In this document: in pieces, positions 1 through 64,000 of the stretch
Numbering within the stretch: position 1 is the first letter of the stretch
Layout: each line of letters begins with the position of its first letter
Assembly (NCBI GenBank): GCA_965205015.1
Contig: OZ242029.1
Location: forward strand, 5,248,001-5,312,000
Source: Candidatus Poribacteria bacterium
GTDB taxonomy: Bacteria > Poribacteria > WGA-4E > WGA-3G
Length of the DNA stretch: 64,000 bases
Direction of reading: 5' to 3'
Program-made: the position numbers and the translations under genes
Notes under the pieces: model-generated
The model's database searches: none
Told to the model about the DNA's origin: nothing
The model's input: the letters and a program-made list of their open reading frames with translations, nothing else

Positions 1-16
1 ACCGCCCCTAAGGCCC

Positions 17-157
17 GTAGGTTGGGTTGAACGGTATTGGCATCAAACGCCAGTGTGCCAAAATACATCGAATCTGACCCACTCACATCTACCTCTACAA
101 CCGTAGTGAAACCCAACATCTTTCTACAAACGTGTCAGTATGACGTTGGGTTTCGCT
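17..157. repeat. REP-like palindromic element (GTAGGTTGGGTTGA...GAAACCCAAC...GTTGGGTTTC)
   Basis: GTAG-initiated element with internal inverted repeats AAACCCAAC / GTTGGGTTT. Confidence 0.6.
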
Positions 158-276
158 ATCTCGTTGATTGCTATGCGGGTGTAGGGTCCAGATGTGTAAG
201 CCTATCTTGAAGATTCTTGCGTTTCAAGACAGTTTGTGTTATCATATAAAATAGGGCAACTCACTCTCAAGCAGAG

Positions 277-747
277 AAGCACCGAATTTACATTGACGCG
301 ACAATTCCGAGTTATCTGGTTTCTAAACCAAGTTCCATTCCACGGACAGCAGAATGGTAAAAGATTACTCACGAGTTTTGGTATGATGAGCGTTTTGAAT
401 TTATATTGTCAGACCTTGTTATTGCTGAAATATCAATTGGTAATAGAAGTCAAGCAGCAGATAGATTGAAAATCATTGAAGGTTTGACTGTTGTGGATGC
501 TTTAAATTTAGAACGATCACTTGCCCGAAAACTCGTTGCTGAAAAAGCGATTCCAGAAATAGCACTTCCTGATGCTGTCCATGTAGCGGTTGCGGCAATC
601 CATGGTATTCCCTATTTGGCGACATGGAACTTTGCACATCTTGCGAACCCGCGTACTAAACCAAAGATTGAAGAGGTTTGCAGCGAGGCTGGATATTCGC
701 CGCCTCGCATTCAATCCCCGAAAGCGATCTTGGAGGAATTCTCATGA
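277..747 (+). pseudogene. PIN/VapC-family toxin with in-frame TAA at 358-360 and no clear start codon
   Basis: The frame of ORF 406..747 extends upstream as KHRIYIDATIPSYLVSKPSSIPRTAEW*KITHEFW; PIN motifs IYIDAT, DAVHVAVA and TWNFAHLAN are present. Confidence 0.75.
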
Positions 748-947
748 ATGACAAAATTTTGGAAGAATGTCGACAGGCGAAAGAACGGATTGCAGTGCTA
801 TTCGGGGACGTGGATGCCCTTATGGATTTTATAATGAAACGTCGGGAACAACGAATAAAACAGGGCGTGAAATACGCAGACTTCTCACCCTATCGCAAAA
901 AGAAGCAGGGAAAATCCGATTCCTCAACTTGTCCAGATACCGAATAA
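744..947 (+). CDS. Small protein coupled to the PIN gene (putative antitoxin-like partner)
   Basis: ATGA overlap with the PIN stop, GGAGG RBS, MNDKILEECRQAKERI... Confidence 0.6.
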   Translation: MNDKILEECRQAKERIAVLFGDVDALMDFIMKRREQRIKQGVKYADFSPYRKKKQGKSDSSTCPDTE

Positions 948-958
948 ATATAAGTAGC

Positions 959-1042
959 ATGAAGTTAACCATTTGTCACAATGCGGGTTGTTCGCCGCCC
1001 CGTATTGATACACCAGAGGCAATAATGGAGGAACTCTCATGA
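959..1042 (+). pseudogene. C-terminal remnant of a second PIN toxin copy
   Basis: CHNAGCSPPRIDTPEAIMEELS parallels CSEAGYSPPRIQSPKAILEEFS of the first PIN gene. Confidence 0.65.
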
Positions 1043-1224
1043 ATGATGAAATTTTGAAAGGATGCCTTGATGCCAAAGCACGTCTTGTCGCACTTTTTGG
1101 AGACTTAGAGACCTATATGGAATTTATGACGAAAAAACAGGAAAAGGAGATGAAGGAAGGCAAAAAGAAATACATAGACTTACCAATCGTCCGGATAAAG
1201 AAATCCGAAAAGTCTGATGCCTAA
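1039..1224 (+). CDS. Paralog of the 744..947 small partner protein
   Basis: MNDEILKGCLDAKARLVALFGD vs MNDKILEECRQAKERIAVLFGD; same ATGA coupling and RBS. Confidence 0.6.
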   Translation: MNDEILKGCLDAKARLVALFGDLETYMEFMTKKQEKEMKEGKKKYIDLPIVRIKKSEKSDA

Positions 1225-1242
1225 GTTTCAAGTTGACACGTA

Positions 1243-4200
1243 CTACCTCCTATCCCCTGGACTCCATTTCATCACATAGTTGGACGGAATCTCTCGGATG
1301 AACATGGACGACGCACGATCCCTGTCCCCAAAACGGTAGGTGACAGAACTCAGATAAAGTTGTGCTTGTGCCCGGGTCATACCGACATAGAAAAGACGGC
1401 GTTCTTCCTCAAGGTCTGCTTCCGTGATGTCCTGCCGCCACATCGGAAAACTCCCCTCCTCCATACCGATAATGATAACGACCGGAAATTCTGTCCCTTT
1501 CGCGGCATGCAAGGTCATTAACGTCAACTGCTCCGTCTTATCGTCAAGTTCATCAATATTGGTGAGGAGTTTCTGGTAATCCAGGAAGTCGATAAGCCTG
1601 TGTTCATCGCTAATCAGTTCGAAGTGAAGAACTGCGTTCATGAACTGAATTCGGCGTTGTCGCCAGTCAGCATCTTCTGGGAACTCACGGACGGTACCAT
1701 GCTGTAACGTTTCTATGTATTCTCTCGCTTGCGCCGCTTCTGTTGGGTCAAGGGGTAGATTCTCCAGAGATACGATGTTGTGTGTCTGGACGAAGCGTTT
1801 CGCAACATTTAAAAACGTATCCGTCTCCGTTAAGGCTTCCTCTGGACGGGTGCCTGCCTCGGTTTTCGCAAGGATACCGAGTCCAACGAAGGGTAGCAAT
1901 TCCGTGAGGGATTTCGCCTCGCGTTTGTGAGCGTCAATTCTGATAAGTTCTTTAAATATCTCTCGATTGACTCTGACATCCTCCAAGGCGCTGTGCAAAC
2001 GCCCGTGCTCAATCTCAAATTTTTCAGCAAGCGCACTCATGCTACACCGTTGTCGTGGGAAAAGCCTGCGCGCTGTCGCGAGTGTATCGTAATGGGGTGC
2101 CGATAAACCCATTTTCAAATATCTTCTAAGGTCTCGCGCAAGGATGGGGTTGTCATATTCCGCTACATTGTGTCCAATCAGGATCCGGTCCTGGATAAAT
2201 CCAAGGAATTCAGGCAACACCATTTCGATGCCCGGTGAGGTCTTGACTGTTTCTGTATCAATGCCATGGACGCGTGTCGCTGACTGCGGGATGTGTCCTC
2301 CTGGCGGTCTGACTAAACGATAATACCGCTCAACTTCATCTCCGATTGCGCTGAGACGGTGCGCCGCGATCTCAACGATTTCTGCCGTTTTCGGATTGAG
2401 CCCTGTCGTCTCCAAATCGTAAACGACCATATCCGCCATGTTTGGCGTTTCAAAACGATTCACCAGACGTTGGCAGAGTTTGAGTGCCGTTATGCTGTGA
2501 ATCCCTTCCGTTTTCAGGTGAAGCACGTCCGTATTCACTGTGTCCGCTGTGCCGATGAGGAGTGTCCGTGCGTCCCGCGCACTGTCTCCGATGTCCTCGA
2601 AATTGCCGATGAGCAGATGGACCCCGTTTTCGTTCGATTTCGGTCTGTTTCCCTCAGGTGGCAACAATTGGAGTTGCGGGGTGTGATTGAGGTAGGTTTC
2701 AAGCGTCTGGTAGATAATGTGTGCTGCGCAATACTCGTCAATCCCGTGGCTGGCGGTAATCTGGACCGGTTCACCGAGCGTTAGCGCGCTGTAGAAAACA
2801 TCTTGGGCGGTTACCAGATTCGGCATCTCAGGTTGTTTTTCGATAACTTCCAGCTCTTCCGCGCGATAGGGGGTGCGAGAGCGTTCCAAAGTATCAAAAA
2901 GTTTCGGGATAATTTTATCCACCTGCTCGTCTTTAATGTCAATGGATAACCTCTCCAGTTGGGTCCAGAACTGACGAACATTTCGGCGCGTTAGGGGACC
3001 GACATCCTGTGGATACGCTTCGATATTTTTCAAAAGCTCGACAAAAGCGACATCTTTACGGTGTGCGAGCCACTTCAAGCGCACCCATGTGAGGTCGTCG
3101 ATACAGGTTTCAGGAAAGTTGATGGCGCTTTCCAGGTCTTGAGGGAGTTGCCACTGGATGAAACGGAGATACGCCAGGATACCTTTGCTATTCCCTTCGG
3201 CAAAGGAGTGAATCGGTTGAATCCGCTGGAATGGGATAGGTTTCCGTAGCAACTGTTCTTCCAGAACGTCGGCGAGCCTGTGCGTCCGGTAAAAGATGGC
3301 AATATCGCGGTAGGAATAGTTGCGTTGCGTTACCAAGTTCTGGATAACACTGATGATGTTGCGTGCTTCGGATACCGGTGTGTCAAAGGTATAGTGAAAG
3401 ATGTCGCGTCCCGCGTCTTTATGGGTTCTGAGGGTGTGCTGTTTCTGTCGTTCCGTGTTCCGGGAGATGACCTCCTCCGCAGCGCGTAAAATCTTCTCGC
3501 TACACCGATAATGGTCGTCCAAAGCAAATTCTATCGGCGTGTAATCGGTTCTGAAGTCATCAATATACGCTGGATTCGAGCCGCGCCAACTATAGATCGC
3601 TTGATCTTCATCAGCAACGACCATGAGGTTGTGTTCGGGCGGCGCGCAGAGCAGTTGGAGGAGGCGATACTGCACACTGTTCACATCGTGGAATTCGTCT
3701 ACGAGGATATGGGTGATTGTTTGGTGATAGTCTTGTTGGACGTCTTCCACCTGTTCAAACAATTCGACGGTTTTCACAAGGAGATCGTCGAAATCGAGCG
3801 CATCGTATTCCGTGAGTTTGTCTTGGTAGCTACGCAGGACACTTCGGAGGTTCTCGACGGTTTCTGGATCGTGAATGTTCGAGGTATCTACTGCGTCAAC
3901 GGGATTCTGTGATTTACATTTCGCATCGCTGATAATGTTCCGCAGCAACCACGGCGGATAGTCATCGGTGTTGAGGTTCAACGCACGGACGCTTTCTGTT
4001 AATATCTCATCTTGGAGTTCCTGATCGAAGATGGTGAAGTTTTCGCTTAATCCGATCCGCAGGGCGTGCTTTCGGAGCACTTTAACACAAAATGCATGGA
4101 AGGTGCTGACCTTAATGTTGGAACCGTGCGGTTCGCCGATCTCGGTGTTGACGCGTTCCTGCATCTCTTGCGCGGCTTTGTTGGTAAAAGTGATCGCAAG

Positions 4201-4362
4201 GATGTTCTCCGCCTTGATGCCGTGTTCGCGAATCAGATATGCGATACGGTGTGTGATGACTCGTGTTTTCCCCGTGCCGGGACCTGCGATAACAAGGAGT
4301 GGACCCTTTTCGTGTGTTACGGCTGCTCTCTGTTTTTCATTTAATTCATGGAGAATGTTCAT
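1243..4362 (-). CDS. UvrD/PcrA SF1 helicase with inserted degenerate DHH-like segment and DEDDh (DnaQ-like) 3'-5' exonuclease domain
   Basis: AGPGTGKT Walker A, TFTNKAA, VDEFHD, TLHAAKGTEF, EERRLFYVGMTRA; internal VYDLETTG...HNVAEYD...HSALED. Confidence 0.9.
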   Translation of the reverse strand: MNILHELNEKQRAAVTHEKGPLLVIAGPGTGKTRVITHRIAYLIREHGIKAENILAITFTNKAAQEMQERVNTEIGEPHGSNIKVSTFHAFCVKVLRKHALRIGLSENFTIFDQELQDEILTESVRALNLNTDDYPPWLLRNIISDAKCKSQNPVDAVDTSNIHDPETVENLRSVLRSYQDKLTEYDALDFDDLLVKTVELFEQVEDVQQDYHQTITHILVDEFHDVNSVQYRLLQLLCAPPEHNLMVVADEDQAIYSWRGSNPAYIDDFRTDYTPIEFALDDHYRCSEKILRAAEEVISRNTERQKQHTLRTHKDAGRDIFHYTFDTPVSEARNIISVIQNLVTQRNYSYRDIAIFYRTHRLADVLEEQLLRKPIPFQRIQPIHSFAEGNSKGILAYLRFIQWQLPQDLESAINFPETCIDDLTWVRLKWLAHRKDVAFVELLKNIEAYPQDVGPLTRRNVRQFWTQLERLSIDIKDEQVDKIIPKLFDTLERSRTPYRAEELEVIEKQPEMPNLVTAQDVFYSALTLGEPVQITASHGIDEYCAAHIIYQTLETYLNHTPQLQLLPPEGNRPKSNENGVHLLIGNFEDIGDSARDARTLLIGTADTVNTDVLHLKTEGIHSITALKLCQRLVNRFETPNMADMVVYDLETTGLNPKTAEIVEIAAHRLSAIGDEVERYYRLVRPPGGHIPQSATRVHGIDTETVKTSPGIEMVLPEFLGFIQDRILIGHNVAEYDNPILARDLRRYLKMGLSAPHYDTLATARRLFPRQRCSMSALAEKFEIEHGRLHSALEDVRVNREIFKELIRIDAHKREAKSLTELLPFVGLGILAKTEAGTRPEEALTETDTFLNVAKRFVQTHNIVSLENLPLDPTEAAQAREYIETLQHGTVREFPEDADWRQRRIQFMNAVLHFELISDEHRLIDFLDYQKLLTNIDELDDKTEQLTLMTLHAAKGTEFPVVIIIGMEEGSFPMWRQDITEADLEEERRLFYVGMTRAQAQLYLSSVTYRFGDRDRASSMFIREIPSNYVMKWSPGDRR

Positions 4363-4654
4363 CGGGTTTCCCTCCGTACATTCTGTCCGAAATTTGTGTG
4401 TTTTTTACAGGCGGTGTGATATAATATTTATAGTGAATCAGTAGTTACCACTGTGGATAAACCTATGATTATTATACCTGATTTAACGCTGAAAAGCAAG
4501 GTATTTTCAGCGCGGATTCGTAGTCTCGCTGGATGGTAAGACCCTCATACATGGAGGATTTGACCACAAAATCCGGTTTTGGGACATTCATACGAATTGT
4601 CTTCTCTCTGATGTCGTCTGAGACTATATATTGTTAAAAAATACGTGAACACTT

Positions 4655-4679
4655 GTAGGGGCAGGTCTTGTACCTGCCC
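4655..4679. repeat. REP-like palindrome
   Basis: GTAGGGGCAGGTCTTGTACCTGCCC hairpin. Confidence 0.55.
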
Positions 4680-4882
4680 AAAACGCTTAATTAATTCTAT
4701 GTAACAGCACACAACCTCTGTCGTTAATATTTTGCGTATAACGGTCAAAGGAGTGCCTAATATTTTAACGCGACTTACGCAGTAAGCACGCCTATTGAGA
4801 AGGGGCTCAGACAAATTGTGTGGGTCCTAACTTTGAGATATAATAACACACAACGTGTGTCTACTGCTTTGAAAGGAATAGA

Positions 4883-5917
4883 ATGGAATATTTGAACGTA
4901 TTGAAAAACGTAACCTTTTTAGGGATCGTAATTCTTTTAATTTCTACCTGCGGCTGTGAGAAGGTTCAGAAGATGACACCTCCCGATCAGTCAGAGACGA
5001 TGGATTCTGCGTCGATTCAGGTGAGCGTTGTGTATCCTGGCGAGTGCCTTGGGGATTCCTCCTACTGTGATGTGCTTTATAACGGTGCCCAGAAAGCAAA
5101 AACGGAACTCGGGGTCGCTATAACCGAAATGGAAAGCAACGCAGAGACGTGGGACATGCGTTTACAGGAAGCCGCTCAGACCTCGGGCTTGGTTATCACT
5201 TCGGGTTACCAGATGGCGGATCCGGTCTCACGCGTGGCACCGGAGTTCCCAGACGTGATATTTGTCATTTTTGATACCGCGGTGGAGCTTCCGAATGTAG
5301 TATCTTTCACGCACAGAGTGAACGAAGGCACGTTTCTACTGGGAGCGATCGCTGGGTTAAAAACGGAAACTGGGAAAGTCGGCTACCTCGGTGGGGCGGA
5401 TGTCCCGCTGATACACGAATTTGAAGCTGGCTACGTTGCGGGTGTCAAAGCCGTGAATCCAGACGCAGAGATCATCAAAGGTTACGTTGCCGATGATGAA
5501 CGAGGATTTTACCAACCAGAGGTCGGAGGAACAATCGCTTTAACCCAATATGGGCTCGGTGTTGATGTCATCTACACAATGGCAGACCAGTCGGGGTTCG
5601 GCGCGATTGAAGCCGCGAAACTCGCAGAAGGCAGATATGTGATATGGAATTACATTGATATTACGGATGTCGCACCTGGCGTCGTCCTAACGGGACTGCG
5701 CGTCGGAATCGACGACTCTGTCTATAGCGTTATCCAAGCGTTCGCCGCTGGCGACTTAATGCCGGGCGTTCACTCGCTCGGTCTCGCTGAGGACAAGGTC
5801 GGTTATATGCTGGGTGAAGGCAACAGCGATCTGCTTTCTGAAGAACTCCTCGAAAAAGTTGAGGCACTGAAAGCAGGCATCATCGCTGGTGAGATTATGG
5901 TGCCGACGATGCCGTAA
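4883..5917 (+). CDS. BMP-family (PnrA-like) substrate-binding lipoprotein
   Basis: Signal peptide with lipobox-like CGC; KVGYLGGADVPLIHEFEAGYVAGVKAVNP; C-terminal KAGIIAGEIMVP. Confidence 0.85.
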   Translation: MEYLNVLKNVTFLGIVILLISTCGCEKVQKMTPPDQSETMDSASIQVSVVYPGECLGDSSYCDVLYNGAQKAKTELGVAITEMESNAETWDMRLQEAAQTSGLVITSGYQMADPVSRVAPEFPDVIFVIFDTAVELPNVVSFTHRVNEGTFLLGAIAGLKTETGKVGYLGGADVPLIHEFEAGYVAGVKAVNPDAEIIKGYVADDERGFYQPEVGGTIALTQYGLGVDVIYTMADQSGFGAIEAAKLAEGRYVIWNYIDITDVAPGVVLTGLRVGIDDSVYSVIQAFAAGDLMPGVHSLGLAEDKVGYMLGEGNSDLLSEELLEKVEALKAGIIAGEIMVPTMP

Positions 5918-6004
5918 CCCTGGACTGCGTTTTATTTTTGGTTGTAAAAATATTTCAACGATGGGCGGATTGAACTCCGCCCTATACAACGTAACTGTGA
6001 TCGT

Positions 6005-6028
6005 TAGCGAGGTTTCCACACCTCGCTA
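6005..6028. repeat. GCGAGGTT-N-ACCTCGC palindrome (recurrent family; possible terminator between convergent genes)
   Basis: TAGCGAGGTTTCCACACCTCGCTA; related copies near 22043, 27445 and 44749. Confidence 0.55.
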
Positions 6029-6035
6029 TTTTATT

Positions 6036-6836
6036 TTACGGCTTGGTATCGGTATTGACGGGCGGTTCGTCGTTGTTCAAGAACCGTTCAATCGTGTTTA
6101 TCGTTGCTGGGCTTGTGCGGAAATCGGCAACCCACGGTTCACGGAAATATGCCTGCTTGTCACGCGGGAGCGCGGAGATTACTTCGGGAGGCGTCTTCAA
6201 CCGATGCCAGTGCGTCGCGAGGTGTGCGTAGGCGTTTAGCACTGCGACGCGCGGCGCGTCTCTTTGCCACACGGGACCCGCATGACATAGGTTCTCGGTA
6301 AAGAAGATCGCACTGCCTGCTGGACAGTCATACGACATCAGGAACGGACTCCGTTTCCCTGCCTCTAATGACATGTGATCTGCATGCATCGGGAAGTTAG
6401 ACTTATGGCTGCCCGCGATGAAGTGTGTCGCCCCGTCCTTTTTGGTGACATCTGTGAGTTCAAAGACGACGCGCACCATGCCTGCGTGAATCCGTCCATT
6501 ATTGAAGCGGTACCCGAAAATAGGATCCCCTTGTTGCGGTCCACCCCCGTGGAGCCCACCGTGTTCCTGTCCTTTTTCACGCCAGACGGAGGAACAGTTC
6601 TCTAATCGAACGTCAGGTCCGATGATTTCGTGCAAGACATCGAGCACCTTCGGGTGATCGATGAGGACACTCGCCGGACCGCCCGGCACGGCGCGCTGTT
6701 CTGGTGGTAAAGACTCTGGATTGTGATGTATCCGTTCAATCTGCTCAACGATTGCATCGACTTCGTCGCGTTCAAGGATCGCGGGACGGACGAGAAATCC
6801 GCTCAAGTCGAATCGAAATTTTTCTTCGTCAGTCAT
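6036..6836 (-). CDS. PhyH-family Fe(II)/2-oxoglutarate oxygenase (HxG variant)
   Basis: FDLSGFLV start, DGATHFIAGSHKSN, AGSAIFFTENLCHAG; first ligand motif reads LHGG. Confidence 0.8.
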   Translation of the reverse strand: MTDEEKFRFDLSGFLVRPAILERDEVDAIVEQIERIHHNPESLPPEQRAVPGGPASVLIDHPKVLDVLHEIIGPDVRLENCSSVWREKGQEHGGLHGGGPQQGDPIFGYRFNNGRIHAGMVRVVFELTDVTKKDGATHFIAGSHKSNFPMHADHMSLEAGKRSPFLMSYDCPAGSAIFFTENLCHAGPVWQRDAPRVAVLNAYAHLATHWHRLKTPPEVISALPRDKQAYFREPWVADFRTSPATINTIERFLNNDEPPVNTDTKP

Positions 6837-6937
6837 TGGTTTGTATTTCCCTCCTTAATTCTTTTGGAGTAAGGGATTATATCGTATTTCCATTTCACTA
6901 CAAACATCTTTGGAAGTCACAGAATTTTAGAATCTCT

Positions 6938-7453
6938 CTACCCTTTCAAAACTAAGGCAAGATTCCTTGGTTCGCCACATTTACGTCTCTTAATGGCAGC
7001 GTTTCTATTAAGGAAACGAACTTTAGCACGTTCGAGTTCGCGGAGTTCAAATCTGTCGATGCGTTTACCGTGGAACAGAGTAGGAACGCATGTGACTTCG
7101 AGCGTGCTGAGTGCCGCCTCCACCTCTTTGGGTAATTTTCCAAATAGTTCTGTGACGAAGTCAGCGCCGCTTTGCAGCTGGCCGGCTACTGTTGATGTTT
7201 TAAAAGTCCCACTTTTGAGTTCTATGAGGACAACAGCCAAATTCCTTTGAGAAGCATCCCCACAGAAGACGATATAATCACATCGTTTCGTGTCTATCTT
7301 ACGTTGTTCAAACTCACATTCAAGATTTACGATAACCCGGTCAGATGGAATATCCGTCAAATAGACTCGACATCCATCTCCACTACAGGATTTGCTAATG
7401 CATTCTTCATTTACCTGCTTCCCAATTGCTGCAAGAAGCTCTCTTAATCCCAC
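6938..7453 (-). CDS. Hypothetical protein, PD-(D/E)XK nuclease-like, downstream of AAA ATPase
   Basis: KRCDYIVF...VLIELKSG motif; starts 6 nt after the ATPase stop. Confidence 0.55.
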   Translation of the reverse strand: MGLRELLAAIGKQVNEECISKSCSGDGCRVYLTDIPSDRVIVNLECEFEQRKIDTKRCDYIVFCGDASQRNLAVVLIELKSGTFKTSTVAGQLQSGADFVTELFGKLPKEVEAALSTLEVTCVPTLFHGKRIDRFELRELERAKVRFLNRNAAIKRRKCGEPRNLALVLKG

Positions 7454-7459
7454 TCGCTG

Positions 7460-8902
7460 CTACCTCCTACCAACTTCCTCAAGTAGATCTTGGAGGTTCA
7501 CAGAACGGTCGTAGAGTTTATAAGCCACATCTTCGTAATCTTTCGGTTCTATGCCTTCAGTGGGATCAAACGGAATAGATTTTACTCTCTCATCCTTTTG
7601 AAACCACCATGTTCCGACTTCTTCAGGCAATAGCCAATGTGTTGGTGACATCACTTCCACTTTTGGAACCCCTTTTCTCTTAAGGTCTCCTATCCGAATC
7701 AGATTCGCGATTTCTTTGAGCAGCCAATCGCTGTGGGTTGTCACAACCACACGCACACCGGCGCGGACTAAGCCCGCGAGGGTTAGTGCTATCTCAGTTT
7801 GTGCCCCCGGGTGCAAGTGTGCTTCCGGTTCCTCAATGATAAGCGTATCGCCAGGACGAATCCCACCACGGAGAAAAAGCACAACAGGAGCAAGTTCAGA
7901 CACCATGGATGCTGTGCGTGTAAGACGCATATCCTCTTTTGTTTCTTGTGGCCGATAGAGAAATTCTGGATATCCACTTGGTGTAGGTTTTATAAGTATC
8001 TGTCCCGCGAGCACGTCAGATTCTATGGCTCCGGCAAGGCGTGTTATTTCTTTCTCAGGTGCTTGGGATTCTTCATAGAGGATAAGTTGTTGCATAAAGT
8101 CTGCAACGATTCCTGAGAACGTTGGAATTTCCAATGGCGTGAGACCTCCACGCGTCGCACGCTCGACCAGTGAGCTCGCAATCACCCGGTGACTCTGCAT
8201 AATACCACTTCGGGCAGCTGGTAGATAGAATCTTTTTTCTCGATGTTTGTCTAATTCAATAGCGGCCCAGAAAAATAAATCATCAATGTCAAGTTCCTTA
8301 TGTGAGTGTGAGATCAACGAATCTTTGTCGTAAATCATTAAATCTTCGTTGATTGAACCGCGTGCCACAAGATTTGATTCGCAGCCCTCCAGCTTGAAAT
8401 CCCATAGGCACAGGTTTTCCCTCTTGACTTCCAGAGAGATATTCATCTCACGACGTTGACCGTTTTTTAAGCGAATCAATTCTGTAATTGAATTTAAGTC
8501 AAAGCAGCGCTTGAGCTCGTTCGCTGTGATTTCTGGATCCTTGAGGTCTGACTCTAAGCTGGCACGAATTTCTGGTGGCAAATCTGAAAACTTAATAGAT
8601 TCATTAGATGTGTTTAGTTTTTTGAGAATTGAGCGAATCGCATTCCAATTCTGATTTAACAAGTCATTGAAACCGTGTATACCTAAGCGTTTGAATCGCC
8701 CTGGGAATTTTGAGTGTCCTGTAAAAACGCCGTCTAACGCATAGATAAGCGTGGAGAAATAGGTCTTTCCTGTGTTGCTCGGGCCTACAAACACTGTCAA
8801 CGGACACAGATCAATTTTGGCTTCTGCAATCGGACCGAAATTCTTAACAGCGATTTCAACATTTGGGTGTTTAAGCGTTTCAGGCGTTTTTGTTTGGGTC
8901 AT
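7460..8902 (-). CDS. AAA_15/AAA_21-type ABC-like ATPase
   Basis: KNFGPI, VGPSNTGKT Walker A, IIEEPEAHLHP Walker B/D-loop, TTHS. Confidence 0.85.
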   Translation of the reverse strand: MTQTKTPETLKHPNVEIAVKNFGPIAEAKIDLCPLTVFVGPSNTGKTYFSTLIYALDGVFTGHSKFPGRFKRLGIHGFNDLLNQNWNAIRSILKKLNTSNESIKFSDLPPEIRASLESDLKDPEITANELKRCFDLNSITELIRLKNGQRREMNISLEVKRENLCLWDFKLEGCESNLVARGSINEDLMIYDKDSLISHSHKELDIDDLFFWAAIELDKHREKRFYLPAARSGIMQSHRVIASSLVERATRGGLTPLEIPTFSGIVADFMQQLILYEESQAPEKEITRLAGAIESDVLAGQILIKPTPSGYPEFLYRPQETKEDMRLTRTASMVSELAPVVLFLRGGIRPGDTLIIEEPEAHLHPGAQTEIALTLAGLVRAGVRVVVTTHSDWLLKEIANLIRIGDLKRKGVPKVEVMSPTHWLLPEEVGTWWFQKDERVKSIPFDPTEGIEPKDYEDVAYKLYDRSVNLQDLLEEVGRR

Positions 8903-9975
8903 TGGAATTTCTCCCTATTTTCTCTGTGAAATGCCTGAACAGCGTCAACGAGTTTATCTGCACCGAACCGCACGACATCCGTTGCAGGTAACCCCGTCTC
9001 TGCCTCCGCTTGACGAACCGCCTCGCGTGCTTCATCTTCAGACAAATCAAAGCAATTCAAAGCGAGTCCAATCACTTTAGCAGGTTTTATCGGTGCCGCC
9101 ATCGCTTCATACTGTGCTATCATCTCAGGAACCGAGGGCAACGGCACTGTATACCGAGCAACCGTATCCCGCGAGGGTTGATGACAGAATATCATCGCAT
9201 CGGGGAGGCTGCCGTGGAGCAGGCTTAACGTTACACCGGAATACCCTGGATGAACGAGTGAACCCTGTCCTTCAACGATAAGCAGTGAGTGATCTTCCGC
9301 ACCCGCAAGCACAATCTGCTCGGCGGCACCGGCGGTGAAATCAGAGACGACTGCATCGATCGCGATACCCCAGCCCCAAACCATAATCCCATTTTGTCCC
9401 GTTGGACAGAATTCGGCATCCAAACCGCGCTCGCGTGCCGCACGTGTGACCTCTATACCGGATAGCATTTTACCGACGCGGCAATCTGAACCCACGGTGA
9501 GGATCACTGTAGCATTGACATCATCGGCTTTACACGTCGCGACGGGTAAGTTGGCAGGCGGTTTCCGGGCATCCCATAACAGGACATCGTGTGCCGCGGC
9601 GAGTTCTACGAGTTCTGGGTCCTCACTCAGGAATTGGTGCAAGCCACTCATAATATGGAGTCGATTGTGTATCGCTTCGTGGAGGATTGCACGCCAAGCA
9701 TGCGGCAACTCGCCGCCGGGGGGTGCAATGCCGATAGCAAGCATCGTCGGCTCGAATTGCATCGCCTCGGCGAGATCCCGGACAATCGGTATACCTTCCC
9801 CGATCTCGATAATTTCGCTGGTATCTCGTCCCGCGTTTTCACTGTCGATAACTGCGACAACGTTTTCAGGGAGATAGCGAACTAAGACCGTAGCGGTTTT
9901 CGATTCGAGGATACCGAACGAACCTTCAGCAAGAATCGCGATTCTGTGTGATTTCGGTTGTAATTGCTTTACCAT
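8899..9975 (-). CDS. DUF1611-family P-loop protein
   Basis: KTATVLVRY, GIAPPGG, SGLHQFL, TVGSDCRVGKM, TGQNG, VEGQGSLVHPGYSGVTLSLLHGS. Confidence 0.85.
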   Translation of the reverse strand: MVKQLQPKSHRIAILAEGSFGILESKTATVLVRYLPENVVAVIDSENAGRDTSEIIEIGEGIPIVRDLAEAMQFEPTMLAIGIAPPGGELPHAWRAILHEAIHNRLHIMSGLHQFLSEDPELVELAAAHDVLLWDARKPPANLPVATCKADDVNATVILTVGSDCRVGKMLSGIEVTRAARERGLDAEFCPTGQNGIMVWGWGIAIDAVVSDFTAGAAEQIVLAGAEDHSLLIVEGQGSLVHPGYSGVTLSLLHGSLPDAMIFCHQPSRDTVARYTVPLPSVPEMIAQYEAMAAPIKPAKVIGLALNCFDLSEDEAREAVRQAEAETGLPATDVVRFGADKLVDAVQAFHRENREKFQ

Positions 9976-10249
9976 TTTTTAGCCATTGTTTCGCTCAGGA
10001 TAAGATACACTTGTAGACTTGATGCGTTGCGATTGTCCTTAGTGATAAGTTGGCTTTCTTCTTGGTCATCAAAGCGCATAGCCCGCAAGGAATAATTAAA
10101 AATTAGCACAAATCGAAATCAATTTCAAATAAAGTTTAATGAAATATTTCGGTAATCATAGAGGGGTAATTCTCACGCAAAGGGGACATCCAATCACAGC
10201 AAATCGGTAGATCACAGTTCAGACAATTACCCTTGACAACTGACAACTC

Positions 10250-11128
10250 CTAAAGAAATTGCCGGAGATACCTACCACCGAGGGCGAAGCCGTCTAACCC
10301 AGGGGCACCGCGGTCCTCATTTTCAACACACAAAACATAGTCATAACCAGATTCCTGCAGCGCCCCAGTGATCGTTCCCCAATTCAATTGTCCGCGCCCG
10401 GGTACCCGATATTGCCACCACCAGTTCCCGATGATGCCCTGCCGAAACTTCATCTGAGGACTAATTTCGCAATCCTTTACATCGGCGTAATACCACTTGC
10501 CGTTGAACATGCGAATTGCGTCCTCAGCGGGTAGGATACCCATCCAGAGCCAGTGCGACGGATCGCAGGAGAGTCCGAGCGAATCCGACGGAATCGCGTC
10601 AAGGATCCGTTCCCACATTTCAGGATTACAGGCGATGTTGCCCATGCGGACGGCGCAATCCAGCGCAAGCTGCACGCCTTTCTCTTCGGCGAAACGGACG
10701 ACAGGGGTCCACATCTCTTTAAAGCGCCCGACGAGTTCAACCGACCTGTCTCCTGGATTGCCCGGTTCTGAAGAGAACTGCCCATAAAAATGCCAACCCA
10801 CGGGACTGCCAGCGTAGGTGACCACTACAGGGCCTCCGAGGATATGTGTCGCTTCAATGGCTTGCATCAATGTATCGCGCGCATTTTCTCGTGTTTCTGG
10901 ATCATCGTCGAGTAGGTTGCAATGTGCCGTTAAGGCGGCGAGATAGATGCCGTGGGCATCCAAAATTTCCTTGACGGCTTCGCCACCAGATTGTATAATG
11001 GCACTCGGTTCGACAACGCCGGTGGCGTTCGGACGGATGGCGTCAAATCCGTTGGTTTTTGCCCACTCGGCGCATTCGGCAAGGCTCCACCCGCCGTTGC
11101 CTGCGCTCGTGCTGAAACTTAAATCCAT
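10250..11128 (-). CDS. Sugar phosphate isomerase/epimerase (xylose isomerase-like TIM barrel)
   Basis: CDPSHWLWMG, DVKD, YRVPGRGQLNW, VENED; start taken at MDLSF. Confidence 0.8.
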   Translation of the reverse strand: MDLSFSTSAGNGGWSLAECAEWAKTNGFDAIRPNATGVVEPSAIIQSGGEAVKEILDAHGIYLAALTAHCNLLDDDPETRENARDTLMQAIEATHILGGPVVVTYAGSPVGWHFYGQFSSEPGNPGDRSVELVGRFKEMWTPVVRFAEEKGVQLALDCAVRMGNIACNPEMWERILDAIPSDSLGLSCDPSHWLWMGILPAEDAIRMFNGKWYYADVKDCEISPQMKFRQGIIGNWWWQYRVPGRGQLNWGTITGALQESGYDYVLCVENEDRGAPGLDGFALGGRYLRQFL

Positions 11129-11164
11129 AGTCTTTTCCTTTTTTATTCGGAGGCTTTCTACATA

Positions 11165-11842
11165 ATGCAAATTCTATGTGAAGGCAATATTACTGAAAAA
11201 CTGTTTACACTCTATAATCAATTGCTCGCACAACACGGGAACCGTAAATGGTGGCCCGCAGACACTCCGTTTGAAGTGGCACTCGGTGCGATTCTAACAC
11301 AAGCGACTTCATGGCGCAACGTCGAAAAAGCGATGGACAATCTCAAAGATGCCGGGGTTTTTACCCCTGAGGAGATAGCATCTATCAGCCAATCCGCGTT
11401 GGAGCGACTCATCCGACCCTCACGCTACTTTCGGATGAAGGCGCAAAAAGTGCGGGCATTTGTAGATTATATCGCAGATCGTCCCATGCACGTGATGTTT
11501 ACGCAAGATGTCCCTAAGTTGCGTGAAGAACTGCTCTCCATCTACGGTGTCGGTCCCGAAACGGCGGATACAATAATACTCTACGCTGCTGGTAAACCGA
11601 GTTTTGTGGTTGATTCCTATACCTATAGACTCTTTTCGCGGTTGGGATGGGTTGCAGGGAGATATAACTATGACAAACTCCGTGCGCTGTTTATGGACAA
11701 CCTTCCTCACGATGTTGATCTGTTCAACGAATACCATGCGCTGATTGTTGGTCACGGCGCAAGGGTCTGCCACAAGAAGACACCGAACTGTCAGGAGTGT
11801 CGTTTGCAGGCATCGTGTGCATATTATCAATCATCTGAATAG
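11165..11842 (+). CDS. Endonuclease III-like HhH-GPD DNA glycosylase with Fe-S motif
   Basis: WWPADTPFEVALGAILTQ, LLSIYGVGPETAD, VVDSY, CHKKTPNCQECRLQASC. Confidence 0.85.
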   Translation: MQILCEGNITEKLFTLYNQLLAQHGNRKWWPADTPFEVALGAILTQATSWRNVEKAMDNLKDAGVFTPEEIASISQSALERLIRPSRYFRMKAQKVRAFVDYIADRPMHVMFTQDVPKLREELLSIYGVGPETADTIILYAAGKPSFVVDSYTYRLFSRLGWVAGRYNYDKLRALFMDNLPHDVDLFNEYHALIVGHGARVCHKKTPNCQECRLQASCAYYQSSE

Positions 11843-11860
11843 AAATTTTCTGTGTAGACG

Positions 11861-13879
11861 TTACTCGGTAGGTTGCTGAAGTTTTTCAAAGAAATCTGCT
11901 TCTTTCAAAATTGGGATATCCAGTTCTACGGCTTTGGTGTATTTGCTACCGGCACCTTCCCCAGCGATAAGGTAATCCGTCTTACGCGTTACGCTCGATG
12001 TAACCCTGCCACCGCGACGCTTAATCTCGTTCGATGCTTCGCCACGCGTCATACCCGCAAGACTCCCCGTGACAACGAATGTCTTTCCGCGAAAGAAGCC
12101 ATTTGCCACGAGGCGCGCTTCCGTGCGGTGAGAGGCTGCTGCTACGGTGAAACAGTGCAAGCCTGCCGCTCGTAGTTTATCAAGCAACGGTTTATTCTGT
12201 GAGAAGAATTTGAAAACGCTTTTCGCTATCTGTGGACCGATGCCTCTTACCGATTCAATCTCCTCTTGGGATGCCGTGCTGAGCGCATCTAAGGATGGGA
12301 ATTGTTCAATGAGCAGCTCCGCAACAGTCTCGCCGACATGAAGAATACCGAGTCCGAAAAGGAGTTTTTCTGCCGGGACCGCCTTGCTCTGTTCAATCTG
12401 GTAGACAAGGTTGCCTGCGGACGGGACACCCATCCGCTCCAGTTTGCTTAACGGTTTTACCTCCAGTGCATAAAGATCGGCAACGTCGCCGACCAGTTCT
12501 GTATCCACCAGTTGGTCAATAGTCGCAGGACCGAGACCTTCGATTTGGAGGGCATCGCGCGAGGCGTAATGGGCAATACGGCGTTTCAGTTGTGCGACGC
12601 ATGCCACATTCACGCACCGAACCGCAACTTCTTCCTCCGTGCGTTGGACGGGGGTACCGCATGCCGGACACCGCTCCGGAAATTCAAAAGGATCTTCGCG
12701 ATCAGTTTGGTCGGCTGTGAGCACCTCAACAACTTTAGGAATAACATCTCCTGCACGCTCAAGCACAATCCGATCGCCGATACGGATGTCTTTCGTTTGG
12801 ATCTCTTGCGCGTTGTGTAAGGTGGCGTTTGTAATTGTCGCGCCAGCGAGGATTACGGGTTTCAAGATTGCAACCGGTGTTAGGACACCCGTGCGTCCAA
12901 CCTGCACATCTATCTTTTCGATGGTTGTGATGGCTTGCTGCGCGTTGAACTTATAGGCGACTGCCCACCGCGGGTATTTGGAGGTTGTCCCAAGTTCATG
13001 CTGTTGGGAAAAATTGTTAACCTTTACGACGATTCCATCGGTCTCGTAACGGAGTTCATGGCGTTCTTCTACCCAGCGTTCGTAGTAGGCTTGAACGGCT
13101 TCAATCGATTGATGGTAACCAGTGTATGGATTACATTTGAGTCCCCAAGCCTTCATATTTTCGAGGGACTCTGTATGGGTCGTGAATTCGGTTCCCTCGG
13201 CGTAGTTGAGGGTGTACACGAAAATATCTAACGGACGGGATGCCGTTATGGAAGCGTCTAAGAGTCGCAGGGAGCCAGCGGCGGCGTTACGAGGGTTGGC
13301 AAACGGCAATTCGCCTTCTGTTTCCCGTTGGGTGTTAATGTCGTCGAGACAATCCTTGGGAAGGAAAACTTCACCGCGGACTTCTAACAGCGGCGGCACG
13401 GGTGTTTCCGTTTCAACAAGCCGCAATGGAACCGAACGGATGGTTCGTAGGTTGTCGGTTACATCTTCGCCGTACTCGCCGTCTCCGCGCGTGAGACCTT
13501 GTGTGAAGACACCGCTTTCGTAAATTAACGAAACCCCCAACCCGTCGATTTTGAGTTCTGTGACGTATTCGACGGGTGCCCCTTCTAACAACCTGTCAAT
13601 GCGTTCGGCGAATTCCCGCAGCTCGTTCTCGTCGTAACTGTTATTCAGACTCAGCATAGGGCTACGGTGTTGTAGACGGGTGCCTAATACAGCACCACCC
13701 CCAACCCGTTGCGTCGGCGAATCTGGCGGAATAGGTGCTTCAGTCGCTGCTTCGAGTGCCTCAAGTTTCCTCATGAGCGCGTCGAAATCCGCATCAGAAA
13801 TTTTTGGCAGGTTTTCGATATAGTATTTGCGCTCATGATAACGTATCAACGCTCTCAGTTCATCGATCTCTGTTCGCAT
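11861..13879 (-). CDS. ligA: NAD-dependent DNA ligase
   Basis: ELKIDG adenylation motif, TRGDG, NPRNAAAGSLR, Zn finger CPAC...C...C, C-terminal BRCT domain. Confidence 0.97.
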   Translation of the reverse strand: MRTEIDELRALIRYHERKYYIENLPKISDADFDALMRKLEALEAATEAPIPPDSPTQRVGGGAVLGTRLQHRSPMLSLNNSYDENELREFAERIDRLLEGAPVEYVTELKIDGLGVSLIYESGVFTQGLTRGDGEYGEDVTDNLRTIRSVPLRLVETETPVPPLLEVRGEVFLPKDCLDDINTQRETEGELPFANPRNAAAGSLRLLDASITASRPLDIFVYTLNYAEGTEFTTHTESLENMKAWGLKCNPYTGYHQSIEAVQAYYERWVEERHELRYETDGIVVKVNNFSQQHELGTTSKYPRWAVAYKFNAQQAITTIEKIDVQVGRTGVLTPVAILKPVILAGATITNATLHNAQEIQTKDIRIGDRIVLERAGDVIPKVVEVLTADQTDREDPFEFPERCPACGTPVQRTEEEVAVRCVNVACVAQLKRRIAHYASRDALQIEGLGPATIDQLVDTELVGDVADLYALEVKPLSKLERMGVPSAGNLVYQIEQSKAVPAEKLLFGLGILHVGETVAELLIEQFPSLDALSTASQEEIESVRGIGPQIAKSVFKFFSQNKPLLDKLRAAGLHCFTVAAASHRTEARLVANGFFRGKTFVVTGSLAGMTRGEASNEIKRRGGRVTSSVTRKTDYLIAGEGAGSKYTKAVELDIPILKEADFFEKLQQPTE

Positions 13880-13956
13880 AACACCTTATCCAGTTTTAGA
13901 GGGAGCCTCTGAAAATTTTTAGCAACCTGGACCGGTCGCAAATACATCTATTTGCG

Positions 13957-15387
13957 TCACTGTGTATGTGCTGATAAATCGCTTGCGATCGTTAAGCGTC
14001 TCTGACGTGTGAAGGTGCGTGGCCGCGTGAATCCTTCACCTGTCGGTCCCGCGATCGTCATCGCGAGGTAGCCTTCACCTTCTAATCCACAAGACGCGTA
14101 AGAGGGGGCGTTAATGACCGTAACGCTGCAGTCTATTGCCTTTGTGAACTGTGTGATGCGTTTGGTGTTGTTTGTGTGGAGCACGCCGGTGTGTCCACGT
14201 CCACCTTCTGCTCTGACGGCGCCTGCCAATGCCTCGTCGAAGTCGCGGCAACGAACGACGGGCAGAATCGGCATCAGGTATTCGTTAAGGACGAACCCAT
14301 GATCCGCTGGCACTTCAACAACGATCGCGACTGTCTGTGCAGGGGCTGTGATACCGGCGGCGTTTAAAATGGTCAGCGCATCTTTACCGATGTATTCCTT
14401 ATTCGATTCCTCTTTTTCCGTGACAACCGCCTCTAATGCCTGAAGTTGGCTTGCACCGAGGAGATGCCCGCCATTTTGTGTTAACTCCCGAACCGTTTCG
14501 TTTGCTACCGAATCGATAACGAAGAGTGCTTTTTCGCCGATACAGAGCAAATTGTTGTCAAAACTCGTGCCTGCGATGACATGTTTCGCTGCCTGCTGAA
14601 TATCCGCGGTTTCGTCAATAATCGCAGGCGGATTGCCAGGTCCAGCGGCGATCGTCTTTTTCCCACTTGAGAGGGCAGTCCGGACGACGGACGCACCACC
14701 CGTCGCAACGAGCATAGCGATCTCAGGATGCTCCATGATCTCCTTCGCTGTTCGTAGGCTGGCGTTTGCAACCGAGGTGAGCAGGTTGGCGGGACCCCCT
14801 GCCTTGACGATTGCTTCGTTGATAACGTGCATCGTTTCTTCAGTACAATCGCGTGCGTTTGGATGCGGGCTGAACACAACGGCGTTCCCTGCTGACAACA
14901 TTATAATCGCGTGGTTAATCACCGTTGATGTTGGATTCGTGGTAGGGGTAATCGAGTTAATAACGCCAAAAGGGACATATTCGATGAGAAGCGTTCCAGC
15001 ATCCCCCGATACCGCCTCGGAGTGCAGATCCTCCACCCCCGGTGAGAGTGTTACGGCTCCCTCATTCTTCATCACCTTATGGGCGGCGTTCCCCATATTT
15101 GTGTCTTGTACTGCCAAATCCGCGAGACGTTCAGCGTTGGCGAGCGATACCGCTTTGATCGCTTCGATGATCTCGCGTCTTTTCGCGAACCCAAGTTTGA
15201 CGAGTGCCGCTTGTGCTGTTTTTGCCGCTGCGATGGCCTCTGCTACTGTTCCAAAAACGCCGGCTCGCGAGGAGGAACCCGGCGCCGCGGACGTAACAGG
15301 CTGCGTCGCGACTGTTCCGTCTTGTTGGAGTGTCTTTAATACTTGGGATACAATCTCTTCAATCTGTTTTTCGTCAATTTGTGCCAT
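13957..15387 (-). CDS. BMC-associated CoA-acylating aldehyde dehydrogenase (EutE/PduP family)
   Basis: N-terminal encapsulation-like helix IEEIVSQVLKTL; PFGVI, PTTNP, GPGNPP, FDNNLLCIGEK, IAGPTGEG. Confidence 0.9.
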   Translation of the reverse strand: MAQIDEKQIEEIVSQVLKTLQQDGTVATQPVTSAAPGSSSRAGVFGTVAEAIAAAKTAQAALVKLGFAKRREIIEAIKAVSLANAERLADLAVQDTNMGNAAHKVMKNEGAVTLSPGVEDLHSEAVSGDAGTLLIEYVPFGVINSITPTTNPTSTVINHAIIMLSAGNAVVFSPHPNARDCTEETMHVINEAIVKAGGPANLLTSVANASLRTAKEIMEHPEIAMLVATGGASVVRTALSSGKKTIAAGPGNPPAIIDETADIQQAAKHVIAGTSFDNNLLCIGEKALFVIDSVANETVRELTQNGGHLLGASQLQALEAVVTEKEESNKEYIGKDALTILNAAGITAPAQTVAIVVEVPADHGFVLNEYLMPILPVVRCRDFDEALAGAVRAEGGRGHTGVLHTNNTKRITQFTKAIDCSVTVINAPSYASCGLEGEGYLAMTIAGPTGEGFTRPRTFTRQRRLTIASDLSAHTQ

Positions 15388-15539
15388 TCAGCCCTCCAAT
15401 ACCTCATTGCGCAGGCACGCTACGGGAACACGTACGAAAACCACAGATATAGATCCTGTGGCAGTGCAATGTGTTCTCTGCTAAAACGGTGTAGGGCTGA
15501 GGTACGTAAAGTCATCCCTCACCCTACAAGGTCGCCGAT

Positions 15540-15839
15540 TTATTTGCTACTACTCTTGGCGGAAGAATCCCCGCCGAGTATGCCTTCCACATCTGAATGT
15601 GGGCGAGGGATGACGTGCACCGACACTAATTCGCCGACTGCTTTCGCCGCTTCCGCGCCAGCATCTGTCGCGGCTTGCACCGCACCGACGTCCCCACGGA
15701 CCAAAACAGTGACGAAACCGCCACCTACCTGTTCTTTGCCAACCAGCTTGACGTTTGCAGCTTTCACCATGGTGTCAGCAGCTTCGACCGCACCAACGAG
15801 TCCGCGTGTTTCAACCATTCCTAATGCTTCATTGCTCAT
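15540..15839 (-). CDS. Bacterial microcompartment hexamer shell protein (BMC-H, EutM/PduA-like)
   Basis: [24 protein letters not shown]...[14 protein letters not shown]...HVIPRPH. Confidence 0.95.
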
Positions 15840-16088
15840 GTAACTAAGCTCCTTATCTGTGAAAAAGTAGAATGCAAGACACCGTGCAGCGCACCCCCGA
15901 TGTCAATGTGCCCATCTCTGTTTGCCAGGGTGCTATAATCTCGGTACACCCGGTGTCCCCTTAATCAAATATGCTCCTTAATAATGATACTACAAAATCC
16001 GCATTTCTGCAAGTCAAATTTTTCATGGAATCAGAATAGATGGCTCGGTTTAATCCTCTGTATTTTTCAATTTTATATTGACTTTTAC

Positions 16089-16117
16089 TTGACTTTTAAT
16101 CGGAAATCTGCTAAAAT
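16089..16117 (+). promoter_or_regulatory. sigma70-type promoter for the citrate-synthase-like/icd unit
   Basis: TTGACT-N17-TAAAAT with extended -10 TG. Confidence 0.65.
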
Positions 16118-16282
16118 ATATTAAAGTATTAACGAGAGTCGATCAGAATTTTTCTAAACGGAATCTGAAGCACTGCAGTGTCCTATCCCGTGAAGGGTGG
16201 TTGCGTGGATTCGGACGAATTAAATTTCGGAGAAACTGAAGACGAAAATTTCTACTAAATAGTCAACGAAGGAGAATTCATT

Positions 16283-17839
16283 TTGAACAAGATTTTGGGG
16301 GCGAAGCAGGTAGCCGCGGTCCGAAAGATCCTGTCTGGTGTACCAGAAGCCTCAACTTATGCTCCAGTAACGGATTCCTTAAACAGAGCGGCAGAGTTGG
16401 GGGAAGATAACATTACAGCCGTGCTTACCAGTTTCAGTTCCATGCCACAATCGACAACCGTTTTCGCGAATCCGGTGCTGCACAAAGTTGCGGTTGACTG
16501 TGCTGGCACCGAGATAACATTGAACATTCGCAGTTTTGCTATTCGGGGTATTGTCTCTGAAAGTGAGATCGTCGCGGGTCAGATCAGTCCCGCCGGGGTC
16601 ATCTTCGCTGGACTCTTCGGTAGAAAACCTGAAACGGATGCAACTGGGCTTGACGAAGAGGCACTGCTGTCGGAATTAATAGATAAGAAATTTTATAACT
16701 TTACCACGACTCGTAGAGAGAGTCTATCAGGTAAACAACGTCTCATCAATCAGGTCGCAGAATTTGTTAAAGCCTTCCCAGCGGCAGGTCCCGAAGCTGC
16801 CATTCAACATTTCTCAACACTCCGTAAACTCAGTCATCCGAATCAGAAAGGGATTAACGGCACACGGCATCCCGGTGCGCTTCTGCTTGAATTGATCGGG
16901 ACGCACATGGAGAATGTCGCAGTCGGGACGGTTTCTGTGTATATGCGCCATCAGCTCCGCGGGAACAATGCGCTGCATCCCCAGGTCCTCGCAATGCGCG
17001 CATCCGATCTCATTGCCGATCATCAGAAGCGTGAGAAAACTGCCTTCCAAACCTGCTACAGTCTCCTTTTAGGGCGAGAAGCCAGCACCGTTGAAGCGAA
17101 TATCTTAGAACGGATGGGGATCATACAGGCACACCACGGTTCCGCGGGTTCCAACGTCGTCGCACGCTATCTTGCTACTTTGCACGCCGGTGCGGTCTCT
17201 GACTTTTTCGTCGCATCGCAGATGACCTTAGATGGCGACCGACACTTCGGCGCAATTCACGACATGACGGCGTTCATCAATCAAATTGAACCGCTTGATA
17301 CCGAAACCCGCGAGGACGCAATCCGTCAACGGATGCTGTCCGCGCTACCGACTTTTGGACATCCCGAAATCGCTGCCGCGGGACGCTCCGATGAAATCCA
17401 ACAGGACCCCAGACCTGCAATCTACTTCAATCCTTTCTTAGAAGCCGTTGACAACGGCGACATTCAACTCAATGATCAGCAGAAAAAACGGTTGGGGATT
17501 ACACAGCGCATTTACCAACTCGCTTTTATTGAAGGTTTTGTCCGCCCGGGACGTGAGAACGAACCGCCCCTCCGTTTAACGCCGAATACCGACTTCGGTG
17601 GATGGGCAGTCCAAGAAGGATTGGACATCTATGAAAGTGACAGAACACTATTGACCTACATCTTCCGTGGTTTCGGTTGGATAATGGATGCCCGCGAACA
17701 ACTCCAGTTGAAGATTATCCGCCCCGTTATCCCACCCCACCCAGATGTCATTCCAGCACCAACTGACGATATGACGATTGCAAACGAAGTGGTCGCATTA
17801 CACAACCGGATGGCAGACACGAACGTCTTTGACGGATAG
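16283..17839 (+). CDS. Divergent citrate-synthase-fold protein
   Basis: HHGSAGSN, RHFGA, PTFGHP, DPR, PNTDF and FRGFGW parallel the CS motifs DH..AST, HGGA, GFGH, DPR, PNVDF and RxxGW; lies upstream of icd. Confidence 0.7.
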   Translation: MNKILGAKQVAAVRKILSGVPEASTYAPVTDSLNRAAELGEDNITAVLTSFSSMPQSTTVFANPVLHKVAVDCAGTEITLNIRSFAIRGIVSESEIVAGQISPAGVIFAGLFGRKPETDATGLDEEALLSELIDKKFYNFTTTRRESLSGKQRLINQVAEFVKAFPAAGPEAAIQHFSTLRKLSHPNQKGINGTRHPGALLLELIGTHMENVAVGTVSVYMRHQLRGNNALHPQVLAMRASDLIADHQKREKTAFQTCYSLLLGREASTVEANILERMGIIQAHHGSAGSNVVARYLATLHAGAVSDFFVASQMTLDGDRHFGAIHDMTAFINQIEPLDTETREDAIRQRMLSALPTFGHPEIAAAGRSDEIQQDPRPAIYFNPFLEAVDNGDIQLNDQQKKRLGITQRIYQLAFIEGFVRPGRENEPPLRLTPNTDFGGWAVQEGLDIYESDRTLLTYIFRGFGWIMDAREQLQLKIIRPVIPPHPDVIPAPTDDMTIANEVVALHNRMADTNVFDG

Positions 17840-17930
17840 TCACTACCGGGCTGTCACGGATCAGCTCGGGTGCCTACACAACCCTTTCAGGCATCCGATG
17901 TTGGTCAATATATCTGCCTTTTGGCGAAGC

Positions 17931-17962
17931 ACTGAAAGCCGACCGCTGACTGCTGATGGCTA
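17931..17962. repeat. Heptamer-type short tandem repeat (CTGAYNG-like)
   Basis: ACTGAAAGCCGACCGCTGACTGCTGATGGCTA; similar arrays at about 23638-23670 and 37858-37889. Confidence 0.5.
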
Positions 17963-17986
17963 TTAACACATTAGAGAGGAACACCA

Positions 17987-19234
17987 GTGATTGAATTTGC
18001 GCAATTAACAGTCCCGACAGAAGGTGAAAGAATTGGGTTCGTCGATGGGCGGCTCGTCGTGCCGAATCAGCCAATTATCCCTGTCATTGAGGGCGATGGT
18101 ATCGGACGAGACATCATGAAGGTGACACGCCGAGTTGTCGACGCGGCTGTCCAGACAGCGTACAACGGTGGAAACCAAATCGTTTGGTTTGATGTCTACG
18201 CCGGTGAAAACGCCATGGCGAAATACAATGAATGGCTCCCGCAGGATACCTTCGACGCGATTGAATACTTCCGTGTTGCCCTGAAGGGACCTCTCACAAC
18301 ACCTGTCGGTGGTGGATTCCGGAGTTTAAACGTGACGCTCCGTCAAGTGCTTGAACTCTACGCATGTGTCCGTCCTGTCCGTTACTTCCAAGGGGTCCCC
18401 GCCCCTGTAACACACCCTGAAAAGATGAACGTCGTTATCTTCCGTGAAAACACTGAGGATGTTTATGCCGGTATTGAATGGGAGCAAGGTACGCCAGAGG
18501 TGAAAAAGGTTATCGAACTCCTCCGCACTGAAATGGGAGTCGACATCCGCGAAGATTCCGGAATCGGTGTGAAACCGATCAGTATTTTCGGCACGAAACG
18601 CTTGGCGCGGATGGCGATCCAGTACGCAATTGACCACGGTAGACGCAGCGTGACCTTTGTTCACAAAGGCAACATCATGAAGTTTACCGAAGGTGCGTTC
18701 TGTGCGTGGGGATATGAGCTCGCCAAAGAGGAATTCGCCGAGCAGACGATTACAGAGGATGAACTCTATGACGATTACAACGGTGAGTGTCCGGAAGGCA
18801 AAATTATCGTCAATGACCGGATCGCCGACAGCATGTTGCAGCAGATTCTGACGCGAACCGATGAATATGATGTGATTGTCACCCCAAATTTGAACGGGGA
18901 CTATCTCTCAGATGCCGCCGCCGCACAAGTTGGTGGTATCGGTATGGCACCCGGTGGTAACCTCAGCGATGAAGTCGCGCTTTTCGAAGCGACGCACGGC
19001 ACCGCACCGAAATATACCGATCAGGATGTCGTCAATCCGGGTTCACTGATCCTCTCTGCGGTCATGATGCTGGAGCATCTCGGTTGGCAAGAAGCCGCCG
19101 ACCTGATTATTTCAGGACTTGAGAAGACCATCCTCCAGAAAAAGGTGACCTACGATCTGGAGCGTCTCATGGAAGGCGCGACGAAGGTCCGCACCTCCGA
19201 GTTCGGCGCATCGATTGTCGAAAACTTCCAATAG
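17987..19234 (+). CDS. icd: NADP-dependent isocitrate dehydrogenase
   Basis: [56 protein letters not shown]. Confidence 0.96.
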
Positions 19235-19270
19235 AAGCACTTTCCACTGCACATCACAGAGGAGCAGCAC

Positions 19271-19408
19271 ATGTCCTTAAAAACGAAACTTATTCTGACG
19301 GGCGGTGTATTCGCTGCTATCGGCATCGGAATAGGTCTTGAATTGCATCGGCTTCACAGGCGCATTCTAAAAGAGTTGGTTGCAATCCGCCAGCAAGGCG
19401 AGCGGTAA
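19271..19408 (+). CDS. Small 45-aa single-pass membrane protein (absent from the ORF track)
   Basis: GAGGAG RBS; MSLKTKLILTGGVFAAIGIGIGLELHRLHRRILKELVAIRQQGER*. Confidence 0.55.
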   Translation: MSLKTKLILTGGVFAAIGIGIGLELHRLHRRILKELVAIRQQGER

Positions 19409-19606
19409 TTGATACCGTTTTCAACTGCACCTGTCCTGCAAATTATCCTTCCTAAACTCTTAAGGGCATTCCGTTCTTGAGTCCCAGCGGGACGGCATGT
19501 TTATAGAAACGCATTCAGAAGAGCCATCAAGCCCTGTAAGGGCGGCATTTGGCAGCTCTAATGACAGAAATATTCCTCTTCTGTGCCAGAGAACGAGGTC
19601 TACATC

Positions 19607-20863
19607 ATGATCACCGAACTCCGCGCGCAAAATTTCAAATCTTGGAAAGATACCGGTAAGCTGCAAATCGCACCCTTAACTGGCTTCTTCGGCGCGAACA
19701 GTTCCGGCAAAACCAGTCTTCTCCAAACACTCCTCGTGCTAAAGCAGACCGTGGAGCGTCCACCGGATTGGAATGGGGTGATCGATTTCGGTGAGGACAA
19801 CTCCCTCGTTAATTTGGGAGGCTTTGATGAGACCGTTCACCAACACAACTTAGATTTAAGTCTTGATGTTGCTGTATCATGGCAGCTGCCTGAAAGACAA
19901 AATTTAGGTCCGGTTCAAATCGATTTCCTCTCCTTCTCAATGTCCATTGTTAAAAAATATGAGCATTCGGTGGAACTGGATAATTTTTGTTATGCAAGTG
20001 GTGAGCGTGAATTTAAGATAGAGTGGGAATCGTCAGGATATAAATACAAATTAGGATATGATTGGGCAAGTACAGAATTGTTTCGATGTTACGGTGTTGT
20101 TAACCCATTCGGACCTCTGGAGTCTTTCGCTCCTCTTAAAGCGGCTTTTGAGGATTTGTTCGATCGAATTCGCTACCTCGGTCCACTTCGTGAATACCCG
20201 CGCTCTCATTACAAATGGCAGGGAAACCACCCGGAAGATGTAGGGCAGCATGGCGAAGATATAGTTCCCTGCATGCTTTCAAAGCGGGTACAGCTTCACG
20301 GTATTGATAGACAGGTAATGGAATGGTTACAGAGACTGGATTTGATCAACTCCTATCGCCTCAATCCTATCCCAAATTTGGAGAAAGATTACGAATTTCT
20401 GGTCAAAAAACACAAAAATGGACCTGAAGTCCGACTCACTGATGTCGGCTTTGGGGTTTCGCAGGTGCTGCCGGTATTGATTCTCTGTTATTACGCGCCA
20501 GAGGGAAGTATTCTCATCCTTGAACAACCTGAAGCACACCTCCATCCGAAAGTCCAAGCGGAATTGGCGGACCTGCTCATTGAGGTCGTGAAAAATCGAC
20601 GACTCCAAATTATTCTTGAGAGCCACAGCGAGCATCTACTGATACGGCTCATGCGGCGTATCGCTGAGGAACAAATTTCCGCAGACGACACCGCCTTCTA
20701 TTTTTGCGAAATGAATGAAGGGGTATCCGAAATTGAGAGACTCAATGTGGATGATTACGGAAACATCACGAATTGGCCACAAAACTTCTTTGGTGATGAG
20801 ATGGGCGACTTGGCAGCAAAGACAAAAGCGGAGATGAAGCGTCGGAAAGCTGCCAAATTATGA
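19607..20863 (+). CDS. AAA ATPase with DUF3696-type C-terminus
   Basis: QNFKS, FGANSSGKTS, DVGFGVSQVLP, LEQPEAHLHP, ESHSEH, NWPQNFFGD. Confidence 0.85.
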   Translation: MITELRAQNFKSWKDTGKLQIAPLTGFFGANSSGKTSLLQTLLVLKQTVERPPDWNGVIDFGEDNSLVNLGGFDETVHQHNLDLSLDVAVSWQLPERQNLGPVQIDFLSFSMSIVKKYEHSVELDNFCYASGEREFKIEWESSGYKYKLGYDWASTELFRCYGVVNPFGPLESFAPLKAAFEDLFDRIRYLGPLREYPRSHYKWQGNHPEDVGQHGEDIVPCMLSKRVQLHGIDRQVMEWLQRLDLINSYRLNPIPNLEKDYEFLVKKHKNGPEVRLTDVGFGVSQVLPVLILCYYAPEGSILILEQPEAHLHPKVQAELADLLIEVVKNRRLQIILESHSEHLLIRLMRRIAEEQISADDTAFYFCEMNEGVSEIERLNVDDYGNITNWPQNFFGDEMGDLAAKTKAEMKRRKAAKL

Positions 20864-21363
20864 AAGTTATTGTAGATACAAATGTTCCGTTAGTTGCCAA
20901 TGGGAGTGCAGACCAAGCATCTGAAGATTGCGTGGAAGCCTGTATTGACGAACTGCTGAAGATTACCGAAGGCGACGTAAAATTAGTGTTGGATGACCAG
21001 CGACGGATTATCGAAGAATACCGGAATAAGTTGAATCCGGGCGGTTTTCCCGGTGTCGGCGACGCGTTTCTCAAATGAGTAGAGATAAATTGGGCAAACC
21101 CGCAACAATGTGATTTGGTTTCCATTACACCTATTGATGATTTAGAAACTGATTTTCAGGAGTTTCCCGCAGACCCAGCACTACAGGATTTTGATCCAGA
21201 TGATAGAAAATTTATCGCCGTCGCACTCACACACTCCGAAAAACCGCCTATCTTACAAGCGGTAGATAGTGGATGGTGGAATGCCCGAGACGCACTTCGT
21301 CAAAACGGTGTCACGATTGATTTTATCTGTGAAGACGACATGCGTTCGATGATAGACTCGTAA
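20860..21363 (+). pseudogene. PIN-like protein interrupted by in-frame TGA at 21076-21078
   Basis: ORFs 20860..21078 and 21115..21363 share a frame: VIVDTNV...GDAFLK*VEINWANP...FDPDDRKFIAVA. Confidence 0.75.
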
Positions 21364-21387
21364 TTCTTAAAACACAGGAGGGACAGC

Positions 21388-22008
21388 ATGATCCATGAAA
21401 TAAGAACCTATAACCTGAAGCTCGGCCAACTCAACGAATACTGGGAACGCTTCGGCGAAAAGCTACCCGCACGCCAAGAACTCTCCAAACTCGGTGGACA
21501 CTGGTACACCGAAGTCGGACCCTTGAATCAGATGGTCGCTATTTGGCCCTACGAGAGTCTTGAACAACGGGCAGAGATCCGACGCGCCGCAGAAGCAGGA
21601 CCGAACCCGATATGGCCCCCCGATACCAGCGATCTCATCGTATCCATGGTATCCGAGATTTTTCTGCCAGCTCCCTTTATGGAACCCTTAGGTGAAAAAG
21701 ACCTCGGACCGATATATGAAATGCGTTTGTACACCTATCCTGCAGAAGGCATGCCACAAGTTTTAGAGGCGTGGGGTGCGGCGATCCCTGAACGCGTGAA
21801 GTATTCCGCATTAGCAGGCTGTTGGTATTCGGAATACGGTGGGGTCAACAATTTCATCCATCTCTGGGCATATAGGAGTTTCGAGGAACGCCAACGCATC
21901 CGAGCGGAGACGCGAGAGACAGGTGTCTGGCCCCCCAAAGGCTCCGTTAGACCCATCACACAGGAGAGCAAGCTGCTGCTACCAGCCCCTTTCTCACCCA
22001 TGCAGTAG
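21388..22008 (+). CDS. NIPSNAP-family protein (two repeats)
   Basis: IHEIRTY / IYEMRLYTY repeats, WPYESLEQRAEIR / WAYRSFEERQRIR, LLPAPFSPMQ. Confidence 0.9.
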   Translation: MIHEIRTYNLKLGQLNEYWERFGEKLPARQELSKLGGHWYTEVGPLNQMVAIWPYESLEQRAEIRRAAEAGPNPIWPPDTSDLIVSMVSEIFLPAPFMEPLGEKDLGPIYEMRLYTYPAEGMPQVLEAWGAAIPERVKYSALAGCWYSEYGGVNNFIHLWAYRSFEERQRIRAETRETGVWPPKGSVRPITQESKLLLPAPFSPMQ

Positions 22009-22160
22009 TGTGTTTTTCTCAACATAGACCCCTCCACCCCATTGGCGAGGTTTCCTTGCGGAAATACCCTATCAAAAACACCTCGCCTCCTTCGGTTGGA
22101 TGTCCTCGTAACGCGGAAATTGAAATCAACGCTCCCTATTATTCAAGAACAGAGAGGAAA

Positions 22161-22865
22161 ATGAAAAATCAACGTAGTGGTTTACCCAAAGAAGAAAGAG
22201 CCGTCTTAGAGGATGCTATTCGCCGCTCTTATTTTCATACAATTGACGATCTCGATCACGAGGATGTTTTAGAGATATTCGGTTTTACTGCTGACACAGG
22301 TCCGTTAGCAACCACAGATGAAAATGCTAAAGTTGTAATTAATAATAAATCTGCCCGGATGCTTTCTCCCATATTAGGATTCTTAAATGAAATCGTTGAC
22401 GGACACTTTGATGTGGAAGAAGATGGTATCATGAGGCACTATCTGTTAGGGCTTGTAAGTTTTGCCGGTCGTGTGCACACAGAGGAGGCTTATCAAGGAC
22501 TTACAAAATTTCTCAACCGTTTATTAACGTACAACCTGAATCTAAAGGATGTTTTCTTAGCAGAAACTGTATTTTCACTTGCCGAAGTTAGTGTTGGATT
22601 GGGTAGGGAAGATTCGGTTTCCATACTCAAATCGGCTATATCCCATCTTCCGGATCCAGACCGCGATCTCAGCGAATTGGTTGAGTATTTTGACAAATTG
22701 AACGGACCTGAGGGGATAAAGGAAATCCTGATCCATCCTGCAACAGGTAGGGTGCCAGAAGTAGAAGATAGATGTTTAGCGTTGCTACAAAAACACGATC
22801 CTGACTTTGTAAAGGACTGGAAAACACAAAAAGCCTCCGCTAACATTTCACATGACCGAATTTAA
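22161..22865 (+). CDS. Hypothetical helical protein
   Basis: Long ORF with GAGAGG RBS before ATG 22161; no recognisable motif. Confidence 0.55.
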   Translation: MKNQRSGLPKEERAVLEDAIRRSYFHTIDDLDHEDVLEIFGFTADTGPLATTDENAKVVINNKSARMLSPILGFLNEIVDGHFDVEEDGIMRHYLLGLVSFAGRVHTEEAYQGLTKFLNRLLTYNLNLKDVFLAETVFSLAEVSVGLGREDSVSILKSAISHLPDPDRDLSELVEYFDKLNGPEGIKEILIHPATGRVPEVEDRCLALLQKHDPDFVKDWKTQKASANISHDRI

Positions 22866-22979
22866 TTATTAACTCGGTAATTGACGGGCAATAAATGGTT
22901 TCCCTACTACGAACGGGCCGCTTGTAGTAGTGCGATTCATCGCACGTTCAGAAATTACCGAATAATCAGGAGAGGACAG

Positions 22980-23357
22980 ATGAAGAAGAAGAATCACGAC
23001 GATTTTGATGGTTTCATGGTCAATTTATTTCTTGATGAGGATGGTGATTATCTCGCTCACCTCGTGGAACTCCCTAACGTCTCAGCTTTCGGACCAACAC
23101 CTGCCGAGGCGTTACGTGAATTAAAAACAGCGTGGGAACTGATGGAAGAATGTTACCGAGCCGACGGTGAACCCGTTCCAAAAGCACCTTCTCGGAGTGG
23201 ATATGACGGACCGTTCAATGTTCCTATTGAAGCCCAACTTTATCACGCTCTGGCAGACGAAGCCGCGAAGACAGACCTAAGCCTTTACACGTTTGTGACA
23301 CAAAAATTGAAGGCATCGGTGCCAGTTGTTCAAACAGAAAACGAAGGTTCTTTGTGA
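22980..23357 (+). CDS. HicB-family antitoxin (no adjacent HicA seen)
   Basis: DEDGDYLAHLVELPNVSAFGPTPAEAL...GEPVP...YDGPFNVPI. Confidence 0.8.
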   Translation: MKKKNHDDFDGFMVNLFLDEDGDYLAHLVELPNVSAFGPTPAEALRELKTAWELMEECYRADGEPVPKAPSRSGYDGPFNVPIEAQLYHALADEAAKTDLSLYTFVTQKLKASVPVVQTENEGSL

Positions 23358-23679
23358 ATGAAAACCGATTTGAATCTCCATCCAACCTATTGAGTAACTT
23401 GTTTTGTGCAGTCCAGACATTGTATTTAAAGAGACATCCTTCCCTGCTCACGAAATTTTCAGAGTAACCTTCCGAGTGACATTAGAGGCAAATCCTCCAA
23501 ACCCCAGTCATGGCAGAGGTTTACAGCCTTTTCCAAAACTATCACATTTAAGATTTACTCTGAATACTTTGAAACGCACCTCATGTCTCTTGACGCTGCT
23601 ATAACACACCACCCCTATTGTATACAATCCCTTTCCACTACTGATTGCTGACCGCTGATGGCTGACTGCCATAAAACAT

Positions 23680-23708
23680 TTGACATAAACTTCCGAATGT
23701 GCTATGCT
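23680..23708 (+). promoter_or_regulatory. sigma70-type promoter of mutS
   Basis: TTGACA-N17-TATGCT, 60 nt upstream of the ATG. Confidence 0.6.
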
Positions 23709-23768
23709 ACTAAAAATTGACCCTTCGTCCAAAAAACAGCCACGTAACATTATAAACAAGGAAACGCT

Positions 23769-26456
23769 ATGGCACGTTCAAAACAGTCCGATCTGTCATT
23801 AATGGAACTCTATAAACACGTAAAAAAACAGCACGGCGATGCGATACTCCTCTGTCGGGTCGGCGATTTCTATGAAGCCTTCTTTGAAGACGCCGAACTT
23901 ATTGCCCGCCTGCTTGAGATCGCCTTGACATCGAGAAGCCATAAAAACCAAAAATCCCCACCGCCACCGATGGCAGGTATCCCGCATCACGCGCTCGATT
24001 CCTATCTCTACAAACTCGTCAAGGCCGGACATAAAGTCGCCATTTTGGAGCAGACCGAGGACGCAAAACTCGCACGGGACGAGAACCGACTCGTCAAACG
24101 CGATGTCGTCCGGATCGTTACACCCGGCACGGTGACCGACCCAAAGGTGCTGGAGCATAAAGTCAACAATTACATCGTCTCGATCTATCTCAACAAAGAC
24201 ACTTACGGTGTTGCTGTTGCGGATCTCTCCACCGGCGAATTTCTGGTAACTGAACTCACAGACCCTTCACGCCTCTGGGCGGAGATCCACCGATTTTCCC
24301 CAAAAGAGTGTCTCTTTGCCGATACCTTCGAGGACGAGGAGATGTTTGATCGCCTCAAAACCGAACTCAAGGTGACACTCAATGACCTACCCGACTGGCG
24401 GTTTGAATTGGACACGGCTCGGACGGAACTCCTCGAACATTTCCAAACCATTTCGCTTGATGGGTTCGGGTGCGAACATCTGCCGACTGCTATCTGTGCC
24501 GCGGGTGCACTCATCTATTACCTGAATGAAACGCAGAAGCAGGAAGTCGAACACATTGTCTCCCTGCACACCTATACGCTCTCCGATTTCATGGTACTGG
24601 ATGCCGATACACAGCGTAACCTCGAACTGACAGCCTCCATTCGCGACGGATCCACGAAAGGCACGCTCCTTGAAGTTCTTGATGAGACGGTGACGGCGAT
24701 GGGGGGCAGAAGGATGCGTCAATGCCTCTTACAGCCCCTGCTCGATGAAAAGGGGATTGCAGAACGCCTCAGTGCAGTCGATGAGCTCAAAACCCAGATT
24801 AGCTTGCAGGAGGAGTTGCGGGATGCACTCGGACAGATGTATGATGTTGAACGTCTCATTTCACGTATCAGTCTCGGTTCCGTGAATGGACGCGACCTAC
24901 ATTCGCTCAAGGATTCGCTTCGTCTGATCCCCGAGGTTAAGGTGCAGCTCCAAAACTGCAGGAGTAACTTGTTGGTATCCCTCAATGATACTTTGGACCC
25001 GCTGCCAGACTTAGTCGAATTGATCGAACACGGCATCCATCCGAACCCACCCGCGACGATCCGTGAAGGCGGCATCATAAATGACGGTTATAGCGAGGAA
25101 CTCGATGAACTTCGACAGATTGTAGGACAGGGAAAAGACTGGATAGCCGCTATGCAGGAGGAGGAACGCAAACGCAGCGGTATCCAATCCTTAAAGATCG
25201 GATTCAACCAAGTCTTCGGTTATTATATCGACGTGACGAAGCCGAATCTGCACATGGTGCCTGAGCATTACATCCGTAAACAGACCCTACGGAATTCCGA
25301 GCGGTTCATCACACCTGAACTCAAAGAGCAGGAGGCGAAGGTCCTGAACGCCGAGGATCGGATACAAGACTTGGAATATGAACTCTTCTGTCAGATTCGT
25401 GAGGATGTCTCGAAATATACGGAAGTTATTCAAAAAATCGCAGCGGCACTCGCGATGATTGATGTCCTCGCCAATTTCGCGTATGTCGCCTCGAAATACA
25501 ACTATGTGAAGCCTACCGTCGCGGCAGTGGACGAAATCGTTATCCGGGATGGCAGGCACCCGGTTGTCGAGCAGCTGTTCACGCAAGAGGGGTTTGTGCC
25601 TAACGATACGCTCCTCAACTGCGATGATGAGCAATTACATATTATCACGGGACCGAACATGAGCGGCAAGAGCACGTATCTGCGTCAGACGGCACTCATC
25701 GTTCTGATGGCACAGATCGGATGTTTTGTGCCTGCCTCCGCTGCGAAAATCGGTTTGGTAGACCGGATTTTCACACGGGTGGGTGCGTCGGATAACCTCG
25801 TGATGGGACAGAGTACCTTCCTCGTTGAGATGAACGAGACGGCGAATATTCTCAACAACGCCACCCGCAACAGCCTCGTGATCTTTGACGAAGTCGGACG
25901 CGGCACCAGCACGTTTGATGGACTCAGCATCGCATGGGCGGTTTCGGAGTATCTCTTAGATGAAAAACGGATGGGCGCGAAAACGCTCTTCGCGACACAC
26001 TATCATGAGTTGGTGGAACTCGCCAGCAAATATAAACGCGCCAAGAACTACAATGTCGCCGTTCATGAAGATGGACAGAAGGTGACCTTCCTCCGAAAAG
26101 TTGTCCAAGGGGGCGCAGACCAAAGTTACGGTATCCACGTCGCACGACTCGCAGGACTCCCCCAAGTCGTGATTACACGCGCCCAGCAGATACTTGAAGT
26201 GCTTGAACAGCACAATCTGAGTGTTGAGGCGGATGGGGCAACGGGTCAGTCACCGAAAACACATCCAACACTACCGAAACCGCGCCGCCGTGTCTCCCGA
26301 AAGACACTACAGAGCGATTCCCTACAGATGGCACTCTTTACACCGAAGACGCATCCGCTTGTTGAAGAGATCCGGCGGTTGGAACTCACGCAGGTAACCC
26401 CCTTGGATGCGGTGAATATTCTCTATGATTTGAAGGCGAAGGCGGAGGAATCTTAG
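23769..26456 (+). CDS. mutS: DNA mismatch repair protein MutS
   Basis: GDFYEAF, TPGT, ITGPNMSGKST, FTRVGASD, STFLVEM, DEVGRGT, ATHYHEL, SYGIHVA. Confidence 0.97.
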   Translation: MARSKQSDLSLMELYKHVKKQHGDAILLCRVGDFYEAFFEDAELIARLLEIALTSRSHKNQKSPPPPMAGIPHHALDSYLYKLVKAGHKVAILEQTEDAKLARDENRLVKRDVVRIVTPGTVTDPKVLEHKVNNYIVSIYLNKDTYGVAVADLSTGEFLVTELTDPSRLWAEIHRFSPKECLFADTFEDEEMFDRLKTELKVTLNDLPDWRFELDTARTELLEHFQTISLDGFGCEHLPTAICAAGALIYYLNETQKQEVEHIVSLHTYTLSDFMVLDADTQRNLELTASIRDGSTKGTLLEVLDETVTAMGGRRMRQCLLQPLLDEKGIAERLSAVDELKTQISLQEELRDALGQMYDVERLISRISLGSVNGRDLHSLKDSLRLIPEVKVQLQNCRSNLLVSLNDTLDPLPDLVELIEHGIHPNPPATIREGGIINDGYSEELDELRQIVGQGKDWIAAMQEEERKRSGIQSLKIGFNQVFGYYIDVTKPNLHMVPEHYIRKQTLRNSERFITPELKEQEAKVLNAEDRIQDLEYELFCQIREDVSKYTEVIQKIAAALAMIDVLANFAYVASKYNYVKPTVAAVDEIVIRDGRHPVVEQLFTQEGFVPNDTLLNCDDEQLHIITGPNMSGKSTYLRQTALIVLMAQIGCFVPASAAKIGLVDRIFTRVGASDNLVMGQSTFLVEMNETANILNNATRNSLVIFDEVGRGTSTFDGLSIAWAVSEYLLDEKRMGAKTLFATHYHELVELASKYKRAKNYNVAVHEDGQKVTFLRKVVQGGADQSYGIHVARLAGLPQVVITRAQQILEVLEQHNLSVEADGATGQSPKTHPTLPKPRRRVSRKTLQSDSLQMALFTPKTHPLVEEIRRLELTQVTPLDAVNILYDLKAKAEES

Positions 26457-26459
26457 GGG

Positions 26460-27836
26460 TTAGGCGGCAGCGATGCAATCCCCTTCTAACGCACCGAGCG
26501 TGACGCGCTGAATCTGATTGATCGCACTCTCTGGGGCATCCACGAGGACACGAAGATAGTTGTCGGTAAAACCTGCGAGGTGGTTGTTTTCCCCTTCTCT
26601 GCTCGCTTCGATGAGCACCGCTTTCTGCTTGCCAAGCATCCGTCGTCGGAATGCCGTGTTCAGGCGTTCGCCAAGCGCAATCATCGTTTGACTCCGTGCT
26701 GCGGAAATGTGTGGAGAGACTTGATCCGGGTAGGTCGCCGCGGGTGTGCCTTTTCGAGGGGAATAACGAAACACATGTAACTGGCTGAATCCGATGTTCT
26801 CGACGAATTGGCATGATGCCTCAAAGTGGGCATCCGTTTCGCCGGGAAATCCGACCATAATATCCGTGGTAATCCCGACATCATCGCCAAAGACGCGTCG
26901 TAAGTTCCCAACGAGATGTGCGAATTCTGCCGTCGTGTAACGCCGACGCATCTGCCGCAACACCGCATCTGAACCGGCTTGGAGTGGAAGGTGGAAGTGC
27001 GGCATGCATTTTGGGAGTGCTGCCATCCGCTCACCAAGGGAATCTGGGAAATACATCGGTTCGATCGAGCTGAAACGGATACGTTCAATGCCTTCGATGT
27101 CGTGGATATGCTCTAAAATATCGGCAATGTCTTTTTCCCGACCGGTGTCCACGCCGTAAGCACCGAGATGCACGCCGGTGATGACGACCTCTTTGATACC
27201 GCTGTCAGCGATGCGACGGGCTTCGCCGGCGATATCAGCGAGCGGACGGCTTGTCATTCTACCGCGCACATACGGGATAATGCAGTAAGTACAGAAAGCA
27301 CTGCATCCGTCTTGCACTTTGATGAGCGCACGCGTGCGTTTGCCGGCATTGCTGACGCCTTTGCTAAAGCGTGCGTGTTCGCGAATAGCATCGTGTTGAA
27401 CGGGTTCTATAGTGAGGAGTGGGTTCGGCGTGTGAGACACCTCTGCTGGCGAGGTTCCTAACCTCTCTCCAGATGATGTTTCGGTGTGCAAGACATCGAG
27501 GTACTGCTGAAAATCCGCCTTTTCTCGGTTGCCGAAAACAAATGTTACACCGGGGATCTCTTCAATCGCCTCACGATCGCTTTCCGCATAGCAACCTGTG
27601 ACGAGCACTTTTGCGTCCGGATGCCGTCGAATTGCTCTCCGAATGACTTGCCGTGCTTTCTGGTCGGCAGTGTTCGTTACGGTGCATGTGTTGATGAGAT
27701 AGAGGTCGGTCTCCTGTTGTTGAGATGTTTCATCATCAACAATCGTATATCCGTTGCGTCGAAGCGTCTCGCGCATAGATTGCGTATCGTATTGGTTGAC
27801 CTTACAGCCCATCGTAATCAGTTTTGCGGTTCGCAT
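26460..27836 (-). CDS. mtaB: tRNA t6A37 methylthiotransferase MtaB (radical SAM)
   Basis: TMGCKVNQYD, NTCTVT, TGCYA, KVQDGCSAFCTYCIIP, GVHLG, HVFRYSPRKGT, TDNY; start taken at MRTAK. Confidence 0.92.
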   Translation of the reverse strand: MRTAKLITMGCKVNQYDTQSMRETLRRNGYTIVDDETSQQQETDLYLINTCTVTNTADQKARQVIRRAIRRHPDAKVLVTGCYAESDREAIEEIPGVTFVFGNREKADFQQYLDVLHTETSSGERLGTSPAEVSHTPNPLLTIEPVQHDAIREHARFSKGVSNAGKRTRALIKVQDGCSAFCTYCIIPYVRGRMTSRPLADIAGEARRIADSGIKEVVITGVHLGAYGVDTGREKDIADILEHIHDIEGIERIRFSSIEPMYFPDSLGERMAALPKCMPHFHLPLQAGSDAVLRQMRRRYTTAEFAHLVGNLRRVFGDDVGITTDIMVGFPGETDAHFEASCQFVENIGFSQLHVFRYSPRKGTPAATYPDQVSPHISAARSQTMIALGERLNTAFRRRMLGKQKAVLIEASREGENNHLAGFTDNYLRVLVDAPESAINQIQRVTLGALEGDCIAAA

Positions 27837-28117
27837 GAGTCTTTTTATAGATTTTGTTAGAGAGATCCCAACTTCGTTCCATACACGCTCGCTGGCGAAG
27901 TTTCTGTTTTCCAAGTAAATATTATACCGAATTTTTGCCCGAATTGCAAATGAGATAGTTCTACAAAAAGGTAAGTGCGGTTTTATGACATCTGGTAATG
28001 TCGCGAAGGGAGTCATGGATCAAGACGCGTCTATAATCCTGTCCATCCTTTAATCCTGATTCAGACAATGAAACAGTAGAGAAAATAGGCGGGCACCGAG
28101 ACCCGCCTCGGAAGGGA

Positions 28118-29089
28118 CTATGATAACTCGACCGCTTTGCCGGTACGTGCGCATTCGTAGATAGCCATATTGAGAGCAACGGAACGTCTACCTTCATAGC
28201 CGTCAACTGCCGGTGAGCCACCGTCGTTGATGACTTGGAGCGCGTCCTCGATGACGTTATCCGGATAGGGCGGCAGTTCGATTTCGGGTTCATTGTCATC
28301 GACGAACTCCCACATCTCGGGTCCAAGACCGACGATGCCTTTTTCGCCGTGAACGTGGATCATTGAGACGCTGCTGCCGGGGAAAGTCGTCGTTGTCAGG
28401 ACGTGTCCGAGCGCCCCGTTCTCAAATTCGAGAATCGCCGAGGTCATGTCCTCGGTTTCACAATTTTCGTGATCGTAGACGTCGAAGTGTGCCCCGATGA
28501 CGCGTTTGACGGGACCCATGAACCAGAGCATCAAGTCGATGTAATGCACGCCTTGGTTCATGATAGAACCGCCGCCGTCGAGTTCCCAGGTGCCGTGCCA
28601 ACCGACGTAGTAACTATCCGGACGTTTCCACTTCATGCGGAGTTCGCAGAGCAAGGGTCTACCGAGACCCCCGGTTGTGAGCACGTGCTGGATCTGACGG
28701 TTATGTGTGCCGTATCGCTCTCCAAAATCAACGAGTAATTTGACATCGTTGTCTTCACATGTTTTAATAAGGGAGTTGCAATTTTCAACGCTGACGTCCA
28801 TCGGTTTTGTGGTGATGACGTGTTTACCGCGGCGTGCGGCTTCCTCTCCGAATTTTCCGTGGAGCCCGCTCGGTGTCATAATCATTGCCACGTCGATATC
28901 GTCGCGATCGAACATCTCAAGCGCATCGTCGTGGCTTTCACAACCGAAGTTTTCTTCAGCCGACTTGCGCCGCTCTTCGACGAGATCCGCCACAGCGACG
29001 AGTTCTGCACCGTCTGTGCTGTGAATCATACGGGAGCGGTTCATGCCCATACCTAAACCGACAACGCCAAAACGTAGAGTATTAGCCAT
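28118..29089 (-). CDS. Gfo/Idh/MocA oxidoreductase
   Basis: GVVGLGMG, TPSGLH, HVITTKPM, DGGGSIMNQGVHYID. Confidence 0.9.
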   Translation of the reverse strand: MANTLRFGVVGLGMGMNRSRMIHSTDGAELVAVADLVEERRKSAEENFGCESHDDALEMFDRDDIDVAMIMTPSGLHGKFGEEAARRGKHVITTKPMDVSVENCNSLIKTCEDNDVKLLVDFGERYGTHNRQIQHVLTTGGLGRPLLCELRMKWKRPDSYYVGWHGTWELDGGGSIMNQGVHYIDLMLWFMGPVKRVIGAHFDVYDHENCETEDMTSAILEFENGALGHVLTTTTFPGSSVSMIHVHGEKGIVGLGPEMWEFVDDNEPEIELPPYPDNVIEDALQVINDGGSPAVDGYEGRRSVALNMAIYECARTGKAVELS

Positions 29090-29146
29090 TAGAAATTCTC
29101 CTTTTCTATTGGTTGACTGATAGCCATTATACCATATACACAGACG

Positions 29147-30820
29147 ATGCGTTACAAAAAATTGACGATACCCACAATCGGTTTTATTGTGCTTCTCTTT
29201 ATCTCGCACATCGTGCTGAAAGCCGCATTCGCGCAAACCGTTTCTTCACGAAACCAAGATGTGCGTTTCACCGATATAACAACGGAACTCGGCATCGAAT
29301 TTCAGCATGTAAACGGTGAGAGCGGTAGGAAGTACTTTATTGAGCCGATCGGCAGCGGCGTTGCCCTCTTCGATTTTGACAATGACGGGGATTTGGATCT
29401 CTATTTCGTCAATGGTAGCGATTTGCCGGGCGGGACCTCATCAATTCTACCGACAAATCGTTTCTACCGCAATGATGGCGGCACTTTCACCGATATAACG
29501 GACGTTGCTTCTGTTGGTGATACAGGCTACGGGTTAGGGTGCTGCGTCGGCGATTACAACAACGACGGTTTCACGGATCTCTATGTGACGAACTACGGTC
29601 CGAATGTGCTGTATCGCAACAATGGGGACGGCACTTTTGCGGATGTCGCTGACACCGCTGGCGTTGATGGTGATCAGTTCAGCAGTGGGTGTGCTTTTGT
29701 AGACGTTGATGCCGATGGGTATCTGGATCTCTATGTCGTCAACTACGTTCAGTTCGACCCAGATACGAACCCTGAATGCGCTCGACTGGGGATTCCAACG
29801 TATTGCACACCGGAAGCACTCCCCGGCGTTGCTGATGTATTCTACCGTAACAACGGTGATGGCACCTTCAGGGATGTCTCAGGGAGCATAGGGATCGGCA
29901 CAGCAAATGGAAAGGGATTGGGTGTCGTCTGCGGCGATATGGATAACGACGGAGATGTCGATATTTTCGTTGCGAACGATACGACGCCGAATCTTCTCTA
30001 TCGCAACGAACGAAAGGGTGATGAGATGACGGAGGACGCGCTTTTCGCAGGCGTTGCGCTCAGCGAGGAAGGACGCGCCTATAGCGGGATGGGCGCAAAC
30101 CTCGGCGATTTTGATAACGACGGCTATCTCGATATCGTGATTACGAATTTTCAGGATCAGACGAATAGTCTCTATCACAATGCCCAGGGCGGATTCTTTA
30201 CCGAGATGAGTTTCGCCAAAGGGATCGGTGAGAGGAGTCTCCCCTATTTGGCGTGGGGTGTCGATTTCATCGATGTTAACAATGACGGCTGGTTGGACCT
30301 GTTTATTGCCAACGGGCACTTGGATGACAATATCGCCGAGATTGATCCGATTGGTACGTATGCACAGCCGAATCAACTTTTCCTGAATGATCAAAGTATC
30401 CGTTTTTCGGAGAATCCTGATGCGGCGATAGCACAGCGAAAAGTGAGTCGAGGTGCTGCTTTCGGCGATATGGATAACGATGGTGATATTGACATTGTCG
30501 TCTCCAACCTCAAAGACGCGCCGACCGTTTTGCGGAACGACAGTGGCAACGCGTCGCGGTGGTTAACCGTCAAGCTCATCGGGACCCGTTGCAATCGAGA
30601 TGCGATCGGAACACGGGTGACAATTGTTTCCGGGGAGTTGACGCAGATGCGTGAGGTCAAAAGCGGTTCGGGTTACCTCAGTCAAAACGACCTCCGTTTA
30701 CATTTTGGGTTAGCGAACGCGACGCGGGTTGATACGCTAACAGTGCGATGGCTCTGTGGTCGCGTCCAAACGCTACAGAACGTTGAAACGAATCAGGTAC
30801 TTGTTATCTTAGAAAATTAG
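29147..30820 (+). CDS. CRTAC1-like FG-GAP/ASPIC-UnbV secreted protein
   Basis: Signal peptide, repeated DxDNDGxxDL motifs, C-terminal SGSGYLSQNDLRLHFGL. Confidence 0.9.
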   Translation: MRYKKLTIPTIGFIVLLFISHIVLKAAFAQTVSSRNQDVRFTDITTELGIEFQHVNGESGRKYFIEPIGSGVALFDFDNDGDLDLYFVNGSDLPGGTSSILPTNRFYRNDGGTFTDITDVASVGDTGYGLGCCVGDYNNDGFTDLYVTNYGPNVLYRNNGDGTFADVADTAGVDGDQFSSGCAFVDVDADGYLDLYVVNYVQFDPDTNPECARLGIPTYCTPEALPGVADVFYRNNGDGTFRDVSGSIGIGTANGKGLGVVCGDMDNDGDVDIFVANDTTPNLLYRNERKGDEMTEDALFAGVALSEEGRAYSGMGANLGDFDNDGYLDIVITNFQDQTNSLYHNAQGGFFTEMSFAKGIGERSLPYLAWGVDFIDVNNDGWLDLFIANGHLDDNIAEIDPIGTYAQPNQLFLNDQSIRFSENPDAAIAQRKVSRGAAFGDMDNDGDIDIVVSNLKDAPTVLRNDSGNASRWLTVKLIGTRCNRDAIGTRVTIVSGELTQMREVKSGSGYLSQNDLRLHFGLANATRVDTLTVRWLCGRVQTLQNVETNQVLVILEN

Positions 30821-30929
30821 TGTCTATCTCTTCTATAGGAGCGATTTGAGGGTACTCCAAAGCGGACGGCGTGGGCCATCTGCCACCCTTTCACCTTCGT
30901 AGGTGGATAAATGGACTGGAGACTGATAA

Positions 30930-31196
30930 ATGCAAATAGATGTGTTGGAAGAACTTAAAGCACGTGACGAGCGCATTGAAAGATTGGAACGCGCGCTTTT
31001 ATTGGCGTTGAGTTTAAGCGTTGGGAATCACCTCGACAAGTCTTCTCAGAATTGTTTTAGCCATGTTTCATCTTTTGCGGTGGAGCAAATGGAGACCCTT
31101 ATTGCGGAGTCTGGAAGCACAGAGAAAGTCATCGAAGCACTGCTTGACACCACTGAAAAACGGTATCGTGTTGAACTCGATGCATTGGGTCGCTAA
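30930..31196 (+). CDS. Small hypothetical protein
   Basis: GGAG RBS, coiled-coil-like 88-aa ORF. Confidence 0.45.
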   Translation: MQIDVLEELKARDERIERLERALLLALSLSVGNHLDKSSQNCFSHVSSFAVEQMETLIAESGSTEKVIEALLDTTEKRYRVELDALGR

Positions 31197-31231
31197 CCTT
31201 GTGGGACCCCGTTACTTATCCGCAAGGTAAA

Positions 31232-32152
31232 TTAGGAAAGCGGTACCGCGTAATCATCTGGGTTGTCCTTTCGCCAGTTCGGGAGATAGCCTTCTTTGTG
31301 TCCAAAGCCGTAGGAGGGTCCGATCTGATTGATGCTCGACCAGGGCCACGCTTGCCCACCGATGAGACGAAATTCATCACTTTTGCCGCAGAGCCAATAA
31401 AACATGTGTGCCACGTATCTCGCCACGCCGTGTCCACCGTATTCGGCAGTCTGGGGATCAAATTCCGATTCTACCTTCCAATCCCGTGTCGGTGGAACCG
31501 TCCGCCAGTAGCTGTATTTTAGCATGTGGCGCAACCCTTCTGCTGTGGACTCACCGCGCCGATGGAGGATGCTTTGCGAGTGAATAACGAAAGAACCCGC
31601 CGGACCTTCGCTCGAAACACCTTTCTCGGCGATATCTCGACTTGTGGATCGGATGTGTGAACCGGGCAGAATCTCTGTCGGACCCAATTCCGACGGTGTA
31701 TCCTGCGGGAAATAAAAGACCTCCACGAAATTGGTTTCGGGGCCAAAGACATGATCGGCATCGTGGTGCCATCCCTGTGCAGGCATCGGACACTCAACAC
31801 GATGGTTGCTGACCAACACCGGCAACCCGACATTCTTGCCGAGCAATGCGCGTAGTGCGCCAGCGAGTTCACGATTCAGCAGGACATGCTCAATATACCA
31901 ATCCTCAAGCAGAATCGAGCTGGGTTCATGCGTATCCCGCATCCGTTCTAAATCGGCGTGTGTCAGTCCATCGGGCATAAAACACGGATTTATCGGCAAA
32001 TCACCGTTGAGATAATCACACGTCCGCTGATTAATTTCGTCAGGAACCACCCCTTGAAGTTGCAGGTAGCCATCCCGACAGTATTGTAGCACCTGTGTAT
32101 CGGTGAGCGTCGGTTCACAATCAAAGGTTCGGTTTACTGTGTCGTGTTTCAT
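31232..32152 (-). CDS. PhyH-family dioxygenase
   Basis: RDGYLQL, WHHD (HxD), GPTEILPGSH, ILHRR. Confidence 0.85.
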   Translation of the reverse strand: MKHDTVNRTFDCEPTLTDTQVLQYCRDGYLQLQGVVPDEINQRTCDYLNGDLPINPCFMPDGLTHADLERMRDTHEPSSILLEDWYIEHVLLNRELAGALRALLGKNVGLPVLVSNHRVECPMPAQGWHHDADHVFGPETNFVEVFYFPQDTPSELGPTEILPGSHIRSTSRDIAEKGVSSEGPAGSFVIHSQSILHRRGESTAEGLRHMLKYSYWRTVPPTRDWKVESEFDPQTAEYGGHGVARYVAHMFYWLCGKSDEFRLIGGQAWPWSSINQIGPSYGFGHKEGYLPNWRKDNPDDYAVPLS

Positions 32153-32172
32153 TTTTAATTCCCTCACACTTC

Positions 32173-32580
32173 TTATTTTTCCATTCTAAAAACACCAATT
32201 CTGAAGCCGTAGTTCTTGTAAAAGGCGACGGCATCTTCGTTATGTACCAGCACGTCCAACCTGACTTTTTTATCTGTCCATACGTTTTCGTATAACCAAT
32301 CCAGCAACCGCGTCGCAATGCCTTTGCGTCGGTGTGCTCTGTCTACGTACAATTGCCGCATGTAGTAATATCCACCATCGTCTCTGTATAGGCAATAGCC
32401 GACAATGTGTCCCATCTGCTTCGCGACATAGCAGATGTAATCGGTTGCCAACCATGATTTCATCCGTTGCGTGAGTTGAGCAATGTTCATTGGATCCGGA
32501 TGCCGCTCGTCCTCAATGAGATGCTTGTTCAGTTTAGCGAGCGTTTCGACATCCGCGAGTTCAGCCTTGACGATTTCCAT
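32173..32580 (-). CDS. GNAT N-acetyltransferase
   Basis: QLYVDRAHRRKGIATRL motif A; NEDAVAFYKNYGF. Confidence 0.88.
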   Translation of the reverse strand: MEIVKAELADVETLAKLNKHLIEDERHPDPMNIAQLTQRMKSWLATDYICYVAKQMGHIVGYCLYRDDGGYYYMRQLYVDRAHRRKGIATRLLDWLYENVWTDKKVRLDVLVHNEDAVAFYKNYGFRIGVFRMEK

Positions 32581-32593
32581 TGGGATTGCCTGA

Positions 32594-33403
32594 TTACGTC
32601 AGTGTCACGGTATTCTGTTTTACGAGGTCCTTTATTTCCCATTCTGAACCGTAAGCCGCCAACGCCTTCGTCTCGGGAGAGAGTCTCTCCATCACTTCTG
32701 GTGGAAAGGCTTCTCGGACCCCGCGCTCGTCTTGAAAGAACTGCGTCTTGTATCGCAGAATTAGGAATCTCCGATCGCGATCTGTCGGTTTCCACACCAG
32801 CACACCGTGTGTCAACATTTCAGTGATGATTACAACGTCCCCTGCTTTTGGGGTTACGTTGACGAGTGCCGGATGGAGCGGGGCATCTGGCGTGTCGGGT
32901 TCGGGGAAAAATAGATTCTCAGGACGCGCAAACTCACGCTTATGGGAACCCGGCAAAACTACCAAACCGCCGTCCCCCGGATAGACATCCGTGAAATAGA
33001 AGAAAGCCACGACATCGTTTGTGAAGATCTGATCGTCTCTAACGCCATACCGTCGGGTCCACCGAAAACCTTCACCGGCACAATGGAGCGGTGTCATTTC
33101 CTGTCGCTCGTGCGTATTCACAACAAGTGATCCACGATTGAAACGCGGTTTGTTCCACGTCAGTTCTTTGATGATCGGCCACGTAACAGGATGTAGTGTG
33201 AGTGCCTCAAGCGATTTGTCTGCCGAAAATCCGTTTGAAAAACCTTCACCACCCCTGCTAATTCCGGACGGCAATTCATCTGGTGCCGCCTGCACAAGCC
33301 GTTCGATTGTTGCCTGTGCATTGCTCAGTTCTTCTGACGTCAGGACGTTCTCTAAATGTAGGTAACCACGTAGGTCAAAGAGATATTTCTGTTTCGGAGT
33401 CAT
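32594..33403 (-). CDS. PhyH-family Fe(II)/2OG oxygenase (HxA variant)
   Basis: FDLRGYL, GDGGLVVLPGSHK, AGDVVIITEMLTHG; first ligand motif LHCA. Confidence 0.8.
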   Translation of the reverse strand: MTPKQKYLFDLRGYLHLENVLTSEELSNAQATIERLVQAAPDELPSGISRGGEGFSNGFSADKSLEALTLHPVTWPIIKELTWNKPRFNRGSLVVNTHERQEMTPLHCAGEGFRWTRRYGVRDDQIFTNDVVAFFYFTDVYPGDGGLVVLPGSHKREFARPENLFFPEPDTPDAPLHPALVNVTPKAGDVVIITEMLTHGVLVWKPTDRDRRFLILRYKTQFFQDERGVREAFPPEVMERLSPETKALAAYGSEWEIKDLVKQNTVTLT

Positions 33404-33539
33404 ATCCTTTCCTCAAGCGGGGTACGGGTATCGTTTCTTGCGGAATATAGTATAAAGGATTGCTTTAAATTTCAAGGTAATTTACAATAATGGCATGGGT
33501 TAGATGCGTTACTCCAACGCTTTAGTGGAGGGATTCAAG

Positions 33540-33851
33540 GTGGAAAATCAAACAGTCCTTAGCAAGGCGTTTATCAAGCAGACACTTGTGGACAATCGAA
33601 AAACACTGCGGGAATATGGGGTCAAGCGGATCGGCTTGTTTGGGTCTTACGTCCGCGGCACAGCAACTGCCGCAAGCGACATTGATTTCCTTGTTGAACT
33701 GGAGAGACTGACTTTTCGCGACTACATGGGGTTGGCTCTGTTTCTTGAAGACCTGTTTCAGAAAGATGTTGACCTGGTTACCCCTACCTCTATTAAACCG
33801 GGTTTCAAACCTTATATTGAAAAAGAGATAGAGTATGTCACGGAACTATGA
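33540..33851 (+). CDS. MNT (minimal nucleotidyltransferase) antitoxin
   Basis: GLFGSYVRG...SDIDFLV; GTG start after GGAGG. Confidence 0.88.
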   Translation: MENQTVLSKAFIKQTLVDNRKTLREYGVKRIGLFGSYVRGTATAASDIDFLVELERLTFRDYMGLALFLEDLFQKDVDLVTPTSIKPGFKPYIEKEIEYVTEL

Positions 33852-34179
33852 TCTATACCTCCAAGACATAGTGACGGCAGCTGACCGCATTGCATCCTAC
33901 GTTGAAGGCATTACTGGTAGTGAGTTTGAGGCAGATCAGATGCGGATTGATGCCGTTATCCGAAACCTTCAGATCATCGGTGAAGCGGTCAAGAAGATCC
34001 CCGATTCAACTCAGAAAGAGTATCCAAGTATTCCATGGCAGGAAATTGCAGGGTTAAGAAACAGAGTAACCCATGTATATTTTGATGTGGATATCAATAT
34101 TATCTGGGATGTAGTGCAATTTGAACTTCCAATGCTGAAAACACAAATTCAGCTGATTCTCAAAGAGAGAAGCGGATGA
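33835..34179 (+). CDS. HEPN (DUF86/HepT-like) RNase toxin
   Basis: IIGEA, IPW, RNRVTHVY (RX4HXY); overlaps the MNT gene. Confidence 0.88.
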   Translation: MSRNYDLYLQDIVTAADRIASYVEGITGSEFEADQMRIDAVIRNLQIIGEAVKKIPDSTQKEYPSIPWQEIAGLRNRVTHVYFDVDINIIWDVVQFELPMLKTQIQLILKERSG

Positions 34180-34289
34180 TACCGTCTCCCGAAATCGGAC
34201 AGAGCGTATACTTGACAATTTTCCATAATGTATTAGAATGTTTAATCAATCTGGATAGTAGGTATATCTGCATTAAAAGGGAGGATGCT

Positions 34290-35111
34290 ATGTTTAACTG
34301 GACAATTCGGTCTATCTATAAACCTTTAACATTTGTTGTTATATGCACAGTTGGTTTGATGATGCTACCTCATATCGGAGATGCCGCACCCAAACCCGAA
34401 GTTTGGTTTTCTTTCAAAGGAAAAAAGGCAGGGGTCGTTGAAGATGCCAGCGGAAACGGAAATGACGGTAGGATTGAGGGCAATGCAAAGCGTGTCAAAA
34501 GTAAAGACGGTCCTTATGGGATGGGCATCGAACTCAGCAAAGCTTTGGACCAGTTCATTGAATTCGATTACGAAATGACCGATCCCGGCACCGTTTTATT
34601 CTGGTTTAAGCCGCACTGGAATGGTGGCGACGCTGGGACCTTTAGGATATTCGATGCCAACAATGCAGTCGTCTTCTTCTCGATTGGGAAAGGTGCCGTC
34701 ATCGGAGAGCGGGAAAATGAGTTCCACTTCGCAGTAGAGGATGCACCCGATACAGACTATTATCTCGCCGCTCAGGCGGCTGACGTTGTTAAGAAAGATA
34801 CGTGGATGCACGTCGCAGCAACTTGGGATTTCGGTGGATCTGCTTTCTTCTATCTTGATGGTGAGGAAGTCGCTACAGCGAAAGGGTTCGCAGGATTTCC
34901 TGCATTTCATGAATCCCCCAGAATCGGAGGAAATAACAAGTTTAAGTACAGAGCCACCACGGCAGGGGCTCACGGTGTTATTGACGAATTTGCCATTTAC
35001 AGCGAAGTCTTGTCGCAAAAGGACATCCAGAGGGAAATGGAGATGCTCGTTTCTGATGTGAAGCCCGAAGGCAAAATCGCTGTCACCTGGGGACGGCTCA
35101 AAAGCGAGTAA
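34290..35111 (+). CDS. Secreted LamG/concanavalin-like domain protein with C-terminal TWGRLK motif
   Basis: Signal peptide, DASGNGNDG, WMHVAATW, YLDG, GVIDEFAIY, VKPEGKIAVTWGRLK. Confidence 0.85.
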   Translation: MFNWTIRSIYKPLTFVVICTVGLMMLPHIGDAAPKPEVWFSFKGKKAGVVEDASGNGNDGRIEGNAKRVKSKDGPYGMGIELSKALDQFIEFDYEMTDPGTVLFWFKPHWNGGDAGTFRIFDANNAVVFFSIGKGAVIGERENEFHFAVEDAPDTDYYLAAQAADVVKKDTWMHVAATWDFGGSAFFYLDGEEVATAKGFAGFPAFHESPRIGGNNKFKYRATTAGAHGVIDEFAIYSEVLSQKDIQREMEMLVSDVKPEGKIAVTWGRLKSE

Positions 35112-35232
35112 TTCATTATAAAAACACGATGTTAACGAATGAGAGCGTTTATAGTAGGGCGATTCATCACACGTTCTGACTGTGCGCTAATGGACAGTGA
35201 ATTGCTCTACTACAAACTTCTTCCCCTTAACC

Positions 35233-36627
35233 CTACTCATAATCCTCCAATTCATCCCGCAACTGTTCCAATTCCGCTTTCAATTCCACCACAACCCCGT
35301 TATATGCCGGATCTGCGTAAACATTGTGCATTTCATGCGGATCCTTCTCCAAGTCGAACAGTTCCCATTCGGGCGGTGTCGAGCGGTCAATTGCCCCGCC
35401 TGATCCCAATGCTTCACCGTAATAGTAGATAAGTTTATACCGTTCCGTCCGCACGCCGTAGTGCGCTGGGATGTTAAAGTGCGCCAGGTGCATCCAATAC
35501 CGATAATACATGGACGTGCGCCAATCCGCTGGCGTTTCACCTTCCAATGACGTTCGGAGGCTACATCCTTGCATGTCGTTTGGAATTGATACGCCTGCGT
35601 AGTCGAGTAACGTCGGCGCGAAGTCAACGTTCAGTGTAATTTGCTCGCTCACACCCGCCGCTTGGATCTCGCGTGGATACCGGACGAGCAACGGAATCCG
35701 CATCGATTCCTCATACATGAACCGTTTATCGTACCATCCATGGTCGCCTAAAAAGAACCCGTGATCTGCCGAATAGATGACGATTGTGTCCTCCGCAAGG
35801 CCTTCGGCATCCAGATAATCGAGCAGTCGTCCGACGTTTTCGTCGATGGCGTGCGCACAGCGTAGGTAGTTCTGCATATAGCACTGGTAGTTCCACCGTT
35901 TCAAATCATCACCCTCCAGACCTTCAGGTGTCGGTTCCGGGAGATGATTTTTCCGTTGCATGATGTCTACTTTGGCTGTATTCATTGCGGCAGCTGCCGC
36001 TCGATTTTCATAAGCGTCGTTGAAAGTCGGTGGCTCAGGGATCTCCTCTGTGTAGAGATGTTGATGCTTGGGATTCGGAAAGAACGGATCGTGTGTCGCC
36101 TTATAGGTCGTCATCAGAAAGAACGGCTGATCCGCTTCCCTATTGTGTAGCCAATTCAACGAACTGTCCGTCACAATGTCAGCGGAGTATCCATCAAATT
36201 TCTTCCGTTCCCCCATCTCAATCATTTCAGGATTGATGTGTGCACCTTGGACAGGAAACACGTTCCAGTAATCGAATCCGTGCGGGTCGTTGACACCCCC
36301 GTGTCCGAGATGCCACTTCCCGACAATCGCTGTCTGATACCCATCTTCATGCAGCATCTGTGCAACCGTTTGTTCCCGCGTGTGATCGATTGTATCCGAG
36401 AGGGTTTTAATGCCGGTCTTATGGCTGTATTTTCCGGTGAGGATAGAACCGCGTGCTGGTGTGCAGATTGCGTTCGTGCAGAAACAGTTGTTGAATCGCA
36501 TCCCACCGTTGCCGATTCGGTCGATATTTGGAGTGTGATTCATTTCACTGCCATAGCAGCTGATCGCGGGTGCCGCATGGTCATCGGATACGATAAGGAG
36601 TATATTCGGTCTATGTGGAGTCGGCAT
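35233..36627 (-). CDS. Sulfatase (formylglycine-dependent)
   Basis: RPNILLIVSDDH, CTPARGSILTG (CxPxR), GKWHLG, ADHGFFLG, DKR. Confidence 0.93.
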   Translation of the reverse strand: MPTPHRPNILLIVSDDHAAPAISCYGSEMNHTPNIDRIGNGGMRFNNCFCTNAICTPARGSILTGKYSHKTGIKTLSDTIDHTREQTVAQMLHEDGYQTAIVGKWHLGHGGVNDPHGFDYWNVFPVQGAHINPEMIEMGERKKFDGYSADIVTDSSLNWLHNREADQPFFLMTTYKATHDPFFPNPKHQHLYTEEIPEPPTFNDAYENRAAAAAMNTAKVDIMQRKNHLPEPTPEGLEGDDLKRWNYQCYMQNYLRCAHAIDENVGRLLDYLDAEGLAEDTIVIYSADHGFFLGDHGWYDKRFMYEESMRIPLLVRYPREIQAAGVSEQITLNVDFAPTLLDYAGVSIPNDMQGCSLRTSLEGETPADWRTSMYYRYWMHLAHFNIPAHYGVRTERYKLIYYYGEALGSGGAIDRSTPPEWELFDLEKDPHEMHNVYADPAYNGVVVELKAELEQLRDELEDYE

Positions 36628-36630
36628 GGC

Positions 36631-37653
36631 TTATTCCCAGGGTTTGAGGATAATCTTTGAACTTTCTTGAGATGCGGAGGTTTCAAATGCCTGCTGGATC
36701 TCACTCATCGGGTAGATATTGCTGATGAGCAAGTCGAGGAGTGGTGAACCTTCGATGACCTTCATCAAGCCGGGAAATTGATTGAGGTTATAATGCCATG
36801 CCCCCATGAGACGCAACCCTTTACCGATGAGATCTGGGCTCACGTGGAGGACGGTGTCGTTTCTGCCGCTCTGTCCGACGAAGGCAATCGTGCCACGCCG
36901 GCGCGTCGCATCGATGCAGAGTCGGTGTGCTTGAACGTTTCCTGAGCAGTCGAGTGCGAAGTCCACACCGCGGCCGTCCGTCGTGAGATCGCGAATCTGG
37001 TCTACGGCATCTTCATCGGTTGGATTGATGACCGCTTCGACGCCCATCTGTCTTGCGCGTTCGGCGCGCCACGGAATCAGTTCCGCTGCAATGACTTTAG
37101 CCCCACGAAACTGTGCGTTGGTAATCGCTCCGAAACCGACGGGACCGATACCGGTAATCAGCACAGTGTGGGTCGCGTTAACACCCATTTCGTCGAACGC
37201 TCGGTACGACGGACCCAAGGCACAACACGCAAGGGAGGCGTGTTCGTAGGAGACATCGTCTGGAATCTTCGGGAGCAACCAAGAGGGTTTGAGGATGTAC
37301 TGTGCCATCGTCGCACTCCCGTGACGGGTGCCGACGAATTCCTCAAAATTGTAGTTGTTTTCGCAGTGGATGTAGTCACCATCGGTACAAAGGACGCACT
37401 TCCCACAGGGGTATTGCGGCATGACCACAACGCGGTCGCCGATCTCCACTTTTCCGGGTTGGGCGATGTCGACGACTTCGCCTGCGGCTTCGTGTCCAAG
37501 CCCGTCGGTTTTGTGTCCATACTCGAAAGCGTGGTATTCGGTACACATCGGCGAGGCATGGATTTTTACGACGACCCAATCCTCTTTCGGTATCGGATCT
37601 GGTACTTCGACGAGTCCTGCTTGATGTTCACCTAAGACTGCTGCTACTTTCAT
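36631..37653 (-). CDS. Zinc-binding medium-chain dehydrogenase
   Basis: MCTE, GHEAAG, CGKCVLC...C, GIGPVG; start taken at MKVAAV. Confidence 0.9.
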   Translation of the reverse strand: MKVAAVLGEHQAGLVEVPDPIPKEDWVVVKIHASPMCTEYHAFEYGHKTDGLGHEAAGEVVDIAQPGKVEIGDRVVVMPQYPCGKCVLCTDGDYIHCENNYNFEEFVGTRHGSATMAQYILKPSWLLPKIPDDVSYEHASLACCALGPSYRAFDEMGVNATHTVLITGIGPVGFGAITNAQFRGAKVIAAELIPWRAERARQMGVEAVINPTDEDAVDQIRDLTTDGRGVDFALDCSGNVQAHRLCIDATRRRGTIAFVGQSGRNDTVLHVSPDLIGKGLRLMGAWHYNLNQFPGLMKVIEGSPLLDLLISNIYPMSEIQQAFETSASQESSKIILKPWE

Positions 37654-38040
37654 TGTTGCTCCTTCTGTTTTTCGCCAAAGATATAGGGATATTTCGATTG
37701 AATCTTCGTCCATTTTAGCATAAGTCGGTCTGCAAAGCAAATTATTGCGAGGGTGTAACTCTCTTGTCAGACGTGTAGGTTGAAATCCCAGCGGTCCAGG
37801 GTAAGAACCGCTCCTACAATCGTCTGAGTCTTCGGAGTTGTTGTGAAGCGCGCTCTTAACTGATAACTGACAACCGACGACTGACAACTATTCAAAACTT
37901 TGCTTGACAAAATTGGCGAAAACCTGTTTAATAATAGAGGCGAATACAAACACGCACAGCAAGCATCGACTTGCAAGTCATACCAGAGGTGCCGTGTTTA
38001 CGGCATATCAGGATTTAATCTTTAATAAAAGGGAAATCAA

Positions 38041-38502
38041 ATGAAAATAGAACAACGACTTGAGGAATTAGGTGTGGAACTGCCAGAACCCGCGGTTCCG
38101 GTAGCGAATTACGTCACAACGGTGCAAACCGGCAATCTCGTCTTTACCTCCGGACATGGACCCGGGACAGGCGAAGGTGCAATCTATCAGAGCCAACTCG
38201 GTACCGATGCGACGATCGAGGAAGGCTACGCTTCGGCACGCCAGGTGGCAATCTGTTTGTTGAGCACCCTCAAACACGCACTCGGTGATCTCGACAGAAT
38301 CAAGCGTGTCGTCAAAGTGATTGGGTTCGTCAATTCGGCGCCCGACTTCACCGACCAACCCGCGGTTGTCAACGGCGCATCGGACTTTTTGGTCGAGGTG
38401 TTCGGTGATAAAGGCAGACATGCCCGCTCCGCAGTCGGCATGGTGCAATTGCCCGGCGGGATTCCCGTTGAAGTTGAGATGGTTGTTGAAATTGAAAACT
38501 AA
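38041..38502 (+). CDS. RidA/YjgF-family protein
   Basis: ANYV, SGHGP, VNGASD, GRHARSAVG, PVEVE. Confidence 0.9.
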   Translation: MKIEQRLEELGVELPEPAVPVANYVTTVQTGNLVFTSGHGPGTGEGAIYQSQLGTDATIEEGYASARQVAICLLSTLKHALGDLDRIKRVVKVIGFVNSAPDFTDQPAVVNGASDFLVEVFGDKGRHARSAVGMVQLPGGIPVEVEMVVEIEN

Positions 38503-38525
38503 TGGCTTGAGAAAAGAAGGATACA

Positions 38526-39719
38526 ATGGCGATTCAAATTATTAAGCCTCGGATACGCGGGTTTATTTGCACCAATGCCCATCCGGCGGGTTGTCATGCG
38601 AATGTCCTTAATCAGATAGATGAGATTAAACAGGGCATTCCCTACAAAGCGACAGAGACGAACGCACTCGTCATCGGGGCATCAACAGGTTACGGGCTCG
38701 CCTCTCGGATCGCTCTGACGTGGGCTTACGGTGCGAAGACGCTTGGGCTTCTTTATGAACGTCCCGCTGATAGCAGACGCACTGCAACGGCGGGTTACTA
38801 TAACACTGCTGCTTTCCATCGACAGGCGACAGCGGATGGGTTTTTCGCTGATAGCCTTAACGGAGATGCGTTTTCAGATGAGATGAAGGTCGAAGCAATT
38901 AACCGACTCAAAGCGGACTTCGGGAAAATAGATATCCTTGTTTACAGTATTGCTGCACCGCGACGCATACACCCGAAAACCGGTGCCTCACATCAATCTG
39001 TCCTCAAACCCATTGACGCCCCTTATACAGGGAAAACGATTGATCTCAATCGTGAAGTTATTACACCCGTGACAATTGAGCCTGCGAATGATCAAGAGAT
39101 CGCTGATACAGCTGCCGTGATGGGTGGTGAAGATTTAGAGATGTGGATTGACGCCTTGGCAGAAGCGGAGTTGCTCGCGTCAGAGGTTACGGTTGTTGCC
39201 TATACCTATATCGGGAGTTCCTTAACCTGGCCCATTTACCGGGACGGGACTATCGGTAGAGCGAAGGATGATCTCAAGGCGCGTGTTGACGCTCTTGACG
39301 AACGGCTCGCAAATCAACTTAGTGGCAATGCCTATATCTCGGTGAACAAAGCCGTCGTTACACAAGCGTCTGCAGCAATTCCTGTCGTGCCGCTCTATAT
39401 CAGTATCCTCTATGACATTATGGATGCCAGGGGCATCAATGAGGCACCGATTGGGCAGATGCGACGGCTCTTCTCGGAGCATCTCGGACCTGGACGACAA
39501 CCGCAGCTCGACAGCGAACGCTACATTCGTCTTGATGACCGTGAGTTACACCCTGAGGTGACAAACGCAGTGACGGAGCGGTGGGGACAAATTGATACCG
39601 ACAATTTCCATGAACTCTCCGATTACGCAGGCTTCAGGCGACGCTTCCGAAATCTGTTCGGGTTTGAGGTTGAAGGCGTAGACTACGATGCAGCGGTGGA
39701 GACGGAGTTGGTGTTTTAG
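38526..39719 (+). CDS. fabV: Enoyl-ACP/trans-2-enoyl-CoA reductase FabV
   Basis: IRGFICTNAHPAGC, GASTGYGLASR, YSIAAP, VMGGED, YxxGTIGRAK, TQASAAIP, FGF. Confidence 0.92.
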   Translation: MAIQIIKPRIRGFICTNAHPAGCHANVLNQIDEIKQGIPYKATETNALVIGASTGYGLASRIALTWAYGAKTLGLLYERPADSRRTATAGYYNTAAFHRQATADGFFADSLNGDAFSDEMKVEAINRLKADFGKIDILVYSIAAPRRIHPKTGASHQSVLKPIDAPYTGKTIDLNREVITPVTIEPANDQEIADTAAVMGGEDLEMWIDALAEAELLASEVTVVAYTYIGSSLTWPIYRDGTIGRAKDDLKARVDALDERLANQLSGNAYISVNKAVVTQASAAIPVVPLYISILYDIMDARGINEAPIGQMRRLFSEHLGPGRQPQLDSERYIRLDDRELHPEVTNAVTERWGQIDTDNFHELSDYAGFRRRFRNLFGFEVEGVDYDAAVETELVF

Positions 39720-39753
39720 GAATAGAAGGCAATAGAGGTCAAGCAAAACCTGA

Positions 39754-40086
39754 ATGCGGAACATACGACCCAGAAAACTGCAAGCCTACCGGACTTCAAA
39801 CGGCAGAGAACCTTTCACCGAATGGCTTATATCTATTCACGATAGAAATATGCGAAACAGAATTGAAAGACGACTTGACCGGATCAGATCTGGCAATTTT
39901 GGGGATTGCGGTTCTGTTGGTAGTGGTGTATTTGAAGTAAGACTTCATTTTGGACCTGGCTATCGTGTCTATTTCGGTGAAGTGGATGATACTATCGTTT
40001 TCCTACTCTGTGGTGGCGACAAGTCATCGCAGGAGCGGGATATTGAACGCGCAAAGAGGTATTGGCTGGACTATAAGGAGACATGA
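39754..40086 (+). CDS. RelE/HigB-like addiction module toxin
   Basis: GREPFTEW, GNFGD, EVRLHFGPGYRVYF, LLCGGDKSSQ. Confidence 0.88.
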   Translation: MRNIRPRKLQAYRTSNGREPFTEWLISIHDRNMRNRIERRLDRIRSGNFGDCGSVGSGVFEVRLHFGPGYRVYFGEVDDTIVFLLCGGDKSSQERDIERAKRYWLDYKET

Positions 40087-40493
40087 CCGTGAGGGAATAT
40101 CGAACATGGGAAGAAATTCTAATGGAACGGTTTACTTCCGACTGGGAAGAGGCAATCGGTTATCTGGATGTAGCACTTGAGGAATACCAAGAGGATGGTG
40201 ACACGCCCTTCTTTCTGCTTGGTCTCCAGAATGTTGTAGAAGCGCGAGGTGGGATCGCAGAAGTTGCTAAGAAAATCGGTATGACACCACAAGCCCTTTC
40301 GGACATGCTTTCAGGTGAAGAAGCACCACGCCTTGACATGTTCAGTGCGATTCTGACTGCCCTCGGATGCCAGCTCTCGATTCAACCGTTAGAGACGACA
40401 GAATGTAGGGCTGAACGCGCCGCAGCGGAAACTTCAATTGTGCCGTCAGAGGTACCAAACCCCAGTTCTGAGGTTTCAGTAGAAAAAAGATGA
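40083..40493 (+). CDS. Addiction module antidote (HTH antitoxin)
   Basis: ATGA overlap; YLDVALEE...VVEARGGIAEVA...LSGEEAPRL. Confidence 0.85.
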   Translation: MTVREYRTWEEILMERFTSDWEEAIGYLDVALEEYQEDGDTPFFLLGLQNVVEARGGIAEVAKKIGMTPQALSDMLSGEEAPRLDMFSAILTALGCQLSIQPLETTECRAERAAAETSIVPSEVPNPSSEVSVEKR

Positions 40494-40573
40494 ATTGTAT
40501 GAATTATTACGTAGAGACCTTTTACCCGATAACCGACAACTGAAGACTAATAACTATCACAAAGGAGACACTT

Positions 40574-41311
40574 ATGACGCAACCAATTCAGGTTACAGTC
40601 TGGAATGAATTTAGACACGAAAAAACGAACGAGTTCATTCGCGGTATCTATCCGAATGGCATCCATGCCGCAATTGCCGATGGGCTCGACAAAGCTGGCG
40701 GCTTTAAGGTTCGGAGTGCAACACTCGATGAACCCGAGCACGGTTTGACTGACGATGTGCTTTCAAACACCGATGTTCTCATCTGGTGGGGACACGCGGC
40801 GCACGGTGCGGTTGAAGATGATGTCGCTGCCAAGGTCCGCGCCCGTGTGTTAGACGGTATGGGACTGATTGTCCTGCACTCCGCCCACTATTCTAAACCT
40901 TTTACGGGGTTGATGGGCACATCATGTAGCCTCAAATGGCGTGAGGCGGGTGAGAAGGAACGTCTTTGGGTCATTGAGCACGGACACCCGATCGTTGAAG
41001 GCTTAGGCGAATACTTTGAAATTGAACACGCCGAGATGTATGGCGAGCCGTTTGATATTCCTGAACCCGATACCCTTATCTTCGTGAGTTGGTTCCCCGG
41101 TGGTGAAGTGTTCCGAAGTGGATGTTGCTATTATCGGGGCAGAGGGAAAATCTTCTATTTCCGTCCCGGTCATGAGACGTATCCCATCTATTACGATGAG
41201 AACGTTCGACACGTTATTGCGAATGCCTCTCGATGGGCAGCACCCGGCAACGCACCGACGCCTGTCTTTGGCAACGCACAACCCTTAGAACCCTTAGAAG
41301 AAGAAGAATAA
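40574..41311 (+). CDS. ThuA-family (trehalose utilization) protein
   Basis: [40 protein letters not shown]. Confidence 0.92.
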
Positions 41312-41328
41312 GCGTATAAGTTAACACT

Positions 41329-41355
41329 GAGCGGGCTTCTCTCGAAGTCCGCTTG
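41329..41355 (+). terminator. Hairpin after the ThuA gene
   Basis: GAGCGGGCTTC-TCTC-GAAGTCCGCTT. Confidence 0.45.
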
Positions 41356-41374
41356 TTGCTATTCGGAACTGTTT

Positions 41375-42862
41375 ATGCAAACAGAAGAGACACAAACAAC
41401 TGAACCTGTTGACATTCCACCGGTCACCGGTCCGTATACCGAGCCGTGGTCGCTGAAAAAGATTATCGCACTTGCATCGGTGTTTGGACCCGCGGCGATC
41501 GTGGCTTCAGTGAGTATCGGGGCAGGCGAGACGATTGTTGTCGTTCGGGCAGGGGCGTGGGCAGGTTATAACTTGCTCTGGCTTGTGCTGCTCAGCTGCG
41601 TCGTGAAAGGTATTTTTGTCACCTATCTGCTCGGTCGCTATACCGCGGTGAGCGGTGAACATATCGGACACCGGCTCGTCAAGCTGCCTGGACCGCGGGG
41701 ATGGCTCCTCCTTGTGATTGTCCTTTTTGAGATGATCGGCGCGCCTTTGGCATGGGTACCGATCGCCAAACCGTGTGGTGCGCTGCTCCATTTTCTGTTC
41801 AGAGATACGCTGTCTTCAGGTGTCTCGCAACTCGTTTGGGAAAACCTAATCACATCCTGCTTTATTACCCTCGCACTCCTTTTCGGTTTACGTATCTCCT
41901 TTGAAAGACTTGAAAAACAGCAACTCATTATCTGTCTCATTCTTGTTGTTGGGACAATTATTGGCACACTGATGGTGCGTCCCGACTTTGGCAAAGCACT
42001 CGTTGGGAGTCTCCGTTTTGGGTATCTGCCTGAATTCCCTGAATGGGCACCGAAGGACGCGGTTGAGAATCCCTTGTTGACAATGGCAACTGCGTTTGGT
42101 TACGTCGGTGGTTCTGTCATGGGATACGTTGTTTACGCGAATTGGGTGAGCATCCACCGTTGGGGTATGACATCACATCGGAACATTGACGCTATCCGTC
42201 AGCGTGCCTCCAATCGTGATAGAATTGATTATCTCCCTGAGCACCCTGAGCGGGTCAGCCAACTCCGAAAAATCCTTGCTCCACTTCGATGGGATATCGG
42301 CATGGGCGCGATTGTGTTATTTATCGTGACGGGCGCGTTCATGATCTCAGGGGCTGCCGTCCTGTATGGAATGCAAAGCACGTTTGAAGGATGGAGTCTA
42401 CTGACCGATCAAGCGAGTGTCTGGAAAAATATTCATGCTTCGTTGGTATGGGTATACTACATCTGTATCATCGTCGCGCTGTGGGGAACGCTACAGGCAC
42501 TCCCCGAGATTTACGCACGCGTGATACAAGAGTTCTTCCAAGCGATCTGGCCCCGCCGTGAATGGAACTACGATACACTTCGGAGATGGATATGTCTCTA
42601 TATTTTTCTCACGACGATGGTACTCATCTGGTTGAACATCCCGTTCGACATCTTGACACAGATCGCAGGCTTTATTTTGGCGAATTTCTCAATCGCGTTG
42701 ATGATGCTCGCAGCACTGTATCTCAACGCGAAACTACCCACTGCTTATCGGACGCGTCCCTTTATGTTCATCGGTGCCTTGATTTCCGCAGTTGTACTTG
42801 TTACGTTTGCGGGGATTAGTGGCTGGGGGTTGTACGTCAAAATCGCTAAACTTCTTGCGTAA
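41375..42862 (+). CDS. Nramp/APC-like membrane transporter
   Basis: FGPAAIVASVSIGAGE, GYNLLW, GRYTAVSGE; many hydrophobic segments. Confidence 0.8.
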   Translation: MQTEETQTTEPVDIPPVTGPYTEPWSLKKIIALASVFGPAAIVASVSIGAGETIVVVRAGAWAGYNLLWLVLLSCVVKGIFVTYLLGRYTAVSGEHIGHRLVKLPGPRGWLLLVIVLFEMIGAPLAWVPIAKPCGALLHFLFRDTLSSGVSQLVWENLITSCFITLALLFGLRISFERLEKQQLIICLILVVGTIIGTLMVRPDFGKALVGSLRFGYLPEFPEWAPKDAVENPLLTMATAFGYVGGSVMGYVVYANWVSIHRWGMTSHRNIDAIRQRASNRDRIDYLPEHPERVSQLRKILAPLRWDIGMGAIVLFIVTGAFMISGAAVLYGMQSTFEGWSLLTDQASVWKNIHASLVWVYYICIIVALWGTLQALPEIYARVIQEFFQAIWPRREWNYDTLRRWICLYIFLTTMVLIWLNIPFDILTQIAGFILANFSIALMMLAALYLNAKLPTAYRTRPFMFIGALISAVVLVTFAGISGWGLYVKIAKLLA

Positions 42863-42877
42863 TGGTTTTGATTAAGG

Positions 42878-42906
42878 TTGACCCCTTTCACGTAAAGGTA
42901 TAAAAT
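42878..42906 (+). promoter_or_regulatory. sigma70-type promoter
   Basis: TTGACC-N17-TAAAAT, 40 nt before ATG 42946. Confidence 0.55.
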
Positions 42907-42945
42907 ACCATTACTAACTTTGAATCTTCAGAAGGAGATAAAATC

Positions 42946-43668
42946 ATGGCAGACCTCAAAAATGAGCTCCAGAAACTGCAACAGAATGGCTTCGTTTTGA
43001 TAGAGGGTGCGTTGTCACCAGAGGAGACAGAGCGTATCCGTCAGCGAATCAATTATGCGCGGGAACAGGGGTGGGAGGAAGGCTTAAACGCCGTCGGCAA
43101 TATGTGGTTCGATACCCTCCTGGATCGGGAACCCGATACATACCAGCCGCTTGTCGGGCATTCGAGTGTCCGTCCCTATCTTGAGGGCTTGATGGGCAAA
43201 CAGTGCCAACTGCGAAGCCTACGCGCACACATAAATCCAGGTCCCTATCTCCAAGAATGGCACATGGATTTTTACGGCTATTGGCAGGAACAGCGGTATG
43301 TTGCGGAACATCCGTTTGCGATGGCACCCGTCGGGATTAACACCACCTTCTACTTCCAAGACAACGATCCGGGTGAGGGACACCTCAAGTTTATCAAAGG
43401 CGGTCATCTGTCAGAGCCGCCACACCTCTATCCGTTGGATCGTCCTAAATTCGAGGCGTGGTGTGATGCACAAGAACATGTTATCCTGCATCCGAAAGCG
43501 GGAGATTGTGTCGTATTTATCAATCACATCCCGCATCAAGGCGCAAAAGAGCGGGACGATATGGAGCGGAGCAATGTTGTGTGTCATTATCAGGTAACAC
43601 CGATGTATGAAGGCGTTTGGCATGTCTCGCGTCCGCGCGGGTATCAAGGTACATTTCCGTTCGCTTAG
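42946..43668 (+). CDS. PhyH-family dioxygenase
   Basis: QNGFVLIEGAL, WHMD (HxD), FIKGGH, AGDCVVF...PHQG. Confidence 0.85.
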   Translation: MADLKNELQKLQQNGFVLIEGALSPEETERIRQRINYAREQGWEEGLNAVGNMWFDTLLDREPDTYQPLVGHSSVRPYLEGLMGKQCQLRSLRAHINPGPYLQEWHMDFYGYWQEQRYVAEHPFAMAPVGINTTFYFQDNDPGEGHLKFIKGGHLSEPPHLYPLDRPKFEAWCDAQEHVILHPKAGDCVVFINHIPHQGAKERDDMERSNVVCHYQVTPMYEGVWHVSRPRGYQGTFPFA

Positions 43669-43756
43669 AGATATATGTGAGTGTTTAACGGGCGGGTGTT
43701 CTTGACATCCGCCCGTGTCGTTTAACGAACTAACTCTATAAAACTGGAGGATACTC

Positions 43757-44590
43757 ATGCGTAACTTGCAAATCAAAGTCTCGTATAAAAAAATGGTGTG
43801 CTTATGTGTTATGTATCTGGTAGGGGGTTTTTATAATATCAGTACAGCCGCGGAACTTGAGGGGTTAGTCGTCTATTTTGCTTTTGAGGAAGGTGCAGGT
43901 AAAGCCGTTGCGGATCTCTCTGGTAACGGGCAAGATGGGAAATTGGAGGGAGATACGTCGTGGACGGATGGTAAATTTGGGAAAGCGGTGGATTTCGGTG
44001 GGAAAGATGGGATCGTTCGGGTGGAACATTCCGATGCATTTGAGTTTACCGATGGAATTACAATTGCGGCGTGGATTCTGCCCACTTTGAAGGCGGGACC
44101 CGGCACATGGCAACTGATAGCGGCGAAGGGACCTGACGTTCAAGAGTTTTTCGAGGTGCTGCTCCATCCGGACGGTTTTATATGGATGGGCTGGAAGTTG
44201 ACAGGCGGGCGCGTTGTTCCCGCACAAAGCCCTCGCGATGTCGTTAAAGACAAATGGCAGCACGTCGCTGTTTCATTTCAGAGTGGAGAGTGGTGGACGG
44301 TCTATCTTGATGGCGAAATCCTCATCGATTACCCGAAGAATGGCAACAAACTGGTGCCGATTGATGCACCACTTATGATCGGTATGGAGGAACCACCGGC
44401 TCTCAATCGCTACTATAACGGTGTTATTGATGAGTTCGCACTCTTTAACCGCGGGCTTTCACAGGATGAGGTTAAAGAAATTCAAGGGAGTAGTATCCAA
44501 GAGATTTTGGCTGTTGAACCCGATGAGAAATTGCCGACAACATGGGGGAGGCTTAAAGGGAGATATACGGGCGGTAGTAAGTCAAATTGA
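43757..44590 (+). CDS. Secreted LamG-domain protein with TWGRLK motif
   Basis: DLSGNGQDG, GKFGKA, WQHVAV, YLDG, GVIDEF, AVEPDEKLPTTWGRLK. Confidence 0.85.
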   Translation: MRNLQIKVSYKKMVCLCVMYLVGGFYNISTAAELEGLVVYFAFEEGAGKAVADLSGNGQDGKLEGDTSWTDGKFGKAVDFGGKDGIVRVEHSDAFEFTDGITIAAWILPTLKAGPGTWQLIAAKGPDVQEFFEVLLHPDGFIWMGWKLTGGRVVPAQSPRDVVKDKWQHVAVSFQSGEWWTVYLDGEILIDYPKNGNKLVPIDAPLMIGMEEPPALNRYYNGVIDEFALFNRGLSQDEVKEIQGSSIQEILAVEPDEKLPTTWGRLKGRYTGGSKSN

Positions 44591-44689
44591 CATATAGAAT
44601 CACACCCCTTTTAAGACTGTGCCAATTTGGCAGACAATCGGTGGGAATTTTCGCTATTTCAAGCGATTACGATTGGCATAGATATTGCA
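44580..44689 (+). promoter_or_regulatory. sigma54 (-24/-12) promoter with two upstream palindromic enhancer-like sites for dnaK
   Basis: TTGGCATAGATATTGCA at 44673-44689; AGTCAAATTGACA at 44580-44592 and TGCCAATTTGGCA at 44620-44632. Confidence 0.7.
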
Positions 44690-44748
44690 TACGATTCGGT
44701 AAAATCTGAAAATATGTGGGCAGTTATTCTGTGAAAAAACCGCACCTC

Positions 44749-44774
44749 CGCTGGCGAGGTTTCGAACCTCGCCA
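44749..44774. repeat. GCTGGCGAGGTT-N-AACCTCGCCA palindrome (REP-like family)
   Basis: CGCTGGCGAGGTTTCGAACCTCGCCA in the dnaK leader. Confidence 0.6.
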
Positions 44775-44834
44775 ATCTTCTGGTGTATCGGTGATTGTAT
44801 ATTTTACCCTATTTTATATGAAGGAGCACTAAAA

Positions 44835-46778
44835 ATGAGCAAAGTCATTGGAATTGATTTAGGTACGACAAATTCATGTGTGGCTGTTTTAGAGAGCGGT
44901 GATGCCAAGGTGATTGAAAACACCGAAGGAAATCGAACCACCCCCTCGATTGTTGGTTTCACCAGTGATGGGGAGCGTCCCGTCGGACAGGTCGCAAAAA
45001 GACAAGCCATCACGAACCCACAAAATACAATCTTTTCGATTAAAAGGTTCATGGGACGGAAATATAACGAGATTGGTGACGATGCCACCCGTGTGTCTTA
45101 TGAATTAAAAGCAGATAAAGGTGGCGATGTCGCTGTAAATATTGAGGGCAAGGATTATTCGCCGCCTGAAATCTCCGCTATGGTTTTGCGGAAGATGAAA
45201 GAGACTGCCGAGGCATACCTCGGAGAGCAGGTCACGAAAGCGGTTATTACCGTTCCCGCCTACTTCAACGATTCCCAACGTCAGGCGACAGCCGATGCTG
45301 GTAAAATCGCAGGGTTAGAGGTCGATCGGATTATCAATGAACCGACCGCTGCATCTCTCGCTTACGGGTTACAAAGTGAAGGCGATAAAAAAATCGCCGT
45401 CTATGACCTCGGCGGCGGCACGTTTGATATCTCTATCCTGGAAATCGGGGATGGCGTGTTCGAGGTGAAAAGTACCAACGGGGATACACACCTCGGGGGT
45501 GACGATTTTGATCAGGCGGTTATTGACTGGATGGCACAAGAATTCCTCAGTAGCCAAGGGATCGATCTCCGTAGCGATCCGATGGCATTGCAACGGCTGA
45601 AGGAGGCGGCGGAAACCGCGAAGTGCGAACTTTCCAGCACGCAACAAGCTGATATTAATCTGCCTTTTATTACCAGCGATGCCAGCGGACCGAAGCACCT
45701 TAACTTGACGCTCACTCGCCCAAAACTGGAGCAGATTACGGATAGTCTCGTTCAACGATCGCTCAACCCCTGTCGACAGGCGCTTGCGGACGCTGAAATG
45801 AAACCCTCTGATATCGATGAGGTTATCCTCGTCGGTGGACAGACACGCATGCCTAAGGTTCAGGAAGCCGTCCAACAACTCTTCGGTAAAGAACCACACA
45901 AGGGAGTCAACCCGGATGAAGTCGTCGCAATCGGGGCGGCTATTCAAGGGGGTGTGCTTGCTGGGGACGAAGAGGTCAAAGATATTCTTTTGTTGGATGT
46001 CACGCCACTCTCACTCGGGGTTGAGACACTCGGCGGAATGTTCACACGGTTGATTGACAGGAATACCACAATCCCTACGAAGAAATCGAATATATTCACA
46101 ACGCCTGAGAACAATCAGACCTCGGTTGATGTGCATGTCCTCCAAGGCGAACGGGAGCAGGCGGTTTACAACAAGACCATCGGACGCTTCCGCCTGAGCG
46201 AATTGCCGCCAGCGCCGAGAGGGATTCCACAGATTGAAGTGACATTTGATATTGACGCAAACGGCATCCTCAACGTGTCTGCGAAGGATACCGCAACCGG
46301 TAAAGAGCAGAAGATTACCATTACCGCCTCTTCCGGGCTTAGCGATGCCGAGATCGATCAGATGGTGAAAGATGCCGAAACGCACGCTGAAGAGGATAAG
46401 CAGAAACGGGAGGAAGTTGAGGCTCGCAACCGTGCGGATTCTATGGTCTATGAGACTGAGAAGAACCTCAACGAGTTCGGGGACAAGGTCGATGATGCTT
46501 CCAAGGAGAAAGTCAACGCTGCTGTCGCCCGTGTCAAGCAAGCATTAGAAGCCGACAACCACGCTGAGATCCAATCCACGACAGAGGCACTAACGCAGGT
46601 CTGGCATGAGGTCTCTGCCCAGATGTATCAGCAGACAGCCGATGCAGCCGATATCGGGGTAGACCTAGGCGCTGCTGTAGGAGATCCAGGAGTTACTGAA
46701 GCACCGCCTGACCCCGCGGAAGGTGAAGTCGTTGACGCTGAATATGAGGTCGTTGACGAGGACGAGAAGAAAAAGTAA
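44835..46778 (+). CDS. dnaK: Chaperone DnaK
   Basis: [43 protein letters not shown]. Confidence 0.98.
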
Positions 46779-46815
46779 GGGGCACCGGCGCGCTGCCATA
46801 CGGGAGGTTCCATCG

Positions 46816-47421
46816 ATGGCGTATAGCGACTTCACCTTAGAATCGGTAGTGCCAACGTTTCAACTGGAGAAGGTTGACGCCGTGGGGCTCTTTTCTGAAA
46901 TAGAGCCAGTGACACCGAGTGCGTACCTCACAACGGGATTGAAGAGGAAGGCACCGTTAGCCACCGCTATCGGCACGGAGAAAGCACGCTCAGAGATGAT
47001 TGTCGCCGATGTGCTCGTTGAACTCCTTGAACACTTGGATCGCAGCATCAGTTTGTTTTCTGGGATTGATTTCAGCGTTGATGTTGAAAACGGCTTGACC
47101 GGGGTGTGCGATTTTTTAGTGAGTCTATCGCCAAACCAATTTTATTTAGAGGCACCTGCCATTATTCTTGTGGAGGCGAAAAATACTGATGTGAAATTGG
47201 GACTTGGGCAGTGTGTCGCTGAGATGCTCGCTGCCCAACGCTTTAATGCCGACAGGGGTAACGACATCCGGTGTATTTATGGGGCTTCTACCACAGGAAT
47301 AGATTGGCTGTTTCTCAAGTTGGAGGGAAAATGTCTGCACATTGATATGATCACCTATCAACTCGCGCAGTGCGACAAAGTCCTTGGCATCCTTTCCAGT
47401 ATGGTCGCGCAGAAAGCATGA
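46816..47421 (+). CDS. Hypothetical PD-(D/E)XK-like protein, tandem copy 1
   Basis: MAYSDFTL...TEKARSE...GVCDFL...LVEAK...GQCVAEMLAAQ; GGAGG RBS. Confidence 0.7.
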   Translation: MAYSDFTLESVVPTFQLEKVDAVGLFSEIEPVTPSAYLTTGLKRKAPLATAIGTEKARSEMIVADVLVELLEHLDRSISLFSGIDFSVDVENGLTGVCDFLVSLSPNQFYLEAPAIILVEAKNTDVKLGLGQCVAEMLAAQRFNADRGNDIRCIYGASTTGIDWLFLKLEGKCLHIDMITYQLAQCDKVLGILSSMVAQKA

Positions 47422-47452
47422 AGGGCAAAATAGGGGACAGGAGGGAACAGAT

Positions 47453-48058
47453 ATGGCTTATAGCGATTTTACGTTGGAAGCAGTCGTAACAACGTTTCAA
47501 CTGGAAATTGTTGAATCCGCGGCACTCTTTGCTGAAATAGAAGCGATAGTTCCAAGCTCCTATCTCACAGAAGTCCTAACGAAAAAGGTTCAGTTAGCTA
47601 CTGCAATAGGGACAGAGAAGGCAAAATCGGAACTGATTGTTGCTGATATTCTGTTTGAACTCCGTGAGCAATTCAATCAGCGGATCAGTTTTTTTTCGGG
47701 GATAGAGTTCAGTGTTGATGAGGAAAACGGATTGACAGGCGTATGCGATTTTTTGGTGAGTCTTTCACCGATTCAGCATTTGTTACAGGCACCTGTCATC
47801 GTCCTTGTTGAGGCGAAGAAGGATGACCTGAAACTGGGTATGGGACAGTGTGTCGCCGAGATGCTCGCCGCCCAACGTTTTAATGCTGAAAGAGGGAATG
47901 ATATCCCTTGCGTTTATGGGGCTTCTACGACAGGAGTCGATTGGCTGTTCCTCAAGTTGGAGGGAAAATGCCTGCACATTGATATGGTAACCTACGCGAT
48001 TGAACGGTGCGACAGAATCCTTGGTATCCTCTCCAGTATGGTCGCACAGAAGGCGTAA
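47453..48058 (+). CDS. Hypothetical PD-(D/E)XK-like protein, tandem copy 2
   Basis: Same length (606 nt) and motifs as copy 1; both end SSMVAQKA. Confidence 0.7.
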   Translation: MAYSDFTLEAVVTTFQLEIVESAALFAEIEAIVPSSYLTEVLTKKVQLATAIGTEKAKSELIVADILFELREQFNQRISFFSGIEFSVDEENGLTGVCDFLVSLSPIQHLLQAPVIVLVEAKKDDLKLGMGQCVAEMLAAQRFNAERGNDIPCVYGASTTGVDWLFLKLEGKCLHIDMVTYAIERCDRILGILSSMVAQKA

Positions 48059-48191
48059 GAACTGCGATTTTCCGGTAATTTTCCATCCCGTAGGGGTGAT
48101 ATATCTATAGAAAATGGTGTATGCAAGCAACCGCACTCCGTAGGAGTGTTATATCTATGCTAAAATTTGGACAATTTCTACCTGTTTCTGC

Positions 48192-49646
48192 TTAGGTGCT
48201 TTCTTGCAACACCTTATGGATTTCGAGCATAGCAAGCGTATCGAGTCTGCAGTAGGCTTTCAAACGTCGATTCCATTCTTGTCTTTCGGTTTCACTGTTT
48301 GCACTGAGCATCAAATTCCAAGCTGCTGGCGCATCTCCACCGTCTTGAATGTCTAAATCCTTATAAGAAAGCGAAGGTACTAACACAGGAAGGACCGACT
48401 TGAGAGATTTAGACCCACAGAAATCGGGGTGTGCGTAGTGTTTTCCGATTACCGCGAACTGATCCCAGAGTCTTTTAATGATGGATCTAAGTGCCGAAGC
48501 AGACTCGGGGAAAGATTTAGCCAGACCTTTCAGGATCCGGCGCTCAAAAGATATATTGTAGACGACAATGGAACCGTGGTCAGAAGTGTGCGCGAGCAGA
48601 GATTGCAAGAGCGACGGACGTGGATCGGTCGTATCGGTGTGCAGGTATTCATGATGTGTAACCGTACCATCGGATTGAAGGACGTGACAACTGTACTGGA
48701 ACGGGAATTCTTCGTGTACTTTGAAACCGTCGAACCTTGGGATAGCAGGTCTATCGGCTTCAAAATCGAGAAAGTGGATAGGGTATCGCAAGTTTGCTAA
48801 TTCGTGTCGGATGCCGCTTGCGTCGATTGTTGGCTTATTTCGGAGAATACTATCGACATAAGTGCTTTGCGAGGGGGTCAGCGGAAAATCGGCGGGGAGG
48901 TCGGCGAGCCGGAAAATGCCATTTTCTGCCAAGGCAGTTGCTTCAGGGTCTTGGAGGTCCGGAAGCGTGAAAACCGAATTTTTAGGCACAAACGCCCAAC
49001 AGGAAGTTTTGAAGGGGCATCTATGGGGACGGTTACACAGATGCTTCCCAATCGTGACGTTTGGTTCGGCATCGCTATTGCGTATAGTTTTGAACGTCCG
49101 TAGAGAGTCGGGGACTGCCTGTTTTAACAAATTAACCCTATCCGACACATCTTCACACATAAACAGGTTGGACAAGTCTGGATAAACGCACGCTTCGTTG
49201 AGGAGTATCAAGTGCGTAGCAGAGATCGGTATATCGGATGTATCCAATACGTGTTTTTGTAAAGCCAAGTTAAGGAGATATTCCTCTTTAAAATTCTTCG
49301 AGGCTCTAATTTCAATGATTCGCCACCCTTTTCCGTATTTTTGGAGGATATCGCATCGAACAAAAGCACCATTTGAACGGAAGGCAGCGTCGAAAAGGCA
49401 TGAATCGCCACGACGCATCGCAATTTTGGTGTGTCGGACGGCAACATCCGGGTCTTCAGCGTCAATGTGCACACCCTCTGGAAAGTGGGAGTAGGCAAGG
49501 GTTTTTACCGCTTTGTGTTGATTAAGGAGTTGCTGTTGGAATAAGGAGGTAGGTGATGCTTTTTCAGGGCGTTTTTCTTCGTACCAGAGCCGTTTGAGAC
49601 AGTGGATACCGTTCAAATACTTTGTGAGTGTGAGGTCGTTTAGCAT
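48192..49646 (-). CDS. DUF2779-domain protein (RecB/Cas4-like N-terminus, RNase H-like C-terminus)
   Basis: CLKRLW, RCDIL, C-NRPHRCPFKTSC, FLDFEA, PFQYS, SLKSVLP, YCRLDT. Confidence 0.75.
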   Translation of the reverse strand: MLNDLTLTKYLNGIHCLKRLWYEEKRPEKASPTSLFQQQLLNQHKAVKTLAYSHFPEGVHIDAEDPDVAVRHTKIAMRRGDSCLFDAAFRSNGAFVRCDILQKYGKGWRIIEIRASKNFKEEYLLNLALQKHVLDTSDIPISATHLILLNEACVYPDLSNLFMCEDVSDRVNLLKQAVPDSLRTFKTIRNSDAEPNVTIGKHLCNRPHRCPFKTSCWAFVPKNSVFTLPDLQDPEATALAENGIFRLADLPADFPLTPSQSTYVDSILRNKPTIDASGIRHELANLRYPIHFLDFEADRPAIPRFDGFKVHEEFPFQYSCHVLQSDGTVTHHEYLHTDTTDPRPSLLQSLLAHTSDHGSIVVYNISFERRILKGLAKSFPESASALRSIIKRLWDQFAVIGKHYAHPDFCGSKSLKSVLPVLVPSLSYKDLDIQDGGDAPAAWNLMLSANSETERQEWNRRLKAYCRLDTLAMLEIHKVLQEST

Positions 49647-49801
49647 TGATACGCCTTGAAATGATGAAGATGGGGCGGGCACTCAGCCCGCCTCTTACTG
49701 GTGTTCAGACAATCTCATGCTTTGTCAACCCTTGAAACCTGACAAAGCACTAACGCGCAGAACGAAGTCCTCAGTCGGGATATTGCGTTAGGGAGGGATT
49801 A

Positions 49802-50740
49802 TTAGTACCCTAACAATTCAATGCCTTCTCGGTAAGTCGTTGCAGAATGCTGTAGGGACCCGAGTTCGTCATCCGTCAGTTCAATTTCGAGAATCTCTTC
49901 TACACCGTTCCCACCAAGTTTAATCGGAACACCGATATAAAGGTCGTCGATACCGTACTGTCCAGTGAGGTGTGCGGAGCAGGGCAGCAGCCGTTTCTTA
50001 TCGAGGATGATCGCTTCCGCCATCTGTGCTAATGAGGCACCCGCGGCATAATAGCCGCTCGTTTTGAGAAGATTGACGATTTCAGCACCCCCGTCGCGAG
50101 TCCGTTGTGCCATGGATTCGATACGATCTTCCGGGATGAGCTGCGGAATCGGAATCCCGTTGACGGTCGTATAGCGTGGAAGCGGGACCATCGTATCGCC
50201 GTGTCCACCGAGGACGAGCGCATGGATGTCTTCCATAGAGACACCGAGTTCGAGCGAGATGAAATAGCGGAACCGTGCCGAATCCAGCACACCTGCTTGC
50301 CCGACGACGCGATGTGATGGGAATCCTGAAACCTTCCAGGCGTGGTAGGTCATGATGTCGAGCGGATTCGTGAGCATCATGATGATGCAGTCTGGCGACT
50401 GTTTCACGACGTTTTCTGTGACGCTGCCGACGATATTGGCGTTCGTTTGCAACAGATCTTCACGCGTCATCCCCGGTTTGCGTGGGGACCCCGATGTGAT
50501 GATGACGAGATCGGAGCCTGCGGTTGCTGTGTAATCCAGGTCTCCGTCAATTGCGGCATCAAACATCTCTACGGGACCCATTTGTGCCATGTCCAATGCC
50601 TTACCTTGCGGGACCCCGTCTACGATGTCTATCATGACGACATCCCCGAGTTGTTTTTGTGCGATCAGGAACGCCGCTGTTGCGCCGACATTCCCCGCAC
50701 CGATAACACTGATTTTTTTTCTTGCCACTACTGCCTCCAT
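49802..50740 (-). CDS. mdh: Malate dehydrogenase (LDH-like)
   Basis: IGAGNVG, GKALD, PRKPGMTREDL, TNPLD, LDSARF, LGGHGD, RTRDGGAEIV. Confidence 0.95.
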   Translation of the reverse strand: MEAVVARKKISVIGAGNVGATAAFLIAQKQLGDVVMIDIVDGVPQGKALDMAQMGPVEMFDAAIDGDLDYTATAGSDLVIITSGSPRKPGMTREDLLQTNANIVGSVTENVVKQSPDCIIMMLTNPLDIMTYHAWKVSGFPSHRVVGQAGVLDSARFRYFISLELGVSMEDIHALVLGGHGDTMVPLPRYTTVNGIPIPQLIPEDRIESMAQRTRDGGAEIVNLLKTSGYYAAGASLAQMAEAIILDKKRLLPCSAHLTGQYGIDDLYIGVPIKLGGNGVEEILEIELTDDELGSLQHSATTYREGIELLGY

Positions 50741-50862
50741 TTTGATCTGTTATTCTGAGAATATTTAGTAGGACTCACGCCGATAGAGATTGAAATACGT
50801 AAGTCCCTATACTAATTATACTCGGAAATCTGAAAATAATCAAGTCTCCTATAGTTTTCAGT

Positions 50863-51909
50863 CATACGCTTGAGGTGGCTGCTGACCCGCAAAGCCTTTC
50901 TTTACTTCATCAGTTCAACGGTGTTTATGTTCAAGACAGCACCTGGATATCGCTCCCCGATGACCTCCATGAGATTTCCAAAGGTCCCCCGAAAAAGAAT
51001 CATCCGCAGAAAGCCGCTTTGAAACTTCATTTGCGCTTTGATGTGTTGACGGGAGGTTCCAAGACTTCCAACTCACCAATGGCATGGCTGCTGATAGCAC
51101 AACCGAAAAGGCAGCCGATCCCCTTCCACAGGGAAGTTTATACCTCGCAGACTTGGCATATTTTTCCCTCGATACGTTTGAGAAACTCACTGAGAACGGC
51201 ATCTACTGGGTTTCTCGCTTGAAAGCCAACTCGTATCTCGCTGATGAAAACGGCGAATACCTCCCTTTAGAGAAGATGCTCAAGGAGACCGAAGCAGAAA
51301 ACACCTTCATTCGCAAACGCATCCGTATCGGCAGAACAAAGCAACTTCCGGTGTATCTCATCGCCCAAAGACTTTCACAAGCAGAAGCGAGTCAACGCCG
51401 ACGCTCCATCCGATACCGTGCCAAACACAAAGCCCAAACCCCCTCAAAAACGCTCTTGCGCCTCGCGGGATACATACCAATATCAAAGCACATTGACTTA
51501 CCTCGAAACAGCTGGTCCGTCAGCGTCGGCATCCGATGGCAGATTGAGTTGATGTTTAAGGGATTCAAAAATAGCGGAAAACTGACTGTCTCCCGGAGTC
51601 AGAAACCCTATCGGATCCTCTGCGAAATCTATGCCAAACTCATTGCGATCCTGATTCAACACATCGTCATGTTAGCCGCAGGATACCGACACATACACCA
51701 CAGTTTCATCAAGACCGCAAAATACATTACCGGCTACGCGAGATTGCTAACGGTGAGTTTTCATCACTCAAAAACCCAACGCCTTGAAACCTTGAAGGAC
51801 ATAAAACGATCCTTTGAAAACGGCGGGGGTTTCCAGAGAAGCCCTGGAAAAAATACAACCCTTAGACGATTCCAAGAGGCAATGGAAAATCTCTAAATTG
51901 ACACTTATG
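50863..51909 (+). mobile_element. IS4-family element remnant: 5'-truncated, frameshifted DDE transposase
   Basis: VQDSTWI, KLHL, LADLAYF, VSRLK and RWQIELMFK split over frames (50875..51222, 51084..51896); right end TTGACACTTATG resembles an IS4-type TIR. Confidence 0.8.
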
Positions 51910-52122
51910 GTGAGGTTTCCCAACCGTACCGGATGGTTGATAGAAACGTCCAAAACCTGATAAATTCTTAAAAGTGAATGCCCTGAGTTTTCAGTCCCAG
52001 TTATCATGCTTTGCAGTGAGAACAGTTAATACCATGACTCTATTGGCAACCGCAGAAATTTAAAATGTGCTGTATCTGACACAGGATCAAGACTAATAAC
52101 TGATACCGAAGCTCCAGACATG

Positions 52123-52154
52123 AAACGCCCGAGGTTTAGCACCCCGGGCGTTTT
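52123..52154. terminator. Hairpin with T-tail at the island boundary
   Basis: AAACGCCCGAGG-TTTAGCA-CCCCGGGCGTTTT. Confidence 0.55.
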
Positions 52155-52427
52155 GTGGTTAAACGGGAAAATTGCACATATGACTATAGTTGCCGTATTC
52201 ACTTTTTTCAGATTATGCACGTTTTCTGCCGAAAACAGAAGTCTTTAAGAAATAGTTAAATATGCTTAATGCCAAAAAATTTTGAACACCCATAGGAACG
52301 ATCCTAGATATTCGGTTCTCTTAGAGGATATTTTTCCCGCCTCTATTCTTTCCTTCTTCTAACCTTCCCTCCGTTCTGACTGTTTTTCCCATAATTTTTG
52401 AAAAAATTGGCAATTTTTCCTGTTTTT

Positions 52428-52455
52428 TGAACCTTTTGGCAATAATGTGTCCTCT
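52428..52455 (+). promoter_or_regulatory. ECF-sigma-type promoter, probably autoregulatory
   Basis: TGAACCTTTT-N14-CTCT, 30 nt before the ECF gene; same motif on the minus strand at 63365-63392. Confidence 0.55.
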
Positions 52456-52484
52456 ATGCCCGAATCCAAATCGGTTATTGCTTA

Positions 52485-53048
52485 ATGGAGAACGATATAG
52501 TAACAACAGGTTTAATTTGGCAGCTTCAATCGGGGGATGATAAACCTCTCAGTGAGTTGATGAAACACTACAATCCGCATATATGGCCGTTAATTCTGTC
52601 GGAATCTCGGAACTATCAAGATGCTGAGGATATACTCAGTAGAACCTGGGTTTCGGTTTGGGAGAATATCAACGGCTTGCGGGATGTAGGCAATTTCAGC
52701 GGATGGCTGCGGAAAATCGCTTATAACCAATGTAGGCGATATTACAACAACGCATACCATTCACAAGGCGAACGTCCTTACGAAGATGAGGCGTTGGCGT
52801 GGCATGTCAATAGCAGTACTGAGATTCTCCTTCGTGAAGAAGAATTGAAAGCAGATGCTATTGAAGCAGTGCTACATCTACCGAGCAAGCCTGGACATAC
52901 CCGAGAAGTTGCTATATTGTTTTATCTTCACGACATGCCGCTGAAGGAGATTGCGGAAGAACTTGAGTTGCCACTCGGCACAGTCAAGCGCAAACTTCAT
53001 GAGGCACGCGGATTTCTCCGTAAGGAGTTCTGCGTGGAGTCTGAGTGA
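52485..53048 (+). CDS. ECF RNA polymerase sigma factor
   Basis: DAEDI, FSGWLRKIAYNQC (region 2), EIAEELELPLGTVKRKLHEAR (region 4). Confidence 0.9.
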   Translation: MENDIVTTGLIWQLQSGDDKPLSELMKHYNPHIWPLILSESRNYQDAEDILSRTWVSVWENINGLRDVGNFSGWLRKIAYNQCRRYYNNAYHSQGERPYEDEALAWHVNSSTEILLREEELKADAIEAVLHLPSKPGHTREVAILFYLHDMPLKEIAEELELPLGTVKRKLHEARGFLRKEFCVESE

Positions 53049-53233
53049 AAGGACGATAACTTGGTTGGGTTGTGTTTTAGTTATACTTGGTGCTTTCGGC
53101 CAAGTAGCGTAATTGTTGTTTATGAGCTGCTTTTTCTGAAAGACCTTGCTTTAAAGTAAGAAAAAGTGACAGTCCATTTTCAACAATATATATTTCACAC
53201 TGAATCCCTTCAAGGGACAAAGAGGAGAAGTTT

Positions 53234-53503
53234 ATGTTAGTGTCTTGTCTTAGAAACAAAATGGTTACAAAATCTGTTGCAATGGTTCTTGTAGTAATGT
53301 TTTCGCTTGTTTTCTATACAGGCTCAACACCAGAGGCGGAGGCACAAGAAGTTTACGCAGAGGCGAATCAGGATGGCTGGAAAGTCGGTATCAAAGTTGA
53401 CTTGTTAAAACTCTACGATCGGATATTCGGTGACAGCAGTAGCAATAACAACAGTAGTTGTAGTTGTGGCTGTGGTAGCAGCAATAGTAGCTGTAGTTGC
53501 TAA
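53234..53503 (+). CDS. Secreted small peptide with Asn/Ser tract and Cys-rich tail (precursor 1)
   Basis: GAGGAG RBS; signal peptide ending AEA; C-terminus GDSSSNNNSSCSCGCGSSNSSCSC*. Confidence 0.8.
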   Translation: MLVSCLRNKMVTKSVAMVLVVMFSLVFYTGSTPEAEAQEVYAEANQDGWKVGIKVDLLKLYDRIFGDSSSNNNSSCSCGCGSSNSSCSC

Positions 53504-53722
53504 CCCTTTTCCTAGTGCTCTGTCCATCTTGAAATTGTAAATAAATCCGTTCGTAGTCTTGTGATTCATTGCACGTCACAAGGTACAATGCATTGTGCTA
53601 CTATGAACAGACCTCAATTTGAAAAATGGATAAAGCACTAAGTTACAAACCTATTTCCCCGTTTCGCTTCCACATATCCTGTGGTGGTGAAATGGGGCAT
53701 CGGCTCTAAAGGAGATTATAGC

Positions 53723-54670
53723 ATGAAGTCACGTGAATGGTTATCGCCACGCACTGTATCAATTATTGGTATTTTAGTGGTCCTTCTTATGATTGGCCTC
53801 TATTTCTACGTGCGACATGATGTACAAAAATTTGAAGCGAGTTTGCCAAAGATTTTACCAACAACACAATCTGTTAATAGGCTTGGCCACGGGCCATTGA
53901 CAGAGAATGTTATTCCTAAACTAGATGAGGTAGTTTTCGCTGAAAAACCTGTGCAAGCTGTCCCTGTGACAAGCGGTGAATTGATAGTAGTTTCCCAAAA
54001 TGAGGAATCTGTCGCGGGAGCAGAACCCGGGTGTAGCATGTCTGGGGATATGATGGACTCTAAACATGAAGAAGACGATGAACCAGAAGTTTACGCAGGA
54101 ATGACGAATGAAGAAGTACGAGAACTCATTGCTGAACTTCAGACATCTTATGATATCACGAATGCAGATGAGAAGTTTGACTTATTAGGAGAGGCACTCC
54201 TCGCAAAAATAGGGCCCGACCCGAGAATCCCGCGCGTGATTAGCAATTTTAAAGCTCTCCACGCACTTGATAAACAAGTAAAAAGGATGAATGCAGCAGG
54301 GAAAGACAATCAAGCGGAAATTGACGTTTTTCTCAATCAGTTACCGGCTGTTGTCGCAAGTGATTTAGTAGAACTCTCTATTGGCTTGCTTAGTCCAAGC
54401 GAAGAAGAGTCGGCTGCCCTGCGTAAACAGGTTAAACAAATCACATCATATGTGGATAATCTTACGCTTCTTCGCGAGACTACTCCCTTGATTAAGGATG
54501 CTATTTCCACAGGAGATATTACCCCCGAAGAAGGGAAAGTGTTTCTAGAATCCGTGTCTGGTATAAACGTTACCGTGCACGCCTTGCCTCGCTCGGGAAC
54601 CCCGGTAGACGACACCATAAGGCCCCTGGAAACATCCGAACCTGCGGTAAAAGAGATTCCTGAATACTAG
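53723..54670 (+). CDS. Membrane-anchored acidic extracytoplasmic protein
   Basis: AGGAG RBS, N-terminal TM helix IIGILVVLLMIGLYFYV, acidic linker, helical C-terminal domain. Confidence 0.7.
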   Translation: MKSREWLSPRTVSIIGILVVLLMIGLYFYVRHDVQKFEASLPKILPTTQSVNRLGHGPLTENVIPKLDEVVFAEKPVQAVPVTSGELIVVSQNEESVAGAEPGCSMSGDMMDSKHEEDDEPEVYAGMTNEEVRELIAELQTSYDITNADEKFDLLGEALLAKIGPDPRIPRVISNFKALHALDKQVKRMNAAGKDNQAEIDVFLNQLPAVVASDLVELSIGLLSPSEEESAALRKQVKQITSYVDNLTLLRETTPLIKDAISTGDITPEEGKVFLESVSGINVTVHALPRSGTPVDDTIRPLETSEPAVKEIPEY

Positions 54671-54696
54671 TAGTCTGTCACGTCTAAACTGAGAGG

Positions 54697-54760
54697 CAGT
54701 TCGTAGTAGCGCAATTCATTGCGCTATGGATGAGGCGATGAATCGCCTCACTACGAACTG
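54697..54760. repeat. REP/MITE-like palindromic element
   Basis: CAGTTCGTAGT...ACTACGAACTG termini with internal hairpins AGCGCAATTCATTGCGCT and TGAGGCGATGAATCGCCTCA. Confidence 0.65.
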
Positions 54761-54774
54761 GGGTTACCCTTCAT

Positions 54775-54963
54775 TTGAAAGTTGACAAAGCACTAGACGC
54801 AGGAGATATATCCTCTGAAGAAGCCGAATCATTCTTAGAACGCCTATCGGGTCTAAACATTACAGGGGCAGGACCTGACCAGACACAAAGAAGGGAAGAA
54901 TCTGCAACACCCGATGTAATTAAACCAAACGTCTCTGAGATTCCTGAATACGAGACTTTTTGA
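54775..54963 (+). pseudogene. C-terminal remnant paralogous to 53723..54670
   Basis: ALDAGDISSEEAESFLERLSGLNIT...EIPEY vs AISTGDITPEEGKVFLESVSGINVT...EIPEY. Confidence 0.7.
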
Positions 54964-54978
54964 GATGAGGATTTACTT

Positions 54979-55392
54979 ATGAGAATCCTTCAGGTACTAA
55001 AACTCACAAGAATCTGTTTAGTGCTTTTTAGCATCAACTTGCCACTCGTCGCAACAACACTCCCTCAAAAAATGAGTGAATCAGATGTTAAAGTATTTTT
55101 GGATATGGGCTTCCAAGGGTTTGAGGAACTTACACACAGCCAGGGGTTCCAAGATTGGCATTATGCCGAAGCCAAAATTCCTATTAGATTGGCGAACTGT
55201 GCCGACTGTGCCCCTTATATTACTATCTTTCGCGAAAGATCCACAAATGGCAGACCTACCGTAGGCGCCAGGGGGTCATGGTCGACTTTATGGAAAATGC
55301 CAAAAATCGTGATAGGTTATGCCAAAATCCTATCTCAACGAGGCAGGATACTTCTACACAGTGGGGTCCAAAAACTTTTTTCGTGGTGGTAA
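54979..55392 (+). CDS. Putative secreted hypothetical protein (possibly truncated)
   Basis: GAGG RBS, signal-like N-terminus, CxxC (CADC). Confidence 0.45.
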   Translation: MRILQVLKLTRICLVLFSINLPLVATTLPQKMSESDVKVFLDMGFQGFEELTHSQGFQDWHYAEAKIPIRLANCADCAPYITIFRERSTNGRPTVGARGSWSTLWKMPKIVIGYAKILSQRGRILLHSGVQKLFSWW

Positions 55393-55558
55393 TTTTTTGT
55401 AAAATCAAAAACATTCCTCCAGGGGTTATAGTAAAGCTCGAAAATATATGAGCATAAGAACTCTGAAAAAACCTTCCTCCCCACTGGCGAGGTGAGGAAA
55501 CTTCACTACCCCGAGTGTATAGATAATTATGTGCTTCATTATAAAAGAGCGAAAATCA

Positions 55559-55865
55559 ATGTTTTTATATTCGCTCAGAAAAAGAAAGATTGCGATACCT
55601 ATGGTAATTCTTCTTATAGCAATTTTCCTATTAAGCTTATATACAATCTGGACAGACTCAATATCAGAAGCAGCAGCCAATGGCAATAACGATAATCTCT
55701 TTATTCGCTCCCCTCTGCCGAGATAGACTTGAGAGATGTTTTAGTTATCGAGGCGTGATTCTTTGGGTAATGGATAGAATTACAGACGATAACTCCAATA
55801 ACAACAGTTCCGGTAACAGTGAATGCGACTGTGGGTGTACCGACAGCGGTAGTTGTTTTTGTTAA
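55559..55865 (+). pseudogene. Second Cys-tail peptide (precursor 2), broken by two apparent single-base deletions
   Basis: Signal peptide MFLYSLRKRK...SEAAA in one frame, EIDLRDVLVI in the next, GVILWVMDRITDDNSNNNSSGNSECDCGCTDSGSCFC* in the third. Confidence 0.7.
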
Positions 55866-55886
55866 ATTCGTAAATGGTGCTAGTCT

Positions 55887-58238
55887 ATGGTTAAAAGGCT
55901 TACAAGTAGCCTTCTCATTATCAGTATCTTGTTCCTCGCCTTCTGGCTGCGTACTCAGGGTACGAGCCGTATTCCCGATGGACAGTTTACCGGATACGAT
56001 CCCTATCTCTATTATTGGCAGGCACAGATCATCTCCGAATACGGGTATCTACCCGAACGCGATATGCACCGCTGGCTACCCCTCGGTAGAGATTTAAGAC
56101 AAACCCTAAATCTCTATTCTTATGTCCTTGCTTACACCCATAAAGCAATTTCTCTGTGCTATCCAAACGTCTCACTATATCAGATTTCTGTTTATGCACC
56201 ACCTATCTGTTTTATTACCGGGCTCGGTGCCCTTTGCCTCTTCCTGTACCACACTTATGGATGTCTCTTTTCAAGTTGTGTTGGCGTGTTGCTCGCAACT
56301 TTTCCTGGCACTATCGGGCGCAGTTCTGCTGGTTTTGGAGACAGGGACTCTTGGTGTTTTCTACTTGCTGTTCTTGCCATCACAACCTATCTTGTTTCTT
56401 TACAAGCGCGCAACCCACGCAAACGAATGTTATGGACGCTTGTCAGTGGCGGCATCGTTTTTCTCGGGGGCATCAGCTGGGAGGCTTTCGGATTTTTTGT
56501 TGGAATGATAGTTGCTATGGAACTCTGGAAGTTCTGCACCACTGTGAGGGAACAGCATATAAAAGAATACGCCTTGTGGGTGTTTATGTTTGTGCCAGGG
56601 CTCTATCTTGCCAGTCCCGCGTACCGAAACGGCTATGGGTTCGCCACACACATTACTGCCTTGATGCTCTTCCCACCGCTTGTTATCTTCGTGCTCCGCA
56701 GTGTTAGATTTCTGCTTCTTGATTTCTCAGAACAGTTCCGGCCGTATGCACGCCATCTTGCATGGTTCTTAACGCTTAGCAGCATCGCAATAGGCATCTG
56801 TTACATTGTTATAAATCTTGACAACTTCGCCCACACTGCCTATCAGTTTCAAGAAAACCGCTTGATGCGAAGCATCAGCGAACTGGCTAGCCCGCTTTTT
56901 GGTTATTGGACAGAACGTTATGGGAGTTTCTTTATTTTAGGCAGCCTTGGACTTATTGTTGAAAGCCTCCGGGTATGGAAATGGAAAGCCATCCCTTTGG
57001 GGGTATCCCTTATTCTCTTTTTTGGAACGACCTTCTTTCGATGGCCCATCAGCCAGTGGATTGGTACTGATATGTGCAATACACTCTTTTTTGCTTCGCT
57101 TGCACTCGTTCCTACCGGACTTGGTATTGCAAGTCTCCGAAAAGGAAATTCCGCCGCAGAATTCATAACGCTCCTCGCTATCCTGTGGGCACTTTTGTGG
57201 ATCGGCCTTGCCCGCAGTGGAAAACGGTTTGACTTCTTTATCGGTATCCCTCTTGCTTGCGGCACAGCCTTTCTCTTATGGTACTGTCCCATACAGTTTA
57301 TACAAAAACTTAAGGCAGCCAAAAGATTGCCAGAGTATTTCAGGCAACCTTGGATTGTCGCGTGCGTAACAATCGCTATATTCATTCCTATGCTCTTTTG
57401 GACACCACTCGGAGGCCACGCCGCGCGCGCCCTGAAAGGAGCAAAGGACGTTCGAAGACCTATTCCAGGACGAGGGGAGATGCTAGAGACGTTTCAGTGG
57501 ATGAAAGCTACACTTCCACCAAACACCATTATGGCTGCCCACTGGAGTTACGGCAGTCAACTCAATATTTTCGGCGATGTTAAAACTGTCATTGACCAGG
57601 ATCATTATATACCACACTGGATACACCTCTATTACCGACACGTCTTCTGTGCTCAGTCCGAGCGCGAGGCGCTCTCTTTTTTGAAAACTCATGGTGCAAC
57701 ACACCTTATGTTAACACAGGAAGAGGTTATTAAGTTACCTCGGAGCCTTTCCTTTATAGGTAGTGACAAAAACGCAGATCGCCGCTTCGGATTCACCAAA
57801 CTGCATCGCGACAGAAAAACTTCAACTGAAACGCTTACAAGACTAATGCCGCGACGCGGTACCCCTTTGGAATCCGTTGAGGTTGTTAATATCGCGCCTG
57901 AAAAGCGATTCGTGACTGTCCAGTTCAAAACACAAGACACGGTGTCCAAAGAGGTCGTCTGGAACGCTAATAAACCCTCAGCAATAAAACTCGGAACAAG
58001 TGGTGTGGTTCTCTACTTTGATTTTGAAGGCAAACCTTACATCGGGTACTATATCCCATCAATTGGGTGGAACAGTTTCGCTGTTAAACTGTTCATACGT
58101 GGCGAGCATAGTACAGCCTTTATACCTGTTTATCCTGTTAATAAAGATAGCCTTGCAAAACTTAAAGTGTGGAGAATTTACTATCCACCTGATATAAATC
58201 CAGATCCTAAATACCTCGCAACTGATCCTGAACGGTGA
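55887..58238 (+). CDS. STT3/AglB/PglB-like oligosaccharyltransferase (GT-C fold)
   Basis: Many TM helices; GYDPY, GFGDRD (DxD), SISE (TIXE/SVSE), KRF, then soluble domain AHWSYGSQL...VIDQ (WWDYG variant). Confidence 0.82.
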   Translation: MVKRLTSSLLIISILFLAFWLRTQGTSRIPDGQFTGYDPYLYYWQAQIISEYGYLPERDMHRWLPLGRDLRQTLNLYSYVLAYTHKAISLCYPNVSLYQISVYAPPICFITGLGALCLFLYHTYGCLFSSCVGVLLATFPGTIGRSSAGFGDRDSWCFLLAVLAITTYLVSLQARNPRKRMLWTLVSGGIVFLGGISWEAFGFFVGMIVAMELWKFCTTVREQHIKEYALWVFMFVPGLYLASPAYRNGYGFATHITALMLFPPLVIFVLRSVRFLLLDFSEQFRPYARHLAWFLTLSSIAIGICYIVINLDNFAHTAYQFQENRLMRSISELASPLFGYWTERYGSFFILGSLGLIVESLRVWKWKAIPLGVSLILFFGTTFFRWPISQWIGTDMCNTLFFASLALVPTGLGIASLRKGNSAAEFITLLAILWALLWIGLARSGKRFDFFIGIPLACGTAFLLWYCPIQFIQKLKAAKRLPEYFRQPWIVACVTIAIFIPMLFWTPLGGHAARALKGAKDVRRPIPGRGEMLETFQWMKATLPPNTIMAAHWSYGSQLNIFGDVKTVIDQDHYIPHWIHLYYRHVFCAQSEREALSFLKTHGATHLMLTQEEVIKLPRSLSFIGSDKNADRRFGFTKLHRDRKTSTETLTRLMPRRGTPLESVEVVNIAPEKRFVTVQFKTQDTVSKEVVWNANKPSAIKLGTSGVVLYFDFEGKPYIGYYIPSIGWNSFAVKLFIRGEHSTAFIPVYPVNKDSLAKLKVWRIYYPPDINPDPKYLATDPER

Positions 58239-58294
58239 TACCGAATTCGTAAGGATAGATTTCTATATTTACCCATGTAACTTAATACAAGCAC

Positions 58295-58855
58295 ATGATA
58301 GCAAACGCAATAACGCTCTTAAGGCTTCTTTTAACCTTTGTTGTAATTATATTACTCCATTTAAACTACTATATCAGTATAGGACTAATGGCAATGATCG
58401 GTGGTATTTTCACACTTGATGGTGTTGACGGTATCATTGCCCGTAAATGCAACCAAGCAACAAAGTTCGGAGCAATCTTTGATACTGTAGCAGATAGAAT
58501 CATTGAGAATACTTTCTGGATTTACTTTGCAGTGAACGGACTAATCCCTTTATGGATGCCGATCACTGTCCTAACTCGTGGATTTTTGATAGACAGTTTG
58601 CAGCACTATACTAAGCTATCAAAAAGCGACTGGGCACATGCCCTTACTCGCTCCCGCACAAGCCGTGCACTTTATGGTATAGCCAAAATGAGTACCTTTC
58701 TTTTGCTTGCAAGTGTCTGCGTTTTCAAACCTGAAAATTCCACTATAGAACTAATAAGTGTAATACTTCCTACTGCTACTATCGGTTTTTGTCTCATTCG
58801 GGGGGTGCCACTATTCATAGAAGCTTGCAAAACTTTCACTGTTAACCTGAATTAA
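58295..58855 (+). CDS. CDP-alcohol phosphatidyltransferase (PgsA-like)
   Basis: ANAITLLR; DGVDGIIARKCNQATKFGAIFDTVAD matches DxxDGxxAR...GxxxDxxxD. Confidence 0.9.
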   Translation: MIANAITLLRLLLTFVVIILLHLNYYISIGLMAMIGGIFTLDGVDGIIARKCNQATKFGAIFDTVADRIIENTFWIYFAVNGLIPLWMPITVLTRGFLIDSLQHYTKLSKSDWAHALTRSRTSRALYGIAKMSTFLLLASVCVFKPENSTIELISVILPTATIGFCLIRGVPLFIEACKTFTVNLN

Positions 58856-58897
58856 CGTAGAATCCACGATAAAAAATGTTAAAAAAGGAGAAATTTA

Positions 58898-59932
58898 TTG
58901 AAAAGTTGCATAGCACTCTTAATAAGTATTCTGCTTGTATTCCCTTTCCCGTCCCTCACTTATGGAGACACATCCAAGCAGTCGCGGCCCGACAACCTCG
59001 TACCTATTGGTATAATGGGTGACCATGGACACAAAAAAAGTGAGATAATGCTCTTATACCGGTTCATGGCAATAAACATGCAGGGTTTACAATCTGACAC
59101 AACTCCGCTTGAGAAGGAGGATGTTCTCAAAGATTTTATGATAGCACCTGTACAGATGAGCATGCAGATGCACATGCTCGAGACAATGTTCGCACCGCAC
59201 AACCGTATCACTCTCATGGCAATGGCAAACTACCAACATAATGCTATGCAAATGGAAGGTGCGCACCAGCATGCACACGGTGGACATGAACACCCCGTAG
59301 TTCCTCATGAAATGTCAAGTGCAGGCATTGGTGATGTAAAATTAGAGGGCGTCCTCACACTTTGGGAAATGCCTCACCTGACACTCCTTGCAAACGTCGG
59401 TGTTTCATTCCCAACCGATTCCATTACGCAAAAAGGAGATAATGAGGAACTTCTACCTTATTCTATGCAACTTGGCAATGGTTCTTTTGAAGCTCGCCCT
59501 GGCATTACACTCTTTGGGTTTCACAACTTTTGGTCCTATGGTGGACAACTTCGAGGCACATTTCCATTGAATACCAATGCGGGAGGGTGGCGGTACGGAA
59601 AAACCTTTGATGTTACCGCATGGGGGGCGCGCCGTATCAACAATTGGATCAGCCTTGGTAGTAGGTTGCTCTTGTCAGCACGAGGAAACATCACCGGCAG
59701 CCACCCCGATTTGAATCCATATATGAGTCCGAGTCACCGTCCTGACTATAGTGGTGCTACCTTGCTTAATTTCGCTGTTTCTGGCAACGTCATCGTTCCA
59801 ACAGGTACCTTCATAGGGCAAAGACTCGCCATTGAGTTTCAGATACCCCTTTATCAGAGTTTCACTGGAATTCAACTCAAAACAACATGGCAGCTCACTG
59901 CCAGTTGGCAATACGCCTTCAAAGTTTTGTAA
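58898..59932 (+). CDS. Outer-membrane beta-barrel transporter-like protein with His/Met-rich loops
   Basis: Signal peptide, PIGIMGDHGHKK, QMSMQMHM, HQHAHGGHEH, GIGD, MQLGNG, aromatic terminal strand WQYAF. Confidence 0.7.
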   Translation: MKSCIALLISILLVFPFPSLTYGDTSKQSRPDNLVPIGIMGDHGHKKSEIMLLYRFMAINMQGLQSDTTPLEKEDVLKDFMIAPVQMSMQMHMLETMFAPHNRITLMAMANYQHNAMQMEGAHQHAHGGHEHPVVPHEMSSAGIGDVKLEGVLTLWEMPHLTLLANVGVSFPTDSITQKGDNEELLPYSMQLGNGSFEARPGITLFGFHNFWSYGGQLRGTFPLNTNAGGWRYGKTFDVTAWGARRINNWISLGSRLLLSARGNITGSHPDLNPYMSPSHRPDYSGATLLNFAVSGNVIVPTGTFIGQRLAIEFQIPLYQSFTGIQLKTTWQLTASWQYAFKVL

Positions 59933-59963
59933 GAACATCCGAACCCTTTTACAAGGAAACATC

Positions 59964-60464
59964 ATGGCCCGAAAATGTGAAAAAAAACTCGCGATCACCT
60001 GCGGCCTCAGTGTCATACTGCTCCTCTCGTTATTGTTGATACATACGCTTACTGCAGCACGACATGGTAGGACAGACATGGACAACACACCGCTAAGCGA
60101 ACTGGACAAATCTCCTGATAAACGTATACAGACACCCGCGGCCTTACAAATTCCCATCGGTTTTCAAGACTCGGATTTTTATCGCACGATCGTTGACAAT
60201 AACCTCTTCCGACCCCTCGGCTGGAGACCTCCACGCACACGAACTGCTTATCGTTTGCTTGGAACGATCCTCCCCACAGAGAAAAGAACAGAGGCGCAAG
60301 CGATCCTCCAATCCACTACGGGTGACAAAATACACATTGTTACATTTGGTGATACACTTGACTCGGAGACCACTGTCACCGACATCCAACTGAAGCAAGT
60401 AACACTAGAAGCCTCCGGACAGCAGAAAATCCTTCATCTTAACGCTGTTCCTTGGATAAAATGA
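59964..60464 (+). CDS. GspC/PilP-like (type II secretion C-like) membrane-anchored protein
   Basis: N-terminal TM helix, NLFRPLG, YRLLGTI...AIL...GDTL...VTDIQLKQVTL...LHL pattern. Confidence 0.6.
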   Translation: MARKCEKKLAITCGLSVILLLSLLLIHTLTAARHGRTDMDNTPLSELDKSPDKRIQTPAALQIPIGFQDSDFYRTIVDNNLFRPLGWRPPRTRTAYRLLGTILPTEKRTEAQAILQSTTGDKIHIVTFGDTLDSETTVTDIQLKQVTLEASGQQKILHLNAVPWIK

Positions 60465-60479
60465 ACGGAGACCACTTCA

Positions 60480-61061
60480 TTGCAGGATTTTGACGAAAAA
60501 CACCTTATCACACGCGCACAACACGGCGACACCGATGCTTTTAATCCACTAGTGCGAGAATACCAACCCCGTATCTACACCTATATCGCAAGATACATCA
60601 AAAACCATGACACCACAAAGGACTTATGCCAAGAAACATGGCTGAAGGCGTTTCGCGCTATTAACACCTTCCGCGGCGACTCCGCCTTCTCTTCCTGGAT
60701 CTATCGCATCGCCGAAAACGTCTGTATCGATTTCCTCCGAAAACAGAAAACAACCACCACCATTGATTCCCTCCACGCTATAGACGAACGTCGGCTTCTT
60801 TGTGCACACCCCGATCCGTGCGATTTGCTCCAACAGCAAGAACTCCGGCAATACCTTCATGAGGCAATCGCAACACTCACACCACCCCGCAAACGCGTGT
60901 TTCTCTTATACTACATCGAAGAGCTCTCTATCAAGGCCATCGCTATACGCATCGGACGCAGCGAAGGCACCGTAAAAACACACCTCCGCAACGCACGCCT
61001 ACAACTCCAAGAACATCTCACGCCTTACGTGAAAAATGAAAACATTCCTTGGCTGCAGTGA
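60480..61061 (+). CDS. ECF RNA polymerase sigma factor
   Basis: AQHGDTDAF, DLCQETWLKA, FSSWIYRIAENVCID, IAIRIGRSEGTVKTHLRNAR. Confidence 0.92.
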   Translation: MQDFDEKHLITRAQHGDTDAFNPLVREYQPRIYTYIARYIKNHDTTKDLCQETWLKAFRAINTFRGDSAFSSWIYRIAENVCIDFLRKQKTTTTIDSLHAIDERRLLCAHPDPCDLLQQQELRQYLHEAIATLTPPRKRVFLLYYIEELSIKAIAIRIGRSEGTVKTHLRNARLQLQEHLTPYVKNENIPWLQ

Positions 61062-61090
61062 TGTCCTCGGCACTTATTCTATGTTATGTT

Positions 61091-61181
61091 TAGGACTTAC
61101 GCAATTCCCTTGTAGGCGCGGTTTGAAACCGCGCCTACCGCGGAGTAATAGGTGTAATTCCGTGATTTTGCGTAAGTCTTA
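61091..61181. repeat. MITE-like element with GGACTTACGCA termini enclosing a GTAG REP hairpin
   Basis: TAGGACTTACGCAA...GTAGGCGCGGTTTGAAACCGCGCCTAC...TTGCGTAAGTCTTA; a shorter relative lies at 50769-50807. Confidence 0.65.
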
Positions 61182-61245
61182 ATATTATTGCAGTCGTAAG
61201 CACCAGAACGGACAAACGGAGTAACTGTCGGGATTTCGGATGGTT

Positions 61246-63084
61246 TTATTTTAAAAGACGAAGAGTTTCCTCCACCTTGGTTTTTAGGGCGTTATCGTTT
61301 TCCTGTTTCGCGAGTTTTAAGGCAGTTTGAAGATCTGTTTTTGCTTCCAAAACATTGCCTATCTCAACCTTTGCACGTCCGCGTTTATAGTAAGGCGTGG
61401 CGTAGTTGGGTTTTAGATCGACAACTGTATCATAGTCTTCAATAGCTCCCTTGTTGTTTCCTACATTTGATTTCGCATCCCCTCTGATTTCATAGGCTTC
61501 TGCAAGGTCTGGATCAAGACTAAGTGCTGTATTACAGTCTTCAATGGCGCCTTGAGCATCGTTTATATCTAACTTCGCGAAGGCTCGCTTACTATAGACG
61601 TAGGCCGTGAAAGGAACATTCTTTGAATTAAGATGGATTGCTTCATCATAATCTTTGATGGCATCTATAACATCACTTAAATTAGACTTTGCAAGTCCCC
61701 GATTGAGATAGGCAATGGCAAGAATAGTCTGGTTTGGTTTTAGGCGGATAGCTTCATTGTAATCTTCAATGGCACTTTTAATGCTCCCTAAGTTGGACTT
61801 TGCAAGTCCCCGATTGAGATAGGCAGTGGCAAGAATAGTCTGGTTTGGTTTTAGATGGATGGTTTCACTATAATCTTTGATGGCACCTTTACGATCACCT
61901 AAAGCCAACTTTACATCCGCTCTTTTGAAATATATAATGGCAAGAATAGTCTGGTTTGGTTTTAGACGGATGGCTTCATCATAGTCTGCAATCGCCGTTC
62001 CATAGTTTGCTATATCCAACCTTGCATTCCCGCGGTTAAAGTAGGCTTCAACATTTTCCGCGTCAAGATTAATGGATATATTATAGTCTGTGATGGCACC
62101 TTTATAATCGCCTAATTTCTTTTTTGTGGCACCTCGATTGAGATAGACAGCTGCATAGTCTAATCCTGAGCGAATGGCAGTATCATAGTCTGCAACCGCC
62201 CCTTTATAGTTGCCTAAATTATGCTTCGCAATTGCCCTATCAGCATAGATGTCTACAAAGTCTGGGCTTAAGTGAATGGCTTTATTATATGCTTCAATTG
62301 CTCCCTCAAAATCCTTCATTTTTTTCTTAGTATCGCCTTGATTGGCATAGGCATAGGCACGTATTGGCAGTTCCTCTTTCCATTTTTCGAGAGGTTTCTC
62401 TTGGGTAGGTAGGTCATTAAGCAGGGACCGGATATGGTTTGATGGAATAGCGTACCCTGTACGATTTGTACGGTGACCTTGTGTGGAAATACCTACTATT
62501 TCTCCCTTATCGTTCAGAATAGGCCCGCCACTATACCCCGGACTAAGGGAAATTTTCAAGCGGAAAAAATTAGGAGTGATTCGATTTACCCTGCCTGTTG
62601 AGGTTATCCCTTGTGAGTTCCTAGCGTTACCGATAGCGATAACCACATCGCCAAGTTCTACTGCGCTACTATCCCCAAGTGGGAGGACTCGTCCTCCTTT
62701 ACCTGCAACCTTTAAAACAACTATATCGCGCTTTGGATTGCTTGCCATAACTCCTTTGATAGTATATTGCGTCGGTTGATTAACCAAGTTTGCGGTCCAA
62801 CTGTAAGACTTTCCATAAATGCCAGCGATACCATGGATGCTAGTTACCATCAAATCATGCCTGATAAGAAACCCACTACCGTGGGTACTCGTACCGTCGG
62901 CCCCGTGACGAGTCAACCGAATCGTGGAGGTTTTTCCGATTTGAGCAGCTTGCTGCTCAAGATTTGCGTGTATGGTTGGTTTTGGAATTTGTTCGGTTTC
63001 CTGCTTGGTACTCAAAGCACAGCAAAGAAAAAAGCAAAGTGAAAGGCATTTCACCAATATCGATCCTTTTTTCGCAAATTGCAT
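61246..63084 (-). CDS. Secreted trypsin-like serine protease with C-terminal TPR array
   Basis: Signal peptide; GSGF, TSIH, DIVVL, PGYSGGP (His/Asp/Ser triad); about ten YxNRG...AIxDY repeats. Confidence 0.88.
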   Translation of the reverse strand: MQFAKKGSILVKCLSLCFFLCCALSTKQETEQIPKPTIHANLEQQAAQIGKTSTIRLTRHGADGTSTHGSGFLIRHDLMVTSIHGIAGIYGKSYSWTANLVNQPTQYTIKGVMASNPKRDIVVLKVAGKGGRVLPLGDSSAVELGDVVIAIGNARNSQGITSTGRVNRITPNFFRLKISLSPGYSGGPILNDKGEIVGISTQGHRTNRTGYAIPSNHIRSLLNDLPTQEKPLEKWKEELPIRAYAYANQGDTKKKMKDFEGAIEAYNKAIHLSPDFVDIYADRAIAKHNLGNYKGAVADYDTAIRSGLDYAAVYLNRGATKKKLGDYKGAITDYNISINLDAENVEAYFNRGNARLDIANYGTAIADYDEAIRLKPNQTILAIIYFKRADVKLALGDRKGAIKDYSETIHLKPNQTILATAYLNRGLAKSNLGSIKSAIEDYNEAIRLKPNQTILAIAYLNRGLAKSNLSDVIDAIKDYDEAIHLNSKNVPFTAYVYSKRAFAKLDINDAQGAIEDCNTALSLDPDLAEAYEIRGDAKSNVGNNKGAIEDYDTVVDLKPNYATPYYKRGRAKVEIGNVLEAKTDLQTALKLAKQENDNALKTKVEETLRLLK

Positions 63085-63364
63085 CTAAATCTCTCCTTTC
63101 AGTGTGAGCTCAAATAGTGAATTGGTTCCTCTTTGCCAATACTTTCGCGAAAAAATAGTTGAATAAATAGGACAAGTATCTTAAAGTTATGGATGGGGAA
63201 AAACTATAACTTTGAAAGGAGACTTGCCCATATCGGAGATTCTAACACTTTTTGATGATATTTTTCTTCCATAAATCGCTGAACACTTGGCAACGATTGG
63301 GGCAGTCCATTAACTACCTTTTCAAAACGATACTTCATAATTTGACGAAAGTATTGTTTTGTAA

Positions 63365-63392
63365 AGAGCGTGGAATTTCGTAAAAAGGTTCA
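63365..63392 (-). promoter_or_regulatory. ECF-sigma-type promoter upstream of the protease-TPR gene
   Basis: Minus strand TGAACCTTTTTACGAAATTCCACGCTCT has the same spacing as the 52428 motif. Confidence 0.45.
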
Positions 63393-63725
63393 GAAAAAAC
63401 GCTGGGATTTTTACTCGGAATAGGCGGCATTTTCTGTGTTTTTCAGACTCATCTGTATGTTTTCCTCTGCTGGCGGTTAAGTGTTTTCAGTTTTTTCTTT
63501 TTTAATTTGCGCCCCTGATATTCCGCATACACCTGTCGAGCAGGCTTCCGGGGTGGTAACTTGGATATCGTATCAACTAAGATCAATATTTCTACAGCCA
63601 AGACAGTCCTTAAAGGAAAACAGACCAGTGATTGACAAGTCTGTAAATCTTATAAGTGCATAAGCCTGCACCAAACCCTATAATCCGCAGAGGCTAAATC
63701 TTATTCTTCATAAGATACCATGAAA

Positions 63726-63998
63726 TTACTGAATCTTAAAACGGTTCCAAATTTGTGTTAATTCCTCTGGGAGCTCACCACGCTTCATTCTAATTTGGAA
63801 GTGCACACTTGCGAGATACGATCGCCCTTCCCGCTTGTCAACACCCGCGATGGGTTTCGCTACGATTTGCATATCTTCTGAGAGCTCTAATGTAAAATTC
63901 AACGCGACGAAGTCGGGCAGCCATGCCGTTAAAATCTGGCGAACCTTTTGTGCAATAGGAGATATCTCAGATTGTAAGTCAGTATCTCCATTGAGGAC
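63726..63998 (-). CDS. 3' end of a gene running off the window edge
   Basis: Open 90-codon frame ...VLNGDTDLQSEISPIAQKVRQIL...EELTQIWNRFKIQ*. Confidence 0.5.
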   Translation of the reverse strand, partial: VLNGDTDLQSEISPIAQKVRQILTAWLPDFVALNFTLELSEDMQIVAKPIAGVDKREGRSYLASVHFQIRMKRGELPEELTQIWNRFKIQ

Positions 63999-64000
63999 GA

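Follow-up and report, generated by a model that had tools for sequence, protein, structure and literature searches.

The window analysed here, a stretch of 64,000 nucleotides from the genome of a Candidatus Poribacteria bacterium, a sponge symbiont, contains an island that represents one copy of a many-copy cassette built around an STT3-like gene. The arrangement of this island exceeds chance. A preliminary description of the DNA had placed eleven co-directional ORFs and a convergent trypsin-TPR gene here, and they do lie where it put them, although the second of its two Cys-tailed peptides is not one ORF. The run, all on the forward strand, is bounded by ECF-type sigma factor 1 (187 aa, 52485..53048; TIGR02937 E 1.8e-22, with Sigma70_r2 and r4_2 domains) and ECF-type sigma factor 2 (193 aa, 60480..61061; TIGR02937 E 4e-35), which hold sigma-70 regions 2 and 4 only and, at 79.8 and 120.9 bits, clear the model's cut-off of 42.9. 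Between them are encoded peptide 1, an anchored protein and a remnant of a second such gene, a 137-aa ORF, the two parts of peptide 2, the STT3-like enzyme, a CDP-alcohol transferase, an outer-membrane barrel and a GspC-like protein.

The STT3-like gene (55887..58238, +) encodes a 783-aa protein in which hydropathy counts give about 10-13 hydrophobic segments ahead of a soluble C-terminal domain; the GT-C fold of GT66 enzymes combines 13 membrane helices with a domain in the periplasm. The Pfam model of STT3, PF02516, gives no match to this copy even at E<=10, and the NCBIfam model TIGR04154 matches it at E 4e-16 (58.5 bits vs a cut-off of 450). When a profile of the enzyme family was compared with solved chains, it retrieved STT3A (6ftj, E 4e-10), yeast Stt3 (6c26, 8e-10) and STT3B (6s7t, 3e-7), and no PglB or AglB chain at E<=0.01. 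The enzyme has 781 relatives; a precomputed PF02516 match is present in 45 of the 120 listed, and the PF02516 cut-off is passed at 7/10 paralog loci. Because of the TIGR04154 match, the family profile and the paralogs that pass PF02516, we assign the window copy to STT3: judged by these profiles, it is probably a true but divergent member of this GT-C transferase family.

The enzyme contains D38, D59/R62/W63, D152-R-D154, W198, E332, H-W-S-Y-G at residues 552-556 and D570; D38, D152, D154, E332, W553 and G556 are invariant in 81 family sequences. The profile alignment pairs the family's invariant blocks (D38, R-D-x-x-R-W, G-D-R-D, x-W-x-Y-G...D-x-D) with their counterparts in STT3. The Asp in the first external loop (EL1) of STT3 (D47 in yeast, D56 in PglB) binds metal and the acceptor Asn; here D38, aligned to the Asp of the STT3A E-F-D-P-Y block, provides this acidic residue, and the first residue of the EL1 acidic pair is often absent across the family. 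The metal-binding D-x-D/E motif is present as D152-R153-D154, aligned to D-N-E of STT3A. The invariant E332 stands in S-I-S-E and probably corresponds, as judged by eye and outside the span of the profile alignment, to the Glu of the fifth external loop (EL5), which we take to be the SVSE/TIXE motif of STT3. In STT3 and PglB, the EL1 Asp and EL5 Glu presumably hold the acceptor Asn.

STT3/AglB/PglB (GT66) enzymes move a lipid-linked glycan onto the Asn of N-x-S/T. Further motifs of theirs are DK or MXXI and WWD(YG), the latter of which reads the Ser/Thr at +2 of the sequon. WWD(YG) is not found in the 783-aa enzyme, where H-W-S-Y-G takes its place. Across the family, its equivalent reads [N/H/I/D..]-W-[D/S/G/E/N..]-[Y/H/F]-G, with ~30 variants in which only W and G are invariant (third position D46/S34/G31/E10/N10 in 142 sequences), and literal WWDYG is kept only in a separate ~915-aa paralog (loci L053 and L054). 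With its WWD motif altered, this enzyme is unlikely to recognise a canonical sequon as its signal.

In this analysis members of the STT3-like family turned up in Poribacteria alone, each genome carrying 2-6 full-length copies. We compared 94 loci (the best 80 of 268 plus paralogs), which are orthologous cassettes from ~45 genomes and thus not independent. The expectation that the island's genes would recur in synteny held in a general form: Poribacteria STT3-like genes are regularly preceded by co-directional tailed exported proteins, namely 32 ORFs at 29/94 loci that encode small exported proteins with low-complexity Gly/Ser/Asn/Asp/Cys-rich tails. All 32 lie on the enzyme's strand and none on the opposite one, 29 being upstream of the enzyme, vs 1 per 450 kb in control DNA (binomial p 5e-4). 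With filters that were designed after viewing the data, a tail or a Cys-rich small protein is seen at 29-41 loci. More broadly, the three genes upstream of the enzyme are exported or anchored in 153/218 cases, compared with 89/326 in control DNA, as is the gene directly preceding it at 54/74 loci. The other proposed members also recur near the enzyme, i.e., the CDP-alcohol transferase at 12/94 loci, the barrel at 11/94, the GspC-like gene at 21/94 and ECF sigmas at 14/94, the cluster to which sigma factor 1 belongs; the constant element, however, is the enzyme. Sigma-54 activators replace the ECF sigmas at 13/94 loci, and copies of sigma factor 2 that are 57-64% identical lie beside paralogs in L007, L008, L009 and L052. 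The trypsin-like protease with TPR repeats (61246..63084, -; Trypsin_2 E 5e-20 plus TPR), suggested earlier to be part of the pathway, is a singleton in the clustering, none of the other 93 loci having a relative of it; this convergent neighbour is probably outside the cassette.

Peptide 1 (89 aa, 53234..53503, +) is an intact exported protein, with an N-terminal hydrophobic signal and an A-x-A site, that ends in C-S-C-G-C-G-S-S-N-S-S-C-S-C, a tail whose five Cys are spaced as C-x-C and C-x6-C. A homolog search of 5.8 billion protein clusters returned only peptide 1 itself, and even genomes with a 76-78% identical enzyme either lack it or have no detectable copy. At the loci, a peptide in L001 gives a weak full-length match, and the tail aligns at 8/14 positions with that of L093:8851-9249, the common pattern being C-x-C-G-C-G-x-x-N-x-x-C-x-C. 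The exact C-x-C-G-C tail is confined to the window and L093, with a looser form in L001, and does not recur as had been anticipated. Another ending, G-[GS]-C-G-C-[GS] plus one residue, closes seven proteins and none in the 450 kb of control DNA. The tails of the exported proteins look constrained: six orthologs, only 26-37% identical, all agree at just two positions of the signal anchor and at the C, G, C and G of the tail. Particular tail motifs belong to particular clades of the enzyme tree, and tail type and the WWD-equivalent motif change together between clades. Cys is missing altogether from many tails (G-N-D and E-N-D repeats), and Asn from several tail types. N-x-S/T sequons, put forward as a feature of the peptides, are not enriched in the tails (11/31 observed vs 8.1 expected). 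Because of this lack of enrichment and the tails without Asn, no single acceptor residue fits all cassettes.

The anchored protein (53723..54670, +; 315 aa per the source call, the ORF being open from 53681) is a single-pass protein with one N-terminal hydrophobic segment and matches no Pfam or NCBIfam family. Its counterpart L001:6628-7620 is 33% identical over 312 residues (E 9e-39), and only 3 other clusters are related to it, at 45-47% identity. The 137-aa ORF (54979..55392, +) also begins with a hydrophobic segment; it matches no Pfam or NCBIfam family, no relatives were found, and it is a singleton in the clustering of 95 loci.

Directly behind the enzyme gene lies that of a 186-aa protein (58295..58855, +) of the CDP-alcohol phosphatidyltransferase family (PF01066 E 3.3e-19, 70.2 bits vs a cut-off of 22). 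No NCBIfam equivalog model reaches its cut-off on this protein (pgsA scores 67 bits vs 109), and its translation contains D-x2-D-G-x2-A-R-x8-G-x3-D-x3-D, which we take to be the family signature. At the 94 loci, the slot downstream of the enzyme holds either a GT2 (24 loci, usually directly downstream) or a CDP-alcohol transferase (12 loci), and never both. Among solved structures, the GT2 partner is closest to Dol-P-mannose synthase (5mlz, E 1.7e-15) and next to ArnC. The statement that glycan synthesis genes are missing is correct for the window, but in these 24 sister cassettes a Dol-P-mannose-synthase-like GT2 occupies the place of the CDP-alcohol transferase. No GtrA-type flippase was recognised at the loci. 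No CDP-alcohol transferase is known to make the donor for a GT-C enzyme, nor do the head groups within reach of such a protein serve the STT3 mechanism as glycosyl donors.

How do these cassettes compare with known systems? The enzyme shares with STT3/AglB/PglB its profile homology and the conserved EL1 Asp, D-x-D, a putative EL5 Glu and the W..G...D-x-D block of the soluble domain, but differs in having H-W-S-Y-G instead of WWDYG and in occurring as 2-6 diversified copies per Poribacteria genome instead of one. Unlike in the pgl/agl glycan-assembly loci, the genes around it encode small exported proteins and one putative lipid-carrier enzyme. Periplasmic single-sugar systems combine a polyprenyl-phosphate GT2 with a GT-C enzyme (ArnC/ArnT, GtrB/GtrV, CsbB/YfhO, Ppm1/Pmt); the GT2 beside the GT-C enzyme at 24/94 Poribacteria loci resembles this arrangement, yet here an STT3-family enzyme, and not ArnT, PMT or YfhO, is the GT-C partner, and the window has a CDP-alcohol transferase in place of the GT2. 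Glycocins (sublancin, glycocin F) are S- or O-glycosylated, Cys-containing peptides that carry leader peptides, are modified by a cytoplasmic soluble GT2 using nucleotide sugars and leave through a dedicated ABC exporter with a peptidase domain. In both cases small Cys-bearing peptides are encoded beside a dedicated glycosyltransferase, but peptide 1 has a Sec signal, the predicted active site of the enzyme faces the periplasm, and Pfam/NCBIfam scans of the island revealed neither a cytoplasmic GT2 nor a dedicated ABC exporter. Finally, in the haloarchaeal archaeosortase A neighbourhood, an AglB-type protein (TIGR04154) accompanies a CDP-alcohol-family archaetidylserine synthase (NF038086). 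Both models weakly match adjacent window genes (E 4e-16 and E 1.5e-3, both far below cut-offs), whereas the window has no sortase and no PGF-CTERM-type tail with membrane helix; the resemblance may reflect no more than shared superfamilies.

The reading that we tentatively prefer, and to which we would give slightly less than an even chance, is that of a Poribacteria cassette in which a periplasmic STT3-like enzyme modifies its own putative exported substrates at a non-canonical site. The local ECF sigma would switch the cassette genes on, and the Sec-type signals read in peptide 1 and the anchored protein would direct both to the periplasm, where peptide 1 would present its flexible C-terminal tail. 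The CDP-alcohol-transferase-family enzyme may load a lipid phosphate carrier at the cytoplasmic face, a role that the Dol-P-mannose-synthase-like GT2 would take in sister cassettes, and the STT3-like enzyme would then transfer the head group onto a tail residue. Having kept the metal-binding and acceptor-holding acidic residues and lost the WWD that reads the +2 Ser/Thr, it would most likely target the central Asn of the tail, with Ser or Cys also possible. The barrel and the GspC-like protein might serve outer-membrane passage or metal supply. In favour of this reading are the enzyme's likeness to STT3, its pairing with exported proteins, the constrained tails whose type changes with the WWD-equivalent motif, and a donor slot filled by a GT2 or a CDP-alcohol transferase. 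Against it count the limited number of loci with a tail (29-41), the dependence among the loci, the missing enrichment of sequons, the tails that lack Asn, the lack of precedent for a CDP-alcohol transferase as donor enzyme, the failure of the window copy on PF02516, the damage to peptide 2 and to the L001 peptide, and the narrow distribution of peptide 1. The preliminary interpretation, a self-contained pathway that exports and modifies such peptides, is thereby partly supported: its synteny holds in general form, but the exact tail, the sequons, the protease and the intact peptide 2 do not.

A somewhat unlikely alternative is that these STT3-like enzymes have left protein glycosylation and decorate an envelope acceptor, such as lipid A/LPS core, a polysaccharide or peptidoglycan, the small exported neighbours being envelope or signalling components and not substrates. 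The loss of the motif that reads the +2 Ser/Thr, with only W and G of WWDYG invariant among ~30 variants, is in line with this, as is the likeness of the partner GT2 to Dol-P-Man synthase and ArnC. Systems that add one sugar to envelope glycans typically have such a GT2/GT-C pair, and ArnT, GtrV and YfhO decorate non-protein envelope acceptors with a GT2-made lipid-P-sugar. ECF control would suit envelope-stress remodelling, and the presence nearby of methyltransferases (at 15 loci) and of PMT_2 GT-C proteins (at 4) points to glycan tailoring. However, an envelope acceptor would leave unexplained the conserved tails on otherwise fast-evolving neighbours, the tracking of enzyme clade by tail type, and the need of a single genome for 2-6 diversified copies that each come with exported proteins of their own; moreover, the residues assigned to holding the acceptor Asn (the EL1 Asp and the putative EL5 Glu) are invariant.

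The His/Met-rich outer-membrane barrel (344 aa, 58898..59932, +) is real; 10 relatives share its His/Met blocks without change, and it lies directly upstream of the enzyme at 9 of its 11 loci. It has no Pfam match itself and is a putative distant relative of PF13557 (Phenol_MetA_deg / COG4313-type) channels by transitivity, through 12/20 sampled relatives that match this family at E<=0.1; sources name the relatives 'transporter'. It differs from these channels in its invariant His/Met-rich blocks, and some of its relatives are fused to NosL. The neighbouring GspC-HR-like single-pass protein (59964..60464, +; 166 aa from an internal ATG, the ORF being open from 59832) matches PF11356 at E about 3e-4 to 4.9e-4 (21.1 bits vs the Pfam cut-off of 27), as do 17/21 members of its family at E<=0.1 (best E 2.1e-6). 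With PF11356 below cut-off and no secretin or other T2SS gene at the loci, we rejected a true T2SS GspC; the likeness is to the HR domain only.

We regard it as distinctly unlikely that the island is mainly a metal (probably copper) module, in which the Cys-tailed peptides bind periplasmic metal, the barrel lets it through the outer membrane and the ECF sigmas react to it, with the STT3-like enzyme as an accessory or unrelated neighbour. The invariant His/Met blocks, the fusion of 2/20 sampled barrel relatives to the copper chaperone domain NosL, the spacing of the five tail Cys, the His-rich linkers in anchored proteins of sister cassettes, and the Cys-rich small proteins in 7/11 barrel-bearing cassettes (counted from tables) all point this way. 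Yet the barrel accompanies the constant enzyme at only 11/94 loci, many tails lack Cys, the barrel family is widespread (2653 relatives, as representative clusters) and not tied to STT3 elsewhere, and Pfam scans of the loci found no known copper gene such as CopA, CusF or multicopper oxidase.

Returning to the peptides, both had been described as a Sec signal joined to a Cys tail. This is true of the intact peptide 1, but in peptide 2 the two features stand in different frames, offset by +1: the signal-peptide part (55559..55726, +, frame 2) runs from ATG 55559 to the stop at 55726, and the Cys-tail part (open 55635..55865, +, frame 0) ends C-D-C-G-C-T-D-S-G-S-C-F-C. Over 53100-56100, Logan contigs of three runs, from one study and at most two samples, possibly including the source sample, agree with the window at every position and without a gap, so an error confined to this one assembly does not explain the break. 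The signal part is 44% identical to that of the L001 peptide, which has an in-frame TAA right behind its signal peptide, and both lesions are in keeping with supposed substrates that decay beside an intact enzyme. The window cassette is partly decayed, as seen in the peptide 2 frameshift, a flanking IS4 fragment and a remnant of a second anchored-protein gene (62 aa, 54775..54963, +), recognised as such beforehand, which shares 39% identity with the C-terminal residues 271-329 of the anchored protein. That this copy is a decaying, non-functional cassette is nonetheless very doubtful: besides the frameshift and the remnant, the truncated IS4 transposase at the island border, a multi-copy palindromic repeat inside the island and the common occurrence of broken paralogs elsewhere (L006, L007, L008, and fragments in genome G005) speak for it, but the enzyme, CDP-alcohol transferase, barrel, GspC-like protein, both sigmas, peptide 1 and the anchored protein are all intact, and the enzyme keeps every family-invariant residue.

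In the window, the island (52485–61061) is a co-directional run of + strand genes followed by a convergent trypsin-TPR gene (61246–63084, − strand), and in this layout the preliminary description was borne out by the listing of open reading frames (ORFs), with the exception of peptide 2. The run comprises ECF sigma 1 (52485–53048), the exported, 89-aa peptide 1 (53234–53503), a single-pass anchored protein (53681 or 53723 to 54670), the 62-aa remnant of a second anchored-protein gene (54775–54963), a 137-aa ORF with an N-terminal hydrophobic segment (54979–55392), the split peptide 2, a 783-aa multi-pass protein (55887–58238; hereafter, the enzyme), a CDP-alcohol phosphatidyltransferase (58295–58855), a His/Met-rich protein of 344 aa (the barrel, 58898–59932), a GspC-like protein (59832 or 59964 to 60464) and ECF sigma 2 (60480–61061). 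Both sigma factors, the CDP-alcohol transferase and the trypsin-TPR gene matched Pfam/NCBIfam families, as did, weakly, the GspC-like protein, while in the same databases no family was found for the peptides, the anchored protein, the 137-aa ORF or the barrel.

Upstream, the island borders on a truncated IS4 transposase (51084–51896, covering model positions 170–332 of 332) and housekeeping genes, and G+C drops from ~0.47–0.54 to 0.41–0.45 within its first part. No tRNA genes or Rfam families were found within or near it. A scan for sigma-70 promoters and terminators was uninformative (27 sites vs 20.1 ± 4.6 expected), and a G-G-A-A-A-C...T-A-T-A site upstream of peptide 2, considered as a mark of ECF control, was discarded, being a single match that 31 of 100 shuffles equalled; ECF control of the island is something that we infer. 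Between the anchored-protein gene and the remnant lies a short palindromic element (54692–54796; arms 54697–54722 and 54735–54760), which looks like a REP- or MITE-like repeat and recurs on many further contigs of the same sequencing runs (a depth jump with many loose ends). In addition, the peptide 1 gene (53332–53360) and the anchored-protein gene (54070–54098) have a 29-nt direct repeat in common (79% identical).

The enzyme did not match Pfam STT3 even at E ≤ 10, and against the archaeal model TIGR04154 (cut-off 450) it reached 58.5 bits. Its relatives number 781 at E ≤ 0.001; among the best 120, all the named ones are Candidatus Poribacteria and 45 carry a precomputed PF02516 assignment, and in our own scan PF02516 was passed by 7 of 10 paralog loci (30.7–61.6 bits, cut-off 24.5). 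A profile built from 81 family members matched mammalian STT3A (E 4e-10), yeast Stt3 (8e-10) and STT3B (3e-7), and no PglB or AglB chain at E ≤ 0.01. In the profile alignment, the conserved blocks of the family fall on E-F-D-P-Y, D-D-R-A-W-Y-P-L-G-R, G-S-Y-D-N-E and S-W-W-D-Y-G...V-D-N-N of STT3A, and D38, D59, R62, W63, D152, R153, D154, W198, E332, W553, G556 and D570 are invariant. In the passages of a review that concern these motifs, the metal is bound by D-x-D/E and by the first Asp of STT3, which also binds the acceptor Asn, and recognition of Ser/Thr at +2 falls to the WWD and DK/MXXI motifs (PMC7203096). At the WWD position, the window enzyme has H-W-S and a set of 142 sequences has mostly Asn (99), His (18) or Ile (8), then Trp, then mostly Asp (46), Ser (34), Gly (31), Glu (10) or Asn (10); the WWDYG equivalent takes ~30 five-residue variants across 94 loci. 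Judging by these alignments, the Poribacteria STT3-like family has retained the catalytic core and lost the sequon reader. Literal WWDYG is retained only in a separate paralog of ~915 aa, which may be the phylum’s ‘ordinary’ oligosaccharyltransferase; it is found at three of the related loci (L052, L053 and L054), reads S-W-E-Y-G in L052, and in L052 and L054 is followed by a 350–400-aa GT2 with membrane helices.

In each of five complete Poribacteria genomes there are 2 to 6 full-length copies, along with fragments, and the window’s contig holds at least one further copy (P0008, 68% identical). Scanning 185,579 species genomes with sequence patterns returned 268 stretches encoding enzyme relatives; the label is Poribacteria for 77 of the best 80 and, for the other three, ‘uncultured bacterium’, the patterns being family-specific and not a guide to range limits outside the phylum. 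One locus (L074) has two convergent STT3-like genes (5962–8382 and 11847–14243), and another (L004) has one (7899–10034) in tandem with a fragment (11184–11390).

In order to define the neighbourhood, ORFs were called in 99 non-duplicate loci (the duplicates L055, L060, L061, L101 and L125 were dropped), using a simple procedure of our own for small genes, and clustered by BLASTP. Counting co-directional genes from seven upstream to four downstream in the 94 loci (phylogenetically related to one another) whose enzyme is intact and at least 600 aa long, we found GT2 and WD40 proteins at 22 loci each, GspC-like proteins at 21, methyltransferases at 15, ECF sigma factors at 14, sigma-54 activators at 13, CDP-alcohol transferases at 12, barrels at 11 (directly upstream of the enzyme in 9), MacB/FtsX-type permeases at 10 and PMT_2 GT-C enzymes at 4. 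Of the predicted partners, the CDP-alcohol transferase, the barrel, the GspC-like gene and the ECF sigma factors recur, and the exact Cys tail of the window is rare; the trypsin-TPR protease, also proposed as a component, forms a singleton cluster with no relative at the other loci. The enzyme is the constant element of these cassettes; its surroundings comprise a lipid-carrier enzyme, a run of proteins that are exported or anchored and end in constrained tails of low complexity, components of the envelope and a regulator of the cassette's own. GT2 (24 loci when counted anywhere in the locus) and the CDP-alcohol transferase (12) never occur together. Among solved structures, the GT2 comes closest to Dol-P-mannose synthase (5mlz, E 1.7e-15 at full length), followed by ArnC and the GtrB-like sll0501, and is therefore of a polyprenyl-phosphate sugar synthase type; the CDP-alcohol transferase gave nothing meaningful against PDB sequences. 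Copies of ECF sigma 2 (57–64% identical) adjoin paralogs in L007, L008, L009 and L052. Proteins of 910–990 aa adjoin the STT3-like genes of L044, L048 (2895–5861), L050 and L042, the first three being ~670-aa short forms and the last a 792-aa copy; those inspected have an N-terminal ECF-sigma-like part and then a membrane segment near residue 220.

The gene directly before the enzyme encodes an N-terminal hydrophobic segment in 54 of the 74 loci that extend 4 kb or more upstream, and the three upstream genes do so in 153 of 218 cases, as compared with 89 of 326 control ORFs from twenty 20-kb regions of the same five genomes. Exported ORFs of 50–260 aa in which G/S/N/D/C/E/T make up at least 75% of the final 16 residues number 32 in 29 of the 94 loci, all 32 on the enzyme strand and 29 upstream, vs one in 450 kb of control sequence on both strands (binomial p 5e-4), and a Cys-tail filter returned 31 ORFs in 29 loci vs one in 450 kb; since the filters were set after examples had been seen, the p-values are indicative only. 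These tail types track the clades of a FastTree phylogeny of the 94 enzymes. The N-W-S-Y-G clade goes with G-G-C-[DE]-[ST]-G-G(-C) near the C-terminus (nine motifs, all co-directional and 2–37 residues from the end; two in controls, both in short stop-to-stop frames of 53 and 93 aa), the I-W-D-Y-G/T-W-E-Y-G clade, with barrel and PMT_2, goes with G-[GS]-C-G-C-[GS] plus one residue at the end (seven ORFs, none in controls), and other clades have G-N-D or E-N-D repeat tails or 133–173-aa proteins with 15–18 Cys. Across six orthologs of the N-W-S-Y-G clade (26–37% identical), the invariant positions are two signal-anchor columns and the tail C, G, C, G. The tail of peptide 1 aligns at 8 of 14 positions with that of a protein in L093, also a barrel cassette (pairwise E 9e-5), and the shared positions include the five Cys, the two Gly and the Asn at the centre. 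Peptide 1 has no relative among 5.8 billion protein clusters, and in the five genomes it matched only the peptide of L001, the closest locus, and that weakly (E 0.06); the anchored protein has three relatives only (45–47% identical), while those of the enzyme reach 76–78%, so that the neighbours evolve much faster than the enzyme. By eye, peptide 1 was rejected as pilin-like, being without a class-III signal, and as an anti-sigma factor, having only ~9 cytoplasmic residues; a reading of the Cys-rich neighbours as Csp-type copper-storage proteins was dropped, since they matched no Pfam family.

The simplest account, to which we give slightly less than an even chance, would be a periplasmic modification cassette with its substrates encoded beside the enzyme and acceptor recognition diversified along with the tails, such that each enzyme would modify, in the periplasm, the exported proteins encoded beside its own gene. 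In the window copy, the likeliest target is predicted, from two sequences only, to be the central Asn of C-x-C-G-C-G-x-x-N-x-x-C-x-C, as the STT3 residues that hold the Asn amide are invariant and this Asn is common to L093. The canonical sequon, which had been taken as the signal, did not hold up: N-x-S/T occurs in 11 of 31 tails (last 30 residues) vs 8.1 in composition-preserving shuffles. A switch to a non-protein envelope acceptor would sit with the loss of the sequon-reading motif and would leave the clade-specific tails unexplained; we regard such a switch as rather unlikely.

Returning to the modification cassette, a bolder version, which we consider unlikely as a whole, is that Poribacteria turned STT3 into dedicated enzyme–substrate cassettes, each paralog reading its own short tail motif (e.g., C-x-C-G-C-G-x-x-N-x-x-C-x-C, G-G-C-D-S-G-G-C, G-G-C-G-C-G-G or G-N-D repeats) instead of N-x-S/T, and some using a lipid donor made by the CDP-alcohol transferase. 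Window-type enzymes would then, given such a donor, attach something other than a classical glycan; products of the CDP-alcohol transferase family are not known to serve any GT-C enzyme. If true, this would be a periplasmic pathway for ribosomally encoded modified peptides, with new acceptor and possibly new donor chemistry for GT66. For STT3/PglB/AglB, textbooks give one conserved acceptor rule, N-x-S/T, and most knowledge of the bacterial members comes from pgl loci of the Campylobacter type; here, one bacterial phylum carries several diversified copies per genome, with the sequon-reading motif changed and a candidate substrate adjoining each. Should the pairing hold, which co-expression and mass spectrometry can test directly, it would provide natural experiments on the evolution of acceptor specificity in this enzyme family, enzyme–tag pairs that are new to glyco-engineering, and an early clue to what these sponge symbionts display on their surface. 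A literature search on Poribacteria with STT3, oligosaccharyltransferase or N-glycosylation, at the level of listings, returned nothing on the subject.

A profile of ten barrels retrieved 2653 representative clusters at E ≤ 0.001 (906 at E ≤ 1e-30). Of 20 relatives sampled, 12 match PF13557 at E ≤ 0.1, two are fused to NosL (P0145 and P0160, in which this copper-chaperone domain is N-terminal) and two, from Emcibacter and Kangiellaceae, are called ‘transporter’ by their sources. The barrel thus appears to be a widespread type of outer-membrane channel, in which the His/Met blocks are conserved and copper is hinted at, and it has been recruited into some STT3 cassettes in Poribacteria. For the GspC-like family, the match to PF11356 is weak but consistent, being seen in 17 of 21 members (best E 2.1e-6), with no secretin near the gene; neither its profile nor the barrel gave anything meaningful against PDB sequences. 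A role of the barrel in export, and any processing, we likewise only infer. That this is a metal-handling island with the enzyme secondary would suit the hint of copper and is improbable, the barrel being present at a minority of loci and the enzyme at all.

Peptide 2 had been described as one secreted peptide; its signal part (from ATG 55559, stop 55726) and its Cys tail (55635–55865) are both present on the + strand, but not as a single ORF, since it takes the +1 frame, and no other, to read through the tail. The region 53100–56100 showed no differences and no gaps in Logan contigs from three runs (one study, at most two samples, possibly the window’s own source), indicating that the frame change is present in the reads and is no slip of this assembly. 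In L001, whose enzyme is 68% identical, the matching peptide gene (5677–5932) has an in-frame TAA directly after the signal peptide, with the Cys-tail part still open beyond it. Of the sub-family's three peptide genes, two are thus broken at the same point, for which decay is a possible explanation; that the window holds a decaying copy altogether, its peptide 2 broken and its 783-aa enzyme intact, is very improbable. Elsewhere, an STT3-like paralog in L007 (7932–11609) is interrupted by a transposase pair (HTH_32 and DDE_3), the copies in L006 and L008 are frameshifted or truncated, and one Poribacteria genome (G005) contains several STT3-like fragments with stops.

Follow-up and report, generated by a model that had tools for sequence, protein, structure and literature searches.

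Metallothioneins, which include the short C-x-C-rich copper types of fungi and the bacterial proteins SmtA and MymT, are cytoplasmic and carry no export signal. Glycocins such as sublancin and glycocin F also have five Cys residues, four of which are in disulfides and one of which is S-glycosylated, in one case as the C-terminal residue. They have double-glycine leaders and a pair of helices held together by nested C-x6-C disulfides, and they rely on SunS-type GT2 enzymes and peptidase-ABC exporters. Bacterial N-glycosylation has been described chiefly in Campylobacterota and in some Desulfobacterota, and a pilin gene located beside its own oligosaccharyltransferase gene is known from the pilA-tfpO/pilO pairs of Pseudomonas. 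In oligosaccharyltransferases the WWDYG motif is said to recognise the Ser/Thr at +2 of the sequon, and the eukaryotic complex includes the thioredoxin-like subunits Ost3/Ost6. Bufferins are Cys-containing peptides exported by Sec; they buffer copper, and an ECF sigma/anti-sigma pair controls them (PMC11626156).

The locus described here lies in a 64-kb stretch of 64,000 nucleotides from a Candidatus Poribacteria genome, which we call the window, and all of its features are on the + strand. The gene of interest, pep1 (53234..53503), begins with ATG and encodes 89 amino acids followed by a TAA stop codon. A sequence-only reading of this ORF had reported a predicted export signal and, after a Ser/Asn tract, a five-Cys tail, and a second inspection of the letters gives the same picture. 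The putative export signal (53234..53344) has three K/R residues in its n-region, 20 uncharged residues and a candidate AEA|Q cleavage site. If this site is cut, the mature peptide has 52 amino acids and five Cys, and the sixth Cys of pep1 is located in the signal region. The tract SSSNNNSS is encoded at 53435..53458 and is followed by the five-Cys module C-x-C-G-C-x6-C-x-C at 53459..53500, which is invariant in the seven type I members of the family described below. The last residues of pep1 form the tail CSCGCGSSNSSCSC with its five Cys.

A ribosome-binding site, AGGAGAA (53223..53229), is located 4 nt upstream of the ATG. There is also a sigma-70-like promoter candidate, GTGACA-17-TATATT (53166..53194), which is a consensus match only (10 of 12 positions), and such sites are not enriched in the pep1 region (8 observed versus 6.8 expected from shuffles). 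Over the first 67 codons, which are non-repetitive, the frame preference of codon usage is 0.30/0.33 per codon versus 0.32/0.22 for the adjacent sigma factor gene, and is as strong as in neighbouring real genes. Contigs of runs from three studies contain the sequence without a single difference, but one of these runs, which covers the stretch from end to end, may be the window's own source. Given the kept ribosome-binding site, the neighbour-like codon usage and the homologues discussed below, pep1 reads as a translated gene, and the proposal that it is a genuine gene for a small exported peptide holds, with export predicted from the sequence.

Initial comparisons with pep1 alone were unproductive. 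A single-sequence search returned only the query among three candidates, and a HMMER scan of 1.84 billion representatives gave, besides the query, only two repeat proteins that are unrelated to it (E about 8e-4). There was no usable match in the ESM Atlas, and in five genomes only one locus (L001) stood out from noise, at E = 0.06. Moreover, all 22 codons of the tail are of the AGY, AAY, TGY or GGY type, and two relatives of pep1 are pseudogenes. These observations could indicate a chance ORF, or a decaying gene, laid over a degenerate run of AGY-type codons and devoid of function. This explanation is largely refuted by the family evidence that follows, and we consider it almost certainly wrong.

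A family was assembled by a motif scan of Poribacteria genomes followed by profile searches with the family alignments A6, A7 and A8, and it comprises 19 distinct members. Across 150 genomes, the motif scan produced 22 matches, which fall in 15 of them. Because this total is no higher than the 24 matches of the reversed-pattern control, only four clustered in-frame matches in one genome (G137) were counted. These represent four intact tandem paralogues with the same synteny as in the window. Seven identical CxCGCxCHRCLC matches were rejected as frame artefacts, being stop-to-stop segments of 34-41 residues that have neither a start codon nor a signal. Profile A7 recovered 14 database proteins at E <= 0.01, the window's own included. 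Matches of profile A6 within long ORFs (G014, G131, G044, G034 and G150) and a match of profile A8 in G033 are probably spurious and were set aside.

Each of the 19 members has a conserved, predicted N-terminal export signal, a short acidic or Ser/Asn-rich linker that evolves fast and a C-terminal five-Cys module. A feature-scoring script, which is not a trained predictor, found an n-region with at least two K/R residues in 18 members, and an uncharged run of 20-29 residues with small-x-small sites at about 33-40 in all 19. Apart from the tail, the signal region is the best-conserved stretch. The type I module, C-x-C-G-C-x5/6-C-x-C, is situated at the very C-terminus. The Ser/Asn tract takes the form of a D/N/S tract in type I and of poly-Ser in type II, and it is absent in type III, whose members have five His each. 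There are exactly five Cys within the last 30 residues of 18 of the 19 members, and C-G-C is present in 17. The sequence AGGAGAA precedes all nine intact family genes whose DNA was examined, and it is degraded before both pseudogenes.

For the peptides of G090 and G144, dN/dS is 0.33 overall, 0.17 in the first 30 codons, 0.41 in the middle and 0.095 in the last 16 codons (dS 0.57). For paralogues C and D of G137 the value over the last 16 codons is 0.15. Synonymous sites are saturated between pep1 and pepA of G137, yet pN in the tail is only 0.14 and the Cys pattern is kept. The five-Cys tail is under purifying selection, with dN/dS of 0.10-0.15. This argues against a chance ORF, as does the retention by 19 distinct members of start codon, ribosome-binding site and signal, of the spacing between the Cys residues and of the position of the stop. 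In addition, relatives use different codons for the same tail (TCC, GAA, GGG and ACC in the pseudogene pep2), and the tail of pep1 has no tandem repeat according to TRF.

Thus, pep1 is a real gene, and the peptides very probably constitute a real exported family defined by five Cys. From sequence comparisons the family is undescribed and restricted to a clade of sponge-symbiont bacteria, and no known family matches it. A Pfam scan of nine members at E <= 10 gave no match to a metallothionein, DUF2282 or any other family, and an NCBIfam scan of all 19 gave no family match at E <= 1. A PDB search with the family returned a pilin at E = 0.56 and nothing else. In the literature library covered, no paper on these Poribacteria genes or on the family was found.

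The sequence-only reading had emphasized both the sequons and the Cys residues, and these two features have fared differently. The peptide encoded by pep1 does have three N-x-S sequons (NNS, NSS and NSS at mature positions 35, 36 and 47), two of them within the SSSNNNSS tract, and none has D/E at position -2, where the residues are S, N and S. However, the 22-residue tail is composed of 11 S, 4 N, 5 C and 2 G, and three or more sequons occur in 26% of 20,000 shuffles of it (P = 0.26). The number of sequons is what this composition yields by chance. Sequons are also not conserved across the family, since N-x-S/T after residue 35 is found in 9 of the 19 members and is entirely lacking in the other 10. 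A sequon tract therefore does not define these peptides. The Cys arrangement exceeds chance (P = 0.02 for three C-x-C, P = 0.04 for a C-x-C end), and the odd number of five Cys, to which attention had been drawn, is the most conserved family feature. Homologues with conserved Cys spacing, on which that reading had made its case depend, do exist. There is a lesson here for sequence reading in general, which is that the eye-catching sequons are compositional and the odd-looking five Cys are the conserved feature.

The window contains a second family member, pep2 (55559..55865), which is a frameshifted pseudogene. It is a paralogue of pep1, with BLASTP matches at E = 4e-4 for the signal and 0.005 for the tail, and it is an orthologue of the intact pepD gene of G137, from which it differs by two 1-nt gaps. 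Its signal part is open to 55726 in one frame, its tail is open from 55635 in another, and its ribosome-binding site is lost. This leaves pep1 as the sole intact copy of the family inside the 64-kb window. The peptide gene at L001 has an in-frame TAA and is likewise a pseudogene. Because two of the three copies first compared (pep2 and that of L001) are broken, the function of the peptide is dispensable or redundant.

The peptide genes belong to a conserved cassette of envelope genes. It runs from the sigma factor and the peptide(s) to a membrane protein that spans the membrane once and has a linker rich in His and acidic residues, then to p137, a further peptide and an STT3-like enzyme, and it ends with a CDP-alcohol phosphatidyltransferase and an outer-membrane-barrel-like protein. 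The first of these genes in the window (52485..53048, upstream of pep1) encodes a 187-amino-acid sigma-70-family protein of the ECF type (Pfam Sigma70_r2 9.8e-10, Sigma70_r4_2 8.7e-10, Sigma70_ECF 1.3e-4). A sigma gene lies directly before the peptide gene in the window, in G137 (with a gap of 17 nt), in G090, in G144 and in G060. One possibility is that the peptide is a membrane-anchored regulator of this sigma factor, in effect a tiny anti-sigma-like or sensor element whose Cys tail would act as a periplasmic sensor, for which CnrY/CnrX serve as the model. The uncharged run of 20-29 residues would suffice as an anchor, and the gene that follows codes for a helical protein anchored in the membrane. 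However, just 8-14 residues precede the hydrophobic segment, which is below the size of any anti-sigma domain known. Moreover, no sigma gene is located directly upstream of the peptide in L001, G054 or G059. The sigma gene of the window is only 27% identical to the one at the same place in G137 (compared with 53% between G137 and G144), and the sigma genes of the window and G137 are not orthologous. We therefore consider such a regulator highly improbable.

Immediately downstream of pep1 is a strongly folding intergenic stretch (53500..53725; z = -6.6 versus shuffles) that consists partly of dispersed repeat pieces. Two of its pieces, 17-75 and 99-142, have further copies at 81-84% identity at other places in G001, G090 and G137, and Rfam gives no match over 52300-56000. 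The next gene encodes the single-pass membrane protein p329 (53723..54670; 315 amino acids from the ATG at 53723, the listed ORF starting from a GTG at 53681), which is 45% identical to p317 of G137 and has no Pfam or NCBIfam family. Its AF2 model, which is poor (mean pLDDT 54), has a transmembrane helix at 23-53, a disordered segment at 55-141 and a helical part at 143-293. A Foldseek search of the PDB with this model found no match at E <= 0.001, which also counts against the regulator proposal. Relatives of p329 with His-rich linkers precede STT3-like genes at five other loci (L001, L004, L006, L009 and L010).

A dispersed repeat element of about 125 nt (54671..54800) is inserted after p329. 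It has 11 to 46 matches per genome in five of five related genomes, and it is the end point of many high-depth contigs. The short ORF p62 (54775..54963) is a duplicated 3' fragment of a p329-type gene, as tblastn aligns it to the end of p330 of L001. Consistent with a duplication, positions 6760-7358 of G137 align to 54799-55389 of the window, and positions 6761-6828 align also to 54510-54577. The conserved exported protein p137 (54979..55392) is 61% identical to p135 of G137 and matches nothing in Pfam or NCBIfam. At the far end of the cassette, the CDP-alcohol phosphatidyltransferase gene (58295..58855; PF01066, 3.3e-19) is likewise the gene after the STT3-like one in G137, L010 and L003. 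The last gene (58898..59932) encodes a Met/His-rich protein that may resemble outer-membrane barrels of the Phenol_MetA_deg type. This resemblance is a lead only, with an Atlas feature score of 0.98 and PF13557 on 38-50% of cluster members; the protein has no Pfam or NCBIfam match, and a homologue is present at the same place in G137.

The sequence-only reading had proposed a pattern search of small ORFs near STT3 genes, and an STT3-like gene is indeed present at the same locus (55887..58238). It encodes a divergent GT-C membrane protein of 783 amino acids that matches NCBIfam TIGR04154 (archaeo_STT3) over residues 10-547 with E = 4.1e-16, at 58.5 bits versus a cut-off of 450, and it has no Pfam match, STT3 included, at E <= 1. 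Over the WWDYG region the C-terminal domain of yeast Stt3 can be aligned to it, with E = 0.71 for a single sequence and 0.069 for a profile. At the WWDYG position, as placed by this alignment, the window protein has HWSYG and five homologues have NWDYG, DWIHG, NWGYG, NWGYG and DWIHG, such that only W and G are invariant among the six sequences. Residues D38, D152, D154 and E332, which may be the equivalents of the PglB catalytic residues (first-loop acidic residues and the EL5 Glu), are invariant in the same six. An AF2 model from the six-row alignment was too poor for structural alignment (mean pLDDT 44). Judged on sequence, the protein is a remote relative of STT3, AglB and PglB that falls below the family cut-off. 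When it was used to scan metagenomes, only two loci were found, neither with a peptide.

The peptide might be a dedicated client of this enzyme, with its exported linker or tail glycosylated through an N-, O- or S-linkage and with the Cys5 module serving as a recognition or folding knob or bearing an odd modified Cys. The gene arrangement is consistent with such a pairing. In the window and in G137, pep2 and pepD end 21-27 nt before the start of the STT3-like gene, 21 nt in the case of pep2. In G059, G090 and G054 the peptide gene is 1.6-3.3 kb upstream of a 66-69% orthologue of the enzyme, and in L001 it is likewise upstream. The peptide family is found in 7 of 175 Poribacteria genomes. An orthologue of the enzyme with 66-78% identity exists in only six of the 175 (G137, G001, G059, G090, G144 and G054; the next best match is 54%), and all six carry the peptide family. 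G060, whose peptide gene is broken, has only fragmentary STT3-like matches. However, this co-distribution may merely mark one clade.

STT3-like matches of any kind occur in 90 of the 175 genomes, many of which have five or more, and small exported or anchored Cys-cluster proteins are encoded upstream at three paralogue loci (L057, L058 and L059; no control loci compared). L001 is the only locus where a plain GT2 gene comes right after the STT3-like gene, and the linkers of types I and II are rich in Ser, Asn and Asp. Against a client role, more than half of the family has no sequon, and those of pep1 are compositional and without the D/E that bacterial acceptors have at -2. In addition, the WWDYG position is degenerate in all six homologues, the L001 enzyme is intact despite the stop codon in its peptide gene, and the STT3-like assignment is itself remote. 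On balance, we regard the client relationship as possible but somewhat unlikely. A bolder version, to which we give slightly less credence, is that the peptides are dedicated acceptors of a WWDYG-degenerate enzyme in a cassette that yields glycosylated Cys-knot peptides. The linkage might then be non-canonical, with the glycan attached to S of the odd fifth Cys or to O within the Ser tract. Such a cassette would represent a wider Poribacteria design in which each of the multiplied STT3-like genes has its own small exported Cys/His-rich partner.

The function that we favour, although only tentatively and with rather less than even confidence, is that of a periplasmic thiolate tail for metal binding. 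Perhaps the peptide is exported by Sec and then either cleaved or left anchored, and the thiolates of the flexible Cys5 tail together act as ligands of a soft metal, Cu(I) or Zn(II) for instance. In type III peptides the five His might join the Cys5 tail as ligands. The peptide would then serve as a periplasmic mini-metallothionein, or as a metallophore-like buffer or sensor, and the N-x-S sequons of pep1 would be a by-product of its Ser/Asn-rich linker. Its expression might be set by the adjacent sigma factor. In the window such control is uncertain, because the sigma gene is not orthologous to that of G137 and a transposase gene (PF01609) is located just upstream. There are circumstantial hints of metal, which include the His residues of type III, the His-rich linkers of the p329 family, an HMA domain protein encoded upstream of the L001 copy (PF00403, 3.3e-11) and the Met/His-rich barrel-like protein. 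That these hints come from neighbours counts against a metal role, as does the lack of a metallothionein match in Pfam. Thiols in the oxidising periplasm also tend toward disulfides.

This last point bears on another proposal, in which the tail is redox-active and its C-G-C or C-x-C shuttles disulfides to or from a partner. This partner could be the STT3-like enzyme, the p329-type protein or a substrate of either. The near-universal C-G-C fits this proposal, and the loci of L001, G090 and G144 encode a second protein type, a p329-like anchor with a C-terminal ...CG(G/S)CGCQ. There are also precedents, among them the thioredoxin-like Ost3/Ost6 subunits of eukaryotic oligosaccharyltransferase. 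MauE has a periplasmic C-G-C in a disordered loop as a mutation-sensitive active site and replaces DsbB (preprint 10.64898/2026.03.05.709764), and a designed C-x-C peptide reportedly replaces an essential enzyme in a eukaryotic cell (preprint 10.64898/2026.01.27.701630). However, a redox pair needs two Cys and leaves the conservation of five unexplained, and no thioredoxin-fold or quinone-binding partner is recognised in the cassette. We consider a redox role quite unlikely.

The peptides could also be RiPP precursors whose N-terminal region doubles as a leader and whose Cys residues are modified by an unrecognised maturase, such as p329, p137 or another protein. The leader-like conserved N-terminus, variable middle, fixed Cys framework and tandem paralogues (four in G137) would suit such precursors, and bufferins are a precedent for RiPPs with Sec signals (PMC11626156). 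The sequence-only reading had called pep1 precursor-like, but in the RiPP sense the term finds no support. No maturase family is found among the scanned window ORFs of at least 150 amino acids, where the sole radical-SAM protein is MiaB-like and 25 kb away. The MNIO family (PF05114) is absent from five of five peptide-bearing genomes, although a Caulobacter vibrioides control was positive, and the best RiPP-family score among the 19 members is E = 0.34. A RiPP origin is therefore very doubtful.

Returning to the metal-binding tail and its alternatives, the family would, if this picture holds, define at the end of the chain a C-terminal module (C-x-C-G-C-x5/6-C-x-C) that is both new and very compact and is strongly selected on an exported peptide. 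A simple peptide experiment could then discriminate between a metal site, a redox site and a modification site for the Cys5 module. For the STT3-like enzymes, whose large expansion in uncultured sponge symbionts is unstudied, the family would also offer a concrete candidate as partner or as substrate, and a cloned pair of peptide and enzyme would make STT3-like activity directly testable.

Compared with glycocins, these are likewise small peptides with five Cys that are predicted to be secreted. They differ in having a putative Sec-type signal and the spacing C-x-C-x-C-x5/6-C-x-C rather than two C-x6-C pairs, and window ORFs between 41 and 64 kb include no SunS-type glycosyltransferase or peptidase-domain ABC exporter. 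MauE has a periplasmic C-G-C on a disordered segment, as is predicted for the family. It spans the membrane several times, is linked to quinone and contains exactly two Cys (preprint 10.64898/2026.03.05.709764), in contrast to peptides of 50-80 residues with five. Like the acceptors of PglB and AglB and the pilin-oligosaccharyltransferase pairs, pep1 is a small exported-protein gene beside an STT3-like gene and encodes a flexible C-terminal region rich in Ser and Asn. Unlike those acceptors, it has no D/E-x-N-x-S/T, the sequons of its family are not conserved and the enzyme's WWDYG is degenerate. The family resembles metallothioneins in having a short stretch rich in Cys, Ser, Gly and Asn, in which C-x-C recurs and which lacks an aromatic or hydrophobic core, and it differs in its predicted export signal, its count of only five Cys and its lack of a Pfam metallothionein match. 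Bufferins (BufA; DUF2282, BUF_6/12Cys) are small (80-120 amino acids) periplasmic peptides with a Sec signal, as is predicted for the present family, and they too have a fixed number of conserved Cys; their role in copper stress under ECF sigma/anti-sigma control would parallel the metal-binding function favoured here (PMC11626156). They need an MNIO enzyme and a DUF2063 partner, both encoded with them, and their Cys are turned into thiooxazoles (PMC11626156). The present family has no DUF2282 or BUF_6/12Cys match in the nine members scanned and no PF05114 protein among the scanned window ORFs, and its five Cys are clustered as C-x-C at the extreme C-terminus.

The pep1 ORF (53234..53503, + strand) begins with ATG and runs for 89 codons before a TAA stop, and its translation is identical to that given in the sequence-only reading. 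Cleavage at the candidate site AEA|Q would yield a 52-residue product containing five Cys and three N-x-S sequons, as had been described, and all three sequons lack D/E at position -2. The ribosome-binding site AGGAGAA is located 4 nucleotides upstream of the ATG on the same strand, and a promoter-like GTGACA-17-TATATT element (53166-53194, +) resembles the consensus, although the region as a whole shows no excess of such sites. Codon usage over the first 67 codons supports the frame as strongly as it does for the flanking genes, which encode a sigma factor and the protein p329. The 22-residue tail is encoded exclusively by AGY, AAY, TGY and GGY codons, and TRF finds no tandem repeat within it. 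Contigs in runs from three studies carry parts of the locus with no differences, wherein the one fully spanning run may be the window's own source.

There is no match to pep1 in Pfam or NCBIfam. A word-indexed protein search recovered the query alone, an exhaustive HMMER scan added only two irrelevant repeat proteins, and the ESM Atlas gave no relatives. A homologous gene is present at the closest related locus (L001, whose STT3-like protein is 68% identical), where it lies upstream and carries an in-frame TAA straight after the signal. A second copy in the window, pep2, is found immediately upstream of the gene for the 783-amino acid STT3-like membrane protein (55887-58238, +). Its signal-peptide ORF (55529/55559-55726, +) and its tail ORF (...CDCGCTDSGSCFC) are in different frames, and the two pieces match pep1 at E = 4e-4 and E = 0.005. 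The signal regions of pep1, pep2 and the L001 copy align well, and each tail has five Cys.

We scanned 150 Poribacteria genomes at the DNA level for C-x-C-G-C...C-x-C-stop, using the reversed motif as a control, and total matches did not exceed this control. One genome (G137) has four in-frame matches inside 2.9 kb, and all four of its peptides (pepA to pepD) are intact. The orthologue of pep2 is pepD. Compared with it, pep2 shows two gaps of one base each and no longer has a ribosome-binding site, features that mark it as a predicted pseudogene in this assembly. Profiles (A6, A7 and A8) built from these sequences recovered additional members in G090, G144, G059 and G054, together with 13 database proteins besides the window's own, and the only source-given name listed among database members is 'hypothetical protein'. 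One of these database proteins, P0014, is of type III. Its longest contig equals in length the one given for the window's own protein, and it is absent from the window, so the window's genome probably has an additional copy elsewhere.

There are 19 distinct members of the family. Every one has positive charge at the N-terminus, an uncharged run of 20-29 residues, and small-x-small sites. Type II members (G090 and G144) carry poly-Ser followed by CACGCGWIVxxCPCD, whereas type III members have a His-rich stretch followed by C-x9-C-x-C-x3-C-x-C (G059, whose gene is the intact equivalent of the L001 pseudogene), and G054 contributes one odd member. The odd Cys count that had been remarked upon is conserved, with exactly five Cys within the last 30 residues in 18 of 19 members, and C-G-C is present in 17. 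The sequon tract is not a family feature, since any N-x-S/T occurs in just 9 of 19, and those of pep1 are a product of composition because 26% of tail shuffles yield at least three. The three C-x-C motifs of the pep1 tail (P = 0.02 by shuffling) and its C-x-C end (P = 0.04) do exceed composition.

AGGAGAA precedes all nine intact genes with DNA sequence and is degraded ahead of both pseudogenes. Nei-Gojobori estimates from an in-house script gave dN/dS values for G090 versus G144 of 0.33 for the whole gene, 0.17 for the first 30 codons, 0.41 for the middle and 0.095 for the last 16 codons (dS 0.57). The corresponding values for pepC versus pepD are 0.31, 0.61, a middle with saturated dS, and 0.15. 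Synonymous sites are saturated between pep1 and pepA, and the non-synonymous difference in the tail is 0.14. These three tail comparisons agree on a small sample of 16 codons. The claim that the small peptide gene is real thus holds, given 19 members, the ribosome-binding site in 9 of 9 intact genes and tail dN/dS of 0.095-0.15, and it is scarcely credible that the peptide has no function. By sequence comparison, the family evidently comprises small proteins, predicted to be exported or membrane-anchored, in which a five-Cys module at the C-terminus is the conserved working part.

The G137 locus (L041) is collinear with the window, in the order sigma, pepA, pepB, p317, p135, pepC, pepD, STT3-like, CDP-alcohol phosphatidyltransferase, barrel-like protein and HtrA-TPR protease. 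Identities to the window are 45% for p317 versus p329, 61% for p135 versus p137 and 78% for the STT3-like protein. The peptide gene, as judged by gene order, clearly belongs to a conserved predicted envelope cassette. In G137 (L041 4187-4867) and G144 (L046 449-1219), the sigma genes that precede the peptide genes share 53% identity and seem to encode a second helix-turn-helix of region-4 type at the C-terminal end; region 4 of the window sigma aligns to both segments. A DDE transposase gene (PF01609, 1.5e-11; 51084-51896) lies just upstream of the window sigma gene, and this may explain why that gene is not orthologous to the one in G137. A role for the peptide as a regulator of the adjacent sigma factor is very unlikely.

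Several other features of the region deserve mention. A second protein type of 102-112 amino acids (L001 4207-4515; L045 878-1216, minus strand; L046 1883-2221) has a p329-homologous N-terminal anchor joined by a short linker to ...CG(G/S)CGCQ at its C-terminus, and thus the C-G-C tail occurs on two scaffolds. Directly downstream of p329 is a dispersed repeat of about 125 nucleotides (54671-54800), which has between 11 and 46 matches in each of five related genomes, at up to 85% identity; many high-depth contig ends fall at this repeat. It is followed by p62 (54775-54963), a duplicated 3' fragment of a p329-type gene. The intergenic region 53500-53725 folds far more strongly than shuffles (z = -6.6) without matching any Rfam family. 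Since parts of it are found again at other places in related genomes, it resembles repeat material of the REP type and not a specific regulatory RNA. The corresponding spacer of L001 is likewise well folded (z = -3.9), with no clear homology seen to that of the window. Elsewhere in the 64 kb are four PhyH-type dioxygenase genes (6036-6836, 31232-32167, 32594-33403 and 42946-43668), two Laminin_G_3 proteins and one sulfatase, content typical for sponge-symbiont Poribacteria. Two adjacent paralogous ORFs (46723-47421 and 47384-48058), neither with a family match, share a 300-nucleotide direct repeat of 71% identity.

The STT3-like neighbour is real but remote, matching the archaeal STT3 model TIGR04154 at E = 4.1e-16 with a score far under the cut-off. 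It has no Pfam family, and in the PDB it matches only the C-terminal domain of yeast Stt3, along the WWDYG region (E = 0.71 with a single sequence, 0.069 with a profile). Among six aligned sequences, four acidic residues are invariant and the WWDYG position is degenerate (HWSYG, NWDYG, DWIHG, NWGYG). Matches at E <= 1e-150 occur in 90 of 175 Poribacteria genomes, many with at least five paralogues; by this measure, the phylum carries a greatly expanded set of STT3-like GT-C genes. Ten genome loci with relatives at 45-68% identity are all from Candidatus Poribacteria. Those other than L001 have different small exported proteins, and at most of them the STT3-like gene is preceded by one for a single-pass membrane protein whose linker is His-rich.

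Profile A8 matches 8 of 175 genomes at E <= 0.001, of which seven are convincing carriers (G001, G054, G059, G060, G090, G137 with four copies, and G144). Only six of the 175 have an STT3-like orthologue at 66-78% identity (next best 54%), and the peptide family is present in every one of them. In G059, G090 and G054, and also in L001, the peptide gene precedes this orthologue by 1.6-3.3 kb. G144 has the two genes on separate contigs, and in G060 the peptide gene is broken and STT3-like matches are fragmentary only. This adjacency and co-distribution are the basis for a reading, somewhat doubtful in our view, in which the peptide would serve the STT3-like enzyme as its dedicated client; the complete overlap may instead reflect one clade rather than function. 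At three further paralogue loci, genes for small proteins with Cys clusters, exported or anchored, lie upstream (L057 2337-2675; L058 1496-1732 and 3747-4049; L059 2925-3248), a qualitative observation on three loci with no control loci. Their clusters include ...GCSDCDEDD and DCDCC motifs, and His-rich membrane proteins are also present there.

The family has no match in Pfam at E <= 10, including metallothioneins and DUF2282, none in NCBIfam at E <= 1 and no PDB relative, and we found no description of a five-Cys peptide family of this kind in the family libraries or literature searched. A glycocin fold is ruled out by the Cys spacing. The window ORFs scanned include no RiPP maturase, SunS-type enzyme or peptidase-ABC exporter, and a RiPP precursor is decidedly unlikely. 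A redox-active C-x-C tail is also unlikely.

We tentatively favour a thiolate metal site, perhaps in a periplasmic mini-metallothionein. Grounds for this reading are the five-Cys module, five His in type III members, His-rich and Met/His-rich neighbours, an HMA gene in L001 and the precedent of bufferins, and the reading is compatible with the peptide being an STT3-like client. The original observation is confirmed and its interpretation partly supported. MNIO (PF05114) enzymes of bufferin maturation are absent from all five peptide-bearing genomes searched, with the positive control detected; on the metal reading, the peptide would act as an unmodified counterpart of the bufferins.
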